Shown here: positions 1 through 64,000 of the stretch, one piece after another
Layout: each line of letters begins with the position of its first letter
Numbering within the stretch: position 1 is the stretch's first letter
NCBI GenBank assembly: GCA_043228905.1
Contig: JBHGNT010000007.1
Coordinates: 16,926,001-16,990,000, forward strand
DNA length: 64,000 bases
From: Azolla caroliniana
Lineage: Eukaryota > Plantae > Polypodiophyta
Reading direction: 5' to 3'
Program-made: the position numbers and the translations under genes
The notes under the pieces: model-generated
The model's database searches: none
What the model was told of the DNA's origin: nothing
What the model saw: only the letters and a program-made list of their open reading frames with translations

Positions 1-41
1 ATCTGTCAGGATATACTGACCTAAAATCTTATGTTATGCAG

Positions 42-3000
42 TTGGATCTGAGAAGAAAATTTGCTATGCTTCTTGGTTATAGAAACTGGGCTGAATATTG
101 CTTGGAAGTACGCATGACAAGAAATCCTGAAAAGGTGGGTACACACTTTGATTCTCCATCTATCCTCTTTTTTTCTTCTTCTAGGTATCTCTACAAGTAA
201 GATTATTGCAGCTATTCTTGATGGTGATGTATAAAGTGCAACAATAGTCGCAGATATATTCGACCTGAAACTACAAGAAGTTTACAGTATATGTCCTTTG
301 ATACCATCACAAGTAACAGAACACAAGTTACAACTCATTCTAGATATATATGCACATTTAACTTGGATATCTGATACAACATTTTCTTAGAGTAGTTTGT
401 GTGTAGTCTGCGCTAGATGGTCTTTCAGAACATCAGTTTGTGTGTAGTACTGGCATATGGTTAGGTATTTTAAAAAACAAATTTGCCCCAGTCTTTTGTA
501 TAAATGAGTTTGTCACGTGGGAATCGGAAAGAATGCAATGCCTGAGAAATGCAAGATTAGAACTCAGGCTTGGAGTTTGATGGACTAATTTTCAGGTGAA
601 GGAGTTTCATGATCAAATGTTGCGACATATCTTACCACGTGCCAATCAGGAGTTAAAACTCTTGCAAGATTTGAAGGTTGGCATCTTATTTTTCACCGAT
701 TAGCATTGCAAGAGTGAATTTCTTAATTCTATAATTCTAAACTTTTGTGTAGGAAGAGGAAGAGGGAGATCCGGCATTTGGAGTGGAAGACATCCTGTAT
801 TATATTCGAAAAGCAGAAAGAAGATTGCTGAATTTTAACATGAATAATCTGGATCAATATTTTCCATTTGAAGTTGTCACCACTGGTTTACTAAAAATAT
901 ATGGTCATCTTCTTGGTAATTAATGAAAGGCTCACTTTTTTGCTTCCATTTATCTATTCCTCACTCTTAAAACTTGCTGTGATCAATCTTATAACTGGTT
1001 AAACTCTGGAGTTGCTGTGTTCAGGAACCGTCATCAGATATCTTATGGACCACATACACTTCTTCTTTTTAAAAGTGGCATGGAGGTCCTTGTCATTGAT
1101 AACTTTGTATTTTTTCTAGTTCATGTTATATATCATTCTGGAAGCTGAAGAAGGCCATGAACTGACTGACTTGAGACTTGAGGGTGGGAACCTGAGCTGT
1201 GAAAGCATTTTGCGACTTCCACCAACCTATGCTTTCACCCCAGCCACATGGATACCCATATTTCAGATAGTTGGACGGATCTATATGTTATCACACCAAT
1301 TGCAGATAGAGAGGCAGATATGAAGGATTCAAATAAAATGATCACCTCTGCCACCTATGCTCATTAGAGGTTTAAACAAAAAAGCACCATATATGTCACT
1401 GCCTCTTTTGAAAAGATATCACTGCCTCTTTTGAAAAGATATCGCCATCTGCCCCCAGACCTGCTCTATACGTACAATGACCATTACCTCTTGGATTTTG
1501 TCCACGACATATTATCTTAAAAAGAAAAAGGCCATCATTGTCCATTTGGAGTCAATAGGACACACTACTGTAAGGAACACTTTTGATGTATAATATTCAA
1601 AGAGGCAATTTTCTAGAATCTAATTTTGCCCGAAAAATAACTACCGAGGGGATGATAAAGCCTCTATGATATAGGTGATTAATTAGTGTATGGATGAAGG
1701 CTGTTTTTTTCACAGCCTATACCCTAGAATTTGAACCTTCACGAATCCCCCTGAACCCCATCTTTGTGCGCATCCTTTTTGTCTTTTGTATTATAGGCTT
1801 GTGGCATGTTCACCTGGTTTGAGTTACCAATCTAGGATAACCACACTTGTCTTTGCCAGCCTTCTGTAGCACCCTGGATTTCAGTGTTTTTTCGCATATT
1901 TGTTAGCCTTTGCTTTCGCTTCCATGCCTCTTCCACATAGATTGGAAAAAATGAGCCTACAATATAATGTTGAGTTTTCCAGCTGCAATATAATGTTCAG
2001 TTTTCTTTTATGATCCTCTAAAATCCTTCTCACCTTCAAGCCTACTTTTTCTGCTAAATAGTGCTTGAGATATATACCTTGTAAAATAAAATGCAAAAAT
2101 GAATGTTACCAATCTGAACAAATAATCTGTAAAATGCCTTTTCTAGCAAGAATCTAGTTACCTGTCTGAATAAGCGATTTCGAAAATGCCTTTTCTAGAA
2201 ATATCTGTCTGAATAAGAAATCCCAGTAATTACCCTTTGAATATGTGGTACATCTTGGTTGTGGTCACATTCAGCACTCTGCAATGCCTTTGCCTATTCT
2301 CATTGCTTTCATATACAAATGGTAGGATAGAAGTAACATCTTCAAACATAAGTTATCGTGTCGGTGGGAGGGTTTTGTATCTATTTATCCCTTGACGTTT
2401 TATAATATGTTTAAGTAAAAGTTATTTCTTGAAGTTCGAAGTAGTTACTTTTAATGCATATCACCTGATTGAGTAGATGGTTGGCTTATTCTATCCTCAA
2501 TAAGTACGATTAGGAAGACCAGCAGTAGGTTCACAATATAATTGTCCTCTAAAAATTAGAATGGTATTTTATAGTATATTTGAGTAAAATGTGTTTTCTC
2601 ATTAGAATGGTATTTTATAGTGTATTTGAGTAAAATGAGTTTTCTCATTAGAATGATATTTTATAGTATATTTGAGTAAAACGTGTTTTCTCATATATTA
2701 TTCATTTGTCCTTAACAGGTCTCAAGTTTCTCGAACTTGAGAAAAAGAATGTTTGGCATGAAGAAGTTCGAGAATTTTCTGTTGTTGATTTAGAGAGCAA
2801 GGAGGTTATGGGCTTCTTTTATTTGGATGCTTTTTCTCGGTAAAAATGGTTCTTTATGAAAACTGGAAGTAAAAGAGTTGATATTTATGCATATTATAAT
2901 TGTTTTTGTTTCCTGCTAACAGCGATGGTAAATACAGCCATCCATGCGTTGTTCCCCTTCAACCTTCCTGTGACCTTGCGAATGGGAAACGACAGGTAGG

Positions 3001-6000
3001 TATAGTTCCAAAATTTAACAGCTGTAAGTACCTGTTGATCAAAGCTATTCTTTTGCCTGATTCTCTCATTTTGGTAAATGCGTTATATAGCTACCTGTTG
3101 CTGCACTGCTAATGAACCTTACTAAGTCTGGTTCTGATACTCCGACACTGCTCAAACATTCAGAATTAGTCTTATACTTCCATGAGTTTGGACATCTGGT
3201 ATACTCTTTGATCTTGTTCAGAAAACGTCTTCAATGCATGTACACTTTTGGGTGGTTGAAGTTTGTTGGATCATGTTGGTCTTTATATCAGTCTAACCTA
3301 TGATTTTAGTATTGTTATAGATGCATCATATATGCAGCCGAGCATCTTTTGCGAGGTTCTCTGGCCTTCTGGTTGAAACAGACTTTTTAGAAACTCCTAG
3401 TCATATGCTTGAGAACTGGTAAAATTTCATTCACATATGCATGTTCAATTTTTGTTTATGTTTTTGGTTAATCATTACATTCTGTTTTAACAGGTGCTAT
3501 GAAAGAGACTCGTTGAAGCTGATGAGTTGTTCTTACAAGGTCATTAAATTCCAGCAAATTCTCTGATTTTGGTTATAATTAAAAAATATTAACTGTTTTT
3601 TCCAAATTGCAGGATCCAGACACAGGCATCCCTGATAGCATGCTCAAAGTTTTGAAAGAAAAAAGGAGATCATTTCTTGCTCTGAGGACACTCAGGAATC
3701 ATCTTTTTATAGGTTCATTTAGTGAAATTAATTAAAAATAGTTATTTAGGCATGTACTTTTCATATCCATAGAAACTCGTTGTTTAAACTAAACTCAAGT
3801 TAATATCTCAGTTAGTCTTTAATTTCTGCTCTCAACTTATCTAACTTGATAGGTATATTGGACCAAATCATACATACCGAGGACAAAGTTAGCATTGAAC
3901 AAGTCATTAAGGATCTCTTTCCTGAGGTAATTTTCTTTATATACTTTATTGGCTGGAATGAAATATGACAATAGGTACACTAATATCTGCAAGAGGCCAA
4001 AATATGATGTGAGAGTGTTTGTGCTTAATTCTTTGATTGTGTTTATTATCTAATATTTTCGTAATGATTTTCCATATTCTATATCAACGATATCCATACT
4101 TTCAGTTGCATACATGCACATAGAAACTAGTTTTCTATTTGAGCAACACCATTTTAGTAAATGCAGTAGTCTTTTATTTTTTTCTAGAATATTAGTTATA
4201 CATACTTAAGTAAACTATTACTTTAACTATATTTGAATTATCATTTAAAAATATATAGACTTTTTTTTAAAATTTATAAAACTTAAATTGGCACATAAAA
4301 TATAAATTATAATTTTTAGCTAATTAATATATTAATATACAATCATTTTACAATATACCACATTGTGATATTTTATATTAAATATACCATAAATATCGAG
4401 ACTAGAACTTAATGATTAAATATATAACATTAAATAAGTATCCAAACACAATGTACCCAACATTGTTGGAGTCTCGGATCTTTGAAAATAGAAGAGGAGG
4501 ATTCAGATGAAAAAATTCAGGTGATGATCTGTATTTAAGGATTTGGAGAATGGATCTAGGTACAACCCAACAACTTGAGAGAAGAAATGATTGAAGACCA
4601 AGGAGACATTAGGATGGACAAGAGAGAACAAAGGAACTAGATGAAATGAGTTGAGTATCAAGCAGATAATTACACATCCGAATATTGGTGTTGATCTGCT
4701 AAAGATAAAATGGGGTACTGTTTTGCATTGCTCAATGCTCAGTTGGAACAAGATTTCAAAGTTGTAGTTCACAGGAAAGATTTACGTAACAGTCAATTCC
4801 TTCACACGGTGTTGGGCACCACAAGGCAAGGATGCTACTGCTCAAACATGATGATTATAGTGGCAAGTTCCTTATCATAAATTGGGGAATTGATTGTCTG
4901 AGGAATGCATTTCATTATCATCAGGCTGGGATAAGATGATGCCAAGGGGAAAAATCAGATGTGTCTGATTCTGTGATGAAAGGTTTGGTTGGATTCCGAT
5001 GGAGGATAGGGTTTGAGATGAAGTACCTTATCATACATTGGGTAGTTGATCTTTGTAGGGGTGAGTGTTTGGGAATAGAATGTGAAAGAAAGAAAGAAAG
5101 AAAGATATATTAACGTCTTTTAAGAGGGCAAAATGGCCTATAAGACCAAATAAGAGATTGCATCTTCAGTGTTGTGTCGTCTTTGAGAACAAATCAAAAT
5201 AAAATAAATATTACTCAGTAAATATAAAAGTAAATAAGATGAAAAGAGAAGAAACGAGGGAATTTGGTTTTTGGCACATGTGAGATTCTCAAGTTAGGTA
5301 TATTGTAGCTTTTGTCTTCGAAAGATCTCTAGCATAAGTTGATCCAGAATGGAAATGTCTCTGAAGCGAGGGAAGCACCTACGATGGCGGGTGATAATGG
5401 CTTTTATCTGTCGATGACAAGGGTGTCGAGGTCGTGGTCCATGGGGCCGGAGCCTATGTGCACGGCAAATTGCTATTGCCGTGAGAGAATACAGGAGCCC
5501 CAGATCATCAGACTAGGATAAGATAGTGCTGAGGGCAAAAATTGGACAATGGCAGGGGCAAGAGTTGCATGTGTCTGCGTCCACAATAAAAGGCTTGATC
5601 TTATTCGGATAGAGGAAAATCGGGATCCAGGTGTATGCTTTCTTGATAGTCCCAAAGGCCAGCTGGGCTTTGGAACTCTGAGAAAATGGGTAGTTCTTTG
5701 AATAGCTGTAGATGGACTTTGTTGGGGAAACCACACAGCTGGGTAATTCCAGAGATGTCTTATCAAACTGCCCCTCATTTGGTGCCCTTCTATGTATTGC
5801 AGATGTACAATATATGGGCTAGCGTGTTGCATCTCTGGACTCCACAACCCCACATCTGTGAGGATTCTACAACCTCATATTAAAACTTTATAGTGCAGGC
5901 ATACAAAATACAACATTACAATCCTTTAATCTTTGGTGGCCATGATAACAAGTGGCAGCATGCTTGATCAGATTTTTATCAATACAGTCTACTAGAAATC

Positions 6001-9000
6001 AACGATAACTACTTTGCCATTTGTCATCGTGACGGAAAAAAGATCGGAGATATAGTAGAACTCTGAGTCCATCTTAATGATTTTGGAGTAAGTACATTTG
6101 TCAAATCTAAATGGAACATAAAAACTAAATGTCTAATATTTGTTCTACCTAATCTTGATATTGGAGAGTAGAACTGGGGAGATTTTGGGAAGTAGAAAAA
6201 GCTAGAAAGGAAACTAAAAGGAGGTGAAGAGGCAAAGATGGGAAGAGAATAGATGAGCAACAAAATACCGTTATAAAGGTTTGTGGATAGACATGGTGAA
6301 ATGGCTAACAGAGAAGATGATGCAAAGTCAGAAAGGAAGCTTTGCTGATTTGAGAATATGTGGACATTTTTCATTTTGTTGAACCAACTTATAATTTAGG
6401 GACATCTTCTTGCATGTCACTGGAATAGCGTATCCTTGCTTTCTAGAGAAATCACCTCAGATAGATTAACGAGAAACATTCCAGAATATGACATTATGCC
6501 TTTTATTTCTATATAATGGCATGCACCAAATGTTTATGCACCCATAGTAGGTTCATGAAGTGTTTGCTATACTCAATGTTTCAATGAGATTGATAGGATG
6601 CTCAGAAATTATGCATTTATGTATTAGGGTTCTCATTACCAACAATCATAGATTGACCCATGCGTGAAATTCGTAATATTCGACATCTGTAATATTCGTA
6701 AAATTCGAGAATACAAAATTACCCCAAGAATATTACAGAACCATTCGTTTATTTATTTATTATTTTAAAAAATAATTTTATATATTATATATAAAAATAT
6801 TATTAGTCTAAGGTTCCCTTTTTAATGTCAAGAGAGTAAAAAGTGGGGAATTAATAAACCTTTTATTTATTATTTATTATTTATTTATTTATTAAAAATA
6901 AAACAAATACTTTAATGTTTTTCATCTATTATAAGAATATTATGAGTGTGAGGTCCCCTTTTTAACGTGAGATAAAAATATAAAATTTTGTGAGAACCTT
7001 TTATTTATTCTATTTATTTACATATATTTTATTTATTTTTTGTTTTATTAAAAATTAAAACATATACATCTAAGTTTGATAAATATTATAAAAATATTAT
7101 TAGTGTGAGTTCCCCTTTTTAATGTGAAATAAAAATATGAAATTTATGGGAACCTTTTATTTAGTTAATTTATTTACATTTATTTATTTATTTTTTGTTT
7201 TATTAAAAAATAAAACAAATACATTTAAGTTTTATATATATTATAAAAATATTATTATTATGAGGTTCCCTTTTAATAACAGATAAAAATATCAATTTTT
7301 GTGGGAGAGTAAAGTGGGAAATTAATGAACCTTTTATTTATTATTTATTATTATTTTATATTGATTAAAAATAAAACAAATACTTTTAACTTTTAAGTTT
7401 TCCATTTATTATATAAAAATATTATTTAGTGTAAGCCTCCTTTTTAATGTCAAGTTAAATATCCCATATTTAATGTGAAAGTCTCTTTGTTATATGATAT
7501 ATATATTAGAAACTAAAAAGTAGGAACTCTTTTTTTTCTGTTTTTTTAACGAATATTTTTTCATGTATTCTTATGCGTATTCGTATGTATTCGTATGGTA
7601 ACTCCCACGAATGCAAATATGTCAATCTATGCCAACAATATTGCAAGCTGGAATCAGAGTCAGATTGATAAAAATATTAAAAGTGTCATCACATCCCGTG
7701 CATAAGTAGCCTTCTAATTTATTTTAATGAATGCAATATACTAGGATTGCATCAACCTTCTCAATGCAAGTTTTGCTGATATGTGATACCATTTGTTTAA
7801 TATCTTTGTTAATTTGCTAATCAATCAATTTACGAGTTAGGAAAATCTTTCATATGTATTATTGTTTTACTGCATCTGAGTTTAATTTACCTTGATAATA
7901 AGTGATTATTTTATTGAAGGTTGTTCTGGGAATTCCAAATATAGAAGGCACAAATATTGCAGCATCCACATTGCATTTCATTTCTGGTGGCTGTGATGCA
8001 GTTTGCTACAGTTACCTATGGAGTGAGGTATTGTTTTGGTTGCAGAAGATTTCTGAGCCTATCTGCAAGTAGGGTTCATGGTTAGCTTGAAATAACTCAA
8101 CTGTCACTCTGCTTCAATTAGGTTTTCGCAGCGGATATGTTTGAGGCAAGGTTCAAAGGAAATATGATGAACAATATTGCGGGCCTGGAATATAGAAACA
8201 AGGTCTGCACACAATTATGTTCTTTCTGAAGATATAATAAACTTTTAAATTTTTTAATAATATCATAGACAATAAGAAAAAGATCATATATACATTTCAG
8301 GGTGAAAAACATAGAAACAAAGCAAGGATGTTCAACTACACTCTGAATTCAACCATTAGACAATTCATCAATGCAAGTAATTGTTCTAGGTAACCAGCAA
8401 ATGATAATGAACACTAAAAAGGAAATATGATGACACATGATAGGTGGAACATTATGTGTTCTTGTGTACACAATCCTCTAGGATAAGATGTCTCCTCAAG
8501 CTTGCTCACTAGCACATCAGGATGCTCAAAATCTGTTGATGTTAGAGTGGATGGATTAAACACAAGGGGAGATTCTCTTTTAATATGCAAATCTCCAGTA
8601 TATCAAGGTCATGGCTGAATCTAAAGATCTGAAATCTTTTATGAAATGCATGCAATGAGAATTCCCTTGATGCTACTAGTACGGCGTGCATATGCAAGTG
8701 TAATGCTGCTAGAAAAATCTAGGAACTCATCTATACTAAACTAAGCCCTTGCAACTCTAAACTTGAATTCATTGTTCAGTATGAACATGAGATATTCTAC
8801 TGCTATGGAAACTTAAAAGGGAAATCCAGACCACGACGATAATCCATATAAAATAACAGAGGTGACTGGAGTTTTAATGATCCATAATGTAATGCATTGG
8901 CTCATGGTACTGTAACTTGTCAATGTACAAATGCATTGGTTGTGCAAAGATTCTTTGTAGTATCTCAATGAAGGCCCACTAGGTAGGGCTACAAATGACC

Positions 9001-9515
9001 AATTTGTAAAGATATCAAAACCAGTATGCAATAGGTAATCCAGTGCAATATCATATAACCTAGCCTATTAGCTCATGTACTCAAATATGTAAAGAATTCA
9101 AACCCAGCTATGCAAAACCTATCTGGTACACATTAGGCTATCCAGTGCACCATCATAATGTAGCGCATTAGCTTACAGTGCTGTAATTCATCAATGTACA
9201 AATACTTACAGTGCTGTAATGAAGTGTTGAACTTGGATTACAATGTGAGTTTAATGTTTCCATTATTCTCCCTCGACTCTTTGAAGGAGTGTATTTGTGA
9301 TAAATAAGTGTAACATTGCAATAGGCAATGCATTATGCATTTTGTTGCTCAGCGTTATGCATGTTTCTGATTAAGTATACATTGCAACCATACAGGTATT
9401 AGCACCAGGTGCAACAAAAGATGCTCTTCAAATACTGAGAGAATTTCTCGGTCGGGATCCTTCACTTGATGCTTATGTTAGGTTGAACGGTTTAAATGAA
9501 GTTGATGAATTCTAA
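42..9515 (+). CDS. M3-family zinc metallopeptidase (thimet oligopeptidase/neurolysin-like), 5'-partial, 13 exons visible: 42-134, 596-676, 753-915, 2719-2839, 2923-2995, 3091-3198, 3321-3418, 3494-3539, 3613-3712, 3853-3926, 7920-8027, 8122-8202, 9396-9515
   Basis: Hand-spliced at GT-AG sites with consistent phases. Gives [29 protein letters not shown], zinc motif [50 protein letters not shown] and [10 protein letters not shown], ending in TAA at 9513-9515. The start lies upstream of the window. Confidence 0.93.
2555..2693. repeat. Intronic tandem repeat, 3 x ~46 bp
   Basis: Unit ATTAGAATGGTATTTTATAGTATATTTGAGTAAAATGTGTTTTCTC begins at 2555, 2601 and 2647. Confidence 0.9.
4740..5700 (-). mobile_element. 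Highly degraded Ty3/Gypsy pol (RT-RNase H junction) fragments in the intron
   Basis: Minus-strand [30 protein letters not shown]...ALSTILS resembles AFEGLKQVFTSAPILMHVDPMRRFKLEADA..ALGSVLS of the Gypsy at 47.9 kb. A second [18 protein letters not shown]-like piece lies near 4.93 kb. Boundaries are approximate. Confidence 0.6.
5084..5150 (-). mobile_element. 3' terminus of a LINE/SINE related to the LINE at 22861-28001
   Basis: Minus strand ends ...AGACGTTAATATATC(TTTC)n, identical to the LINE tail, preceded by a similar GTCT..GGCCA..TG(C/G)CC..AGAC hairpin. Confidence 0.7.
6647..7631. mobile_element. Non-autonomous hAT DNA transposon in the intron
   Basis: Perfect 11-bp TIR CATAGATTGAC/GTCAATCTATG; 8-bp TSD CCAACAAT (6639-6646 and 7632-7639); subterminal ATTCGTA motifs; internal AT-rich ~150-bp imperfect tandem units. 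Confidence 0.9.
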
Positions 9516-11649
9516 GATCTATGGAATAATTAAAGGCAAAGTGGGTTTTTGGTGACAACCTCTATGTAATTGCAATCATCTGGTTCTTTGTTACATTTGA
9601 TTAGATTGGCTTCTCCATAGGATTCATTTTGGCACTTCGACCCACTCAAAGGGGCCGAGCCGTACGAATGCATTACATTGTTCTGGGAAGTTTTGATAGC
9701 TTTTTCCCAATGCTTACATGTTATCTTTTTTGCCCTCTTAATTAGTGCTAGTTATTTATAGTGATTATCAGATTTTCAAAGAATCAATGATTCTATGATT
9801 TATCATTGGAAAAACTCATTTTCTCTCTTGGGCTCTCCTTTCTATAAAAGCCTTTTTATAAAATTGAGAGAACCCAAGCTCGATTGTCTTCATGGGTGTG
9901 AACCTGTCTCAGATATCACAATCGGTCTCCATGGATGTTAAGATCTCTCTCCCATGTTCTTTTGTTTATGCCTTGATGGATGTAACAAATGGTTGATACT
10001 TGGACAACCAGAAGCCGTTTTAGGTTCCGCTGTTGGAAAATGTAATTATCATGCTATTGTTACATGTATTTCAATACTTATTCTTGCAATGGCTCCACCC
10101 AAATATTTCCTTCACCCCTTGGTAAAGTGACTTGTTGGCATATTTTTTAAGCTGCACTGTTTTACCAATTGTTTTAATGCTTCAACGTGATTTGTGCTCT
10201 TTTATCGTAGTTCTTGACATCATTTGTCTTAATCATGATCATACTATTAAGATTTCCTCTATGTTTTGATAAAGTGTATTTCTTTGTTGTCTTTGCAAAA
10301 TTTCTTTATTGTTGCTTGATTATTGTTTCAATTATGTGTTTTTTTTATCATTTTCTTGTAGTGTTGTTTAAAATTCAATCATGGATTTGTGCAAGGTTCC
10401 ATGTGGTTCACTTATATTCTTTCCATTTGCATGATTTTCTACTTCTCTTCATTTGAACAAAATGGTCTAATTGTTTTCTCTAAGTTTTTGTTATTTAACC
10501 TAAGAACTTTAGTCTAGCTCTAGGCCAATGGACTTTTTAATCGCATTTGCTGTCATATAGATGTGATCTACGTTAAAAACATCCCTCCTTTCAATTTTGT
10601 CTATTTATTGTTCCTCGTATTGTTATTGTCTTGGGTTGCTCTTATCATATAGTGATGATAACCAAAATTATTTCTAAATCCTTTGTTTGAATAAAATAAT
10701 TGTAGCAAGACTAGTGGTTTTGAAAGATGAGTATTGTCTTGTAGATTCAAAGTTATGCAGGGTCATGACAAATAATCTAACACAATTCTACTTCTAGCTT
10801 ATCATTGAGCCAAATTTGCTTAATATACTCATAGTAAAGGAGGAACCAATATCTAACATAAGGCATAAGAATGTGGCTCCATCGGCTAAAAGACCAATTA
10901 CTTATTGAAGGGGCTAGACTTTTATTTTAGTGGATTAGATATGTTGAGGACTTTTCTTTCTGTCGGAGATTAATGTATAAGTTGTGTTTGTACAAGTAAA
11001 ACCATTATTGGTTTTTGTACTTAATCCCCTTAATGTAATGGATATTGTCAAGAAATAATCAAGAAAGTTTGTTGTTTTATCATATTCTTGTTTTGTAAGT
11101 TTTTTGTTACTTTTTCAATGTGATTATGTTTGATTTTGTTGATATTGTTGAGACCACAGGGTATGAATCAATTGCAACAAGGGCTGACGTTAATGTAGAA
11201 ACTTTTGATGTTGTTACTTGTTTTGAGGGCTCCATTTTGAGAGATTAGAGTCACCACAAGTCTAGTTAATCAAGTAGATTAGAGTCACCTTGATTAGAGA
11301 AGTAGCAACAAGCACGAAGGTATAAGACAAGTGTTCCAACTTAAACAAAAGACAAACAAATAGAATGTTTGCCTTTCCCAAGTGTGCAAGAGCAAATGAG
11401 GTTGAATCTAGATCCAAAGATACAACAATAGAGTAGGGGTGTGAAGACGAAAAGGACACCAATGTTCCCATATGAACATTGAGTTGATTGAAATAGATTG
11501 TGTGCTACCGAAGTTTAGTGCAATTGAACAAGAGTTTTAGGAATGGAAGCTGAAACAATTGAAAGGAGGACTTGATTTTGCGAGTGATGAAGCTAAGGGA
11601 GGACACAAACAGTTTTTGACATTGGTTGCACCATGGTTTGATATTTCTA

Positions 11650-13035
11650 TTTGGAGTTATAAACTACACAATGAAGTTTGGAAGTGTGTGGATAGAATCT
11701 TACCAAAGTGACCAATGTTAGTGGACAAGGAAAATAGGCTAAGAGAAGGACTATGTAAGGTTCTAAAGCCTTGATGAATTGTGGTGTGTGTGGCCAGAAG
11801 CAATATTTCTTTATGTTACCTATTTTACCTCAAAAATGACAATCTAACTCTTTATATTTAGACCTTGACTTACGCCTACTTCTACCTTTGTTGTTTCCAT
11901 TATCATTTATGTTAGGAGTTGCATTAGTTAGAGAAATTCTAAAAATTTCCCAAGAATTAGGAAGAGTGTTTGGCAACCATAGAGCCAGAACTTCTTCAAA
12001 TTACATATCCATGCTAGACAATTGATCAAAACAACTTTAAAATTCATTCAAATGATAAAAAATGGAGTTATTGTCTTTATAGGTCAAATGCATCACTTGT
12101 TTAAGTAAAAACAACTTATTGTTACCAGTTCTAGAAGCATATAAGGTTTCCAATTTGTTCCATAATGTCTTTTCATTTGTTTCATTCATAATATCATTCA
12201 AGACATGATCTCCTACCCATTGACGAATGGAATCAAACACTTGTTGGTTCGCAAATGACCACTCCTCATCACTTCTCTTTTCAAGTTTATCTAATGTAAA
12301 CACAAGTAAATGCAAATTTTTGACAAAACGCAAATTGCTTATTTTACCTTTACATTTTTTATAGTTTGTGCCATTTAAAATGACCATTGTTTATGTGTTT
12401 GCCTCCATTTATAATTGAGCAAGAAACACAACCTTGGCTCTCGTACCATTTGATAGGTAACAATCGTCTTGTTTAAGCTCGAATATTAATGAGCAATGAT
12501 CAAAGAAAAAACACAAGATGCACAAGCTGATATAGGATAGATGACACAAGATTTAACGTGGAGAAAACCACAGTGAGAGGAACAACCACAAGACAAAGTC
12601 CAAAACAATCCACTATGAACAATGAGAGTACAACAAAGATACAAGCTCTACCACTAGATACACTAAAGTGAAGTAGAGCTATGTAGAAAGTAACACTACC
12701 AACAAAGTGGGGACTACACAACAAAGGAATAACAACTACATTTACAAACACGAGAGAGAAGAAACTAGGATGATGAAGGCCATGGGTCGGAGTTGAAGGC
12801 GCGTAGATCACACACTGATTAGTGGAGTTAGAAGAATGAGGATTAGAGCACCAAGCTTGTTGTGTGTGTAGTTCTCAGCTTTGCTGCAATGCCTCTCTTC
12901 TTCCCATTTTTCTACTTCTCCCAAAAAAAAAGATCATATATATTTGTTTCTTTTCACACACAAAAATACATAGAACCTTTTTAAAAAATAATTAAAAGGG
13001 CATCTGTGTTTTAATGTGTTTCACACACTTCAACA
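11650..13035 (-). mobile_element. Decayed Ty1/Copia 5' portion (LTR, degenerate tRNA-Met PBS, gag)
   Basis: ORF 12037-12387 (LNGTNY...IRQWVGDHVLN...LWNKLETLYAS) is Copia gag-like. Degenerate PBS TGGTACGAGAGC on the minus strand at ~12437-12448, next to the LTR terminus at 12451. Outer boundaries are approximate. Confidence 0.75.
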
Positions 13036-13049
13036 TATGTGTTTCATAC

Positions 13050-13700
13050 AACGTTTTTGTAGCCTTGCCGCACATCTTTTATTCCCGCGTGCACTCATTG
13101 CACCCACTTTAGTCTTGCTTCAAGATGGGGAGGAGTTTGAGGTAGAGAAGATCCTAGCTTCCCAATTGATGCATAGAAAACTTTAAAATCTAGTATCATG
13201 GAAGGGTTAATATCCTTTATCCAGCCTCTTGGGAACCATCCAACCACCTTTGCAACGCATCAAATGTAGTCCAAGATTTTCATCATTGTTATCCCCACAA
13301 AAACACTCAAGCTAAAAGTGGGCGATAAAGGGAAGGATGATTTCATGACCAGTGTGATATGAGACATGAACATCTAATAGCTCTTGTTTGTTACTATATT
13401 GTATAGTTAGTCTTTAATGTTAAAAGAGTGGTCACAACACAACTTATATGCATGTCTTCCATAGAGAGATGCAAGGTGGCACACATTCATGGACTACCTT
13501 TTGTTATTGTATGTTTAGATATATGCTCGGAAGTATGTGTGTGAGGACCTGTTGATCTATGCACATCAAACGACATAGATATGTAGCAATAAGAAGAAGA
13601 AGAAGAAGAAGATAGACATAGTTTGAGCTTCAATGGAGGTTCTTTGTTATTCTGTAACTCTCTCTACAAGACTCAAGATGATCGATCATTATTCGTTACA
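13050..13700 (+). mobile_element. Chromovirus 3' remnant (chromodomain, PPT, degraded LTR)
   Basis: GEEFEVEKILAS...SWKG...SWEP..VVQDFH..YP chromodomain with stops; PPT AAAGGGAAGGATGA at ~13327-13340, followed by LTR-like sequence ending GTTACA at 13700. Confidence 0.65.
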
Positions 13701-14646
13701 ACGTTAGCTTAGAGTTTATATACTCAAGCCCTAACTATTTGGACGTGTTCACACTTGTATGGATACAAAGTGGAAGGAGTCAGCCTTTTATGCCAACAAA
13801 CTCCCCCATAAAAGGAATACTCTTTCTTATGTATACAAATGATTGGGGTTATCTCCCCCATAAACCTAGATTACATGTCTAATCTACAGGTACAGATATA
13901 CAAGCTAGGTTGTCGGCATGTGACCTAAGTTGCAGAGGTAAAGTCGATTTTTAGCTTAATGCGGCTAATTGTCCAAATTGGGGTCAGCTTGTCGAAATCG
14001 GTCGGCTCAACTATATAGGTCAACTTTCCACCAGAGTCGGCTCGTTTGTTTGGGTCGGCTCATATCCGATTCCGATTCTCGGCCTCTACCCAATCATCTG
14101 TTCTCCATTCGTGCTCACTCTTATGTTCTCCGTTGGATCCTCGGTCAGTCTTCCTACTTGTTCATCCCTCGATCGTCTCTTCTCCAGTCGGTGTCCTTGC
14201 TCATTGCAACATCTTTGTTCTCTTAGATTTCCGACTTTGTAGACTTTGCTTCTTCAACTCGTCTGATTGGGTTAGTTTTGACTTACCTTCCTGCTTTGTG
14301 CTCGACTTTCTTTTTCTTGGTCACTTGTCGTAGTCCCATCTTTGTCCTCCGTGCTCCAAAGCATTGATCTGGGAGTGGCTTCGTTAGGGAATCAATGATG
14401 TTCACCTCGGTGTTGGTCTTCTGAACTTCGAGCTTTTTCTCAGATATTAGCTCCTAGATATGATGATACCGTACCTCAATGTCCTTTGTCTTTGCATGAT
14501 AGAGAAGATTATTGATGAGGTGTATTGCGCTCTGTGAGTTGTATTAGATGGTTGGTATTTGTCAGTTGATTCAGCTTGTTGCCGAGAAGTTGATAGTCAG
14601 TCGGTGTAGCTAGATTGCTTCCTTCGCTGTCTCCGATGCTACTATG

Positions 14647-17600
14647 TGTTAGGCATATGTCCCACCTGTGGGAGTAGTTGACTGTTCGGGCTGAGAGCCG
14701 ACCGTCAAAGACACGGAGTAGTCGATTAGTTGGGCTGAGAGCCGTCAGTCGATGACAAGGAGAATTGTTTGAGAGAGACGACATGGAGAGTCGACAACAT
14801 TGTATAAGTGATCGAAGTCGAAGGCACGACCGAATGGTCGACGACAAGGCCGGCTAGTCGGGCTAATTGGACAATCAACACAAGAGTCGGCTAGTCGAAT
14901 CAGCTAGTCGATCAGTCGGTTGATTGACTGTTACTATAATAATAGGAATAATAGTAGTAGTGGCTACATTTGTGAATAGTCCATAAGGTGTATAAGTATA
15001 AATACACTTAGGGCAAAGCTTTAGGTAATGTGGAACAAAAGTGAAGAACATAACAAAGTGTTGTGTAGACAGAGAGAGTGTGTGAGAGATAGTGAGTGGC
15101 GCCATAACTGAGTGAGCTTAGACGCCAAGAGCCCTGCGTGGCTGATACGCTCTGTACCGAGAGTGTTGTATTCTAGTCTCTTGTTATCTATGATTGATTC
15201 CCGACAAATTGGTATGAGAGCGACAGGTGCAAAGATGGAAGGAGGTGTGAGTGGCTTCCCAGGTATGATAGTTCTAAACTCTCAGAACTATGCAGACTGG
15301 AAGATAAAGATGGAAGAACTTCTTATAGTTAAAGACCTGTATGAGCCCATCGACCGAGCAAAAATACCCACAGGGGTATTAGAGTCTGAATGGAAACTTT
15401 TTAATAGAATGGCGGTGGCCACCATCAGACAGTGTGTCGATGTAAGTGTCGTTCAGCATGTCGTTAACGACACAAATTCCTATGAGATGTGGCAGGAGTT
15501 GTTAGGCCTATATGACAGGAAGAACACCCTCAACAAAAAATCTTTGATGAGATAGATTGTGAGGTTGAAATACATGGACAGAGAAAGCATAGTGGATCAT
15601 GTAAGCACATTCATGGGGTATGTGAACCACCTTGCTGCAACCAAGTTTCCCCTTGAGGATGCAATGCAAGGCATCCTACTACTGCATCCTACTATTGTGT
15701 ACCCAACCGGATAGCTAGGAGAATCTGGTGGTGACTCTCAACACTTCGTGTCAAGAAGAGAACTTGTCTCTACAAGCGGTAAAGACAAGCATCTTGAACG
15801 AGGAGACAAGAAGGACAAGGGTGTCCTGTCCCAGTCGGAGTCAAACTTGACTCAATATACCATGAGAGGAAGGGACAAACAAAGAAGTCCACAAAGAAGG
15901 GAAAAGTCCCAAGCTAGATCCAAGTCCACAGGTAAGTTAATATGTTTTTACTGTGGAAAACCTTGACACTTTCAGAAGGACTGCTGACACCTCAACAAGG
16001 ACAAGAGTGTCGGTAATAATGTTGAACCCAGAAAGGTCTTTGATGAAAAGGGCACATCAACCGCAGCTACAAGTGCAAAGGAGACCATGTTCATTTGTGA
16101 GCACCCAAGGAAAAATCTTGCAAGTGAAGAATGCATTTGGGTAATCGACTCAGACTTAGGTGCATCTTTCCATATAACTCCGTCAAGAGAATGTTTTTCG
16201 ACTTACACAACCGATGATCATGGCTATGTAAAGATGGGAGATAACGGGGTGTGCAAGATAGCCAACATAAGATGTGTAAGCTTGATGATGTCGACAATTT
16301 GTCGATTGACTTTGAGGGAAGTTCGACATGTCCCCGATACAGATTGAATTTGATATCGACTAGAAGAATAGATGACGAAGGCTACAATGGTAGTTTTTGA
16401 AACGGCAAGTGGAAGTTCAGCAGACGAAACCTCATAGTGGCCCTAGCATAGAAAGAGGGCACATTGTAGATGATGAATGCTTGACTGTGCAAGTCGGAAG
16501 AAAATGTGGCAGCCGACCCCTGAGTTGAACAGGCTTGTAGAGAGGATGAATCAAACGATTATGGAGAGAGTAAGGAGCATGTTGTCGCACGCTAAGCTGC
16601 CAAAATCATACTGGGTTGAGGCGATGTATATGGTTGTTTATCTTATCAATAGATCTCCCTCAGTACCATTGAGAGGTGATGTCCCACAACGGGTGTGGAC
16701 AGGAAAGGAAGTCTCCTACCGACACCTAAGGGTGTTCGGATGCTTAGTGTATATGTGTAAAGAATCGTGGTATGATTTAGTGTAGCGGAATAGGTTAGAG
16801 ATGTGTGTTTGTTTGAGAATAGGAGAGGAGAGAGACACAAGATAGATAGAAAATAGAATACTCAAGAATATGTATATTACAAAAGAGGTTAACCGATGCA
16901 TTACAAAATAGGAGGAGAGTGCTTTATATAGTCACCCTCTCTCTTCATTAACTACCGAAGCTCATCGGTCATGGGGAATGTGGAAACTCATTAGCTATAT
17001 GTCATAGAATATGATTCTATGACATATAGTTAATGTGTAGAGAGTAGTGGTGTGACTTTTGACCTTTGAGTGTTCATACACTCTCAAGGGTGCGTTCACA
17101 CACTAGACTAGGTTGAGCTTGATTCTCAACACGCCCCCTCAAGCTTAACTTGGGTCGGCTCCTTTCGGTTTATGTCCACTTCGGCTGGTACCCGGTTCAG
17201 AAGGTATCTAGTTCTCTCTTGTACTCCCCCTCAAGCTTGGCAAGTCAGGGATCGTCAATCCAAGGTCTGACATGAATTGCCAAAGCTTGTCGGCTCCTAG
17301 GGCTTTGGTGAAGATGTTGGCCGCCTATAGATTCGTGTTGATGTGCTGAAGGTCGACATCTCCAGCCCGAACGTGCCCTCGAATGAAGTGATAATGCACT
17401 TCGATATGCTTCGTGCTTGCGTGGAACACCGAGTTCCGAGCCCAATAAATATTGCTCATGTTGTCGTAGTAAAGGGGAATCAGATCTTTGATGGGAATGC
17501 CAAGATCCTTCAATATCCTCTTGAGCCATATGGCTTCACATGCAGCCACCGTCACGCCCCTGTATTCGGCCTCTGTGCTCGAAAGAGCGATGGTCGGTTG

Positions 17601-19748
17601 CATCTTGCTACTCTAGGAGATGGCTTCACTTCCAAGGGAGAATACGAAACCAAAGGTTGATCATCGATCAGTTTGTAGCCAACCTAATCGTCTTGTGTGT
17701 ACCCTTCAAGTCGAAATGGCAAGGCCGATTCGTAGAGAATACCAGAATCCATTGTGCCACTCACGTATCGTAATACTCGCTTAGCGCAATCCAAGTGAAT
17801 GTCTCGTGGTTTTTACATGAATTGGTTGAGGAGACCAATCGGGTAGCTGAGGTCGGGTCAAGTGATCGTGAGGTAGATGAGGCGCCTGATCATTTGTTGA
17901 TACAGAGTCCGCTCACACTCTTTTGTGTCGGAGTCGACATCAAGTTTGAGATTTTGATCAAGAGGGGTTTCCACAGGTTTACACTCAATCATCCCAAACA
18001 TGTATAACAAGTTAAGGATGTAGTGTCGTTGAGAGATCATAATGCCGGCTGGAGTCCGAATTACATCGATGCCAAGGAAGTAATGGAGCTCCTTCATGTC
18101 CGTCATCTCGAATTTGTTGGAGAGGAGGGACTTCACCTTGTTGATGTCGACTAGACTTTCACCTCCAATGACTAGATCACCTACATATAGGATGAGGACA
18201 ATCGGACTTCCAGAATTGCTTCTTATGTAGAGGAAGTTGTCAGATTTCGACATTCGGAAGCCGATTCGATGAAGATACTGTGTTATCTTCGAGTGCCAAG
18301 CATGTGGTGCTTGCTTAAGCCCGTAGAGTGGCTTCTTTAGTCAGCAAACTGATTTCGGATGGGTGCTTGATTCGAAGCCGGGTGGTTGTACCATGTACAC
18401 CTCCTCTTCTAAGTCGCTTTGAAGAAAGGAGTTCTTGACGTCCATTTGATGGAGATGTCATCCTTTCACCACTGCTAGTGCAATCATGGTTCGAACAGTC
18501 GTCATCTTTGCTATTGGGGCAAAGGTCTCTTCATAGTCAACACCGTGCGTTTCTGCATAGCCTTTTGCGACAAGTTGAGCTTTGTAGCGGTTGACAAAGT
18601 CATCAACATTATACTTCACATTGTAAATCGATCTGCAATCGATCTCCTTTTTGTGTGGTGAGTGGGGAATGCGATCCCATGTCTCGTTCTTGCATAGTGC
18701 CCCCATCTCCTAGTTCATTGCTTCGACCCATCGTAGATCCTTGGCTGCCTCGGAATTTTTTTCCGGTTCACGAACTGTCGCCACCTTCATCATAAAGGCA
18801 TAATGGTATGCCATATAGTCGTTGTAGCTGAATCAGCTAACAAGATTCTTCTCACGAGTGGAGCGACAGAGTTTTTTGTTTGCCATGACAATGACTTTCT
18901 TTACACCAGGTGTCCACATGATAGGTATATCAAAGACACCGAACTCATTGTTGAATGAGTGAGTCGATTCATTGCCGTCGAATTGATCGTCTTCATATTC
19001 TGGCATTTTTGCCTTGCCTTTGTCCATCTTCAGACTAGGCCGAGATGTGCTCTGGTCAATCGGGGGCTCTTGTGGCCCACTGAGCTTGGTTGTGATCGGA
19101 ATTTCTTCGAACATATGCCTTAGTTGACCTTCATCTTCTATCTCTTGGTTGGCCAAGTTTGGGTTGATTGGGGTTGGAGTCGGAGTCGTCTCTAGTTTGT
19201 ACCAGGATGTCGACTCATTGAAAACGACGTCCCCACTCACTCGAACTTTCCGGGTAGATGGATTATAGCACTTGTACCCCTTTTTCTCTAACAAGTACCC
19301 CACAATGATGCACTTCTCCAATTTTGGCTCAAGCTTTTGCCACTTCTCGTCGGGAATGTGCACGTATGCAATTGAGCCGAATATCCTTACATGGGATAGA
19401 TCTGGTTTCTTTCCATAGTATTTGCTGCTTTTGCCCAATATGACTTGGGCATATGCTTCTTGTTTAGCTTGGCCTGTGCTACTTCGAGGATGTGCTGATT
19501 CTTGCGTTCGGTTACATCGTTCTGTTGCGGTGTGTGTTGGCAAGTGAATTCTCACCGAATTCCTTCTTGTTGAAGGTATGCCGTGAACGCATCGGAGAAG
19601 TAGTCCTTCCCTTTGTCTGATCGAAGACATCATACATGGCGGCTGGTTGTCTTTTCGACTTCGCTTTTGAATTTTTGGAAGTGTGAAAACACTTCGCTCT
19701 TCATCCTCATGGGAAAGATCCATGTATATCTGGGATTGATTCCCGACA
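14647..19748 (+). mobile_element. Copia element A, internally deleted
   Basis: 5' LTR 14647-15206 (TGTT...GACA); PBS TGGTATGAGAGC 15210-15221; gag, protease (WVIDS..GASFH) and integrase fragments; only the last ~15 bp of the 3' LTR remain (GATTGATTCCCGACA, ending 19748); 5-bp TSD CTATG at 14642-14646 and 19749-19753. Confidence 0.88.
16756..19730 (-). mobile_element. Copia element B (5'-truncated), inserted in the integrase of A
   Basis: 3' LTR 16756-17131 with PPT GAGGGGGCG; integrase, RT and RNase H fragments (ORFs 18833-19807, 18458-18706, 17858-18253, 17325-17603 with HASTKHIEVHYHF). Confidence 0.85.
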
Positions 19749-20281
19749 CTATGTACTCGGCTTTTGTGGTAGACAGAGCCGTGCACTCTTGAAGCTCTGA
19801 CCTCCATGATATGGCACTGCCACCATCGCGTACATGATACTTCCTATAGTCGATGCGTAGGGTATCTTTCCATTGAGCTCTCTCTCCTTATCCACCAAAG
19901 GAGAGTCTCTATCCGATAGTTAGATCGATGTTGGAAGTAGTGTTGGTGTTCGCTTCACGTTCACCAAGTTGAAGTGCCTCAACACCTTTCGAATGTAGTC
20001 GGACTGGCTGAGTCGGAGGAGAGTCTTTGTATTCCGATTTCGCCCGATCCTCATGCTCAATATGTGTCGGGCTTGTTTGAGTTACTTCATTGCAAACTTG
20101 TCGTGAAGGCTCCGCTTTAGCTTTCCGATTTTGGCTTGATTGCTTCCTGCAATCATCATGTCGTCAACATATAGGATTAGATAGATCCGGGACTTGTTGG
20201 CCAGTTGCCGAGTATATAGACATGGGTCAGAGTTAGACCGGTTGTAGCCAAGATGTCAAATGTAGGAGTCTAACTTCTGGT

Positions 20282-20760
20282 TAACAATAAGCAACGGTTC
20301 GGTTTGAACCGAACCGTGAAACCACAGTTTAATGGCTTAACGGTTTCAACGGTTTGGTTTCAACAGTAAAAAACCGCGGTTTAAACGGTTTTTATTTTTT
20401 ATTTTTTAAAATTGTTATTAAAAAAATTTCTAAAAAATTTAAAAATTGTTTTTAAACAATCTTTTCATTTTTACACCTTATTCTCACATTTTAGGAACAT
20501 CTAAAAAATTTTAAAAAATGAAATATTATAAATTTTAAAAAATAAAAAATTTGACCTATGTTGAAAACCGAAACTGAACCACGAAACCGTGGTTTTTACG
20601 GTTTAATGGTTTAACGGCTTGAAACATGTTTTACGGTTCGGTTTAACGGTTTCACGGTTCGGTTCGGTTAGGTTCAGGTTTCAAAAAATTTAAATGGTTT
20701 GGTTCCAAACCGGTTCGGTTTGGACCCTCTCAAATCGAACCGAACCATTGCTGATTGCTA
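20282..20760. mobile_element. Non-autonomous hAT element 1
   Basis: 8-bp TSD CTTCTGGT (20274-20281 and 20761-20768); imperfect TIR TAaCAATaAGCAAcGGTTCGG / TAGCAATCAGCAATGGTTCGG; many subterminal AAACCG/CGGTTT motifs. Confidence 0.9.
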
Positions 20761-20776
20761 CTTCTGGTACCACATA

Positions 20777-21447
20777 TAGCAATGGGCCCGATTTCGGCTC
20801 AAACCGAACCGAACTGATAAACCCTAGCTTAACAGTTTATAGGTTCGAAGATAAATAAACGGTTTGGTTTGGTTTCAAATGTTACTAATTGGTTTCGGTA
20901 CGGTTTTAAATTTATCAGTTTATCAGTTTATCGATTTCTGTTTATGTGGTTTGGTTTAAAGGTTTATAGGTTAAAATATACTCATAAACTTTAAACTTTT
21001 AATTTTAAACTCTAGTTTTGACTTATTAAATTTTATATGCATTATATGTAGATTCTCCTTTTCATTTATGATGATTAAATATGATAAGTATGATGATCAA
21101 ATTTATGATAAGTATAATGATCAAATTTATGATCAATATGATGCCAAAATTTATGATAAGTATGATGAATAAATTTATGATGATTTTCTCACACAAATTT
21201 ATAATAAGTATGATGATTAATATCAATAAAAAATGGTTTGGTTTGGTTTTGATTTATGATAAACCAGTTTGGTTTGGTTCTAAATTTTTCGTAAATAGTT
21301 TGGTTCCTCCTATTCTTTAAATGGTTTGGTTTAACGGTTCAACTCTAAACAGTTTAGTTTAAATGGCTTCAAAAAATTTAAACAGTTTGGTTTGGTTTCA
21401 AGGCCAAGAAACCGAACCGAACCGAAACCGAGCCGGGCCCATTGCTA
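20777..21447. mobile_element. Non-autonomous hAT element 2
   Basis: Perfect 14-bp TIR TAGCAATGGGCCCG; TSD ACCACATA/ACCACATC (7/8); AACCG subterminal motifs; internal ~24-bp ATGAT-rich minisatellite at ~21060-21225. Confidence 0.9.
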
Positions 21448-22987
21448 ACCACATCCTCAACACTTGTTTTAAGCCATAAAGGCTTTTCTTCAATCGACAT
21501 ACGAGGTGGCCTTCCTTCCCCATCGCCGAGAAGCGTACCGGTTGAGACATATAGATGTCTTCTTCCAAGTCTTCATGTAGGAAAGTTGTCTTGATGTCCA
21601 ACTGCTCAAGCTCTACATCCTTTGTAACCACGACCATGAGTAGCAGCCGAAAGGTGGTCATCTTGACTACCAGAGAGAATATCTCATCATAGTCAACCTT
21701 GTATTCTTGTTTGAATCCCTCTGCGACGAGCCGAGCTTTATATTTGGGGTTCTCTGAGTCGGATACATATTTGTATCTGTAAACCCATTTGTATGGCAAC
21801 AACTTCTTTCCAAGTGATAGTTCAACCAACTCCCATGTGTTGTTCTCTTTAATTGGGTCCATCTTGGATTTCATGGCTTGTAGCCATGTGTCAGCGTCTG
21901 GCGTATGACTTCTTCGTAGGAGCTCGGTTCACTAGTGTCCGTGTAGTTTACGTAGTCGAGGACCGGTGAATAGAAATCTGTCGGCCTTTTGACTCGTGGG
22001 GATCTCCTAGGTGCCGACTTTGTCGGTTCGATTTCTTCAATCGGTTGAGTTGGCCGATCGGTATTGCGTGAACCACCTTTAGGAGTCCTTCAGAATGACT
22101 CACCCCTGTAATTATACAATTTCAGCGATGTCAAATCCTCCTCCCTTGTTTCGGGATTGATTGACAAGGTAGCCTTTCCCTTGGTGATTTTGACTTTGTC
22201 GTTGTCGGCTCTTGTCAATCTCGTAGTCGAATCAATTTCGACTAGTGGACCTCTTGTCGATTTGGAGTCGGCAGGCGTGGTGTCGGCTCGATCGATTTTG
22301 ACTGTTTGTCGAATCTTCGATTCAGCCTGGTTGGTCAATCTTTCTTCATTGTCTCTATTGACTTCGAAAAAGACGTTTTTGCTGGTTCCGCTCAGAGAGA
22401 ATCGAGTCTTCATTGAAAACTACGTCACTACTTCGGATCAGTTTCCAGTTCTTTGGGTCCCATAATCGGTATCCGAATTCCCTGGATCGGTTCCATAACC
22501 GAGAAATATGCATTTTGTTGCGTGGGGTGCCAGCTTGGTTCTTTTCTCCCTAAGGATAAATGTTGAGATATCGGTCCGTCCGGATGGGGACCAGTCGATC
22601 TAGAGGAGGAAACCAGATCGGATGGATCCGGAAGGATTTCCAAAAACCAGATTGGATGGACCCGGAAGGGGTCCGAATGTATCCAGTATGAACTGTGAAG
22701 GGAGAAAGACTTGTAAATATGTTTCCGACCCGTTTCCGATGGGCCGTTGAGGACACATTTGTAAATAGCCCGTAAGTTATATGAATATAAATATAACTAG
22801 GGCAAAAGGATAGTTGTGATGTTAGTTGTTGTTGTAGTGTTGTACACAAAGAGAGAGAGAAAGAAAGAAGAAGAAAGAAAGATATATTAACGTCTTCTAA
22901 GGCCAAATTTGGCCCATGAGACAAATAGGTTACAACAAAAAATGAGTGTTTATCCAATCATCAAAACTAAAAATAAAAGAAAATAGC

Positions 22988-25900
22988 TTAAGCTAAGAAA
23001 GTTCTAGTAGTGTACAAAAACTTTGCACCAAGCCTAATCTCATTTCCACCCAAGTCTCTCAAAAAGAAGTGGGAGGTCAAAAGTTTTTGGTGTGGGTGTG
23101 ACCCATGTCCCGATGCATAGAGTGCCCTAGCCATGGCTTTTAGGCAGTGTAGTTCACGTTCCCTTATTTTCTTTATTGCTTCTACATCTCGTCGAGTTGC
23201 TTTGAAACCCGGCATCCGAGGGCGTTTGGTTCTTCTTTGATTTTCTGCTTCATCAAGGAGAAGTCCGAGTGGTGCAGGTGTGTCGACATTCATTGTCTCC
23301 CCCTGTTCCTGAAAAACTTCATTTGTTATATGTTGGTAAACATTAGCAACATTATTATCAACGTTTTGTAATTTGTTCTCTCTGTGGTGTTTCAATTCTA
23401 AGATGTATCTACCTAATTTCTTTATATCTAGTGTATCTAATAGTTTAGGGAGGGTGGGAGAGGAACCAAGTATGTCTTGGTATTTTGCCCTTATCTCGGC
23501 ATAGGTGGGGCATTTGCATGTAAAATGGTACTCATCCTCTATCTCTATGTGGCATAACCTACATATCCTTTCCTCCCTAGGGACTCCATTAGTACGTCCA
23601 TTCTCAATCTCAAGTTGGTGAGATGATATTCTAAGTTGACCAATGGCAACCCTTAGTGCATGTGGTAAGAATACATCTAGATATTTTGGGCGCGTGATAA
23701 AACCTAACTCAGAGAAGTGCATAAAGTGTTCCTTATAGTACGACATTTTAGATGGGAGTGGCTCTAGTGGGGTGATCCATTTATACCGGGTATAAATTTG
23801 CCATATTTCTTGGCGTATTACTTTATTACGGTCCTCATGAGAGAGTAAAGTGTTATCATTCGTGTGGTCGTACTTAAGGGGGGGGAGGTTAGTAATGTCT
23901 AGACCGTTGGCAAGAAGCCAACTCACCATCATGCCATACCATGAGCTAGTATAGCCGGACTCATACAGTGCTCGAGAAGCCTTAAAGGCTTGGTGGGATA
24001 TTCTATCAAGTGGTTGGTTATGTATCCTGTGTATAAAGACTACCAGTTGAAAAAGTGCTTCTACTAACATAGGGGGTAGAGTGAACTCAGCCCTAATAAT
24101 GTCATGTGGGACCGACGATTTGCTTCGGAGTTGGCGTGATAACATCATCACCAATGGTCTCTCTAATTGCGTCCACATGAAAGATGGTAGTCCTGGGGCC
24201 CAAACCGCTGATGCATACATGAGAGAGGGAGTCACTAATGAGTCAAAGAGCCACCCTTTAGTTCGTGGCTCTTGGAAGTATGCTTGGTGGCATTGTCTCT
24301 CGAGGAGTGAGAGGGATGCATGTCCTCTTGTAAGTCTATCCTTCGCTGCTTGTGTCATCGAAAATTTACCTGAGCGGGCACTGAAAGTGACTCCGAGATA
24401 GACATATGATCCAACCACCTCAACTGGGCTATGGGAGATAGTTAGGTGACACTTAGCTCTAACTTGGGCCGACGTGTGGAAGATAAGGACTTTAGTTTTC
24501 CCTAGATTCACTACCAATCCTCGTTGTGTGCAAAAGTCATCTAAGGCATTAAGGTGCCTTTGTAGGTCGTGTTCGGATTCAGAGAGCAAAACTATGTCAT
24601 CTGCATAGAGCAAGATATGCACCTGCGTATCTCCAAGGACTACTCCATTGCCTCCCTTACGAGCAATAAAATCTGTGATCTCATCAATGTAGATCCCAAA
24701 AAGAGTCGGAGATAAGGGGCAACCTTGTTTTACACCAATAGTGCTAGTGAAACTATCGGATATGCCGCCTGGGCATCGAACACACCCGGACACTTGTTCA
24801 TATAGTGCGTAGATGGCCCAAACCATGTCATCTGGTATCCTCAAGCTCTTAAGCCTATCAAACAACCGCTCTCTAGGGACCGTGTCAAAGGCTTTGCGGA
24901 AGTCCACAAAACAACAATATAGTTTCTTCTTGCGAGCCTTAGTCTGGTCAATTAAGCATCTAAGTGTGAAGATATGGTCAATAGTGGAGAAGGCTCGTCT
25001 AAAGCCGGCCTGTTCAGGTGCACGAAGATTTAAGGTCTCCATATACTCGCTAAGCTCTGCCTCCATTACTGCACCATATAATTTAGCAAGGGTATGACCT
25101 ATCATAATGGTCCTATAAGTATTTGGGTCCATGGGGTCCCCCCCCTTATGTATGGGGGCCACTGTGTTCATGGTCCATTGTGATGGAAAACCCTCTACAA
25201 AGGCACGATTGAAGATTAGAGTTAGTAAGGGAGCTAGGCACTCTCTCGCGTATATGATGTGTTCTGCTCGCAATCCTGTGTGGTCCATGGACTTCCTATG
25301 TTGTAATTTCTTTATGACCTTCGTGACCCTAGAGGTCGTGAAGAGTGTCCCCATAGTAGGTCGGGGTGTGGAAGACATTGGAATGGGTGGTTGGTTTGGG
25401 ATGTGGTAAAGTCTCTCTGTATAAGTGTGCCAAGTTTCGGGATCTTCGATGGGTGTTTGTGGTCTTGGTTCCCGTAATCTCTTCCATGCAGTGGCACAAT
25501 CGCTACTCATGAGCATGTGGTAGAGTTCCCAATATTGGGATGCCTCCCATGCTCGTCTCTTACGACGTGTCATCTTGCACATTTCTTTACGAGCTTGTAC
25601 TGAGGTAATACTACCACTGAGTTGCGATATTGTAAGTTGTCGATGTAAGCACCTACAATCCTCATCATACCATCTATTTTGTGGCATAGATCCTACTTTA
25701 CCTTGATTGGAGTGTTTCGTGTATGGGAAGCTGCTAACCGCTGCAGAATGAAGGATGTGTGTGAGTTTTGTACTAAGGCTCTCTAAAGGTAGGGAGGGAT
25801 CAAGGGAGGAGAGATGGGCTTGAACATGTCAAGCATATATGTCAGAGAGCTCATGTGTGAAATGTATTGTGATGTCATGGCGTGGTTGACTAGAGTTGGT

Positions 25901-26782
25901 GACGTTAGAGATATCGCATTTTATCTCGAAGTATAAGAAACTATGGTCCGCGCCAATAGGACATGGGGCCACTCGGAAGGAGTTAATCATGTGGGTAGCT
26001 TCAGGGCGTCCTATTAGATAATCGACTGTGCTTTCCCCTCCTCCATGTGGGAAACATGTGAGCTCTTCCGAACTTGGCCACTTGGCTAAACCATTATATA
26101 TGACCATTTGGTGCCGACTACCGAGTTCGAGCAAATGATGGCCAAAGCTCGTGGCGTCTGCACCTTGATCCTTTGATCTACGTGTGGTGTCTATGTCTGA
26201 AGGATCGACATTTACCATTTCTAGGTTTCTATTCATTTGAAATATTGTGCATTGTCGGGATTGGGTTCTCGCATTAAAGTCTCCTACAAGGAATACTTCG
26301 CCTTGGGAAGAATATCGGATTATGTCATCCGATAGAGGTTCATATGGGGAAGGCCCATGTGGCACTCCGTCATCAACTAATCTCGCCTCGCCAGCCAGAT
26401 TATAACGAGAGCCTTTTGGGGGGAAGTAACAAATGGCGAAAATTACTGCCTTGTCCTTGCTTGTGGAGACTTTCACCCACATAAAACGAGCTTCTGGGTC
26501 TGTGCTCAGTATTTCTATCCTATTATGTAGCTCCCTCCGAAACAATATTGCGACACCTCCAGATCCCCTGGTAGTGCATCGACGTGAGGTTTGTCTAAAA
26601 GCCGACTCCCAACGAAATCCTTCGACTCGTGGGAGTCCCCTATTTGGGCTTTGGTGTGTTTCTACTAGGCAAACTATATCTGATTCCTTTAATATCCCCT
26701 CTAGGCGGCCGGGGTGTGTCCAGAGTGCGCCGTTACAATTCCATAAGGTCATCCTAAGTGTGTTTTCTGTCACATGGGCCAC
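22988..26782 (-). pseudogene. LINE ORF2: APE endonuclease, reverse transcriptase and C-terminal CCHC; one premature in-frame TGA at 25829-25831
   Basis: APE motifs WNCNG, CLVETH, GDFNAR, TVDY and GADH; RT motifs QAGFR, FVDFRKAFD, GVKQGCPLSP, LYADD and YLG; C-terminal RICRLC..EDEYHFTCKC. ORFs 25829-26782 and 22988-25687 share one frame, with 47 open codons between them. Confidence 0.92.
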
Positions 26783-26788
26783 ACGCCG

Positions 26789-27595
26789 TCAATTAGTAGT
26801 GCGATCATTTATGATCACTCGCCCATCTCGATAAAAGGCGCGATGCCCGTCTTTGCGAGCTTGCATAACCTTTGGCATACAACTCTTGCGATGCTCAATT
26901 TGCATCTTGGTGAGGTCTTCATCGAGATAGATAGGGTCCCCACCCAATCCTCGAAGAATTGGTCTCTTCTTAAAGAAAGTGATTCTAGAGTCTAAGTCTT
27001 TAAATTGAAGAACTAAGGCTCTCTTCCTAGTTGTGTCGCGTCCGGCCCTCCAAGCTTTGGTGATAGGTAGGGTCGTTGTGTACCCTAACATTTTCCCGAG
27101 TGTTTGTGCATCCTCGTCCGGGGATGCACCTTCCTTGAGCCCAATGACACGCACATTTAGGCGTCGGGCCTGACACATTTTCTCCTCTTCGAGGGTGGTA
27201 TTAACAATATTTTCATCCTTTATTTCTTTTTTAATGTTTCTTTTAACGACATCTACCCAACCTGTTTTTGCTAACTCTATGTTATTTTTAACCTCCTCTT
27301 TAACTTTTTTGATCTCATCTTTTATATCCTCTATGGAGGATATTTCACCGTCCTCTCGGGATACCTTGATGTCATTAAGTTGTTGTTTGAGGTTTGTGTT
27401 TTCCTCTTTAAGTTTTTCTATTTCGGCCTTGAGGGTGTCTTTTTCCTCTCTATCTTTTTTCTTGTGGGTTTCGGCGTCTTTCACCCATTTTTTCATATCC
27501 GTCTCTATTTTTGTTAAACGGTTAAACATATCCAAAAAGTCCTCCTTACTTATAGCCTCGTCTTGTGTATCCTTGTGTTCCTTTCGTTTAGACAT
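26789..27595 (-). CDS. LINE ORF1 (coiled coil plus RRM-like region)
   Basis: 268 aa; N-terminal heptad-rich coiled coil; RRLNVRVIGLKE, LVLQFKD and IYLDEDLTK motifs typical of LINE ORF1 RNA-binding regions. Confidence 0.85.
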   Translation of the reverse strand: MSKRKEHKDTQDEAISKEDFLDMFNRLTKIETDMKKWVKDAETHKKKDREEKDTLKAEIEKLKEENTNLKQQLNDIKVSREDGEISSIEDIKDEIKKVKEEVKNNIELAKTGWVDVVKRNIKKEIKDENIVNTTLEEEKMCQARRLNVRVIGLKEGASPDEDAQTLGKMLGYTTTLPITKAWRAGRDTTRKRALVLQFKDLDSRITFFKKRPILRGLGGDPIYLDEDLTKMQIEHRKSCMPKVMQARKDGHRAFYRDGRVIINDRTTN

Positions 27596-30500
27596 TGTAG
27601 TGTCAATAAGAAAAGAAAAAAAGGATAAAATAAATGGGTTCGAGACTTAGCCGAGTTTGTGTTATGTCGTAGTCACATTGGCATTTCGCACACGACGAGC
27701 ACGCTAAAAGGGATGCGCCGCCAAGAGAAGAAACGCGACACTCGGCAACCTCAAGAAACAAGGAAGAGAAGAGCACGGCAACGGCAATGGCGACTACAAC
27801 GGATGATGATGAACTGCAGCAGGTCGTCCAGCACGCCGACGGCAGCAGACGGCGACGGACGTTAGTAGACAACGACGGACGTCAGAGGCGGCAGCGCGGC
27901 AACAGACGACAGCAGCACGATGGGGGGGGACTGCAGCTCGGTAGCAGGCGGCGACAGACGTCGCAGACGGCAGCGACGACAGCGTGGCGCACGACCGTTG
28001 CAGAGAGAGAGACAAAAAACATTTTTCTGTTGTAACCGCCAGTTGGCGAAGATAAAGCTCGAGGTCATTGCCTCTAAGTCTCCTATTGTACCCTTCCTCT
28101 CTATAGTGAGTCTGTTCGGAGCTAGAGAACTCTCGTAGTTTTGCCTCTCGAGGTTTTCCACATAAACATCCGGTGTCGTCTCGGTTGACTACGTAAGTGC
28201 GTTGTTATTTTCTATTCAATCTTCCATTTCCGTGGTGAGGTTCGGTTGTGGCCGGGCGCTATTTTCTTCAAATCTGGTATCAAAGATTGGTTTCAAGACT
28301 AAATAGAAAATGGAAGATCCATTCGGCGGCATGCTCAAGCTCACATGCTCCAACTACCCAGTATGGAAGTTGAAGATAAGGGACATTTTGGTGGTCAAAG
28401 ATCTCTGGCTGCCGGTATAGTTCGGAGATGCAAGACCAAACAAGATAGATGCTCTGACTTGGGAGGTAATGCACATGAAGACAACAACCTACATTCGATG
28501 CTTCATCGACATGAGCTTGTACAACAACATCAATGAAGGAGAGTAAGGCTCGTGAACTTTGGGAGAAGATAGGAATCATGTTTCAGAACAAGAATGCCGT
28601 AAATTGAGTCTCAGTATTCCAGAAGTTAGTGGGACTGAGATATCAAGACGACTCCAGCATGGCAGAGCACATGAATGCCTTCTGGGGGCTTATAAATCAA
28701 ACAACCTAGTTGGAAGTACCTCTAGCTGATGAGGTACTCGAGCTGTTGCTGCTCAGTTCCCTTTCGGATAGTTGGGAGACATTAGTTGTCACTTTGGGCA
28801 ATACCGGGCCGAAAGGGAAACACCTATCCCTAGCAAGGGTTAAATCAAGCTTGTTGGATGAAGAGGCTTGTCAAAAAACAAGGAAGTGATCTTCGACCCA
28901 AAAGCCTTGGTTACCAAAACCGACGCACAACGAGGAAGTGGCCGGAATCGGAGTCCCTAGAACTGGGATAAATTGGGGACGAGGTCAAAATCAAGGGGGA
29001 GCCCCACGGGCTTCTATTGTGGGAAGTCAGGGCATTTCTAGAAGAATTGCCAACACTTCCGGAAGGAGAAAGGGGGAGTCGACAATGCCAACTCGAAGAA
29101 GGGTCCGAACTGGAAGAGTTCGGATCAGAAAGGAACATCAACAATCGTGACAACTGAAGAAGAAATGTTTTTTATCACTGAGGAGAGCGAGCTAAATCTT
29201 TTCAACGATGAAACGGCGTGGGTGGTTGACTCTAGAGTGTCATTCCATCTTACCCCCGACCAGAAGTACATAGCCGGTGATCACAACTGTGTAAGGATGG
29301 GAAATGAAGGTGCATGTTGAACCGTCGGCATAGGAGATGTGTGTTTGACTACATCAACCGGGTGCAAACTGTTGTTGAAAGATGTCTGACACGTTCAGTA
29401 GGTTCGAATGAACCTGATATCAACCGGTTGGCTAGATGATGAAGGCTACACCAGTAGCATCCGGAATGAAGTCATGAAGTTCAGCAAAGGGAGCCTAATC
29501 ATCGCCCAAGCCCAGAAGATCAACACCTTGTACTTGATGCATGCCTGGATATGCTGGGAGGAAGTGAACATAGCTTCCGACATTGCTAGTGAGCTGTGGC
29601 ACAAGTGGTTGTGCCAGATGAGCCAGAAAGGGATGCGTAAATTTGTTGAGGACAACCTCATTTTGGACGTGAAAGATGTGTATCTTGAGAGGTACACCGA
29701 CTGCTTGGCCGGCAAGCAAAACCGAACCTCTTTCCGGACCAGACCACCGACAAGATAGAAAGAACCAATGAAGCTCGGGCATACCGATGTATGCCAAGTG
29801 GATGCGAAGTCACATGTTGGGTCGTAGTACTTCGTGATGTTCATAGATGACCATAGCTGGAAGATGTGGGTCTCCCCGCTGAAGACGAAGGATCATGTGT
29901 TGATTATCTTCAAGAAGTTCCATGCAAGAGTGGAAAGAGAAACTGGCTAGAAGCTGAAAGCTGTTCGAGCCGACAACAGTGGAGAGTACCGTGGGTAGTT
30001 CAAGGAATACTACCGGTCAAAAGGAATCCAGCTCGAATTTACCGTACCGAAGACACCTGAACGACTGGCCGAAAGGATGAACCGAGTTATGATGGAGAGA
30101 GTTTGGAGCATGCTGGCACATGCTAAGTTGTCCAATACGTTTTGGGCTAAGGTGCTGATGACGGTGACCTATGTGATAAATAGATCATCCTCAACGCCCT
30201 TGGATGGAGACACACCACAAAGAGTATGGTACCGGCATTTGAAGGTGTTTGGTTGTCTTGCCTACATGCATGTTGCAAAGCACAAGAGAGAGAAATTGGA
30301 TCCAAAGTCCCGACCATGCATATTAATTGGGTACAATGATGATGAGTTTGGCTATCGAGTGTGGGACTTGGTCGACAAGAAGGTTTTCCGGAGTTGAGAC
30401 ATAGTCTTCATGGAAGACAAGACCATTACCGATTGGGAGTTGCAGAAGAAGACAATGAACTCCGAGTCGACCGACAGAGATCGGTTGAAAGATACAAGAA

Positions 30501-30992
30501 CCCATCCGGCCGGAAGCTGGATCACACTCGAAGAACCGGCCGAAGTCTGAAAAGAAACCTAACTGACCGAAGAAGAATCGAACACCGGAACCGGATAAGA
30601 CCCCGAATCGGATTTAGATGAAGAACAGCTGGTGGAACCGGTGGTAGAAAACCAAGGACGAAGATACCCTCTAAGAGAGAGAAGGCCCCCCCAGAGATTT
30701 CCGGATGTAGAGCATGTTTTACTGACCGACGAAGGGGAGGCAAAAAGCTTCGAAGAAGCAAAGAAAGACACCCACAACCGCAAGTGGTTAAGTGCCATGC
30801 CGGATGAGATGGATTCCTTGCATGAGAACCACATATACGAATTGACAGAGCTGCTGGAAGGGAAGAGAGCACTTCGGAACAAGTGGGTGTACAAGCTAAA
30901 CCCGGGAGACGCCAGAAATCCACTGAGATACAAAGCTCACATTGTGGTGAAGGGCTTCCAACAGAAGAAAGGAGTGGATTTCGATGAGATCT

Positions 30993-32573
30993 TGTTGGAC
31001 TCATTTTTATTGTCATAGTGAATTTGATTTACTAGATGTCTCGGCCTATGGGAGCAATGAATGGCTATATGTCCTAGACCTCCGCAATATAAGCACAGAC
31101 AGTTTGCTTGCTGTCGTTGCTTCTCTTCGTCCGACAACAGTCCTCGTCGTTGAGTGATATCGATGTCCATGGGTGTAGGATTATCCATTGGGACTGGACT
31201 ACGTGTTTGCCTTGGAGTTGGAGCAGGGCTATATGTTTGCCTTGGGGATGATTGTGTCGTTACTGATGCATAAGTTGGTGTGAATCTTGATCTTGTTATT
31301 TGTTGTTGTCACTCACATTGATGCTCAAAAAGGCGATTATCACCTTGTATTGCTCAACTAATAGCTTTTGTAAGTGACCTTGGATCCTTAGGGAAGGTAG
31401 GAAGTAAGTCTTTGACATCACTACAAAGGCCTGGATGGAATTACTCCATTAGGGCTTGTTCATCCCAAGGAATATTGCTTGCGACAAGATGGAAATTGGT
31501 TACATATGTCGAACCTAGCTGATCACCTTGACGTAGTGTACGAATCTTGAGGATAATTGTTCTCACCCCATTAGTATCTCCGAAACAAGCCTTAAATTCT
31601 TTGATAAATTCCTCAAAATTATTCAGTAGAGGAGAATTTGTCTCTAGCAATGGAGCAAACTACGAGAACGTTATGCCAGTCAATAAGGTGCCCACTAACC
31701 CGACTCGTGATGCATCTGCCGGATAACGTTTGGGATGCATTTGAATCACCAACCATACTTGATTCAAGAAACCTCGGAAATGCGCCCTTGAACCATCAAA
31801 TTTAGCTGGGAGGCTGATTTTGGATTCCTTGATAAGTCCTTGACCTTCGACCCTTTGTTGTTGTAACACTACGATTGTCGACTCTAATTGTTGAACTTGT
31901 CGTGTGAACTCCTCTTGTTGTTGCCGCTTTTCTATAGTAACCTTTTGTAGATCCCCAAGTAGACGTTGATTCTCTACTTCAAGAGATGCGAACTTGGATT
32001 TAATATTCTCCATTTCTGCAACAAGGGTGAGATATTCTTCTGAGTTAATGGCAACCATGGTTTCGTGATGGTTACAGAGGAGGATGAGAGAGAGAGAGAG
32101 AGAGTGAGTGAGGGAATTTGAATCAAACTGTCAAAACCAAGAATAAAAGATAGAGTGATAGAAGAAGGATATAAGGGAACACGAGAAGAAAGGAACGAAA
32201 TGCTAATAGAAGAATGAGTGTATTAAGATAGAGAAAGAAAGAGAATGGATACAAGATATGTAATGAGAGCTAAAGACTAGTGTTGATTCGAATTGATTTG
32301 AGAATACATGTATGCCCTTATTTATAGGTTCCTATAGAATAGCTTAGAGATTTCTATAATGTTCTAGAATGTTCTAGACCTAGAATGTTCTAGGACATTC
32401 TAGAACATTCTAGAATGATCTAGAGTTTTTACAATAATCAATCTAATACAAAAAGTAGCTTATATCCTTTGATATGACAATAAGCTATCTTAATGATTGA
32501 GGTTTTCAATTATGGATTACAAGGTTCGAGGTTCAAGTCTGGGTGACGCCATAATGGTCATGTGTTCATGACA
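30993..32573 (-). mobile_element. Tcn1-like Gypsy element E: 5' LTR (32129-32573) and decayed gag
   Basis: LTR TGTCATGAAC...TGACA; gag LPAKFDGSRAHFRGFLNQ, IPWDEQALM, PTPMDID and zinc knuckle CLYCGGLGHIAIHC; truncated after gag. Confidence 0.85.
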
Positions 32574-33240
32574 CCATCTGCTCGAGCTCTAGGTTTTCTG
32601 TGTGAGAATATCTCGGAGGGGGTGGTCATCTTGACTACTGGTGAGAATATCTCGGAGTAGTCGACCCCATGTTCTTGTTTGAAACCCAATTTGTAGTTTG
32701 ACCAGCTCCCATGTCTAATTCTTGTGAATCGAGTCCATTTCGAATTTCATGGCTTGTAGCCATGTTTCGACGTCTGTTGCAGCCATAGCTTCTTCATAAG
32801 TGCTTGGTTCTCCTGCATCGATGTAGTTGACATAGTCGAGGCCAAGTTGGTAGAACTCTTTCTGCCTTCGAGCTCGTCCAGATCTCCTAAGTGCCGAACT
32901 AAGAGGTTCAGATTCTTCCATCGGGCTTCACATCCGAATACATGGAGCCTATTGTAGGTCGGTTGTTTGCCTGACCATAGTGCCTGTGGCACTTCGAGCC
33001 TGATTACCTTCGACGGTGATAGATTTACAAAGTATACTGTCATTTGCAATGCTTTAGCCTAGAACTCCAGTTTTAGTCCGGCTTGTTGGAGCATTGCCAT
33101 CACCCTCTCCTGGATTGTTCGGTTGATCCGTTCTACCACTCCATTCTACATGGATGTGTAAGGAACAGTCTTTTGATGTCGAATACCTTTTTTGGACAGG
33201 TACTGCTAGGAGGTATATTCGCCTCCGTTGTCGGATCGGA
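32574..33240 (-). mobile_element. Copia integrase/RT fragment (related to element C)
   Basis: RSDNGGEY near 33215-33240, RLHVFGC, GEPSTYEEAM...WLQAMKFEMDSI; internal deletions. Confidence 0.75.
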
Positions 33241-34036
33241 GTGTCTCTCTCTATCTCTCACTCTTTGTGTACACGCTCTATCAACACTCTATTACAGCAT
33301 CATCACTAAAGTGATTGCCCTAAGTCATATTTATACTTATATGACATTTGGGCTATTTACAAATATAGCCTCGATGGGCTCACCATGAAACATATTTACA
33401 CATATGTCCTTGGATCCGGTTGGCACCGGATCCATCCGGTTTCCGAGTCTCATCTGGAACCCTTTCGGATCTTGTTCCTTCATCCAACTCGTCCGATCCG
33501 GCTTCTCCGGTTGTCATCCGAATACCATCCGGAGGGACTGAATTCCCAACAAATTCCCCCTTCACTCCGGCATGGGATTTCTCTTAATCCGATCCGTTTC
33601 CGACACATGTCTAGTTTGTCAGCTGATAGCACCTTGGTTAGCATATCCGATCCGTTCTTCGTGTGGATCTTCGTTTGCACGAAGTCTTGATCTTCTACTT
33701 TCTCCTGGATCCAATGATACCTTGGTTGGATATGCTTCGTCCAGGAATGGTAGGCCGCATTATTCGCAAGGTGGATGGCACTTTGATTGTCGTAGTAGAG
33801 CCGGAATTCCTCCTGCCGGATCCCTACCTCTCCAATGAAATCCTTCATCCAAATTATCTCCTTGCTGGCTTGCACAGCTGCCATGTACTTCGATAGTGCA
33901 ACGGACTTCTGCAGCCTTGATTGCCATGATACAGCTCCCCCTGCATAAGTCATGATATATCCGAATGTAGCTCGACTGGTATCCGCATCAGCCGACATAT
34001 CTGAATCCGTGAAACCGTTAAGTTGGGGTTTACCGA

Positions 34037-34950
34037 TGTCGTGAAGATTTTCGACAACAGTGTGAAAATCGCGTGGAATCGAGAAGGTGTAATGTGCACA
34101 CGAATGAAAGGGGTGATGGTTACACTCATACATTAGCATGTTGTAAATATAAATGTAATGAGAACACCTAAAGCCTATTTGCATTTTCAAGCATGCGAAG
34201 GGGTGCAAGTATTGAACCTTGCACCTCCAAGATAGAAGACAACTGACTTATCATTAGGCTAAGTTATTTCTTCAAATCATCGTTATGTTTTTCACATGTG
34301 AATGCTCATACATGAGAGCTTGGATGAGGTACATGGTCATCATGCATCACATGTGATGCATGAGCGCCAAATGGCAATCATGCCTCGCATGCATTTCATG
34401 CATTGTATGCATGTCTTACACCCTCACATGCACATATGCATGGGGGCATCTATATAAGTGGGAATCGATCGATGAATCAAACAAGCTATGTATCAAGCAA
34501 GCTATGGATTAAACCAAGATATTTTAATAAGAAAACCTAGGTATCTTATTGGCGATGTGTCTTGTTTCTCTAAATTAAAGTGAAGGGTTCAAACCTAGAA
34601 TTGGAATTTCAATCCGTCTACATCTATCTATCTATCTATCTTAAATACTTCCTCAATTTTCGTTTCTCTCTCTCACACACTCTCAACCACATTAGTGTGT
34701 TACTTCAGCTACCTACACGTCAATCTACCGCACCATTGAGTCGGGTTCGGGAGCGTCTTCGACAACAAAGGACGACTCGATGATAAGCCTAAATGGCCAA
34801 TTCCTTACAAACACAAGTCACCCGATTTGTTCTCCCCGGTCAAAGACCTTGGTGGTCCCGTTCAACTGACCCGTAGGCGCGGAAATCCCATCGTCAATCC
34901 TCCATAACCACTAGCGGATAGAGGCCCGGTGCTTGTCTGCGCTTGTGACA
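34037..34950 (+). mobile_element. LTR-like insertion (TGTCGTGAAGAT family) within element F
   Basis: 5' end and central ATGAGCGCCAAATGGCAA..GGCATCTATA block are shared with 41025-41890; the right end is uncertain (34764 or 34950). Confidence 0.6.
34198..34262 (-). other. tRNA-Arg-like module inside an LTR
   Basis: Minus strand: TAGCCTAATGATAAGTC..CTTCTAT..GGTGCAAG GTTCAATA CTTGCACC, i.e. A box, TCT-type loop and a paired T-arm-like hairpin. Confidence 0.55.
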
Positions 34951-35091
34951 CGCACATCTCGAGCCAAACCGGAGGCACATATTCGAGGTGCCCTTCAGAT
35001 ACAGGACTATCCACTTGACCGCGTTCCAGTGCTCTCTTCCCGGATTGCTCATGAACCGACTAACTACTCCGACAACATATGCAATATCCGG

Positions 35092-35640
35092 TGTCGTGAC
35101 TCTTGAGTAGGAAGCAGAGAGAGAGAGCGATGGCGATAGAGATAACGATAACGATAGAGATGGCGAGAGCGGTAGAGATAACGATAGTGATAGAAAGAGA
35201 GTGAAAGAGGGAGAGAGTGCGAGAGAGAGAAAAGTATAAGTGAGAGATAAGAAATGGGAATGCGATTATATTATGAGAAAGAAGATTACAAGGAGTAGGC
35301 TAAGGGCTAAAGACTGGTGTTGAACCGAATGAGTTGTGATGAGTGTATGGACTCTTATTTATAGGCCCTTATGGAGTATTCTAGAATGTTCTAGAATATT
35401 TTAGATATTTATGAATAATAATAATAATAAATATAATCATGAAATATTCAAGAACATTCTAGAATAATCTAGAATGTTCTAAATATCTCGTAATAACTAA
35501 ACATATAATTATTATGATTACATCTCACATATGTTATTACAATGGTTAAAGTACAATATGTAAACCAAGAGGTTATGGGTTCGATTCCTGGTTCGCCAAG
35601 ATGAATGTCATGATAAGCCAAGATGTATGTCTTCATGACA
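35092..35640 (-). mobile_element. Solo LTR of the Tcn1-like chromovirus family (related to G)
   Basis: TG...CA termini; 5-bp TSD TCCGG at 35087-35091 and 35641-35645; homologous to LTR 50018-50510. Confidence 0.92.
35533..35598 (+). other. tRNA-like (Pol III A/B-box) module inside the LTR, antisense to the element
   Basis: TATTACAATGGTTA ... GGTTCGATTCC ... GCCA. Homologues at 32480-32551 (+), 45098-45165 (-) and 50037-50104 (-). It does not fold into a full cloverleaf. Confidence 0.6.
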
Positions 35641-38205
35641 TCCGGCCAGGTACACACCATTGCGCACATCAAGCTCCCGACGACGGAGGCATATGGTATC
35701 TTCATCATATCCGTCTTCTCCGACATGTTGAACCATTGAAGCACCTTTGTCACGTACTTCTCTTGTGACAACCACAACAACTTCTTCGGCAAGTCCTAGA
35801 TGATGTGCATCCCTAATATCTGTTTTGCCAAACCCAAGTCTTTCATTGAGAAGGTTCGGTTCAGAGCCTTCTTCAGTATTCGGATCTTGTTTTGGTCTCT
35901 TCCGACAATCAACATGTCGTCCACATAAATCAGGAGTATCAAGAAGTCGCCTCTGTCAAATTTCTTCACAAACACGCAGTGGTCCGCTTGTGTCTTGTGG
36001 TACCTTGGGTTGGTCATGAAGGAGTTGAACTTCCAGTACCATTGCTGGGGGGCTTGCTTCAATCCGTATAGGCTCTTCTTTAGCCGGCATACCAGGTGCT
36101 CCTTCCCTTTCCTCTCAAATCCTTCTGGTTGATGCATGTAGATCTCTTCTTCGAGGTCGCCATGTAGGAATGTCGTCTTAACGTCCAGTTGCTCTACCTC
36201 GAGGTCCATGCTTGCCACTCTGCTCAATACCGTCCGGATGGATGTCATCTTTACTACCGAGGTGAAGATCTCGTTGAAATCAACTCCTTTCTTCTGCTGG
36301 AACCCCTTCACCATGATCCAGGCTTTGTACCTTGGTGGATTTCCAGCGTCTCCCGATTTCAGCTTGTACACCCACTTGTTCAGGAGTGCCCTCTTTCCTT
36401 TCAGCAACTCCGTCAGTTCGTATGTGTGGTTCTCATGTAGGAAATCCATCTCGTCCTGCATGGTACTCAACCACTTGTGGTTGTGGGTGTCTTTCTTAGG
36501 TTCCTCGAAGCTTTCCGGCTCCCCCTCATTGGTCAACAATACGTGCTTTGCATCCGGAAATCTCCGGAGGGCTCTTCTCTCTCTGAGAGGGTATCCAACT
36601 CCAGTGGTGCATTCCGTCTCATCGGTGGTCTTGAGCGGAAGGAGATTCAGTTATGCTTTCCGGCCAAGAAATCGGTGCACTCCTCAAGATCCATGTCTTT
36701 CACCTTCGGAATGCGGTTGTCTTTGGCAGGTCTTCTCATCCCCTTCTGGGTCATATGACACAGTCTCTTGTGCCACAGCTCACTGGTAGTGTCAGATGCT
36801 ACATTCACTTCTTCCCGGCATATCCGGACATGCATCAGATACATCGTGTTAATCATCCAGGCTCGAGCCACAATCAGGCTTCCTTTTCTGAATTTCATGA
36901 TTCCGTTCAAGATGCTACCCATGTAGCCTTCATCATCTAGCCGACCGGCTGATATCAGGTTCAACCGAACCTACGGAATGTGTCGCAATTTGCATCCGGT
37001 TGATATCATCAACAACACATCTCGTATGCCGATGATTCGGCAGGTCCCTTCATTCTGCATCCGGACACAACCGTGATCTCCGGCTGTGTAGGATGAGAAG
37101 CATTTCCGTCCGATGTTAGATGGAATGATGCTCCGGAATTGACAACCCACGTTGTCTCGTCGCCAACAAGGTTTAACTCATTCTCCTCAGCAATGAGCAT
37201 CAGTTCTTCTTCACTTGTCGTGATCGCCGACGTTCCTTTCCGATCCGGACCTCTCCGGTCCGAACTCTTCTTCAGATCGGTGGTTTTGACCCCTTTCTCT
37301 TTCTGGAAATGTTGACAGTTCTTATGGAATTGCCCCGGCTTCCCACAGTAAAAGCAAGTGGGCCTTCCCCTTGACTTCGACCTCGTCCCCGATTTGTCCC
37401 AGTTTTGGGGACTTTGATACCAGCCTCTTCCCCGGTTTTGGTCATCTTCCATGACCAAGGCCTTCAGATCCGTTCCAGATTCCCAGTCCTTCCGGCAAGG
37501 TTCTTCATCTAGCAAGCTTGATTTTACCCTTGCTAGGGACAACTGCTTTCCTTCCGACTTGGCATTCCCCAAAGTGACAACTAGCGTCTCCTAACTATCT
37601 GGGAGGGAACCGAGCAAGAGCAATGCAAGTACCTCATTGGCCATAGGTACTTCAAACAAAGTTGTTTGATTTATGAGCCCTTGAAATGCATTCATGTGCT
37701 CTGCCATGCTAGATCCGTCCTGGTACCGGAGTCTCACTAGCTTCCAGAATACCAAAACCCGATTTACGATGTTTTTACTCTCCAGCATAGTGCCGATTTT
37801 CTCCCAGAACACATGAGCTTTACTTTCTTAATTAAAGTTGTTATACAAGCTCATGTTGATGAAGGACCGAATATACGTCGTTGTCTTCATGTGCATCACC
37901 TCCCATGTCGTGGCATCGATCTTGTCGGGTTTCTTGTCCCCGAACTGTACCGGCAGCCAGAGATCTTTTACCACGAGCATGTCCCTCATCTTCGACTTCC
38001 AAACTGGGTAGTTGGAGCCAGTGAGCTTGAACATGCCACCGAATGATTCTTCCATTCCCTTGTTAGCTTTGATACCAGTTTGTGCAGAAAATTAGCGCTT
38101 GGCCACAATTGAGTCTTAAACAACGAATGGAAGGAAAAAACAAACTAACAACTAGATGACACACGATGTTTATGTGGAAACCCTAAATGGGAAGATGGGA
38201 AGATA

Positions 38206-41200
38206 AGAAACGGGTCCCTCTGGATGGGAAGATAATAGCCGAGTTGATGAGAAACTCGGTCGAGGCCGAATCCGAAATCGTGTAGACAGCCAACTCAGAA
38301 GACTATACTTCTAAATAGTCTAAATATGTCCTTATGGGCTACACTTGTAAATAACCCAAAAGGTGTACTAGTATAAGTACTTAGGGAAATCATAATGTGA
38401 TTATGAGTTAATGTTAAAAAGCTACTTAGAAGGTTGTTGCCTCTATAACTGTGTAACGATAAGCGAGTGAGAGTGAGAGAGTGTGTAATTATGTAGTCGT
38501 CTGTTGACGAAGTAAAATCTCGACGTCGTTGCCTTAGAGCTTCTATTTGTACTCCTCCTCTTAGCATAGTGATTCTGTTTCTCAATGTTTGTGGACCCCC
38601 GTGGTTTTCCCATTTCGGGTTTTCACGATAAGATCGTGTGTTTCTATCTCTTGTGTTATTTCTGTTTTCGTACTCTGCCTGAGTGCATTCTACTTTATGT
38701 TCCCTACACCCGAACATCTGAATGATAAACCGGTTGTGGCCGGTCACGATTCTCGACAAAGTGGTATCAGAGCGAACAACACATGAAATGGAAGAATCGT
38801 TCGGCGGCATGTTCAAGCTCACCGGATCCAACTACTCAGTGTGGAAGTCAAAGATGAGGGATATGCTAGTGGTTAAAGATCTTTCGTTGCCGGTTTAGTT
38901 CAAGGACAAGAGACCGAATAAGATTGACGCCACAATGTGGGATGTGATGCACATGAAGACGACGACATATATCCAGTGCTTCATTGACATGAGCCTGTAC
39001 AACAATTTCAATGAAGACAGCAAGGCTCATGAACTCTGGGAGAAGATTGGCATCATGTTACAAAACAAGAATGTTGTTAATCAAGTTTCGGTATTCCGGA
39101 AGCTAGTGAGGCTCCGGTACCAGGACGGCTCCAGTATGGCGGAGCACATGAATGCCTTCCTGGGATTGATACACCAAGCCATCTCGTTGGAAGTACCTCT
39201 TGTGGATTAGGTACTCGCATTGCTCCTACTTGGTTCCCTCCCGGATTGTTGGGAGACGTTAGTTGTCACGTTGGGCAACGCCGGGCCGGAAGAAACGTAG
39301 TTGTCCCCAGCAAGGGTAAAATCAAGCCTGCTAGGTGAAGAAGCTCACTGAAAGGACCGAGAGTCCGGAACCGATCCGAAGGCCTTGGTTACGGAAGATG
39401 ACCACAACCGGGGAAGAGGCCGGTATCGGAGTCCCCAAAACAGGGACAAATCGAGGACGAGGTCAAAGTTGAGAAGAAGGCCCACGTGCTTCTATTGCAG
39501 GAAGCCGGTGCACTTTCAAAAGAATTGCCGACATTTCTGAAAGGAAAAGGGGGAGCCGATGGTGTGCAACCGAAAAAAAATCGAAAAGCAGGAACACCTT
39601 GGCGATCGCGACAAGTGAGGAGGAGTTGCTGCTCATTAGCGAGCAGAACGAAGTGAGCCTTGTCGGCGATGAATCAACATGGGTGGTCGATTCGGGTGCG
39701 TCATTTCACCTAACCCCTGACCGGAAATGCTTCTCATCGTACAGGGCCAATGATCTCGGATCCGTAAAGATGGGAAATGAAGAAGCATGTCGAATTGTCG
39801 GCATTGGAAACATGTGTTTGGTGACCTCAACTGGCTGCAGACTTGTGCTGAGAGATGTTCAACACATTCCGGAGGTTCGATTGAACCTGATATCAGCCGG
39901 TCGGCTGGATGATGAAAGCTACACGAGTAGCATCCGGAATGGTGTCATGAGGTTCTGCAAGGGGAGCCTAATCGTGGCTCAAGCACGGAAAACCAACACA
40001 CTGTACGTAATGAATGCTCGATTATGTCGTGGGGAAGTGAATGTGGCAGCCAAAACAATCGATGAACTATGGCACATGAGGTTGTGCCACATGAGCCAAA
40101 AGGGGATGCAGAAGCTTGCTGAGGAGAACCTCATTCCGAAGGTGAAGAATGTGCAACTTGAGAAATGCACGGATTGCTTGGCCGGTAAGAAAAATCGAAC
40201 ATCCTTCCAAACAAGGCCCCCAATGAGGAAGAAGATACCCCTGGAACTCGTGCATATGGATGTATGCTACGTGGAGACGAAGTCGCATAGTGGTTCACAA
40301 TATTTCGTGACCTTTATAGACGATTATAGTTGGAAGTTGTGGGCTTTCATGCTAAAGACGAAGGATCAAGTGCTATCCGTCTTCAAAGAGTTCCAAGTGA
40401 GGGTCAAGAGAGAAACCGGTCGTAAGTTGAAGGCAGTCCGAGCGGACAATGGCGGAGAGTACCGTGAACCGTTCGAAGAATATTGCCGAAAAGAATGAAT
40501 CCAACTTGAGTATACCATGCCAAAAATGCCAGAGCTGAATGGGTTGGCCAAGAGAATGAATGGGACCATAATGGAGAGAGTTTGAAGCATGCTTGCACAT
40601 GCAAAATTACCGAAAACGTTTTGGGTTGAGGCGCTAATAACAACAGCATATGTGATAAACCGATCACCCTCAGTACCCTGGATGGTGATATTCCACAACG
40701 AGTGTGGAGCAGCAAAGACATGTCGTACCGACATTTGAGGGTGTTCTGTTGTCTTGCTTTTGTGCATCTAGCAAAGGACCAAAGGGGGAAATTAGACTCG
40801 AAATCTCGGCCGTGCATATTTCTCGGTTACGGCGATGATGAGTTCGGTTATCGGCTATGGGACTTAGCCGAGAAGAAGATGATTAGGAGCCGAGACATTG
40901 TCTTCATGGAAGAGAATACAATGATTGATTGGGAGAATGAGAAAAATTCTCCAACCACCGAATCGAGCCGAGTCGATGCTCGGTTGGATCGTGTAGATGA
41001 CGATTCGATCGAAATCAAACCCGTTGTCGTGAAGATTTTCGGCAATGGTGTGAAAATCACATAAAACGTACGAAATCGAGTGTGATTCATATAAAACAAT
41101 AATAGTGAAGATACTAATTTTAAGTAAGTTTAATATCTTAGTACAAAAAGATGGAGGTCTTAAAGAGCTTTCGGATACACTTTACTACATAAGAAACGGA

Positions 41201-44200
41201 CATCTAAGTGTCAACTTATGTTGGTAGAAAGTTTGCAAACAAAGAGAAAAATAAAATTGTGAGATATCCCACATAGACAGGATAAATAAGGATCTCACCA
41301 TATATAAGAAAGAGCAAAAGCTATTATCATTGTGTTTATGTGTGCAGCATAGAGAGTTCAAGGTGACTTGAACTAAGCTATTGGATGAATGGGTGTGGCC
41401 TAGCTACTTGCAAAGGTTTTGGCCAACCAAAACCGAACCGGCGACAGAACACATTTTCTTGGAATTATATTTTTATCATTGTAACTTTACATGTAAATTC
41501 TCATACATGAGAGCTAAAATGAGTGACATGGTTAACATGCACCGCATGTTATACATGAGCGCCAAATGGCAAACATGCATTTTATGCATGTCTTGTACCC
41601 TCAAATGCATGAGGGCATCTATAAAAGAGGGGAGGAAAAAGATGAAAGAATTAATGTAAAATTTTTGGATGATCAAATAAGAGACTTCTAACCCTATTGT
41701 TGATGTATCTTCCCTCTCAAATCTAAAATCAAGAGTTAAATCTTTATTTAAGTATCTCTTTCTTGCCATATCAATCTCTCTCAATCTATCTTAAATACTT
41801 TCTCGCTAAAACTAGCATAAACTTCGAATCCTTCCGGTCCCCCGGCAGTTCTGCCTCACAATCCGCGCCTAGTGATAGATCTTCACGACACCATACCAAT
41901 CGATCTATCTAATACTCAGCAAAATCGAGAAATGACTAATGAGCAAGGGGAGTCGGCCGAACGAGGAACCAAAATCGACTCAGACAAAGAGGTTGAAGAC
42001 GAACTAACCATACCAAACACAGGCCAAAGATACCCCCTTAGAGAGCGAAGAGCCCCCCGAAGATTTCCGGATGAAGAACGCGTACTGATAACCGATGAGG
42101 GGGAGCCTGAAAGCTACGAAGAAGCTAAGAAAGATACCCACAGCCGAGAGTGGTTACGTGCCATGCAAGAGGAGATGGATTCCTTGCATGAAAACCACAC
42201 ATATGAACTAACCAATTTGCCGAAGGGGAAGAATGCACTCTGAAATAAGTGGGTATACAAGTTGGAACCAGGAGATAGCCGAAATCCACCCAGATACAAA
42301 GCATGAATTGTCGTAAAAGGGTTTCAACAGAAGAAGGGTGTGGATTTCAACGAAATATTTTCCCCGGTAATGAAAATGACATCCATCCGAACCGTGTTGA
42401 GCATTCCTGCCAACATGGATCTCGAAGTCGAACAATTGGATGTCAAGATGGCGTTTCTGCATGGAGATCTTGAAGAGGAGATATATATGCAGCAACCTGA
42501 AGGATTCATAATGAAAGGTAAAGAAAACCTAGTATGCCGGTTGAGGAAGAGCCTGTACAAGTTGAAGCAGGATCCACGGCAAGGGTACCGAAAATTCGAT
42601 TCCTTCAACACCAAAAACGGGTACCACAAAACACAGGCCGATCATTGCGTATTTTTGAAGAAGTTCGATGGAGGAGATTTCCTCATCCTTTTGTTGTACG
42701 TGGACGACATGCTAATTGTCAGACATGACCATATGAAGATCCGAGCACTGAAGAAAGCCTTCAATAGGTCATTCTCGATGAAGGATATGGGTCCGGCAAA
42801 GCAAATCCTAGGTATGCACATTGTTCGGGACAGAACAAAGAAATTGTTATGGCAGTCACAGGAGAAATATGTGACAAAGGTGCTCCAGAGATTTGGCATG
42901 GAAGGCGCGAAACCAGTCGGCTCAACACTGCCGACGAACTGCAAGTTGAGTAAAGATCAATGTCCGAAATCGAAAACCGAAAAGGCCGAGATGTCAAAAG
43001 TCCCCTATGCCTTGGCGGTTGGAAGCCTGATGTACGCAATGGTGTGTACCAGGACGGACATTGGATACGCCGTCAGAGTGGTCAACTGATATATGAGCAA
43101 TCCCGGGAAAGAGCATTGGGCTGCCGTGAAATGGATATTTTGGTACCTAATAGGCACCTCAAGCATGTGTCTTCGTTTTGGCTTAGGTAACCCCACATTG
43201 GAAGGCTACACGGATTCAGACATGTCGGTTGATGCAGATACCAGTCGATCCACGTCCGGATACGTAATGACGTATGCAGGGGGAGTTGTCATGGTGTTGT
43301 CGACCATGGAAGCCGAGTACATGGCCGCGGTGAAAGCCGGCAAGGAAATCATATGGATGAAGGAGTTTATCAATGAGCTGGGAATTTGGCAGGAAGAATT
43401 CCAATTCTATTGCAATAATCAGATTGCCATCCACCTTGCAAAAAATGTTGCCTACCACTCGAGGACAAAACACATCCAACGGAGGTATCATTGGCTCTAG
43501 GAGAGGGTAGAAGAAAGGGAGTTCGCTCTAGTGAAGGTCCACACGACCGAAAAGGGATCAGATATGTTGACTAAAGTGTTACCAGCTAAAAAGCTGAGCG
43601 TGTGCCGACGGAAGATCAGATTGGTGCAGTACCCCATGCCGGAGTGAAGGGGGAGTTTGTTAGGAAACGGGTCCCTCTAGATGGGAAGATAATAGCCGAG
43701 TTGATGAGAAACTCGGCTGAGGCCGAATCCGAAATCGTGTAGACAACCAACTCGGAAGACTATACTTGTAAATAGTCTAAATATGTCCTTGTGGGCTACA
43801 CTTGTAAATAACCCAAAAGGTGTACTAGTATAAGTGCTTAGAGCAATCATAATGTGATTATGAGTTATTGTTAAAGAGTTACTTAAAAGGTCGTTGCCTC
43901 TATAATTGCGTAACTGTAAGCAAGTGAGAGTGAGAGAGTGTGTAACTGTGTAGCCGTCTGTTGAGAAGTAGAATCTCGAGGTCGTTGCTTCGGAGCTTCT
44001 ACTCCTCTTAGCATAGTGATTATGTTTCTCAATGTTTGTGGACCCCCGTGGTTTTCCCATTTCGGGTTTCCACGATAAGATCGTGTGTTTCTATCTCTTG
44101 TGTTATTTTTGTTTTCGTACTCTGTCTAAGTGCATTCTACTTTACGTTCCCTACACCCGAACATCTGAACGATAAGCCGGTTGTGGCCGGTCACGATTCT

Positions 44201-44205
44201 TGATA
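38206..44205 (+). mobile_element. Near-complete but mutated Copia element H
   Basis: 5' LTR ~38206-38758 (first bases lost); PBS TGGTATCAGAGC 38762-38773; gag-PR-INT-RT-RH fragments (ORFs 39599-40498, 42340-43089, 43093-43500); PPT; 3' LTR 43658-44205. Confidence 0.92.
41025..41890 (+). mobile_element. Solo LTR (866 bp) inserted in element H
   Basis: 12-bp terminal inverted repeat TGTCGTGAAGAT/ATCTTCACGACA; flanks CCGT/CCAT; TATA-like TATAAAAG at ~41620. Confidence 0.8.
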
Positions 44206-44840
44206 GTTTTTTATCGGATGGTATTCCAACCAGTTTTGTCAGCTTCTGCCAATTCATCAACGGTAAGTCCCATCAATTTTTGCCGAATGTCCTCGATGAG
44301 GACTTGGCTGATCGTCTCATCCAGATTTAGGATCGGTCGGTTATTGGTGTATGTTGTGCAAAATACCTCCCAACTCACCGACAAGCTCAATAGGAGGGCA
44401 AGGGCTTTCACTTCTTCTTCGAAGTTGATCCATTGCGAGGAGAGTTCTGACAACACCCGACTGAAGGTGTTGATGTGAGAGGTGTCCGAACCAGTCTCTC
44501 TCATCTTCATGTTGAACAGTCCTTTGATCAAGATCAGTTTTGAAGATGAGGAATTTTTCTCGTACACGGCTTGTAGCTTCTCCCATAATAAGAACGTTGT
44601 CGTCTCTTTTGCCAAGCTAAAGTAGACGTTTTCGGATAGGTGCATTCGAATTGTGGAGCGTGCGATTTCGTCCATTCATCTCCACTCATCAGCCGACATT
44701 GAAGCAGGCTTTTTGGAGTGTCGAATGGCCTCGACCTATCTTCGAATAATCAATACGTGCTACATCTCCTTCCATAGGGCAAAGTTTTTGCTGTTGAATT
44801 TTTGGATCTCAACTTCTGTACCGGATGTTGATGCCATGAT
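44206..44840 (-). mobile_element. Copia gag fragment
   Basis: IQKFNSKNFALWK, ARSTIRMHLSENV, LWEKLQAVYEK and ALALLLSL..SW (UBN2-type gag). Confidence 0.8.
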
Positions 44841-45215
44841 TCTTTTGAAAGTGAGATTTGCTAACCTAGTCTTTTTCCTTGCAGCTTTTTTTGTGTTGTT
44901 TGTTGCCGCTGTCATGATGTTTCTAACACATAGTGTGAAACCATCCTCGAAAAGAAGTAAAATAGTAGTTCAAATAAACTAGTATTGTGAAGTCAACTTT
45001 ATTGGTAGCAAAAATACTTTTTCATTTTCCAAAGATAATTCCTTATAAATAAAAGGTCAAAGGATTGAACCTTACTATTGTCATGAAGACAACATTTTGG
45101 TTATCAAGAATCGAACCCACGGCTTCTTGGTCTATGTGTTAAACCCTTAACCATTGTAATAACATATATGATGTGTGATTGTAATAATTATGTTTCTAGT
45201 TATTACAAGATATTA

Positions 45216-45292
45216 GAATATTCTAGAACATTCTAGATTATTCTAGAATATTCTAGATTATTCTAGAATATTCTAGATTATTCTAGAACATC
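45216..45292. promoter_or_regulatory. Heat-shock element (nGAAnnTTCn) array in LTR U3
   Basis: GAATATTCTAGAACATTC followed by 10-bp TTCTAGA(AC/AT/TT)A units, ~80-150 bp upstream of TATAAATA (45371). Equivalent arrays occur at ~50155-50220, ~32355-32425 and ~35375-35480. Confidence 0.75.
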
Positions 45293-46380
45293 CTTTAATA
45301 TTTCATGATTATATTTCTTATCATAAAATCTAAAATATTCTAGAACATTCTAGATTACTCCACATGGACCTATAAATAACTGTCTATACATTTGTTTCAA
45401 CTCATTCAGTTCAAACTGTTGAGACTCGTGGGTAGAAGATAGAGTGAGAGCGAGAGTGAGAGCGAAAGAGAGAGGGTGTGTGTGTGCGCGTGAGAGAGAT
45501 AAGACTTAAAATAGAAATGAGATTATATTATGATGAAACAAGATTACAATGAGTAGGTTCCTGAATCAAGTCCGTTTGGTGATTCAGTTACATCCCAATC
45601 GGTACCCAACTGATGCTGCTTGTGTGGGATTAATAGGAACCTTGCTAAGCGGTACCGCATTAGCATGGTTTGCACCACTTCTAGAGAAGAAATCACCATT
45701 GTTGGAGGATTTCGAGGCATTCGTTAAAGAATTTCAAGCTAGTTTTGGAGACACCGATAGCACTAGAACGGCAATAAACAAGATTTGAAGACTCCGACAA
45801 GGAGATCGTCCCGCTTCAGCCTACGCAGCAGATTTCCATCTCTTGGCATGTGACATCCCTTGGGATGAGGCAGCCTTAATGGATCAATTTTGTCAGGGTT
45901 TGCATAACGATGTCAAAGATCTTCTTCTTACTTTCCACGAAGATCCAAAGTCTCTTACAGAGGCCATTAGTCGAGCTATGCGATGTGATAATCGCCTATA
46001 TGAGCGACGTTCTGAACGTCAACAAATGTTACGCCGTCAACCAGAACAGACGTATGCTTCAATAGTCGCAACACCGCCACACGTTCCCAGACCCGTTACG
46101 AGGGATGGTCCCACTCCGATGGAAATAGAGTCAACACAACGTCGAGGGCCTTTATCAGATGCTGAGAAACAACGACGTCGGGCGCATCGCCTATGCCTCT
46201 ACCGTGGTGGTCCAGGACATATTGATGTGAATTGTCCACATAAACCCAGACGACAAGTTTACCAAGTGCACATGACAACCCTACCATGAGTTCTACTATC
46301 ACTTCTAATAACTTAACTACTAAGCCTAATAACCCATGCCATGAGAATAGATTTGATGTCTTGAGCCAATTAGAGGATGT

Positions 46381-46425
46381 GTTAAACGAATAAGTCCGGC
46401 CAAAATAGGAGCCATTTGGTTGGAC
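46381..46425 (+). promoter_or_regulatory. Putative -1 ribosomal frameshift signal (gag to pol)
   Basis: Slippery G_TTA_AAC, 6-nt spacer, and 11-bp stem GTCCGGCCAAA/TTTGGTTGGAC. The zero frame stops at TAA 46391-46393; the -1 frame is open into the protease. Confidence 0.75.
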
Positions 46426-49400
46426 CATCCTAGATATGTAGAGTTTGTACCTAGTTGTGGTTCCATTTCATCAAATCAAGTTAGTAGAGTTTTTTCTGCA
46501 CAAGTCAAGCTTAGCACATCTACAAGTCATCGAGTCCTAGCCTCTACCCTCCTAGATTCTGGAGCCAATTCTTGTTTCATGGATCGCGAGTTTGCATTGA
46601 CCCAAAACATCATCTTGAACAAGCTCTCGAACCCAGTAGCTGTAGGAGTCATTGATGATCGCCCTATAGCATCAGGTGATATAGTCGAAGAGTCTGAATC
46701 AATTCGTGTAGTCCTAGGTAATTTGGCTAGTATCATCTCATTCAACATCATTAGTAGTCCAGAGCACTCTCTAGTTCTTGGTCTTCCTTGGTTTGAGTTA
46801 CATAACCCAACTATTGATTGGAGAAAAAGAACTATTGAAGAGGTCATAGTACAGTCCGAGTCTCTTGAAACTCCAACAAAGGATCTAGGATCCCACATGA
46901 TTTCAACAATCTCTATACATCAGTTACGAGAGGATGGAAGGAAGGAAGACATGATGGTGTTTGCGGTTTTAGCAACTCCCTCATCTACCTCACAAGAATT
47001 GGGGGGTCCAATTACCAAAGAAGTACATAGAATTCTCCGATGTGTTCGATAAGGTGAAGGCTAATAGATTACCAGAGCATTGACCCTATGATTGCCCAAT
47101 TGATTTGCAGCCAGGAAAAGAGCCTCCATGGGGACCAATTTATAACCTTTCGCCCACAGAGTTAGAGGTTCTTCAAGAATATATAGATGAGAACCTGGCA
47201 AATGGTTTTATCCAACATTCAAGATCTCTTGCTGGTGCACCCATCTTTTTCGTTAAGAAGAAAGATGGTACGCTTCGTATGGTCGTGGATTATCGGGGCT
47301 TGAATAAAGTAACTATTAGAAACCGATATGATCTACCATTGATCTCAAGCCTTCTAGAACGCCTCAGTGGAGCAAAGTTTTTCACGAAGTTAGATCTTCG
47401 AGGTGCCTACAACCTTGTTCGCATTCGTCCTGGGGATGAATGGAAGACCGCATTCCGCACTCGCTATGGTCATTTTGAATATACAGTGATGCCATTTGGT
47501 CTCACGAATGCACCAGCAGTTTCCAACATATGGCGAATGACATTTTTCGAGACTTCCTCAATATCTTCATCATAGTTTACTTGGATGATATCTTGATCTA
47601 CTCAAAAACTCAAGAGGAGCATGAGATACATGTTCGCCAAGTTTTGCAACGGTTACGAGAGTATGGTCTCTATGCAAAATTGGAGAAGTGTAGTTTCAAC
47701 CAGTGTCAAGTGGAATTTTTGGGGTACATAATCTCTTCAAATGGCATCTCTATGGATCCATCAAAGGTTCAAACAATTTTGGATTGGCAAACACCACAGT
47801 CTGTGCGAGATGTACAATGTTTTTTGGGGTTCGCAAACTTTTATCGCAAGTTCATCAAAGATTATTCAAAGATTGTATTCCCCCTCACTCAACTAACGCG
47901 CAAGAATCAACCATTTGTATGGGGTATAGATGCAAACTCTGCATTTGAGGGTTTAAAGCAAGTGTTTACATCTGCACCAATTTTAATGCATGTTGATCCA
48001 ATGAGGCGCTTTAAACTTGAAGCTGATGCATTTGATTTCGCACTTGGAAGCGTACTATCCCATATTGGTGAAGATGGTGAACTGCACCCTGTGGCTTTTC
48101 ATTCACAGAAATTTGAAGCCGCAGAAATCAACTATGAGATTCACAACAAAGAGCTTCTTGCCATTGTGGATTCTTTTCAACAATGGCGTCATTTTTTGGA
48201 GGGTTCTTCTCAACAGATTATTGTCTTCAATGATCACAAAAATCTAACATACTTCCAAAGTGCTCAAGTCTTGAATCGTCGACAAGCTCGTTGGGCGCAG
48301 TTCTTAACTTGTTTTGATTTTGTAATTCTATATCGCCCTGGGATGCAACAAGGAAAAGCAGATGCTTTATCTCAATGTTCGTATATGGAACTTCAACCAG
48401 GAGAGGCCGCATTTGAAAGTCAAAAGCAAATCCTCTTAGGTCCTGATCGTCTACGAGTAATGGCAATACATACTATCAACACACCAGGAGATTCGAGGCT
48501 TCTTGATTCCATTCGGGAGCAGATTGCGACAGATGCATTTGCCCAAGAGGTTTTGAGTCATATTATCCCAGATCGTGCTTCTAGCTCTCAATCTAAAGAT
48601 CCTCATCTAGACTACACCCAGTTCAATTGGCATGATGGTTTGCTTTTTCGACAAACTCTCTTGTATGTGCATGACGGTCCTTCTCGACTCAAAGTCGTGC
48701 AACAATGTCATGACACGCCAATGGCTGGACATTTCGGCATCCACAAGACTTTTGAGTTGATTTCTCGCCAATATTGGTGGCCACAGCTTCGCCATTTTGT
48801 TACGGATTATGTTCGTAGTTGTGACACATGTTGCCGATCAAAAAAGCCTCGACATCATCCATATGGCCTATTACAGCCAATGCCTATTCTGGAGAGCCCA
48901 TGGAAATCTATTTCCTTGGACTTTATTACGGATCTTCCACCTTCCAAGGGATTGGATTCTATTCTCACGGTAGTCGATCGTTTTACGAAGATGGCGCATT
49001 TCCTTCCATGCACGAAGACCATTACTAGTCAAGAGACAGCCGATTTACTCATGCGGGAGGTGTTTCGCCATCATGGTCTTCCGGATGATATTATCAGTGA
49101 TCGGGGTCCCCAATTCATCTCGAAATTTTGGCGGCACATGTTCAAACTCTTACATACTTCTTGTAAACTCTCTTCCGGCTACCATCCAGAGACTAATGGG
49201 CAGAGTGAGCACACCAACCAAACAATCGAACAATATCTACGTTGTTTTGTCAACTATCAACAAGATGATTGGGTGGATTTATTACATTTGGCGGAATTTG
49301 CTTACAACAACTCCGAACATTCTTCTACTGGCTATTCCCCATTTTTTGCTAACATTGGGTACCATCCTCGTTGGACGATGCTTGAACATCCCGAACTCCC

Positions 49401-49884
49401 AAAAAACCCGGTTGCTGAAGATCGGCTCACTCGACTCCAAGAAATTCAAGATATACTTTTGCATCATTTATGTGATGCCCAAAACACTCAAAAGAAGATT
49501 GTTGATCGTCATCGGCGTGATTCATCGACTACGTTTCAAGTAGGAGATCGTGTATGGCTCTTACAAGGTAGCATTAAAACCACTCGACCTTGTTACAAAT
49601 TGGATTATCAACGTTTCGGCCCATATGTGATCTCTGGTAAGATCAATGATGTGACATTTCGTCTTGATCTCCCTCCTCATATCTGTCTTCACCCGGTCTT
49701 CCATGTTTCACTTTTGGAGCCCTACACAACAAGCTCTATTCCGGGTCGTCTTACACCTCCCCCACCTCCAATCGAAGTTTCCAATGGCTCTGAATATGAG
49801 GTTGCTGCTATTCTCGACTCCAAGATCATCCGCAACAAACTATATTATTTGGTTGATTGGTTAGGTTATACACCTAATGATTGA
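46381..49884 (+). pseudogene. Gypsy G pol (PR-RT-RH-INT-chromodomain) with a few frameshifts and stops
   Basis: ORFs 46420-47052, 47105-47575 and 47530-49884; the chromodomain is interrupted by TGA (PND*TWEP). Confidence 0.9.
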
Positions 49885-51349
49885 ACATGGGAGCCTGTTG
49901 AGCATCTTGCTAATGCCTCCAACATGGTTGTTGCATTTCACGACAAATATCCCCATAAACCAAGTCTGAACTCTTGTCTTCCGACTCGTGGAACTCGTCG
50001 TCGAAAGGGGGAGATAATGTCATGAAGACAACATTTTGGTTATCAAGAATCAAACCCACGGCTTCTTGGTCTATGTGTTGAACCCTTAACCATTGTAATA
50101 ACATATATGATGTGTGATTATAATAATTATGTTTCTAGTTATTACAAGATATTAGAATATTCTAGAACATTCTAGATTAGTCTAGAACATTCTAGATTAT
50201 TCTAGATTATTCTAGAACATCCTTTAATATTTCATGATTATATTTCTTATCATAAAATCTAAAATATTCTAGAACATTCTAGATTACTCCACAAGGACCT
50301 ATAAATAACTGTCTATACATTCGTTTCAACTCATTCGGTTCAACACCAGTTTTTAGCCCTTAGCCTACTCATTGTAATCTTGTTTCATCATAATATAATC
50401 TCATTTCTATTTCAAGTCTTATCTCTCTCACTCTCTCTCTCTCACGCACACACACACACACACCCTCTCTCTTTCGCTCTCACTCTATCTTCTATCCACG
50501 AGTCTCAACAACTATAAATAATGGTGAATATTAAGTTAGAGGCGGTTTTCAAAAGTAGACAAAAGTAGAGAAAAAGATGGGGTGGAAAAAAGAAACACCC
50601 GTGGATATGAGGAGCACAGCAGAGAAAAAAGCTAATAATTTCCTCATCAGATGTCCAAATTAGAAAAAAGAAAAGATGCATAACAAAGCTAACCCAAAGA
50701 GCTTTCCAAGAATATCTTGCATGTGAAATAGTGAGATAAAGAAAAGCCGACTCATATAGACAAGCTTTTTTTTAGGGGAAAAAGGCAAGCAATCCTAAAC
50801 CTATAAATAAGAGTCTATTCTAGTGAAGAAAGGGGGGAGGGAGATGGAACGCGGAAACTCTACTCAATTGGAAGGCAAAAGAAGACGGATCAACAACATC
50901 AAGAGGCATCATCAACAAAGAATCACCTTCTTCTATATTCCACTCTCTTCTTTCCTCCACCTCTCTTCCCCCTTCCTTTATAAATTATCACTCATATTCA
51001 TATCAAACCCGTTGTAAAATTGATTCTTGTTTTATAAAAGAACCTATTATATTGCAATAAACTAATGTTTGGTTTCACCTACGTGTCTTAAATGTTATCG
51101 TCATTTGTGTTTATTTGTTTGTGTGTCTTGTGACAAGGGAGCGTTTCGAGCTTGCCCATGCACCTCTCCTCTCACAAAGGCATTCAAACTTACGTGTCTT
51201 ATATGTTATTGTCATTTGTGCTTATATGTTTGTGTGTCTTGTGACAAGGGAGCGTTTCGGGCTTGCCCGTGCACCTCTCCTTTCACAAAGGCATTCAAAC
51301 TTTCGTGTCTTGTGTGTTCGTGCAACTTGTGGCATTTCTTGAGCATTCA

Positions 51350-52199
51350 TGAGGCGATCTACAGCGGCCGCCATTGCTTCTGCAAGCTTGCCTCCCCTCA
51401 TAGTAACTCCCTTGCCACCCTTTTCACATCAGGTTCACCAAAGATATCACGGAAATCTGTGGCTTGTGGGTCGGCTTGGGCAAGACCACTAGGGTCTTGG
51501 ACCAAGAACCTTAATGATAGGTGTCGGCTGAGTGTTTGCCGGCAATGACCAATCGGCCTTGGATCCAGCTTCCGAGTGATGAGCACACGGGCTTGTAGAT
51601 ACATGCCAACAAGCATGAGATGAAACGAGGAAGGAGACGACCCAAACAAAGATCTTTCAGTACACAGCACACACCCAAATACAGAAGACAATGAATTGAT
51701 TAAAGCAAATAAAGAATACATAAACTTGGCCTTAGGCCAGTTAGTAGAGATTCGAGCTCGACAAACACACAGACATGAGCCTCTAGTCAGGAGCACATAG
51801 GCTACCCACGCAAGCATAAGACCTCACATGACCGATCCGACTGAGTAGAACAGGGACCTATAGTACTCATCAATACTCCCAAATCGACAACACCTTCCCC
51901 TCCAAAACGACCAATCCCCCTAACAGTCTCCTCCCCTCCTTTAATAGTTCCAAGAAGGGTCGATTACATCAGTTGTTATGACAGGTGTCTGTCAGAGATT
52001 CCCCTCCTGATTTCCTTCCATCACCTAACCATTATTCCCCTCTTTTCGTGGGCCCATAAGTGCTAATTAAAGTTATCATATCTTTGTACTTTTATTTACA
52101 ATTTTTTGTACATCGACCACTTTCGTGTGCATACGTGCACTCCCTTGTTCCCACGCATCCGTCGAACCGTTCACCTAGTGGCCGAAATCCTCCATGACA
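51350..52199 (-). mobile_element. LTR-like fragment (TGTCATGGAGGATTTCGG start), same broad family as 34037/41025
   Basis: The minus-strand terminus at 52199 resembles TGTCGTGAAGATTTTCGG; no coding domains recognised. Confidence 0.4.
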
Positions 52200-53699
52200 A
52201 CATACATAATAAGTGCTCATAGACATATGTCAAATTTTTGCCTCCATCATAATAAGAAAAAGAAATTTTGATAGGATTTGCTCACCAAAAAATAATCCCC
52301 AATGTATATAGGATCAGGCCTAGGCCTTCACAAGTATTAAACTTGAGTTCTCTATTTTATGATTATGATGTTATGGCAAGGCTCCTTCCATGTGCCCCGT
52401 CACCCTTGATTCACATCAAAAATAGAATGTGAAATGGGGTATACAAGAATATGTATGTGTGTGTTTAATTCTATAGAGAAGAATACACTTTCCAATAAGA
52501 TGGTATGGGTACAAATTGTTCACTATTTCTGTCTATGCAAGTATATGTTACACTTCTACAGTTTAGCTTTCTTTTTCATTTGCAAAACTCTAGAGTTTAC
52601 ATTAGTAATTTGTGATTGCCCATAATTTAATATTCCCATGCCATTCCCTATCTAGATGACATCAATAAAGAGTGGCATCACACACCATGACTAGGGTTAC
52701 AAACACTATCTAGATGAATTGAAAAACAAAGTTCTAAATGTGTTCAAGAATCAATCCACATTTCATCATAGTAAGATTAAATTGTCTTAATCAGTGTAAC
52801 TCACATTCATGCATGAGTGACACCTATAAACAATATAATGTGCCAATAGTTCTTGAGTAGACTAATAATAGACCACTTATAAGGACATACACAAGTATGA
52901 AACGTTCACAACACATGGCAATCTACAACCATCTAGATGTAACTTGACAATACAAAGATTTGACACCAAGTTTCCACACTACCATCTAAAATTTACCTTG
53001 CTCACATGCAAGTACCTTTCCTAACCCTACTTTACTTTGGGCAAACCTTATTACATTTCATTTATACAACTCTTTAATTCTAAATAGATTTCTGATCAAC
53101 CCCTAAACCATAAATATCTTAGTATACTAACATGTGATTATACATAAACCACTATCCAACCTCCAAGTTTTCATATCTTGTATTATGATAAGCATGCCCT
53201 ACCTTTCCTAGGCCTACTTTACTTGAATTGCACCACACAAAGTTGCATCCAAATTCCCGCTTTGGATCTAAGTAGATTTCTTATAAACCCATAAACCATA
53301 TAAATGTGCTACCATAGCAACATATGGTTATTCCCATCACATACTTGGGGCTATAGTGACCCTTAAACCACTATCCAAACTTCAGGAATTCACAAATGTG
53401 CATGATAATGCAATTGTATGTAATGATCATCCCAACAAATATTAGCAGAAACACATTACTTTCCATAAAAAACTATCCTCCATTGGTATTAAAATTAAAG
53501 TGGACAATATGCAAGATAATCCAATATTACAACGAATATTGTATAGCCATGTCGAATGACTGTAGTCAATATTTCTAGGTAAAGATAAATAATCTTTCTA
53601 GCCAATCTTATTCATGTTTGGCATATCCAAGAAAAATCTTTCATCCAGTAGGCCCGTTCTTTCAATCTTAGCGTGCATCTCACGTTCCTTCATAATCTC

Positions 53700-54720
53700 C
53701 TTGCATTGTCAGTGTCTTTGCACTTGCAATACATGTCTATAAGAGCATTGCTCGCAAAGACATTCAAGTCATAACCACTTGCAATTGTATGGTTATGTCT
53801 ATCATCTGATTTGCAATAGTGATGTCTGCTAACAAACCATTTTTATACTAAGGTTATGTAATTGCTTAGCACAAGCCAGATTTCCTTCTTTTTTGCATCT
53901 CTTTATGAGAAAAAATACTAATTCCTTTGGAATAATTTTTCCTTCAGTAAACAATTCCTAAAGTTCTTGAAATTCCTTGTTGATTGATACATCTTCATGC
54001 ACCTCACCAAAAGCCCCGGCCTCCAACAGTGCCAAAATAGTGATCCTTCTCTTCCAGCTGATGATGCTTGTATTTGAAGGTATATCATTGACAACCAAGC
54101 ATGCTAATTTGACTCTAATATATAAGGGCAATGCTTTTGTGGATCTCCGATTCTTGCAAGAATAAAGTATTATCAGCTAGTGTCCCATCTGATGCCCAAA
54201 GCAATGAAGAAGTTTGTGGGGATAGCAAAGACCTTATCACAATTGTTAAATTCAATATAGTGAGTGGGCAATGCATTCCAAGAGACTATTGATCGAGCTG
54301 GAACATGGTCAAAAACCCTACTTGAGTAGTTTCAAGTAATCCAAATTTTGCATACATATCAATGAGCATATTACTGATTACCAGATCATGTTTCAAACCT
54401 TGTTTGCAGATACTATTGTGCACTTATTGTCCTCTTTCTATTGTTCGAATATTGGCCACGACATTCAGAGATATACCTTCTAAATGTATACATGAGTGGC
54501 ATATAAGAGCATCCTCCCCACACTAATTTTCAGCATAACTTGTAATTAGTGTTGTCCATGAGACTATATTCTGTCTTAAGATCTTGCAACATATGACAAG
54601 CCTTGAGCAAAGACACATAAGGTAGAATAAAATAATCCATTTTATGGCATCATAAGCTTGGTCACATTGAATACATCCTGTAATGGGAGCATTCCAAGCA
54701 ACAATAGTCTGCAATTATGA
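53700..54720 (-). pseudogene. Degraded PLS-class PPR gene fragments
   Basis: DLNVFASNALIDMYCKC, GLKHDLVISNMLIDMYAKFG, QNIVSWTTLITSYAEN and IVAWNA, separated by stops and frameshifts. Confidence 0.7.
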
Positions 54721-55149
54721 AACCAATACTTCTTTTGGTTTTCAAATGTGCTTTAGGCAAGACCAAAACTAATTCTGAATGAAGAAAAAAAATTCTATGA
54801 TAAGGATGAGTGAAGATTGTGGGCGAGTCGAAGCCAACTATCATGAGTAGGTGAGGAAACTTTTAGACTCATTTTTTGTTGTCAGTACAGGATGTTGGTG
54901 GGCATCGGCGAGATGCCAAGATGGTCGGCGAGATCAAGATGTTGATGTGAACTGAATGAAGAAGATTTTAGGTTTCTCATTACGATGAGTGATGATGGTT
55001 TGGGAACCGAAGCAAATCGGGAGGGGAGGAGGAAATAGTCTAGATTCATTTCATTGTTATTTGTACATGAACTTGGTGCTAATCGGTGAGATGGTTGATG
55101 TGGACTAAATGAAGAATTTTTTGTGATAAGCATGAGTGAAGATGGTGTG

Positions 55150-55440
55150 GGGGTCGAAGCTTCTTCATGAACATGTGGTTCGGGATGAGATTGGAAAAGA
55201 TGTCATGGTCAGTGCTTCACTCGTCGATATGTATCGCAAATGTGGTGCTTTGGAAGAAGCTCGATCAACATTTGAAGATATGTGTGAGAGGATTGTAGTC
55301 TCTTGGAATGCTTTAAGGTTGGAGGATATAGCAGCAACAAACAAGGGATTGATCTTTTCAGACAATTTGGAAAGTTAGTTGAAGCAGAAGACCTTATTTT
55401 CAACCTGCCTATAGTGTTGTCAAATATGTATGCTGGAGGG
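55150..55440 (+). pseudogene. PLS-class PPR fragment
   Basis: LLHEHVVRDEIGKDVMVSASLVDMYRKCGALEEARSTFEDMCERIVVSWNAL; truncated. Confidence 0.75.
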
Positions 55441-56043
55441 AGATTGGATGGAATGAACCAAATAAAGTTCTGGTGAAAATGTGAACACTGTTCTGGATGA
55501 GAAAAGTCAGATTCATGAAGTTAAAGTTTGTTTATGCATAGACATTTCTGAAGTCTACGTACATGAAATGACTAGTGTGCTAGAATTTTGGTAACTCCAA
55601 TTGGTTTTCCACAAACACATTACTTTCTAGACTCTACATGATTTAACAATTAATGAATAAATAATGCTCATCAATACTTACATCTGCAATTACCCTAAAA
55701 CCACAATTCAAGGTTCATGTATCCATAAGTTCTGTGATGATCTTGTTTTGTTTAATGATCCTCCCAACATATACCAATCATCACAATCATTATACTTTCT
55801 AAACACTAAATAGCTAAAGGAGAAACTAAACAATGATGTTCATGTAGCGAATATTAACTAATAGTTGTCCACAAACTTTAATAAACCAACTTGCATTACC
55901 TAGGAGGCATCTCTTTCAATGAACCACACTAGGCTTGTCGATTATGTCCTTTGATTGAATAATCATGATGTAAAGCATATTATCAATCAAGTCCCAATCC
56001 TCATTGAAAGGCTAGAAAGAAAATTTTGACGCTTATATGCATG

Positions 56044-56142
56044 GAGTCTAAGCTCTTACATTCACAAGAGAGAGCATCTTCTTTTCTATTTTGGAGTCTA
56101 AGCTCTTACATTCACAAGAGAGAGCATCTTCTTTTCTATTTT
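56044..56142. repeat. Tandem duplication, 2 x 50 bp; followed by a ~280-bp diverged duplication (~56190-56640)
   Basis: GGAGTCTAAGCTCTTACATTCACAAGAGAGAGCATCTTCTTTTCTATTTT occurs twice; GTAGTAACAAAACCA...TTTGCAAGATACCTTAT also occurs twice. Confidence 0.85.
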
Positions 56143-56967
56143 TTTATCGATGCCTAGATTACTAGTGGGAGGGAGCATCTTCCTTTCTTAAAGTAGTAAC
56201 AAAACCAAGGACAATTTGCAAGATACCTTATATAGTTATGATTTCCATTTCATTGCTTATTATTATCATAACAAGAAGTATTGTATAAACTCAACGAAGC
56301 TACACAAACATTCTCTAGAAACATGGTATGCAATTATGCATAACAAACTTATGTAATCAATAGACATAGTTGTGTTACAAACCTTATTGTTGTTTTTGTA
56401 CATGGTACCAATCATAAAATTGTCACAAATGCCTACATTACTAATAGAAGTGAGAATCTTCCCTTTGTAAGGTAGTAACAAAACCAACAATAATTTGCAA
56501 GATACCTTATTTGGTTATTTTTTCACTTCAACATTTATTATCATCATAACAAAGAGTATGGTACAAATTTGAGGAAGCTACAAGAACACCCTCTAGAAAC
56601 ACGGTACCAAGTATTCATAAGAAACTTATGTAATTAATAGAAATGGTTGTTTTATAGAGCTTATTTTTGTACGTGCACGAGAACCAATTATAAAATCACA
56701 AGTACTTAGGCCAATTCATGTCAAAGCTTTCTGAGTCCTTCAAAAGTGGATAAATAAAAGAGTGTACACAATTGTATTGGACAAAGGTCAAGAATGGTAG
56801 GGTTGTACAATTGCATCATTGGACCATGTTGATTTATAAATCATATGGATTTAATAATTCATGATCCTATAATGGCATTAAAGTGGTCAAAGTTTAATAA
56901 ACATATCAACAAACATAAGTAACCCTAGTATGCTAAAACAAACGTGCTTTGTTATAAGCCCAACGGA

Positions 56968-59754
56968 TTATGAGATGTCGACCTTGAGGGGGGGGACAAG
57001 GGAGATGGACCTCTTTGTAAAAAGATGGGCCAAATTGAAAGTATTGGATTTGGATTTTCTCAATGAAGGGTTGATGCAAGAAGGGACATTCAGGACTGGT
57101 GTCACTCTAACACTTGATGTGTAGGCTAGGGACCTCTCCAAGGCCGCCTTGGTCCTTGGAATCTCGCCTCTTGACCCAAGTATAACGTTTGATTTCTCTA
57201 CATTCACCACCTTTCGACCTCCTTGTTTACCTTGACAGTTTGTTAAGTTGTTCCCAACAATAGCATTTACATCCAACATCCTTGATTTATCTTTGTTGCA
57301 ACGTTTGCTTTGTTGTATAACCCGAGGATGTTGGTGCTCTAGATTGGCCATATCATTATCCTTGGGCTTTTGTGCACACAAATTTGATGGTGGCGGTGTC
57401 AGCGCAAACCTATGGACTGGCGAATTATGGCGGGATTGTTGTGAAGAAGATTTTGGGGATTTTGGGGATGTCAACAATTGGGACCTCCTAGTACGCATAT
57501 CCTTGTTAACAATGCACATATTATTTGGTCTGGTCTTAGCCATGGATCTATCTCTATTGGAAGAAGGAGACCCATTTCTAGTGATAGAAGAAGAAGAAGA
57601 AAAACAATCTCTTATGGCATAAAGATGAGGCCCATCTCCAATAGTAGTGGAAGAGGGCAACTGTTCTTTAGTGGCAGAAGAGGAAGACGCATATCTATTG
57701 CTATAAGAAGAGGATCCACCTATAGTGGTCATCGAGGAAAACCCATCTCTAGGGGTATAGGAGAAACATTCATCATTGGTTGAAGAAGAAGAAGAAGAAG
57801 AAGAAGGTGTGTCCTTGGTAAATGTACTTGGACACACAGTCGTAGAAGAAGGACCATCCTTGGTGAATGTACTTGTACGCATAGTCATAGAAGAAGGACC
57901 ATCCTTGGTGAATGTACTTGTACGCATAGTCATAGAAGAAGGACCATCCTTGGTGAGTGCACTTGTACACATAGGCATAGAAGGAGGACCATCTTTGGCA
58001 CAAGGGCGTCGGGAAGTATCGAGAACGGGAGGGGGCTTCCAAGGGGAGGACGAATTTGTACGGATTGGGTCTTTGTTTCGAGTGAAGGGCCATAAGGACC
58101 TTGGGGTGGTACCTGGCAAAGTGAGGATAGATGGGGAGGACATAAATGATGGTTTGTGAAGCCTTTTGAGGTTGAAGAAGTTCTTAAGCCTAGTGCCATA
58201 CTTAGAGGAGCTACTATATTTAGAAGAAGAAGAGGAAGAGGAAGTAAAGAAAGTAGTTGGAGAGGATGGGGTAGTGGTAGTTGTGAAGGGGTGAGAGAAG
58301 GTTCTAGAAAGTGGAGAAGCGCATGTAGATGTGGTAAGACTCATGCATTTCCTCTGTCTGTTCGCTAGAAGAAGTGATGATGATCTTGATCTGTTCGAGC
58401 TTTCCATAGCCATCGACAGAGATCGTGGATTGGATTGGCTAAACTTTCTCATAAGCATTTCTCTCACTTCTTCTTCATCTTCATCTTCTTCTTCTTCCTC
58501 CTTAAATCTTGTTTGAATTGGACGCACCATCGATTGAATGCTTTTATGGTTTTCCATTAAACCTTCCTCTTCCTTCCTTCTTGCAGACGCAAGAAGCATC
58601 ATCTGCCTGCTTGTGAGCCATGAATATCTCGGATCTTCTTCTCCTTCACTTTTTCTGTTTATAGTGAGATTATTATTAGCGGCTGATTTCCCCTCTTCAT
58701 GATTCCTTTTTGTTGGCGATTTCTCTCCTTTTCTGGTTGTGGGCGAACTTTCTTCTTCACACTTTCTGCTTGTGAGCGATTCTTCTTTCACCCCGTTCCT
58801 TGTACACGATCTTTCCTCTCCATTTGTTTTTGTGGGCAATGGTATCTCTGGTTCTTTTCTGACTTCGATTGATCTTTCTGCATCAGTTCTAAGTTTAGGA
58901 CATCGTTCTTTCTCATTTGTGTTTTTGGTCAATGGCTTCTCTGGTTCGCTCCTGCTTTTGATGGATTTTTCTTCATCATTACTGCATTTGAGAGATCTTT
59001 CTTCTTCATTTCTGCTTTTGGGAGATCGTTCTTCTTCGCTTCTGCTTTTGGGCGAGCTTTCTTCTTCATTTTGGTTTATTTTGGATGATGATTTCCTCCC
59101 TCCTTTGGCTTCATTTTTGTTGCTTTGGGGCAATCTAACTTCACAATTATCTCTGTAATTAATTGCTGGAGAGGTGAGTTCATGCTTAAACTCACCATCT
59201 TTACTACAATCATTTGGAGATTTCAATTCAATATTATCAATATTAGGACTTGCACTAGTAAATCCTCCACAATTGGATGATTTCAATTCATTGCAATCTG
59301 CAAATCCATCACAAGTCACATCATTTGATAATGGGAGTGATGAATTAATCACACTCGAAGATCTTTGTTGTATAAGGCGGAGCTTTCCATCACAAAAGAG
59401 TTGGTCAGCTGAGAGCATTAGGCTCGGATCGTTGTTGTTATAATCCGAAAGTTTGTTGTCATCTAAGGGAGGTTTATATGGATCTAAAGGAAGTTTATAT
59501 TGATCCAATGGAAGATTAGACCTAGAGTTGAACTCAAATTCGAGATCACGAAGTGGGTTGTGATGATGATGATTTATATATAATTGATCAAATGGAAGAT
59601 TAGATCTAGAATCAAACTCAAACTCCAGATCAAGACTTGGATGTCTATTGTGGTTATAAGGATATTGAATGGGATCAATCACGGAATTAAAGCTATGCGA
59701 GAATGAGATTCGTGGGCTCAAATCCTCTCCAATGTGTTCACGAGTAGCTTCCAT
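56968..59754 (-). CDS. Intronless 928-aa, largely disordered plant protein with SPRISFS / EFEF / SADQLFCDGKL / VRVTPVLNVP motifs (MAKR/BKI1-related uncharacterised family)
   Basis: Uninterrupted ATG-to-TAA ORF in AT-rich flanks; the family's short conserved motifs appear in the expected order at both ends. Confidence 0.85.
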   Translation of the reverse strand: MEATREHIGEDLSPRISFSHSFNSVIDPIQYPYNHNRHPSLDLEFEFDSRSNLPFDQLYINHHHHNPLRDLEFEFNSRSNLPLDQYKLPLDPYKPPLDDNKLSDYNNNDPSLMLSADQLFCDGKLRLIQQRSSSVINSSLPLSNDVTCDGFADCNELKSSNCGGFTSASPNIDNIELKSPNDCSKDGEFKHELTSPAINYRDNCEVRLPQSNKNEAKGGRKSSSKINQNEEESSPKSRSEEERSPKSRNEEERSLKCSNDEEKSIKSRSEPEKPLTKNTNEKERCPKLRTDAERSIEVRKEPEIPLPTKTNGEERSCTRNGVKEESLTSRKCEEESSPTTRKGEKSPTKRNHEEGKSAANNNLTINRKSEGEEDPRYSWLTSRQMMLLASARRKEEEGLMENHKSIQSMVRPIQTRFKEEEEEDEDEEEVREMLMRKFSQSNPRSLSMAMESSNRSRSSSLLLANRQRKCMSLTTSTCASPLSRTFSHPFTTTTTPSSPTTFFTSSSSSSSKYSSSSKYGTRLKNFFNLKRLHKPSFMSSPSILTLPGTTPRSLWPFTRNKDPIRTNSSSPWKPPPVLDTSRRPCAKDGPPSMPMCTSALTKDGPSSMTMRTSTFTKDGPSSMTMRTSTFTKDGPSSTTVCPSTFTKDTPSSSSSSSSTNDECFSYTPRDGFSSMTTIGGSSSYSNRYASSSSATKEQLPSSTTIGDGPHLYAIRDCFSSSSSITRNGSPSSNRDRSMAKTRPNNMCIVNKDMRTRRSQLLTSPKSPKSSSQQSRHNSPVHRFALTPPPSNLCAQKPKDNDMANLEHQHPRVIQQSKRCNKDKSRMLDVNAIVGNNLTNCQGKQGGRKVVNVEKSNVILGSRGEIPRTKAALERSLAYTSSVRVTPVLNVPSCINPSLRKSKSNTFNLAHLFTKRSISLVPPLKVDIS
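57800..58000 (-). repeat. Coding tandem repeat, ~4.5 x 45 bp (TKDGPSSMTMRTSTF)
   Basis: The unit ATAGAAGAAGGACCATCCTTGGTGAATGTACTTGTACGCATAGTC is repeated, with two identical copies. Confidence 0.9.
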
Positions 59755-60134
59755 TATTAGCTTTCTTTAAAAGATAGATGAATGAAAAGCATATGCATAT
59801 GCATACAATTAAGTAGTTTCCATGGCTCTACCCAAATGATAAAGATCAATGACTTGATATAGATACCCACAATTAGGTAGTTTCCTCTACTCTACCCAAA
59901 CTTGATATAGATCAATGAATGATCTGATATATAGATATAATATGGACATGTATATTTTGATATACTCAAACAACCAAGTTGGAAACAATCAAGTGTATTA
60001 CTGTATACTTTTGAGGTCCAATTCAAAATCACTACTAATGATTGATTGGTGGTAATATATGGTAATCCTTAAAATAGTTCAATGGAACCTTCTAAAGAGA
60101 AAGAAGTACAAATCAATCTCTCTCTCTCTCATAA

Positions 60135-60171
<37 letters not shown>

Positions 60172-63100
60172 AAGATCCAGTCCTATATGAGTAGAGTAGT
60201 AGTAGTTTATAGTTATGCATATGTATATGTATATAAGTTTAAATTCAAAGGATCTTTGTAAAGAAGAGAAACATAAACTATACATATATAGCTAGCTAGC
60301 TCTCTATCTCTTTCTCCATCACTCTTAGTTAATGCTCTTTTAAGGAAAAGCAAAGCCCAAAAGCTTAAAAAGCCTACCTTACATCCCCATGTTGCATCAA
60401 ACCTCCCCATGTTACACCAGACCCTCCCCCATGTTACACCAAAAGTCAAGTGGTTAAGAAATGCAAAAGAAATGACCCACATTCACACATACATGATTCT
60501 GCTTTTTAACTCTTTTGACACCCACCTTTATTACCCCTCAAGATATGCATCGGATCAATGCATGTTCTCGTGATACTGTTTTCTATTCGCCTCCCTCTCT
60601 TTCTCATTTGAGGGCCATTCCCACCCGACTCCCCCAACTTATGCATTCAGACACTTTCGATGGACCATCTTGGTGTCCTCACAATGATCATGTGGTAAGC
60701 TTGATCGTATAGCCTCTAATATGGTAAAGGTTTGATATATAGTGTCACAAAGGCTAGCACTCCCTATGAACCATCGTGGTGTCATGTGGTAGGCTCATCA
60801 TATAACATCTAGAGTAGCAAAGGCCTAATGTTTAGTGTCACAAAGGCCGAAACTAGATATTAATAAGGTTTTGGACTCAATATATAGTCAATGCTCCTTG
60901 AAAGAATGACTTACCTCTTACCTTTTATCCCAGTCCACACCCTAGAATGATGGCCCCAACAAATGTCATAGCTTGGAATAGGAACTTTGGGCATTTTGAA
61001 CTTGGGACTATAAATGGGTTCATGAAGCCAAGAGAGGAGTTTCAAGCTCTCATCCTAATGTTTAGCTTCAATCATAGTACCAAAAATGATTAATTAGGAA
61101 AATACTAACACTCCACACAAAGCTTGGCATAGTGTGTGAGTTTGCAAAGTCAATATGAAGAGGAATGACATCTCAATTGTTGAATTTTTAACTAAGATAG
61201 ATCATGACACCAAATTGATTCTATACAATTAGTTCATTAAGTCAATGTATCAAATCTGAAACCACTAGGTGCCTAAGGTAATGTATAATACGAGATGCGT
61301 AATTTAAAATGTTTCATGGGTTAGAGAGTATTTCTTGTTAAAAATATTTCATGTTAAGGAGTAATGCCCCATTAAGTTACTTCATGCGCAAATGAGCTTC
61401 GGAATACATAGTAGACCACGAGTTCTAGTATGTATGTCATAGACTCATAACATATAAGAAACATTACGGTACATATGAAAATACGCACAAATAAGCTTCA
61501 CAATATTTGAACATGAGCACTATTATGCATGGTATGAATTATAAGAAACAATGCAATACATATGAAGACTTCGAAGGGTGCAAATAAAGCCTAATTGTTG
61601 TGTGACAATAGTGTCTAGCTTAATCCCACATGATGGCCTCAAAGCTACACACGATTCTAATTTATGAGTTTATAACAAGCAAATGTTCATTGATATAGTG
61701 CATACAAACATAAACATAGAGATGATTGTATATGATCGTGCTCTCAAGTTCGATAGCATGACCTATATCTCACCAATGAGAGAGAGTGAGATGAAGAGAT
61801 ATTATGCCACAAGATCTTGATAAATTAAATGTGTGTAAAACCCATGTAGTATAAATTAGAAGGCAATTTTAAATATTTTAGTGCAAGATTTAGGAGGAAA
61901 TGTTGAATCCAAATCCAAAAAGTCGAACATGCAAACATGATCGTCATTGTGGCCTTCCTCTCACCGTCTCAAAAGACCCACGATGACTTTATATGTACTT
62001 CCTTCTCGACTTTTATGCATCTAAATGTTATTGTTTCAACAAGTTTCCTACCTTTTCCGGACAATGTGTTGCAATAGTCAAACACACACACACACAATGA
62101 TCTTGTATATACTATATTTATAGTCCCTAGAGACTCATATTATCTAGAATCTAGAGTTAGGTATAAACGTAATGTTGATGTTGATTTGCTTATGATCTCA
62201 AATTAAATCAATCTCCAAGACGTTACATGTATTCCGCATTACGAGGTATTCGTATTCCCACGTCTATACTTAGTTTAGCCATCTATACAATGTGTACAAG
62301 TATATACATGTGCATTTGCATACATATATGAATATATATATCTTTGGTATATTTCCTTATTATAAAGTGTGGGAAAATGTGGACGACATATTACATTATG
62401 TCAAACCTATAATGACACATGAGTAACTCCAAGAATCAATGCATTAGTCTGTAAAATGTGCAAGTATGTACATGTGCATATGCATATGTCATGAAAATAT
62501 ATATCTTTGGCATCCCTTTTACAGGTGTAGGAAAGTATGGAGGAGAATCAAACCTATAATGGCACATGAGTTACGGTCAATAAATGATTGCATGTTGAGA
62601 CATAGATTAGGGGTGTGGGAATATATCCTAATAACAAGTTGTGAAGCTTTAAAAGATAGGTTCAAATATATAGCATCTACATAAGGAAACAAAGATATTG
62701 AATAAGCACAAAAAGTTAAAGCATTCATAGATAAAGCTCATTTTTGCGTCAAAATTGATGAGATTACATATAAGATCATATGGTACCATGTCTAGACCTT
62801 ATGCTAGATATTAAAATAACACAATTTGTGGGATGGAGAACTCAAAAACGTGTTAACGTTAGGACAAGGATTTGAGATATTCCTTTACCATGTAGTGTCT
62901 CATGTTTTATGTCTAATAAGCATTCATTGTGGATGCATAAGGTTTGGATTCATCTTCTAGAACCTTTTCTCGTCACGGGATTTCCGACATTAAAGCTTTG
63001 CAATATACAATTTAATTCCAAAATTTATCACACAAAAATTATTATCATTTTTTGTCAAAGAACGGTGCAGGCATGTTGTTAGACAATTTGTCACCTTATT

Positions 63101-64000
63101 GTTAAATATTTGCAATTGCAAGTTGTGCACAAAAAATTACATAGAGTGTGATAACATGAGTTACGGTTGAGTGATAGTAAGAACAAGTAAAGGCTTGAGT
63201 GCTAAACTATATGTGTGTGTCTGATTGCTATTAACTGTTTAGTGTGAGAACTTGATCAGAGGGACATTCCCCGAACTATGTTTAAGCCTCCTTGTACAGT
63301 CTCTTTGTAATAATCCTTCCTAACTAATGGGAAAGTAGCTTCATTTTGGGAAAATAAAATAAAATTTGTTTAGTGTGTTAATGGTTACATACATAAATGT
63401 CTTTTATTCTAATAGAATCTATTATGCATTAAACTGAAAAGAAGAAGACAAAACCATGAAAAAAATTGAGAATTCAATGGAGCGCAGTAAAAAGGGTTGG
63501 TCGTGGATTTGTACTCCCATACATTTTTAGTTTTATACCAATTGTAGAATAAAACTGTCCAACTTGATTTCCAATCTTCAAGAAAATTAGGAAGCATCAT
63601 TTGAATGCTTTATGTTAAATATATGGCCTTCAAAAACCATGTAAAGTAAACGTTGATAATATAGATCATTGGCGTTTGATTTTGAATACTATTATGATTG
63701 TAATTTTCCCCACTTTGTTAACAATCTTTTTTGGGGGCTTGGAAACACACAATTATATCAATAAATGTTTTTGATAAATAGTACAATGATACCATTATCG
63801 AGTCACTGCTAACTACGTAGTAGGACATGTTGAATCGCTAATAAGCAAGACAAACACTCCACCAAGGTCAGATTTTCAACTTGCTACAAAAAACAAAACT
63901 ATCAGATCATTACTCCCTTCAACTTATGAACTACATCCTACCATCAAATACAAAAGCATTGCACATATCAAGATTTTGACTTAATTCCCAATATCTAAGT

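Follow-up and report, generated by a model that had tools for sequence, protein, structure and literature searches.

A candidate readthrough junction between ORF1 and ORF2 of an Azolla LINE, with a predicted long-range helix to the 3' end of the element

The LINE copy in the window and its ORF1-ORF2 junction

The window, a stretch of 64,000 nucleotides from Azolla caroliniana, contains on its minus strand an APE-type non-LTR retrotransposon (LINE), recognized by the order of APE and RT in ORF2, an ORF1 for an RNA-binding protein upstream, a simple-repeat tail and copies of variable 5' extent (Table 1). The predicted fold of the ORF1 product resembles the human L1 ORF1p trimer (2ykp, E 2.6e-7), and the protein terminates at its natural C-terminal domain. 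Together with an APE-RT protein that has a C-terminal Cys/His motif and a microsatellite tail, this layout presumably resembles that of RTEX clade elements. Relatives with a named source belong to the ferns Adiantum and Ceratopteris, and two RT relatives with 37% identity (P0059 and P0085) come from Taxus chinensis and Calypogeia fissa, so the wider LINE group extends beyond ferns; the viral contigs and prokaryote genomes searched contained no relatives. Because the TGA between APE and RT is absent from all 28 other readable copies, we regard the window copy as dead and this TGA as no signal, which rules it out as a further readthrough site.

Table 1. Parts of the LINE copy, in window coordinates
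Feature	Positions	Strand	Basis
Full-length APE-type LINE, family A1, dead copy	22851..28001	minus	other copies align from 28001 to 22851-22864 at 95-99%
ORF1, 268 aa from its AUG: coiled coil, RRM, CTD, L1 ORF1p-like	26792..27595	minus	predicted fold
UGA stop of ORF1, followed in frame by ORF2; predicted site of readthrough	26789..26791	minus	frame; comparison of copies and lineages
Post-stop bases +1 to +8 (CGG context, spacer)	26781..26788	minus	length fixed in 14/14 lineages
Putative proximal pairing strand, +8 to +23	26766..26781	minus	third codon positions conserved
First in-frame AUG, codon 13, within APE strand 1	26750..26752	minus	ATC in sister subfamily A2; absent in 7/14 lineages
APE endonuclease domain, model residues 10-290	25919..26761	minus	PF03372 E 4.8e-12; fold similar to L1 endonuclease, E 1e-12
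Premature TGA between APE and RT	25829..25831	minus	private to the window copy: 0/28 other readable copies
Reverse transcriptase domain	24404..25153	minus	PF00078 E 4.5e-34
ORF2 frame	22988..26788	minus	1,249 codons in intact copy L253; final codons in the window copy come after a one-base deletion
Putative distal pairing strand, 3' UTR, 3,866 nt from the stop	22910..22925	minus	complementarity to post-stop bases
3'-terminal stem-loop, 5' arm = distal strand; predicted alternative conformation	22892..22922	minus	10 consensus pairs over 8 sequences; -13.8 kcal/mol
(TTTC)n/(TC)n microsatellite tail	22851..22880	minus	sequence

Two further kinds of repeat lie elsewhere in the window. A 394-nt piece at 5087-5480 matches the 3' end of L268, a family-C copy, at 92% and has the distal strand, the stem-loop and the (TTTC)n tail; judged by its sequence, it is likely a 5'-truncated family-C copy. 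Broken LTR-retrotransposon frames flank the LINE (17858-19843, 21398-21928 and 29402-34247), with motifs that we take to be copia-like RT and integrase.

On the minus strand the junction reads ACT ACT AAT TGA CGG CGT GTG GCC CAT GTG ACA GAA AAC ACA CTT AGG ATG ACC TTA TGG AAT. Its TGA closes a 285-codon stop-to-stop frame, and the same frame runs on into a 319-codon frame with APE, which bears out the preliminary description in placing the ORF1 stop in the ORF2 frame with no spacer. Among the findings that would speak against it, that description had named a sense codon in the consensus and a frame that varies between copies. A search of the genome for the junction gave 539 candidates, of which 40 were scored and the best 30 compared, and the sample is hence biased towards the window copy. 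All 30 nearest copies, the window itself among them, carry a stop at the junction (29 TGA, 1 TAA), which rules out that the window copy turned a sense codon into TGA and makes the stop the family state. The string TGA-CGG-x-GTG is present in 54 of 65 distinct family-A junctions. Among these close copies (L001-L030) the open frame before the stop ranges from 53 to 322 codons, and the sampled ORF2 stretch is more often open; 5' truncation and rearrangement account in part for the variation upstream.

Frame, start codons and stop contexts in 14 lineages

A wider sample was picked on the endonuclease and not on the junction, by pattern and protein searches of the genome and one metagenome scan (54 loci). 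It combines families A (four subfamilies), B, C and E of the Azolla genome with ten lineages from elsewhere; the 22 ingroup representatives with a readable junction were reduced to 14 by collapsing those at least 80% identical (8 dropped). Metagenome loci cut, rearranged or decayed at the junction were left out, as were decayed genomic copies with indels (e.g. L034, L310 and L320). The pattern for family E was prompted by one locus selected on its junction (L297), and family D, a single internally deleted and decayed copy found through the junction pattern, stands outside the 14. Endonuclease identity across the 14 lineages is about 30-75%.

ORF1 and ORF2 are in frame in all 14 lineages, and frame variation, another finding that would have counted against the original reading, was thus not encountered. 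The linker from the stop to the conserved Trp has seven lengths (12, 13, 15, 16, 17, 19 and 20 codons); all the length changes lie beyond codon +7, with no indel between the stop and the post-stop motif. Seven of the 14 have no AUG ahead of the WN motif, the first catalytic endonuclease motif, and their first Met falls at codon 20-166. The young subfamily A2, with near-identical copies and open ORF2 frames of 1,250 codons, likewise lacks an AUG before WN (first Met 103), and in young family B, with intact ORF2, the first Met is at codon 161, from which it follows that ORF2 does not depend on the AUG at 26750-26752. In the window this AUG encodes the fourth residue of predicted APE strand 1 (residues 10-17) and aligns to Ile10 of human L1 endonuclease. 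The earlier view that it makes a poor start because it sits within strand 1 is right about the position but weak as an argument alone, since only three strand-1 residues would be lost; the absence of the AUG from half the lineages and from A2 carries the point instead.

Database proteins of these elements begin at a downstream Met or at alternative codons. No natural single-frame ORF1-ORF2 fusion was found among protein relatives, a search that is weak evidence of absence; the sole long match (P0033) has APE before ORF1, looks like a chimeric gene model and was rejected. A distant APE element (L246, 25% identity) has an AUG right before the first strand and none of the junction features, and is outgroup-like.

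The stops of the 14 lineages are UGA-CGG (8), UGA-CGA (1), UAG-GGA, -GGG or -GAA (4) and UAG-CAA-GCA (1), with no UAA. They fit the type II, type III and yeast-form (CAR-NBA) type I readthrough contexts as these are listed in PMC3159437; the contexts matched also appear in the list of PMC11166343. The classing of UGA-CGG as a type II context, made in the preliminary description, agrees with the former source. CGG makes up 0.5% of 2,520 APE codons. Two details depart from the strictest plant forms: family A has U, not A, directly before the stop, and the family E context differs from strict plant CAR-YYA. On the tree the nine UGA lineages can form one clade (support 72/72), in which case two context switches would suffice; two independent UGA origins, which we had considered, are neither supported nor rejected by a tree compatible with a single clade.

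At codon +3, families C and E have AUG and families A and B have GUG; of the E copies that are in register, 14 of 20 carry AUG or GUG there. Over the 14 lineages it is AUG or GUG in five, AUG in only two of these, and elsewhere GCG (four times), GAG (twice), CCG, GCC or ACA; an AUG/GUG start at this codon was dropped as a general rule. A conserved AUG overlapping or adjoining the stop in the ORF2 frame, as in SART1, is likewise missing, with AUG at +3 in 2/14, and the AUGA overlaps that occur at junctions open another frame. Near-cognate Leu or Ile codons start strand 1 in 7 of the 14.

Post-stop nucleotides and their partner at the 3' end

Codons +3 to +6 vary in the residue encoded, and the third positions at +9, +12, +15 and +18 are identical in 12, 14, 13 and 14 of the 14 lineages, with G at +9 in 12. 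For comparison, 16 four-fold APE columns reach at most 11/14, and 3 of 149 APE columns of any kind reach 13. The peptide encoded here is a low-confidence coil in the predicted model. A conserved out-of-frame AUG at +14 was considered and set aside, being missing from m214, m224 and m229 and accounted for by the pairing described below. A local stem-loop beyond the stop is not conserved: the 14 lineages share 0 consensus pairs, and single-sequence folds differ among families. The local-context model of the preliminary description is incomplete, as the conserved partner is the 3' end of the element.

This partner was found by a duplex scan of the post-stop 27-mer against 4.2-5.8 kb of downstream sequence in each copy. 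For 18 of the 19 long copies from families A-C, the top-ranking duplex involves the 3' end of the element; in the exception (L267) the distal strand is mutated and the 3' site ranks second. In family E the 3' end is the best partner in 11 of 20 stretches, and the other nine have no E-type 3' end on top, three of them carrying the end of another family. The two strands in the window (26781-26766 and 22925-22910) are 3,866 nt apart, and the distance is 3.4-3.9 kb in these families. Family-A ORF2 has a 10-nt complement of its own, some 420 nt in, which was rejected: it pairs less well than the 3' site and did not turn up in B, C or E. Nor was there an Rfam match at E<=1.

The pairing was compared over five related families, all of the Azolla genome (A, B, C and E of the 14 lineages plus D), which is a small sample. 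With one copy of each, 63 of 65 pairs are kept over +9 to +21, and matching each strand to that of its own family is the single best of 120 permutations (mean 58), where 1/120 is the floor of the test. Double changes occur at +10 (G-C/A-U), +13 (C-G/U-A), +17 (A-U/G-C, with a U-U mismatch in family A) and +21 (A-U/C-G/U-G). Departures comprise five G-U against one A-C, which favors pairing on the sense RNA. In six of six copies the proximal 18-mer beats all 1,287-1,499 other element windows in pairing with the 3' end; C and D proximal strands pair nearly as well with the distal strands of other families. In contig runs of four other organisms no variant of at least 15% was seen at 22910-22924, with variants in the hairpin loop and just outside the helix, and in the same type of runs none of the 40 junction variants listed, with 130 further rows beyond these, falls in 26763-26794. 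The former runs cover the last 70 nt (22871-22940) at a summed depth roughly 50-80-fold that found elsewhere in the 3' UTR, an excess that many 5'-truncated copies or a short non-autonomous family with the same tail would explain.

The distal strand also forms the 5' arm of the terminal stem-loop, which has 10 consensus pairs, two of them with double changes, over eight sequences. Since helix and stem-loop share this strand, a switch is predicted, and in the folding models the two are mutually exclusive. The local 3' fold is put at -10 to -14 kcal/mol (-1.6 in the decayed D copy) against -23 to -27 for the long-range duplex, and a two-strand fold at -32.3 against -18.7 for the separate strands; these are predictions in which the cost of the loop is ignored, the duplex energies leaving out the entropy cost of 3.9 kb. 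Between subfamilies B1 and B2 (L261 and L263) an identical T/C difference is present at +11 of the proximal strand and in the terminal hairpin's 3' arm, which means that the two sequences competing for the distal strand have changed in step. In family E the change at +17 has its counterpart both in the distal strand and in the local stem. Reverse transcriptases of some LINE clades recognize a 3' stem-loop.

Readthrough, its alternatives and known systems

The predicted helix begins 7-8 nt past the stop and has a tombusvirus-like reach, on which grounds we read the junction as a site of programmed readthrough, stimulated by a long-range helix of the tombusvirus kind and yielding an ORF1-APE-RT fusion. 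We consider the fusion by readthrough probable and, with somewhat less assurance, take the long-range helix to be the stimulator. From the frame, the stop contexts, the missing AUGs, the complementarity and the covariation, all observed directly, we infer the following course. Most ribosomes would halt at the stop and release ORF1p. On an RNA whose 3' end has folded back, a helix predicted at 12-17 bp would stand 7-8 nt beyond the stop, as viral readthrough stems do, and a near-cognate tRNA would read the stop at a rate of a few percent; the product would be a fusion of about 1,520 aa (268+1+1,249). As it elongates, the ribosome would unwind the helix and let the distal strand refold into the terminal stem-loop, likely the binding site of the reverse transcriptase. 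Enzyme would be made from RNAs with an intact 3' end only, and the ORF1 part could tether the fusion to ORF1p trimers on the same RNA. That the 3' stem-loop of the whole LINE clade is such a two-state switch, an arm of the readthrough stem on full-length RNA and an RT binding site once the ribosome has passed, is a more tentative proposal, to which we give slightly less than even chances. If it is true, one element sets the ORF1:ORF2 stoichiometry, checks RNA completeness and enforces cis-preference, and it has remained functional while the stop context shifted among three classical readthrough types.

Two other readings retain some weight. The stop might be read through by virtue of its local context, with the helix serving mainly to shield the RNA from nonsense-mediated decay or to hide the terminal stem-loop until ORF2 is translated. 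The roughly 3.9 kb behind the ORF1 stop would be a target of long-3'-UTR decay in plants as that pathway is described in PMC6277124, and the predicted exclusion between helix and stem-loop suits a mask, but neither shield nor mask would need the spacing of 7-8 nt that is fixed in all 14 lineages and suits a stimulator at the decoding site. We think it improbable that such a role replaces stimulation, although it can coexist with the readthrough-fusion reading. Slightly less probable still is termination-reinitiation, in which ORF1p is released and a ribosome held by the helix restarts in frame a few codons on, at an AUG or GUG at +3 or at no start codon, to make free ORF2p. L1 reportedly copes with the loss of its ORF2 AUG, and the start-like codon +3 of families A, B, C and E covers all four non-decayed families of the Azolla genome. 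According to PMC5972666, moreover, stop-start coupling in SART1 depends on a structure further downstream, and an unconventional kind of reinitiation is proposed for L1. Against this, codon +3 is not start-like in 9 of 14 lineages, and m214, m224, m226, m228 and m229 (m227 is listed likewise) lack both AUG and near-cognate codons ahead of strand 1. Pairing at +8 and +9 accounts for the U and G of AUG/GUG, the helix would bury codon +3, and reinitiation explains neither the CGG that follows every UGA nor the lack of UAA.

Two remaining explanations we hold to be very unlikely. Removal of the stop from a minority of transcripts by splicing or RNA editing has nothing positive to recommend it beyond a branch-point-like string and a CAG at the family-A junction, which are not kept in other lineages, and it leaves the leaky contexts and the third-position conservation without explanation. 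The junction might equally be a historical accident, its frame, context and complementarity inherited from one ancestor with no function, given that the lineages share ancestry and both pairing sites are homologous across families. Yet the frame was kept through each of at least six length changes, four helix positions were altered on both sides, and a rare CpG-containing codon, CGG, was retained across lineages 42-46% identical.

Programmed readthrough as we propose it has its closest parallel in the tombusvirus CIRV, where readthrough requires a PRTE-DRTE pairing that spans about 3.5 kb and is coupled to a 3' switch, and where mutually exclusive 3' structures are proposed to connect readthrough, replication, quality control and cis-preference (PMC3234231). 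Like the system described there, the LINE has a polymerase frame behind a leaky-type stop, kilobase-scale pairing to a 3' element, here with covariation, and predicted exclusive 3' structures. It differs in being a nuclear retrotransposon whose pairing is read from sequence alone, and in its proximal element, which in CIRV sits in a large local stem-loop. In the LINE none is conserved and the predicted 12-17 bp long-range helix takes the position of the stem, so that it would work like a PRTE but is not one. The tombusvirus pairing had failed to act when placed in a bare dual-luciferase context. The type II motif of Virgaviridae, given in PMC3159437 as stop-CGx-xxx-xxG with an 8-nt spacer and a stem of at least 12 bp with compensatory changes, offers a second comparison, which extends to alphaviruses; the LINE shares UGA-CGG, the G at +9 and a comparable spacer and predicted stem length. 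The viral stem, however, closes within about 100-200 nt, whereas the predicted second arm in the LINE is 3.4-3.9 kb away, and the proximal motif of the LINE recurs in related lineages behind type III-like and type I-like contexts.

Among LINEs, readthrough of the ORF1 stop has been suggested before, for the Paramecium non-LTR Group 3, in which ORF1 and ORF2 are in one frame; the suggestion, made from consensus sequences, takes up one sentence of PMC5405496. Unlike the fern LINE, that group is a distinct ciliate clade, and the sentence comes without context, structure or test. The passages on other described LINEs in PMC5972666, PMC3894237 and PMC1965478 report stop-start coupling or unconventional reinitiation, and that in PMC5009743 concerns HeT-A and TART only. 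The present element shares with SART1, human L1 and Zorro3 a bicistronic RNA and low ORF2 output, and its ORF1p and APE folds are L1-like. Those elements instead give a separate ORF2p by way of overlapping stop and start codons, a spacer of 63 nt or a first ATG that is required, and the same passages describe no pairing with the 3' end. In the literature searched, subscription journals and Repbase Reports lying outside it, no LINE was described with a long-range readthrough signal. The present analysis adds the comparison of 14 lineages, which speaks against a codon +3 start, the finding of three context types, and the covariation over five families.

How LINE ORF2 is translated is termed an open question in PMC3894237, and the preference of LINEs for their own RNA is another. 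The answer that this clade suggests is short: a single stop, a predicted helix of 13 pairs in which compensatory variants occur naturally, and families that are young and intact yet lack a usable AUG. If the reading is true, nuclear retrotransposons combine a Gag-Pol-like fusion strategy with a long-range readthrough switch of the plant-virus type, and annotation pipelines misplace the ORF2 starts of these elements.

Two minor observations concern strand spacing. A locus found by the junction pattern (L298, G000:C5:487300-494300) has a stop-GGG string and a strong 15-bp complement 2.3 kb downstream; with no ORF1 or APE around it, it was left out and is probably another repeat. The internally deleted copies L291/L292 (family D) and L334 (E2) retain both strands, at 523 and 522 nt, and are possibly non-autonomous derivatives, or the spacing arose by chance.

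Follow-up and report, generated by a model that had tools for sequence, protein, structure and literature searches.

The 64,000-nt stretch of Azolla caroliniana DNA analysed here (the window) raises the question why the LTRs of chromoviruses should carry, close to the tip of U3 and facing backwards, a stretch resembling part of a tRNA gene, and what such a stretch might do there. Four of these stretches (32480-32551, 35533-35598, 45098-45165 and 50037-50104) had been pointed out in an initial annotation, and each was found to hold an A box and a B box at tRNA spacing near the U3 tip, antisense to the element. The four LTRs had been assigned to at least two diverged subfamilies; the number of subfamilies is three (A, B and C).

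Family B is represented by the 5' LTR of a Tcn1-type chromovirus (32129-32573, minus strand; 445 bp, TG...CA ends), followed by the PBS and a gag-like frame. The B box of its antisense unit was placed at 32530-32540 (plus strand) from the sequence, its relatives and the matrix score, and the A box at 32486-32496 (plus strand) has one G altered in the window copy and is undamaged in most of the 30 relatives shown; 653 candidates for this LTR were found, of which 40 were scored (93-100%). The PBS of the element (32116-32128, minus strand) is of the self-priming type and can pair at 10 of 11 bases with the start of R, which lies at 32283-32293, 33 nt behind the TATA box. Family C is present as a solo LTR of 549 bp (35092-35640, minus strand) lying within a Copia element and flanked by a 5-bp target duplication. 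Its A box is at 35535-35545 (plus strand; sequence and lineage alignment), and its B box at 35578-35588 (plus strand) matches the tRNA B boxes of this genome perfectly, as had been claimed for the solo LTR. It is a young family, all 40 copies scored among the matches listed being 100% identical over 133 nt, and its LTR pairs lie about 5.4 kb apart. The family A element (45079-50509) has gag and pol frames, and the U3 part of its 5' LTR (45079-45414, plus strand), with an HSE-like array and a TATA box at 45371, is 94.6% identical to the 3' LTR over 336 columns and shares a 5-bp target duplication with the end at 50509. The B box (45107-45117) and the A box (45151-45161) of this LTR are both on the minus strand, as judged from the sequence and its relatives. 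The R-U5 part (45417-45557, minus strand) is inverted, begins at the self-priming repeat and matches 50364-50510 in reverse at 85%. The pol frame (47479-49884, plus strand) encodes RT, RNase H, integrase and SH3, and the chromodomain of this copy is broken by a stop codon. The 3' LTR (50018-50509, plus strand) is preceded by a polypurine tract and has its TATA box at 50300; its unit has the A box at 50090-50100 and the B box at 50046-50056 (both minus strand; the A box judged from the sequence and its relatives), where the C56 position reads T, a single C-to-T change.

The unit is more than a chance resemblance. With weight matrices for the A and B boxes built from the tRNA genes of this genome, the cluster medoids scored 22.5 (the cluster with families A and C) and 27.6 (the cluster with family B), values reached by 0 of 60 shuffles. 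When 89 starts of 3' LTRs were chosen blind to the motif and a score of at least 15 was taken as an A+B unit, 72/89 tips had the unit antisense and 0/89 sense, and bases 141-280 of the same LTRs had none on either strand (0/89). The unit faces outward, away from the promoter, as had been suggested, and it belongs to most copies and many families rather than to sporadic ones. Moreover, a genome-wide search for a polypurine tract, an LTR start and an antisense B box within 80 nt gave 3075 matches (some places double-counted) and 0 in the control, and by hand count 81 of 94 starts from a separate listing recur among these matches. As a control, 49 Copia contexts with a Met PBS were scanned, and 6 showed a match within 500 nt; L105, L118, L209 and L228 come from loci retrieved for a Tcn1-type LTR, L136 and L137 from loci retrieved for tRNA genes.

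Standard tools do not recognize the unit as a tRNA gene, which answers in the negative the covariance-model check that had been proposed for it: ARAGORN at default settings reported no tRNA gene, whether run on the window or on 90 loci with LTRs, and Rfam gave no tRNA match up to E 10, either on the window or on six LTR stretches or loci searched singly. ARAGORN at 80% of its threshold made many calls, on both strands and in the HSE arrays, and was discarded. Of our own models, trained on 14 tRNA genes of this genome and tried on 28 loci, the sequence-only one detected the unit in 18 and the structure model in 8 (rough E 0.05 or better). Detected by neither ARAGORN nor RF00005 and lacking a conserved cloverleaf, the unit does not qualify as a tRNA gene.

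What has been kept was examined in 21 hand-picked, related examples anchored on GG and GTTYRA, with conservation calculated over 19 lineages. The A and B boxes are kept far better than the surrounding U3 (flanks 0.40-0.50), in agreement with the initial annotation, although part of the box conservation is forced by the anchoring. Positions outside the anchors are also kept (A14 1.00, T8 0.84, variable loop 44-47 0.89-1.00, C61 0.95), whereas conservation is low in the anticodon arm (0.52). The distance from G18 to G53 is 34-36 nt in 19 of the 21 examples, compared with 34-38 in the 14 tRNA genes. Bases -40 to -11 have an A+T content of 0.70-0.97, above that of their own LTR (0.61-0.73) in 19/19 examples, and the same region in six nuclear-type tRNA genes has 0.67-0.87. 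Thus the layout of a type 2 Pol III promoter is present, with A and B boxes at workable spacing and AT-rich DNA upstream. On the other hand, pairing in the anticodon stem is 0.37 against 0.36 after row swaps (tRNAs 0.84) and in the T stem 0.64 against 0.60 (tRNAs 1.00). Pairing in the acceptor stem (0.42 against 0.35 after row swaps, p 0.012) lies within the range of slid pairings (0.35-0.43), and this stem and the D stem are weakly tested because the fixed numbering slips with D-loop length, real tRNA controls reaching only 0.70 for the acceptor stem and 0.45 for the D stem. Partial acceptor and T stems occur only in one family (L224 and L356). Anticodon, CCA and terminator are not kept across the 19 lineages. 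The CCA-like end noted earlier does exist at about tRNA positions 71-73 in families A, B and C, but it is not maintained from lineage to lineage (at positions 66-73 the top letter has a share of 0.32-0.63). With stems, anticodon, 3' end and terminator all unconserved, the data support neither an RNA folded like a tRNA nor the small-RNA decoy that had been envisaged. The proposed tRNA- or SINE-type origin is supported. As to the donor, none was identified among 13 recovered tRNA isotypes (several organelle-like), and the anticodon position varies between lineages. Two pattern searches for arginine tRNA genes yielded a single chance match plus a string resembling a B box, located in the 5' leader of Copia elements of one family; the latter shows that chance alone can place an isolated B box in a repeat.

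The elements have the Ty3/gypsy pol order, seen in the family A element of the window, with a C-terminal chromodomain (in L160, a relative of family C, Pfam Chromo gives E 3.5e-12). A self-priming repeat replaces the tRNA PBS; of five 5' LTRs tested, four can pair with it at the R start over 11 of 11 bases and the fifth over 10 of 11. Because the PBS pairs with the R start, a role of the unit as a self-encoded primer was ruled out. The unit spans two integrase clades of self-priming chromoviruses (19 rows, 100/97; 7 rows, 98/96), which are assigned as Tcn1-type by pol order, chromodomain and self-priming, the integrase tree having no named Tcn1 references. Unit-bearing chromoviruses were found in metagenome contigs too. 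A second host is an unrelated, tRNA-primed Gypsy family with no Pfam chromodomain match, in which two antisense units lie at the tip in 18 of 20 near-identical LTRs and a weaker sense unit lies 82 nt behind the TATA box in 20/20, so that the units on both sides point away from the Pol II core. Among the Tcn1-type lineages, L245, L247-L249, L251, L252 and L257 have no unit, nor do four copies of the own genome; GC-rich Phygy-like 5' LTRs have none at the tip in 30 loci (one weak match, L325), and five distant relatives in viral contigs have none. A few A+B matches of ambiguous context were also met in a survey of insertion flanks.

Taking these features together, we see about an even chance that the unit is a DNA docking site for TFIIIC and TFIIIB which guards or opens the adjacent Pol II promoter in silent chromatin. 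The unit would descend from a tRNA gene or the head of a tRNA-type SINE that was taken up by U3 and reached both LTRs when the element was reverse-transcribed, and its boxes would then have been under selection during replication of the element. TFIIIC is predicted to bind the boxes and to load TFIIIB on the neighbouring AT-rich DNA, which separates the A box from the enhancer array. In the 5' LTR the complex, lying between the Pol II promoter and the flanking DNA, might act as a barrier or a nucleosome-free seed, by which the enhancer array and the Pol II TATA box would stay open after insertion into silent chromatin; the outward facing would hold any Pol III off the Pol II core. Several points speak against a docking site, among them the lack of significance in the within-family selection test given below. 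Other high-copy LTR families do without the unit, and in the 3' LTR the unit lies where Pol II must pass in transcribing the element, so that bound TFIIIB, able to act as a roadblock to Pol II, could stop it there. It is known that TFIIIC sites serve as barriers and insulators in yeast and that tDNAs block Pol II read-through (PMC4228148), and chromodomain-directed insertion into heterochromatin has been proposed for RLG1 of moss (PMC7466625); our literature search found no documented barrier activity of tRNA genes in plants.

The unit could instead be an active promoter for Pol III, with an antisense RNA as its functional product. Starting in the 3' LTR, this RNA would extend across the polypurine tract as far as the integrase end and pair with genomic RNA, and would in this way seed small RNAs or tune copy number. 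The conservation of both boxes, the tRNA spacing and the AT-rich upstream DNA exceeds what a bare B-box site needs, the 3' LTR context of family C and of L237 has four consecutive T at 10 nt beyond the tip, and foamy viruses do make small RNAs from Pol III units in their LTRs (PMC3993851). We nevertheless regard it as unlikely, since there is no fixed terminator (of 19 examples, 5 have their first T4 within the LTR, 10 have it 10-232 nt beyond the tip, and 4 have none within 400 nt), neither the fold nor the transcribed sequence is conserved beyond the boxes, and a transcript from the 5' LTR would enter random flank.

It seems less probable that the unit is a neutral relic of one or two old SINE or tRNA insertions in U3, hitchhiking with successful lineages and decaying, although several results fit this. 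The within-family selection test found no significant difference in 54 copies between box sites (8 of 22 with shared variants) and other sites (84 of 177; p 0.30), Rfam recognizes no tRNA, unit-less lineages exist and replicate, and individual copies lose the B box through deletion or decay. An observation that would favour the docking site over a relic concerns the CpG of the B box: CA is the reading of six multi-copy families and TG of none, although single copies do decay to TG (6/45 in the largest family). Strand bias could explain this preference, as two of five other CpG columns show the same pattern. However, unselected decay would wear boxes and spacer equally, and what is seen is that boxes, variable loop and spacing persist across integrases merely 52-70% identical to that of family C while spacer and flanks have turned over. 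Furthermore, the unit recurs, duplicated, in the unrelated Gypsy family.

We consider it quite improbable that a factor other than TFIIIC binds the boxes, or that the sense strand acts as RNA in the 3' U3 of the genomic RNA, in packaging or plus-strand synthesis. The variable-loop letters, better kept in the units than in tRNA genes (0.86 versus 0.64), are not obviously demanded by TFIIIC binding, and several families have short inverted repeats at the LTR tip. Against this, what is kept on the antisense strand corresponds, position by position and in its tRNA spacing, to a type 2 Pol III promoter, the self-priming PBS is unrelated to the unit, and the distance from B box to tip ranges from 6 to 66 nt in the lineage examples. 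Least probable is a landing pad or tether, by which recruited Pol III factors would attract the integrase of the same or other elements or hold cDNA ends at integration: Ty3-like targeting of Pol III sites is established, but among the insertions of families A, B and C, which gave 78 distinct flanks, only 4 flanks have an A+B unit within 600 nt (two being halves of one LTR-LTR junction, L091 and L092, the others at 115 and 221 nt). The 28 of 167 LTRs that break before nt 330 show no common breakpoint; two of the breaks are clear insertions, near nt 138 and nt 155.

Returning to the docking site, a wider proposal, to which we give somewhat less than an even chance, is that a portable, tRNA-derived candidate TFIIIC barrier at the outer LTR edges lets chromodomain-guided autonomous elements land in heterochromatin and yet be transcribed; it would be useful enough for different clades to retain it, would have been acquired or exchanged repeatedly, and in the unrelated Gypsy family would have been doubled to enclose the promoter, with thousands of LTRs seeding TFIIIC sites through the genome. 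Chromoviruses are thought to enter heterochromatin yet need transcription, and a built-in TFIIIC site, if true, would be a concrete answer. The range of captured Pol III promoters would then widen beyond short non-autonomous TRIMs and include autonomous elements, where the unit faces backwards and would have a role other than promoter of the element, and a plant genome would hold thousands of candidate TFIIIC sites, plant boundary elements being poorly known. A retrotransposon with an insulator of its own has a precedent in Drosophila gypsy, whose Su(Hw) insulator works via a protein other than TFIIIC.

The closest known parallels to this architecture are the non-autonomous Helenus and Cassandra TRIMs. 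Our literature search found no autonomous, antisense, U3-tip case of Pol III boxes in LTRs, in line with the impression of the initial annotation that the architecture had not been described. In Helenus (TRIMp3), as here, tRNA-derived LTR sequence keeps boxes A and B; however, Helenus is non-autonomous, 311-1263 bp long and tRNA-primed, and its unit is proposed to transcribe the element (the orientation is not stated outright), whereas here the elements are gag-pol chromoviruses of about 5.4 kb with a TATA box and a self-priming PBS, and the unit faces backwards (PMC10886601). Cassandra and Ajax likewise captured the Pol III promoter of a small-RNA gene and keep it in both LTRs, but the promoter is of the 5S type and drives the transcript of a non-autonomous element, unlike the unit here (PMC10886601). 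The same paper (Kojima 2024, PMC10886601) expects autonomous elements to use Pol II and notes that "not a few LTRs" in Repbase are tRNA-like, its analysis being restricted to TRIMs; the parts of it available to us mention neither moss nor Physcomitrium. The Tcn1 clade of mosses and club-mosses shares the chromodomain, self-priming, the 5-bp target duplication and LTRs of 430-550 bp, and a narrow term search of the available text of its descriptions gave no mention of Pol III boxes in the LTR (PMC6317226, PMC2864245, PMC7466625). Foamy viruses, which are autonomous retroelements too, have miRNA cassettes in their LTR that are Pol III units with A and B boxes and are likewise traversed by Pol II, but these cassettes have stem-loop products and U-run terminators, neither of which is conserved here (PMC3993851). 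Finally, although tDNA and ETC-site barriers and SINE boundaries are host loci, unlike the LTR unit, whose barrier role is predicted, it is their mode, a TFIIIC-bound boundary beside a Pol II promoter (PMC4228148), that is proposed for the chromovirus LTRs.

The window, at positions 16926001-16990000 in a genome of 523 Mb, consists of the nested remains of LINE, Copia and Gypsy elements. The four LTRs considered here fall into three subfamilies of Tcn1-type chromoviruses: a family B 5' LTR at 32129-32573 on the minus strand, a family C solo LTR at 35092-35640 with a 5-bp target duplication, and a family A element whose two LTR ends, at 45079 and 50018-50509, have a target duplication in common. 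The pol frame in the window encodes RT, RNase H, integrase and SH3; a chromodomain was found in a family C copy. The PBS consists of 11 bases that repeat, in inverted orientation, the start of R, which lies 33 nt past the TATA box. This agrees with self-priming as described for Tcn1; among plants, such chromoviruses are recorded in PMC6317226 only from mosses and club-mosses, so that, going by the element types alone, the host would likely be a moss. In the family A 5' LTR, R-U5 (45417-45557) is inverted, beginning at the self-priming repeat, likely because the inverted repeats at the R start and at the PBS recombined; other rearrangements (loci L025/L026 and L092) break at the same self-priming repeat. 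At about 1080-1100 of L091, two abutting family C LTRs have four extra bases between them, matching the expectation for joined, unprocessed cDNA ends (a two-LTR junction). Also in the window are a LINE (22988-27646, minus strand), whose endonuclease and RT frames are open and preceded by an upstream frame, and tandem repeats at 6748-7459 (about 157 bp), 21056-21239 (12/24 bp), 57799-58023 (45 bp) and 58847-59089 (30 bp).

The antisense tRNA-like module proposed in the initial annotation is present, as A-box-like and B-box-like words opposite to the element, in all four LTRs. The covariance-model check suggested there gave no support, as Rfam returned no tRNA match up to E 10; ARAGORN at default settings likewise called no tRNA in the LTR stretches. 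Because of this, the genome's own tRNA genes were used to build weight matrices and two models (sequence-only and structure). Searched on both strands of 28 LTR loci (88 kb), the sequence-only model matched the tip unit in 18 at a rough E ≤0.05 and in 27 at E 10; with the structure model, 8 loci matched at E 0.05. At L031, L048, L049 and L124, nuclear-type tRNA genes stand in single-isotype tandem arrays (Lys, Ile, Arg, Thr).

A pattern of polypurine tract and LTR start, blind to the unit, had 2898 matches genome-wide (control 4), and the same pattern with an antisense B box at most 80 nt away had 3075 (control 0); the end conditions differ and some places are counted twice, so that the two numbers are not usable as a ratio. 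By hand comparison, 81 of 94 starts that could stand in both lists recur. The unit is not merely sporadic: in 89 tips sampled from the list's first 91 starts (one was left out, and two neighbouring ones were treated as one), 72 have an antisense unit at the weight-matrix cut-off of 15 or more within the first 140 nt, with none of the 89 reaching it on the sense strand there or on either strand in the next 140 nt. The 89 tips form 14 clusters, of which 10 have one or more scoring members; as a single cluster comprises 54 copies, copies are not independent. L218, one of the four non-scoring clusters, seems to fit the pattern by chance.

Among 79 metagenome relatives, 8 carry a unit scoring at least 15 no more than 40 nt from a recognised LTR tip, and in 2 others a clear B box lies there. 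In a 55-row integrase tree, built on each element's single best stretch with stops as X and without rows shorter than 110 residues, the unit marks a clade of 19 rows (support 100/97; one of them too short to score) and a second of 7 (support 98/96). The fewest changes are two, with labels set by hand (L253 from family likeness) and a weak 'no' for many distant rows in which an LTR start was not recognised; a single gain with at least two losses may be an alternative. An unrelated Gypsy family, Phygy-like by the description in PMC6317226, has a PBS of tRNA type, 4-bp target duplications of NCGN type and no chromodomain match. Of its 20 near-identical LTRs, 18 carry two antisense units at the tip, and all 20 a weaker sense unit 82 nt past the TATA box (all three, for example, in L155:970-1857 and L156:2887-3774; 1074 genome candidates for this LTR type). 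The family has a 26-nt U3 word in common with Tcn1-type LTRs, so U3 exchange between them is possible. In 30 loci of its GC-rich sister families, the tip unit is absent. Several other arrangements were seen. L151 has three tandem units of about 160 bp (about 4240-4600), each opening with A-box- and B-box-like words, and L147 a further A+B unit (about 1390-1580) some 190 bp inside a TGTCATG-type end. A distant metagenome chromovirus family (L260, L264, L278, L295, L296, L299, L300, L307) shows, at a fixed place downstream of pol and about 400 nt past the integrase match, a strong B-box word in antisense orientation that lacks a good A box. A perfect B-box-like word, with no A box seen, lies in the 5' leader of a Copia family (L182-L206; 379 genome-wide pattern matches), and in L118, L209 and L228 a Tcn1-type LTR end lies at, or at most about 110 nt from, a Copia Met-type PBS.

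The G18-to-G53 distance is 34-36 nt in 19 of 21 lineage examples and 34-38 nt in 14 tRNA genes. As expected in the initial annotation, the boxes are better conserved than their surroundings: in these 21 examples, picked by hand and with anchors that themselves force part of the conservation, the unanchored A14, T8 and C61 reach 1.00, 0.84 and 0.95, against 0.40-0.50 in the flanks. Variable-loop letters 44-47, also unanchored, are conserved at 0.89-1.00, whereas the anticodon arm stands at 0.52. Base pairing is not conserved (anticodon stem 0.37 vs 0.36 in row swaps; T stem 0.64 vs 0.60), nor, across the lineage examples, are the anticodon position, the terminator or the CCA-like end that had been described. 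Partial acceptor and T stems retained in one family (L224, L356) support a tRNA origin, and AT-rich DNA lies upstream of the unit in 19 of 19 examples, as at nuclear-type tRNA genes of this genome. To judge from the sequence, the conserved pattern is that of a DNA promoter rather than an RNA product, and it is unlikely that the unit yields a functional antisense RNA. A neutral relic is still less probable. The B-box CpG reads CA in six multi-copy families and TG in none, while in the largest family 6 of 45 single copies have decayed to TG; a similar CA lean at two of five other CpG columns makes this pattern only suggestive. Tested across 54 copies, within-family conservation did not reach significance (p 0.30). 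A role for another factor or at the RNA level is improbable, and neither 78 flanks nor 167 LTRs gave support for a landing pad, the least probable reading.

The antisense LTR-tip unit is a real, recurrent and clade-wide feature, from which we infer a function. Our preferred reading, at about even odds, is a predicted docking site for TFIIIC/TFIIIB, which would guard or open the neighbouring Pol II promoter. In the 5' LTR the unit lies between flank and enhancer array; this place fits a docking site, given that the chromodomain is thought to direct these elements into heterochromatin (PMC7466625); in yeast, TFIIIC sites are described as barriers (PMC4228148). Against a docking site, however, the unit is missing from several abundant families, and its copy in the 3' LTR sits where the element's own transcription passes through.

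As to the novelty suggested in the initial annotation, no description of tRNA-type boxes in antisense orientation was found for LTRs of mosses or of other autonomous plant elements in the openly accessible papers searched. Many Repbase LTRs are said in PMC10886601 to resemble parts of tRNAs, long ones not being analysed there. Foamy viruses differ in that their LTR Pol III miRNA units are described with hairpins and terminators (PMC3993851). Among the non-autonomous TRIM retrotransposons, Helenus is reported to have tRNA-derived and Cassandra and Ajax 5S-derived boxes in the LTRs (PMC10886601); the elements here depart from two defining features of those TRIMs, being autonomous and carrying a unit that faces backward.
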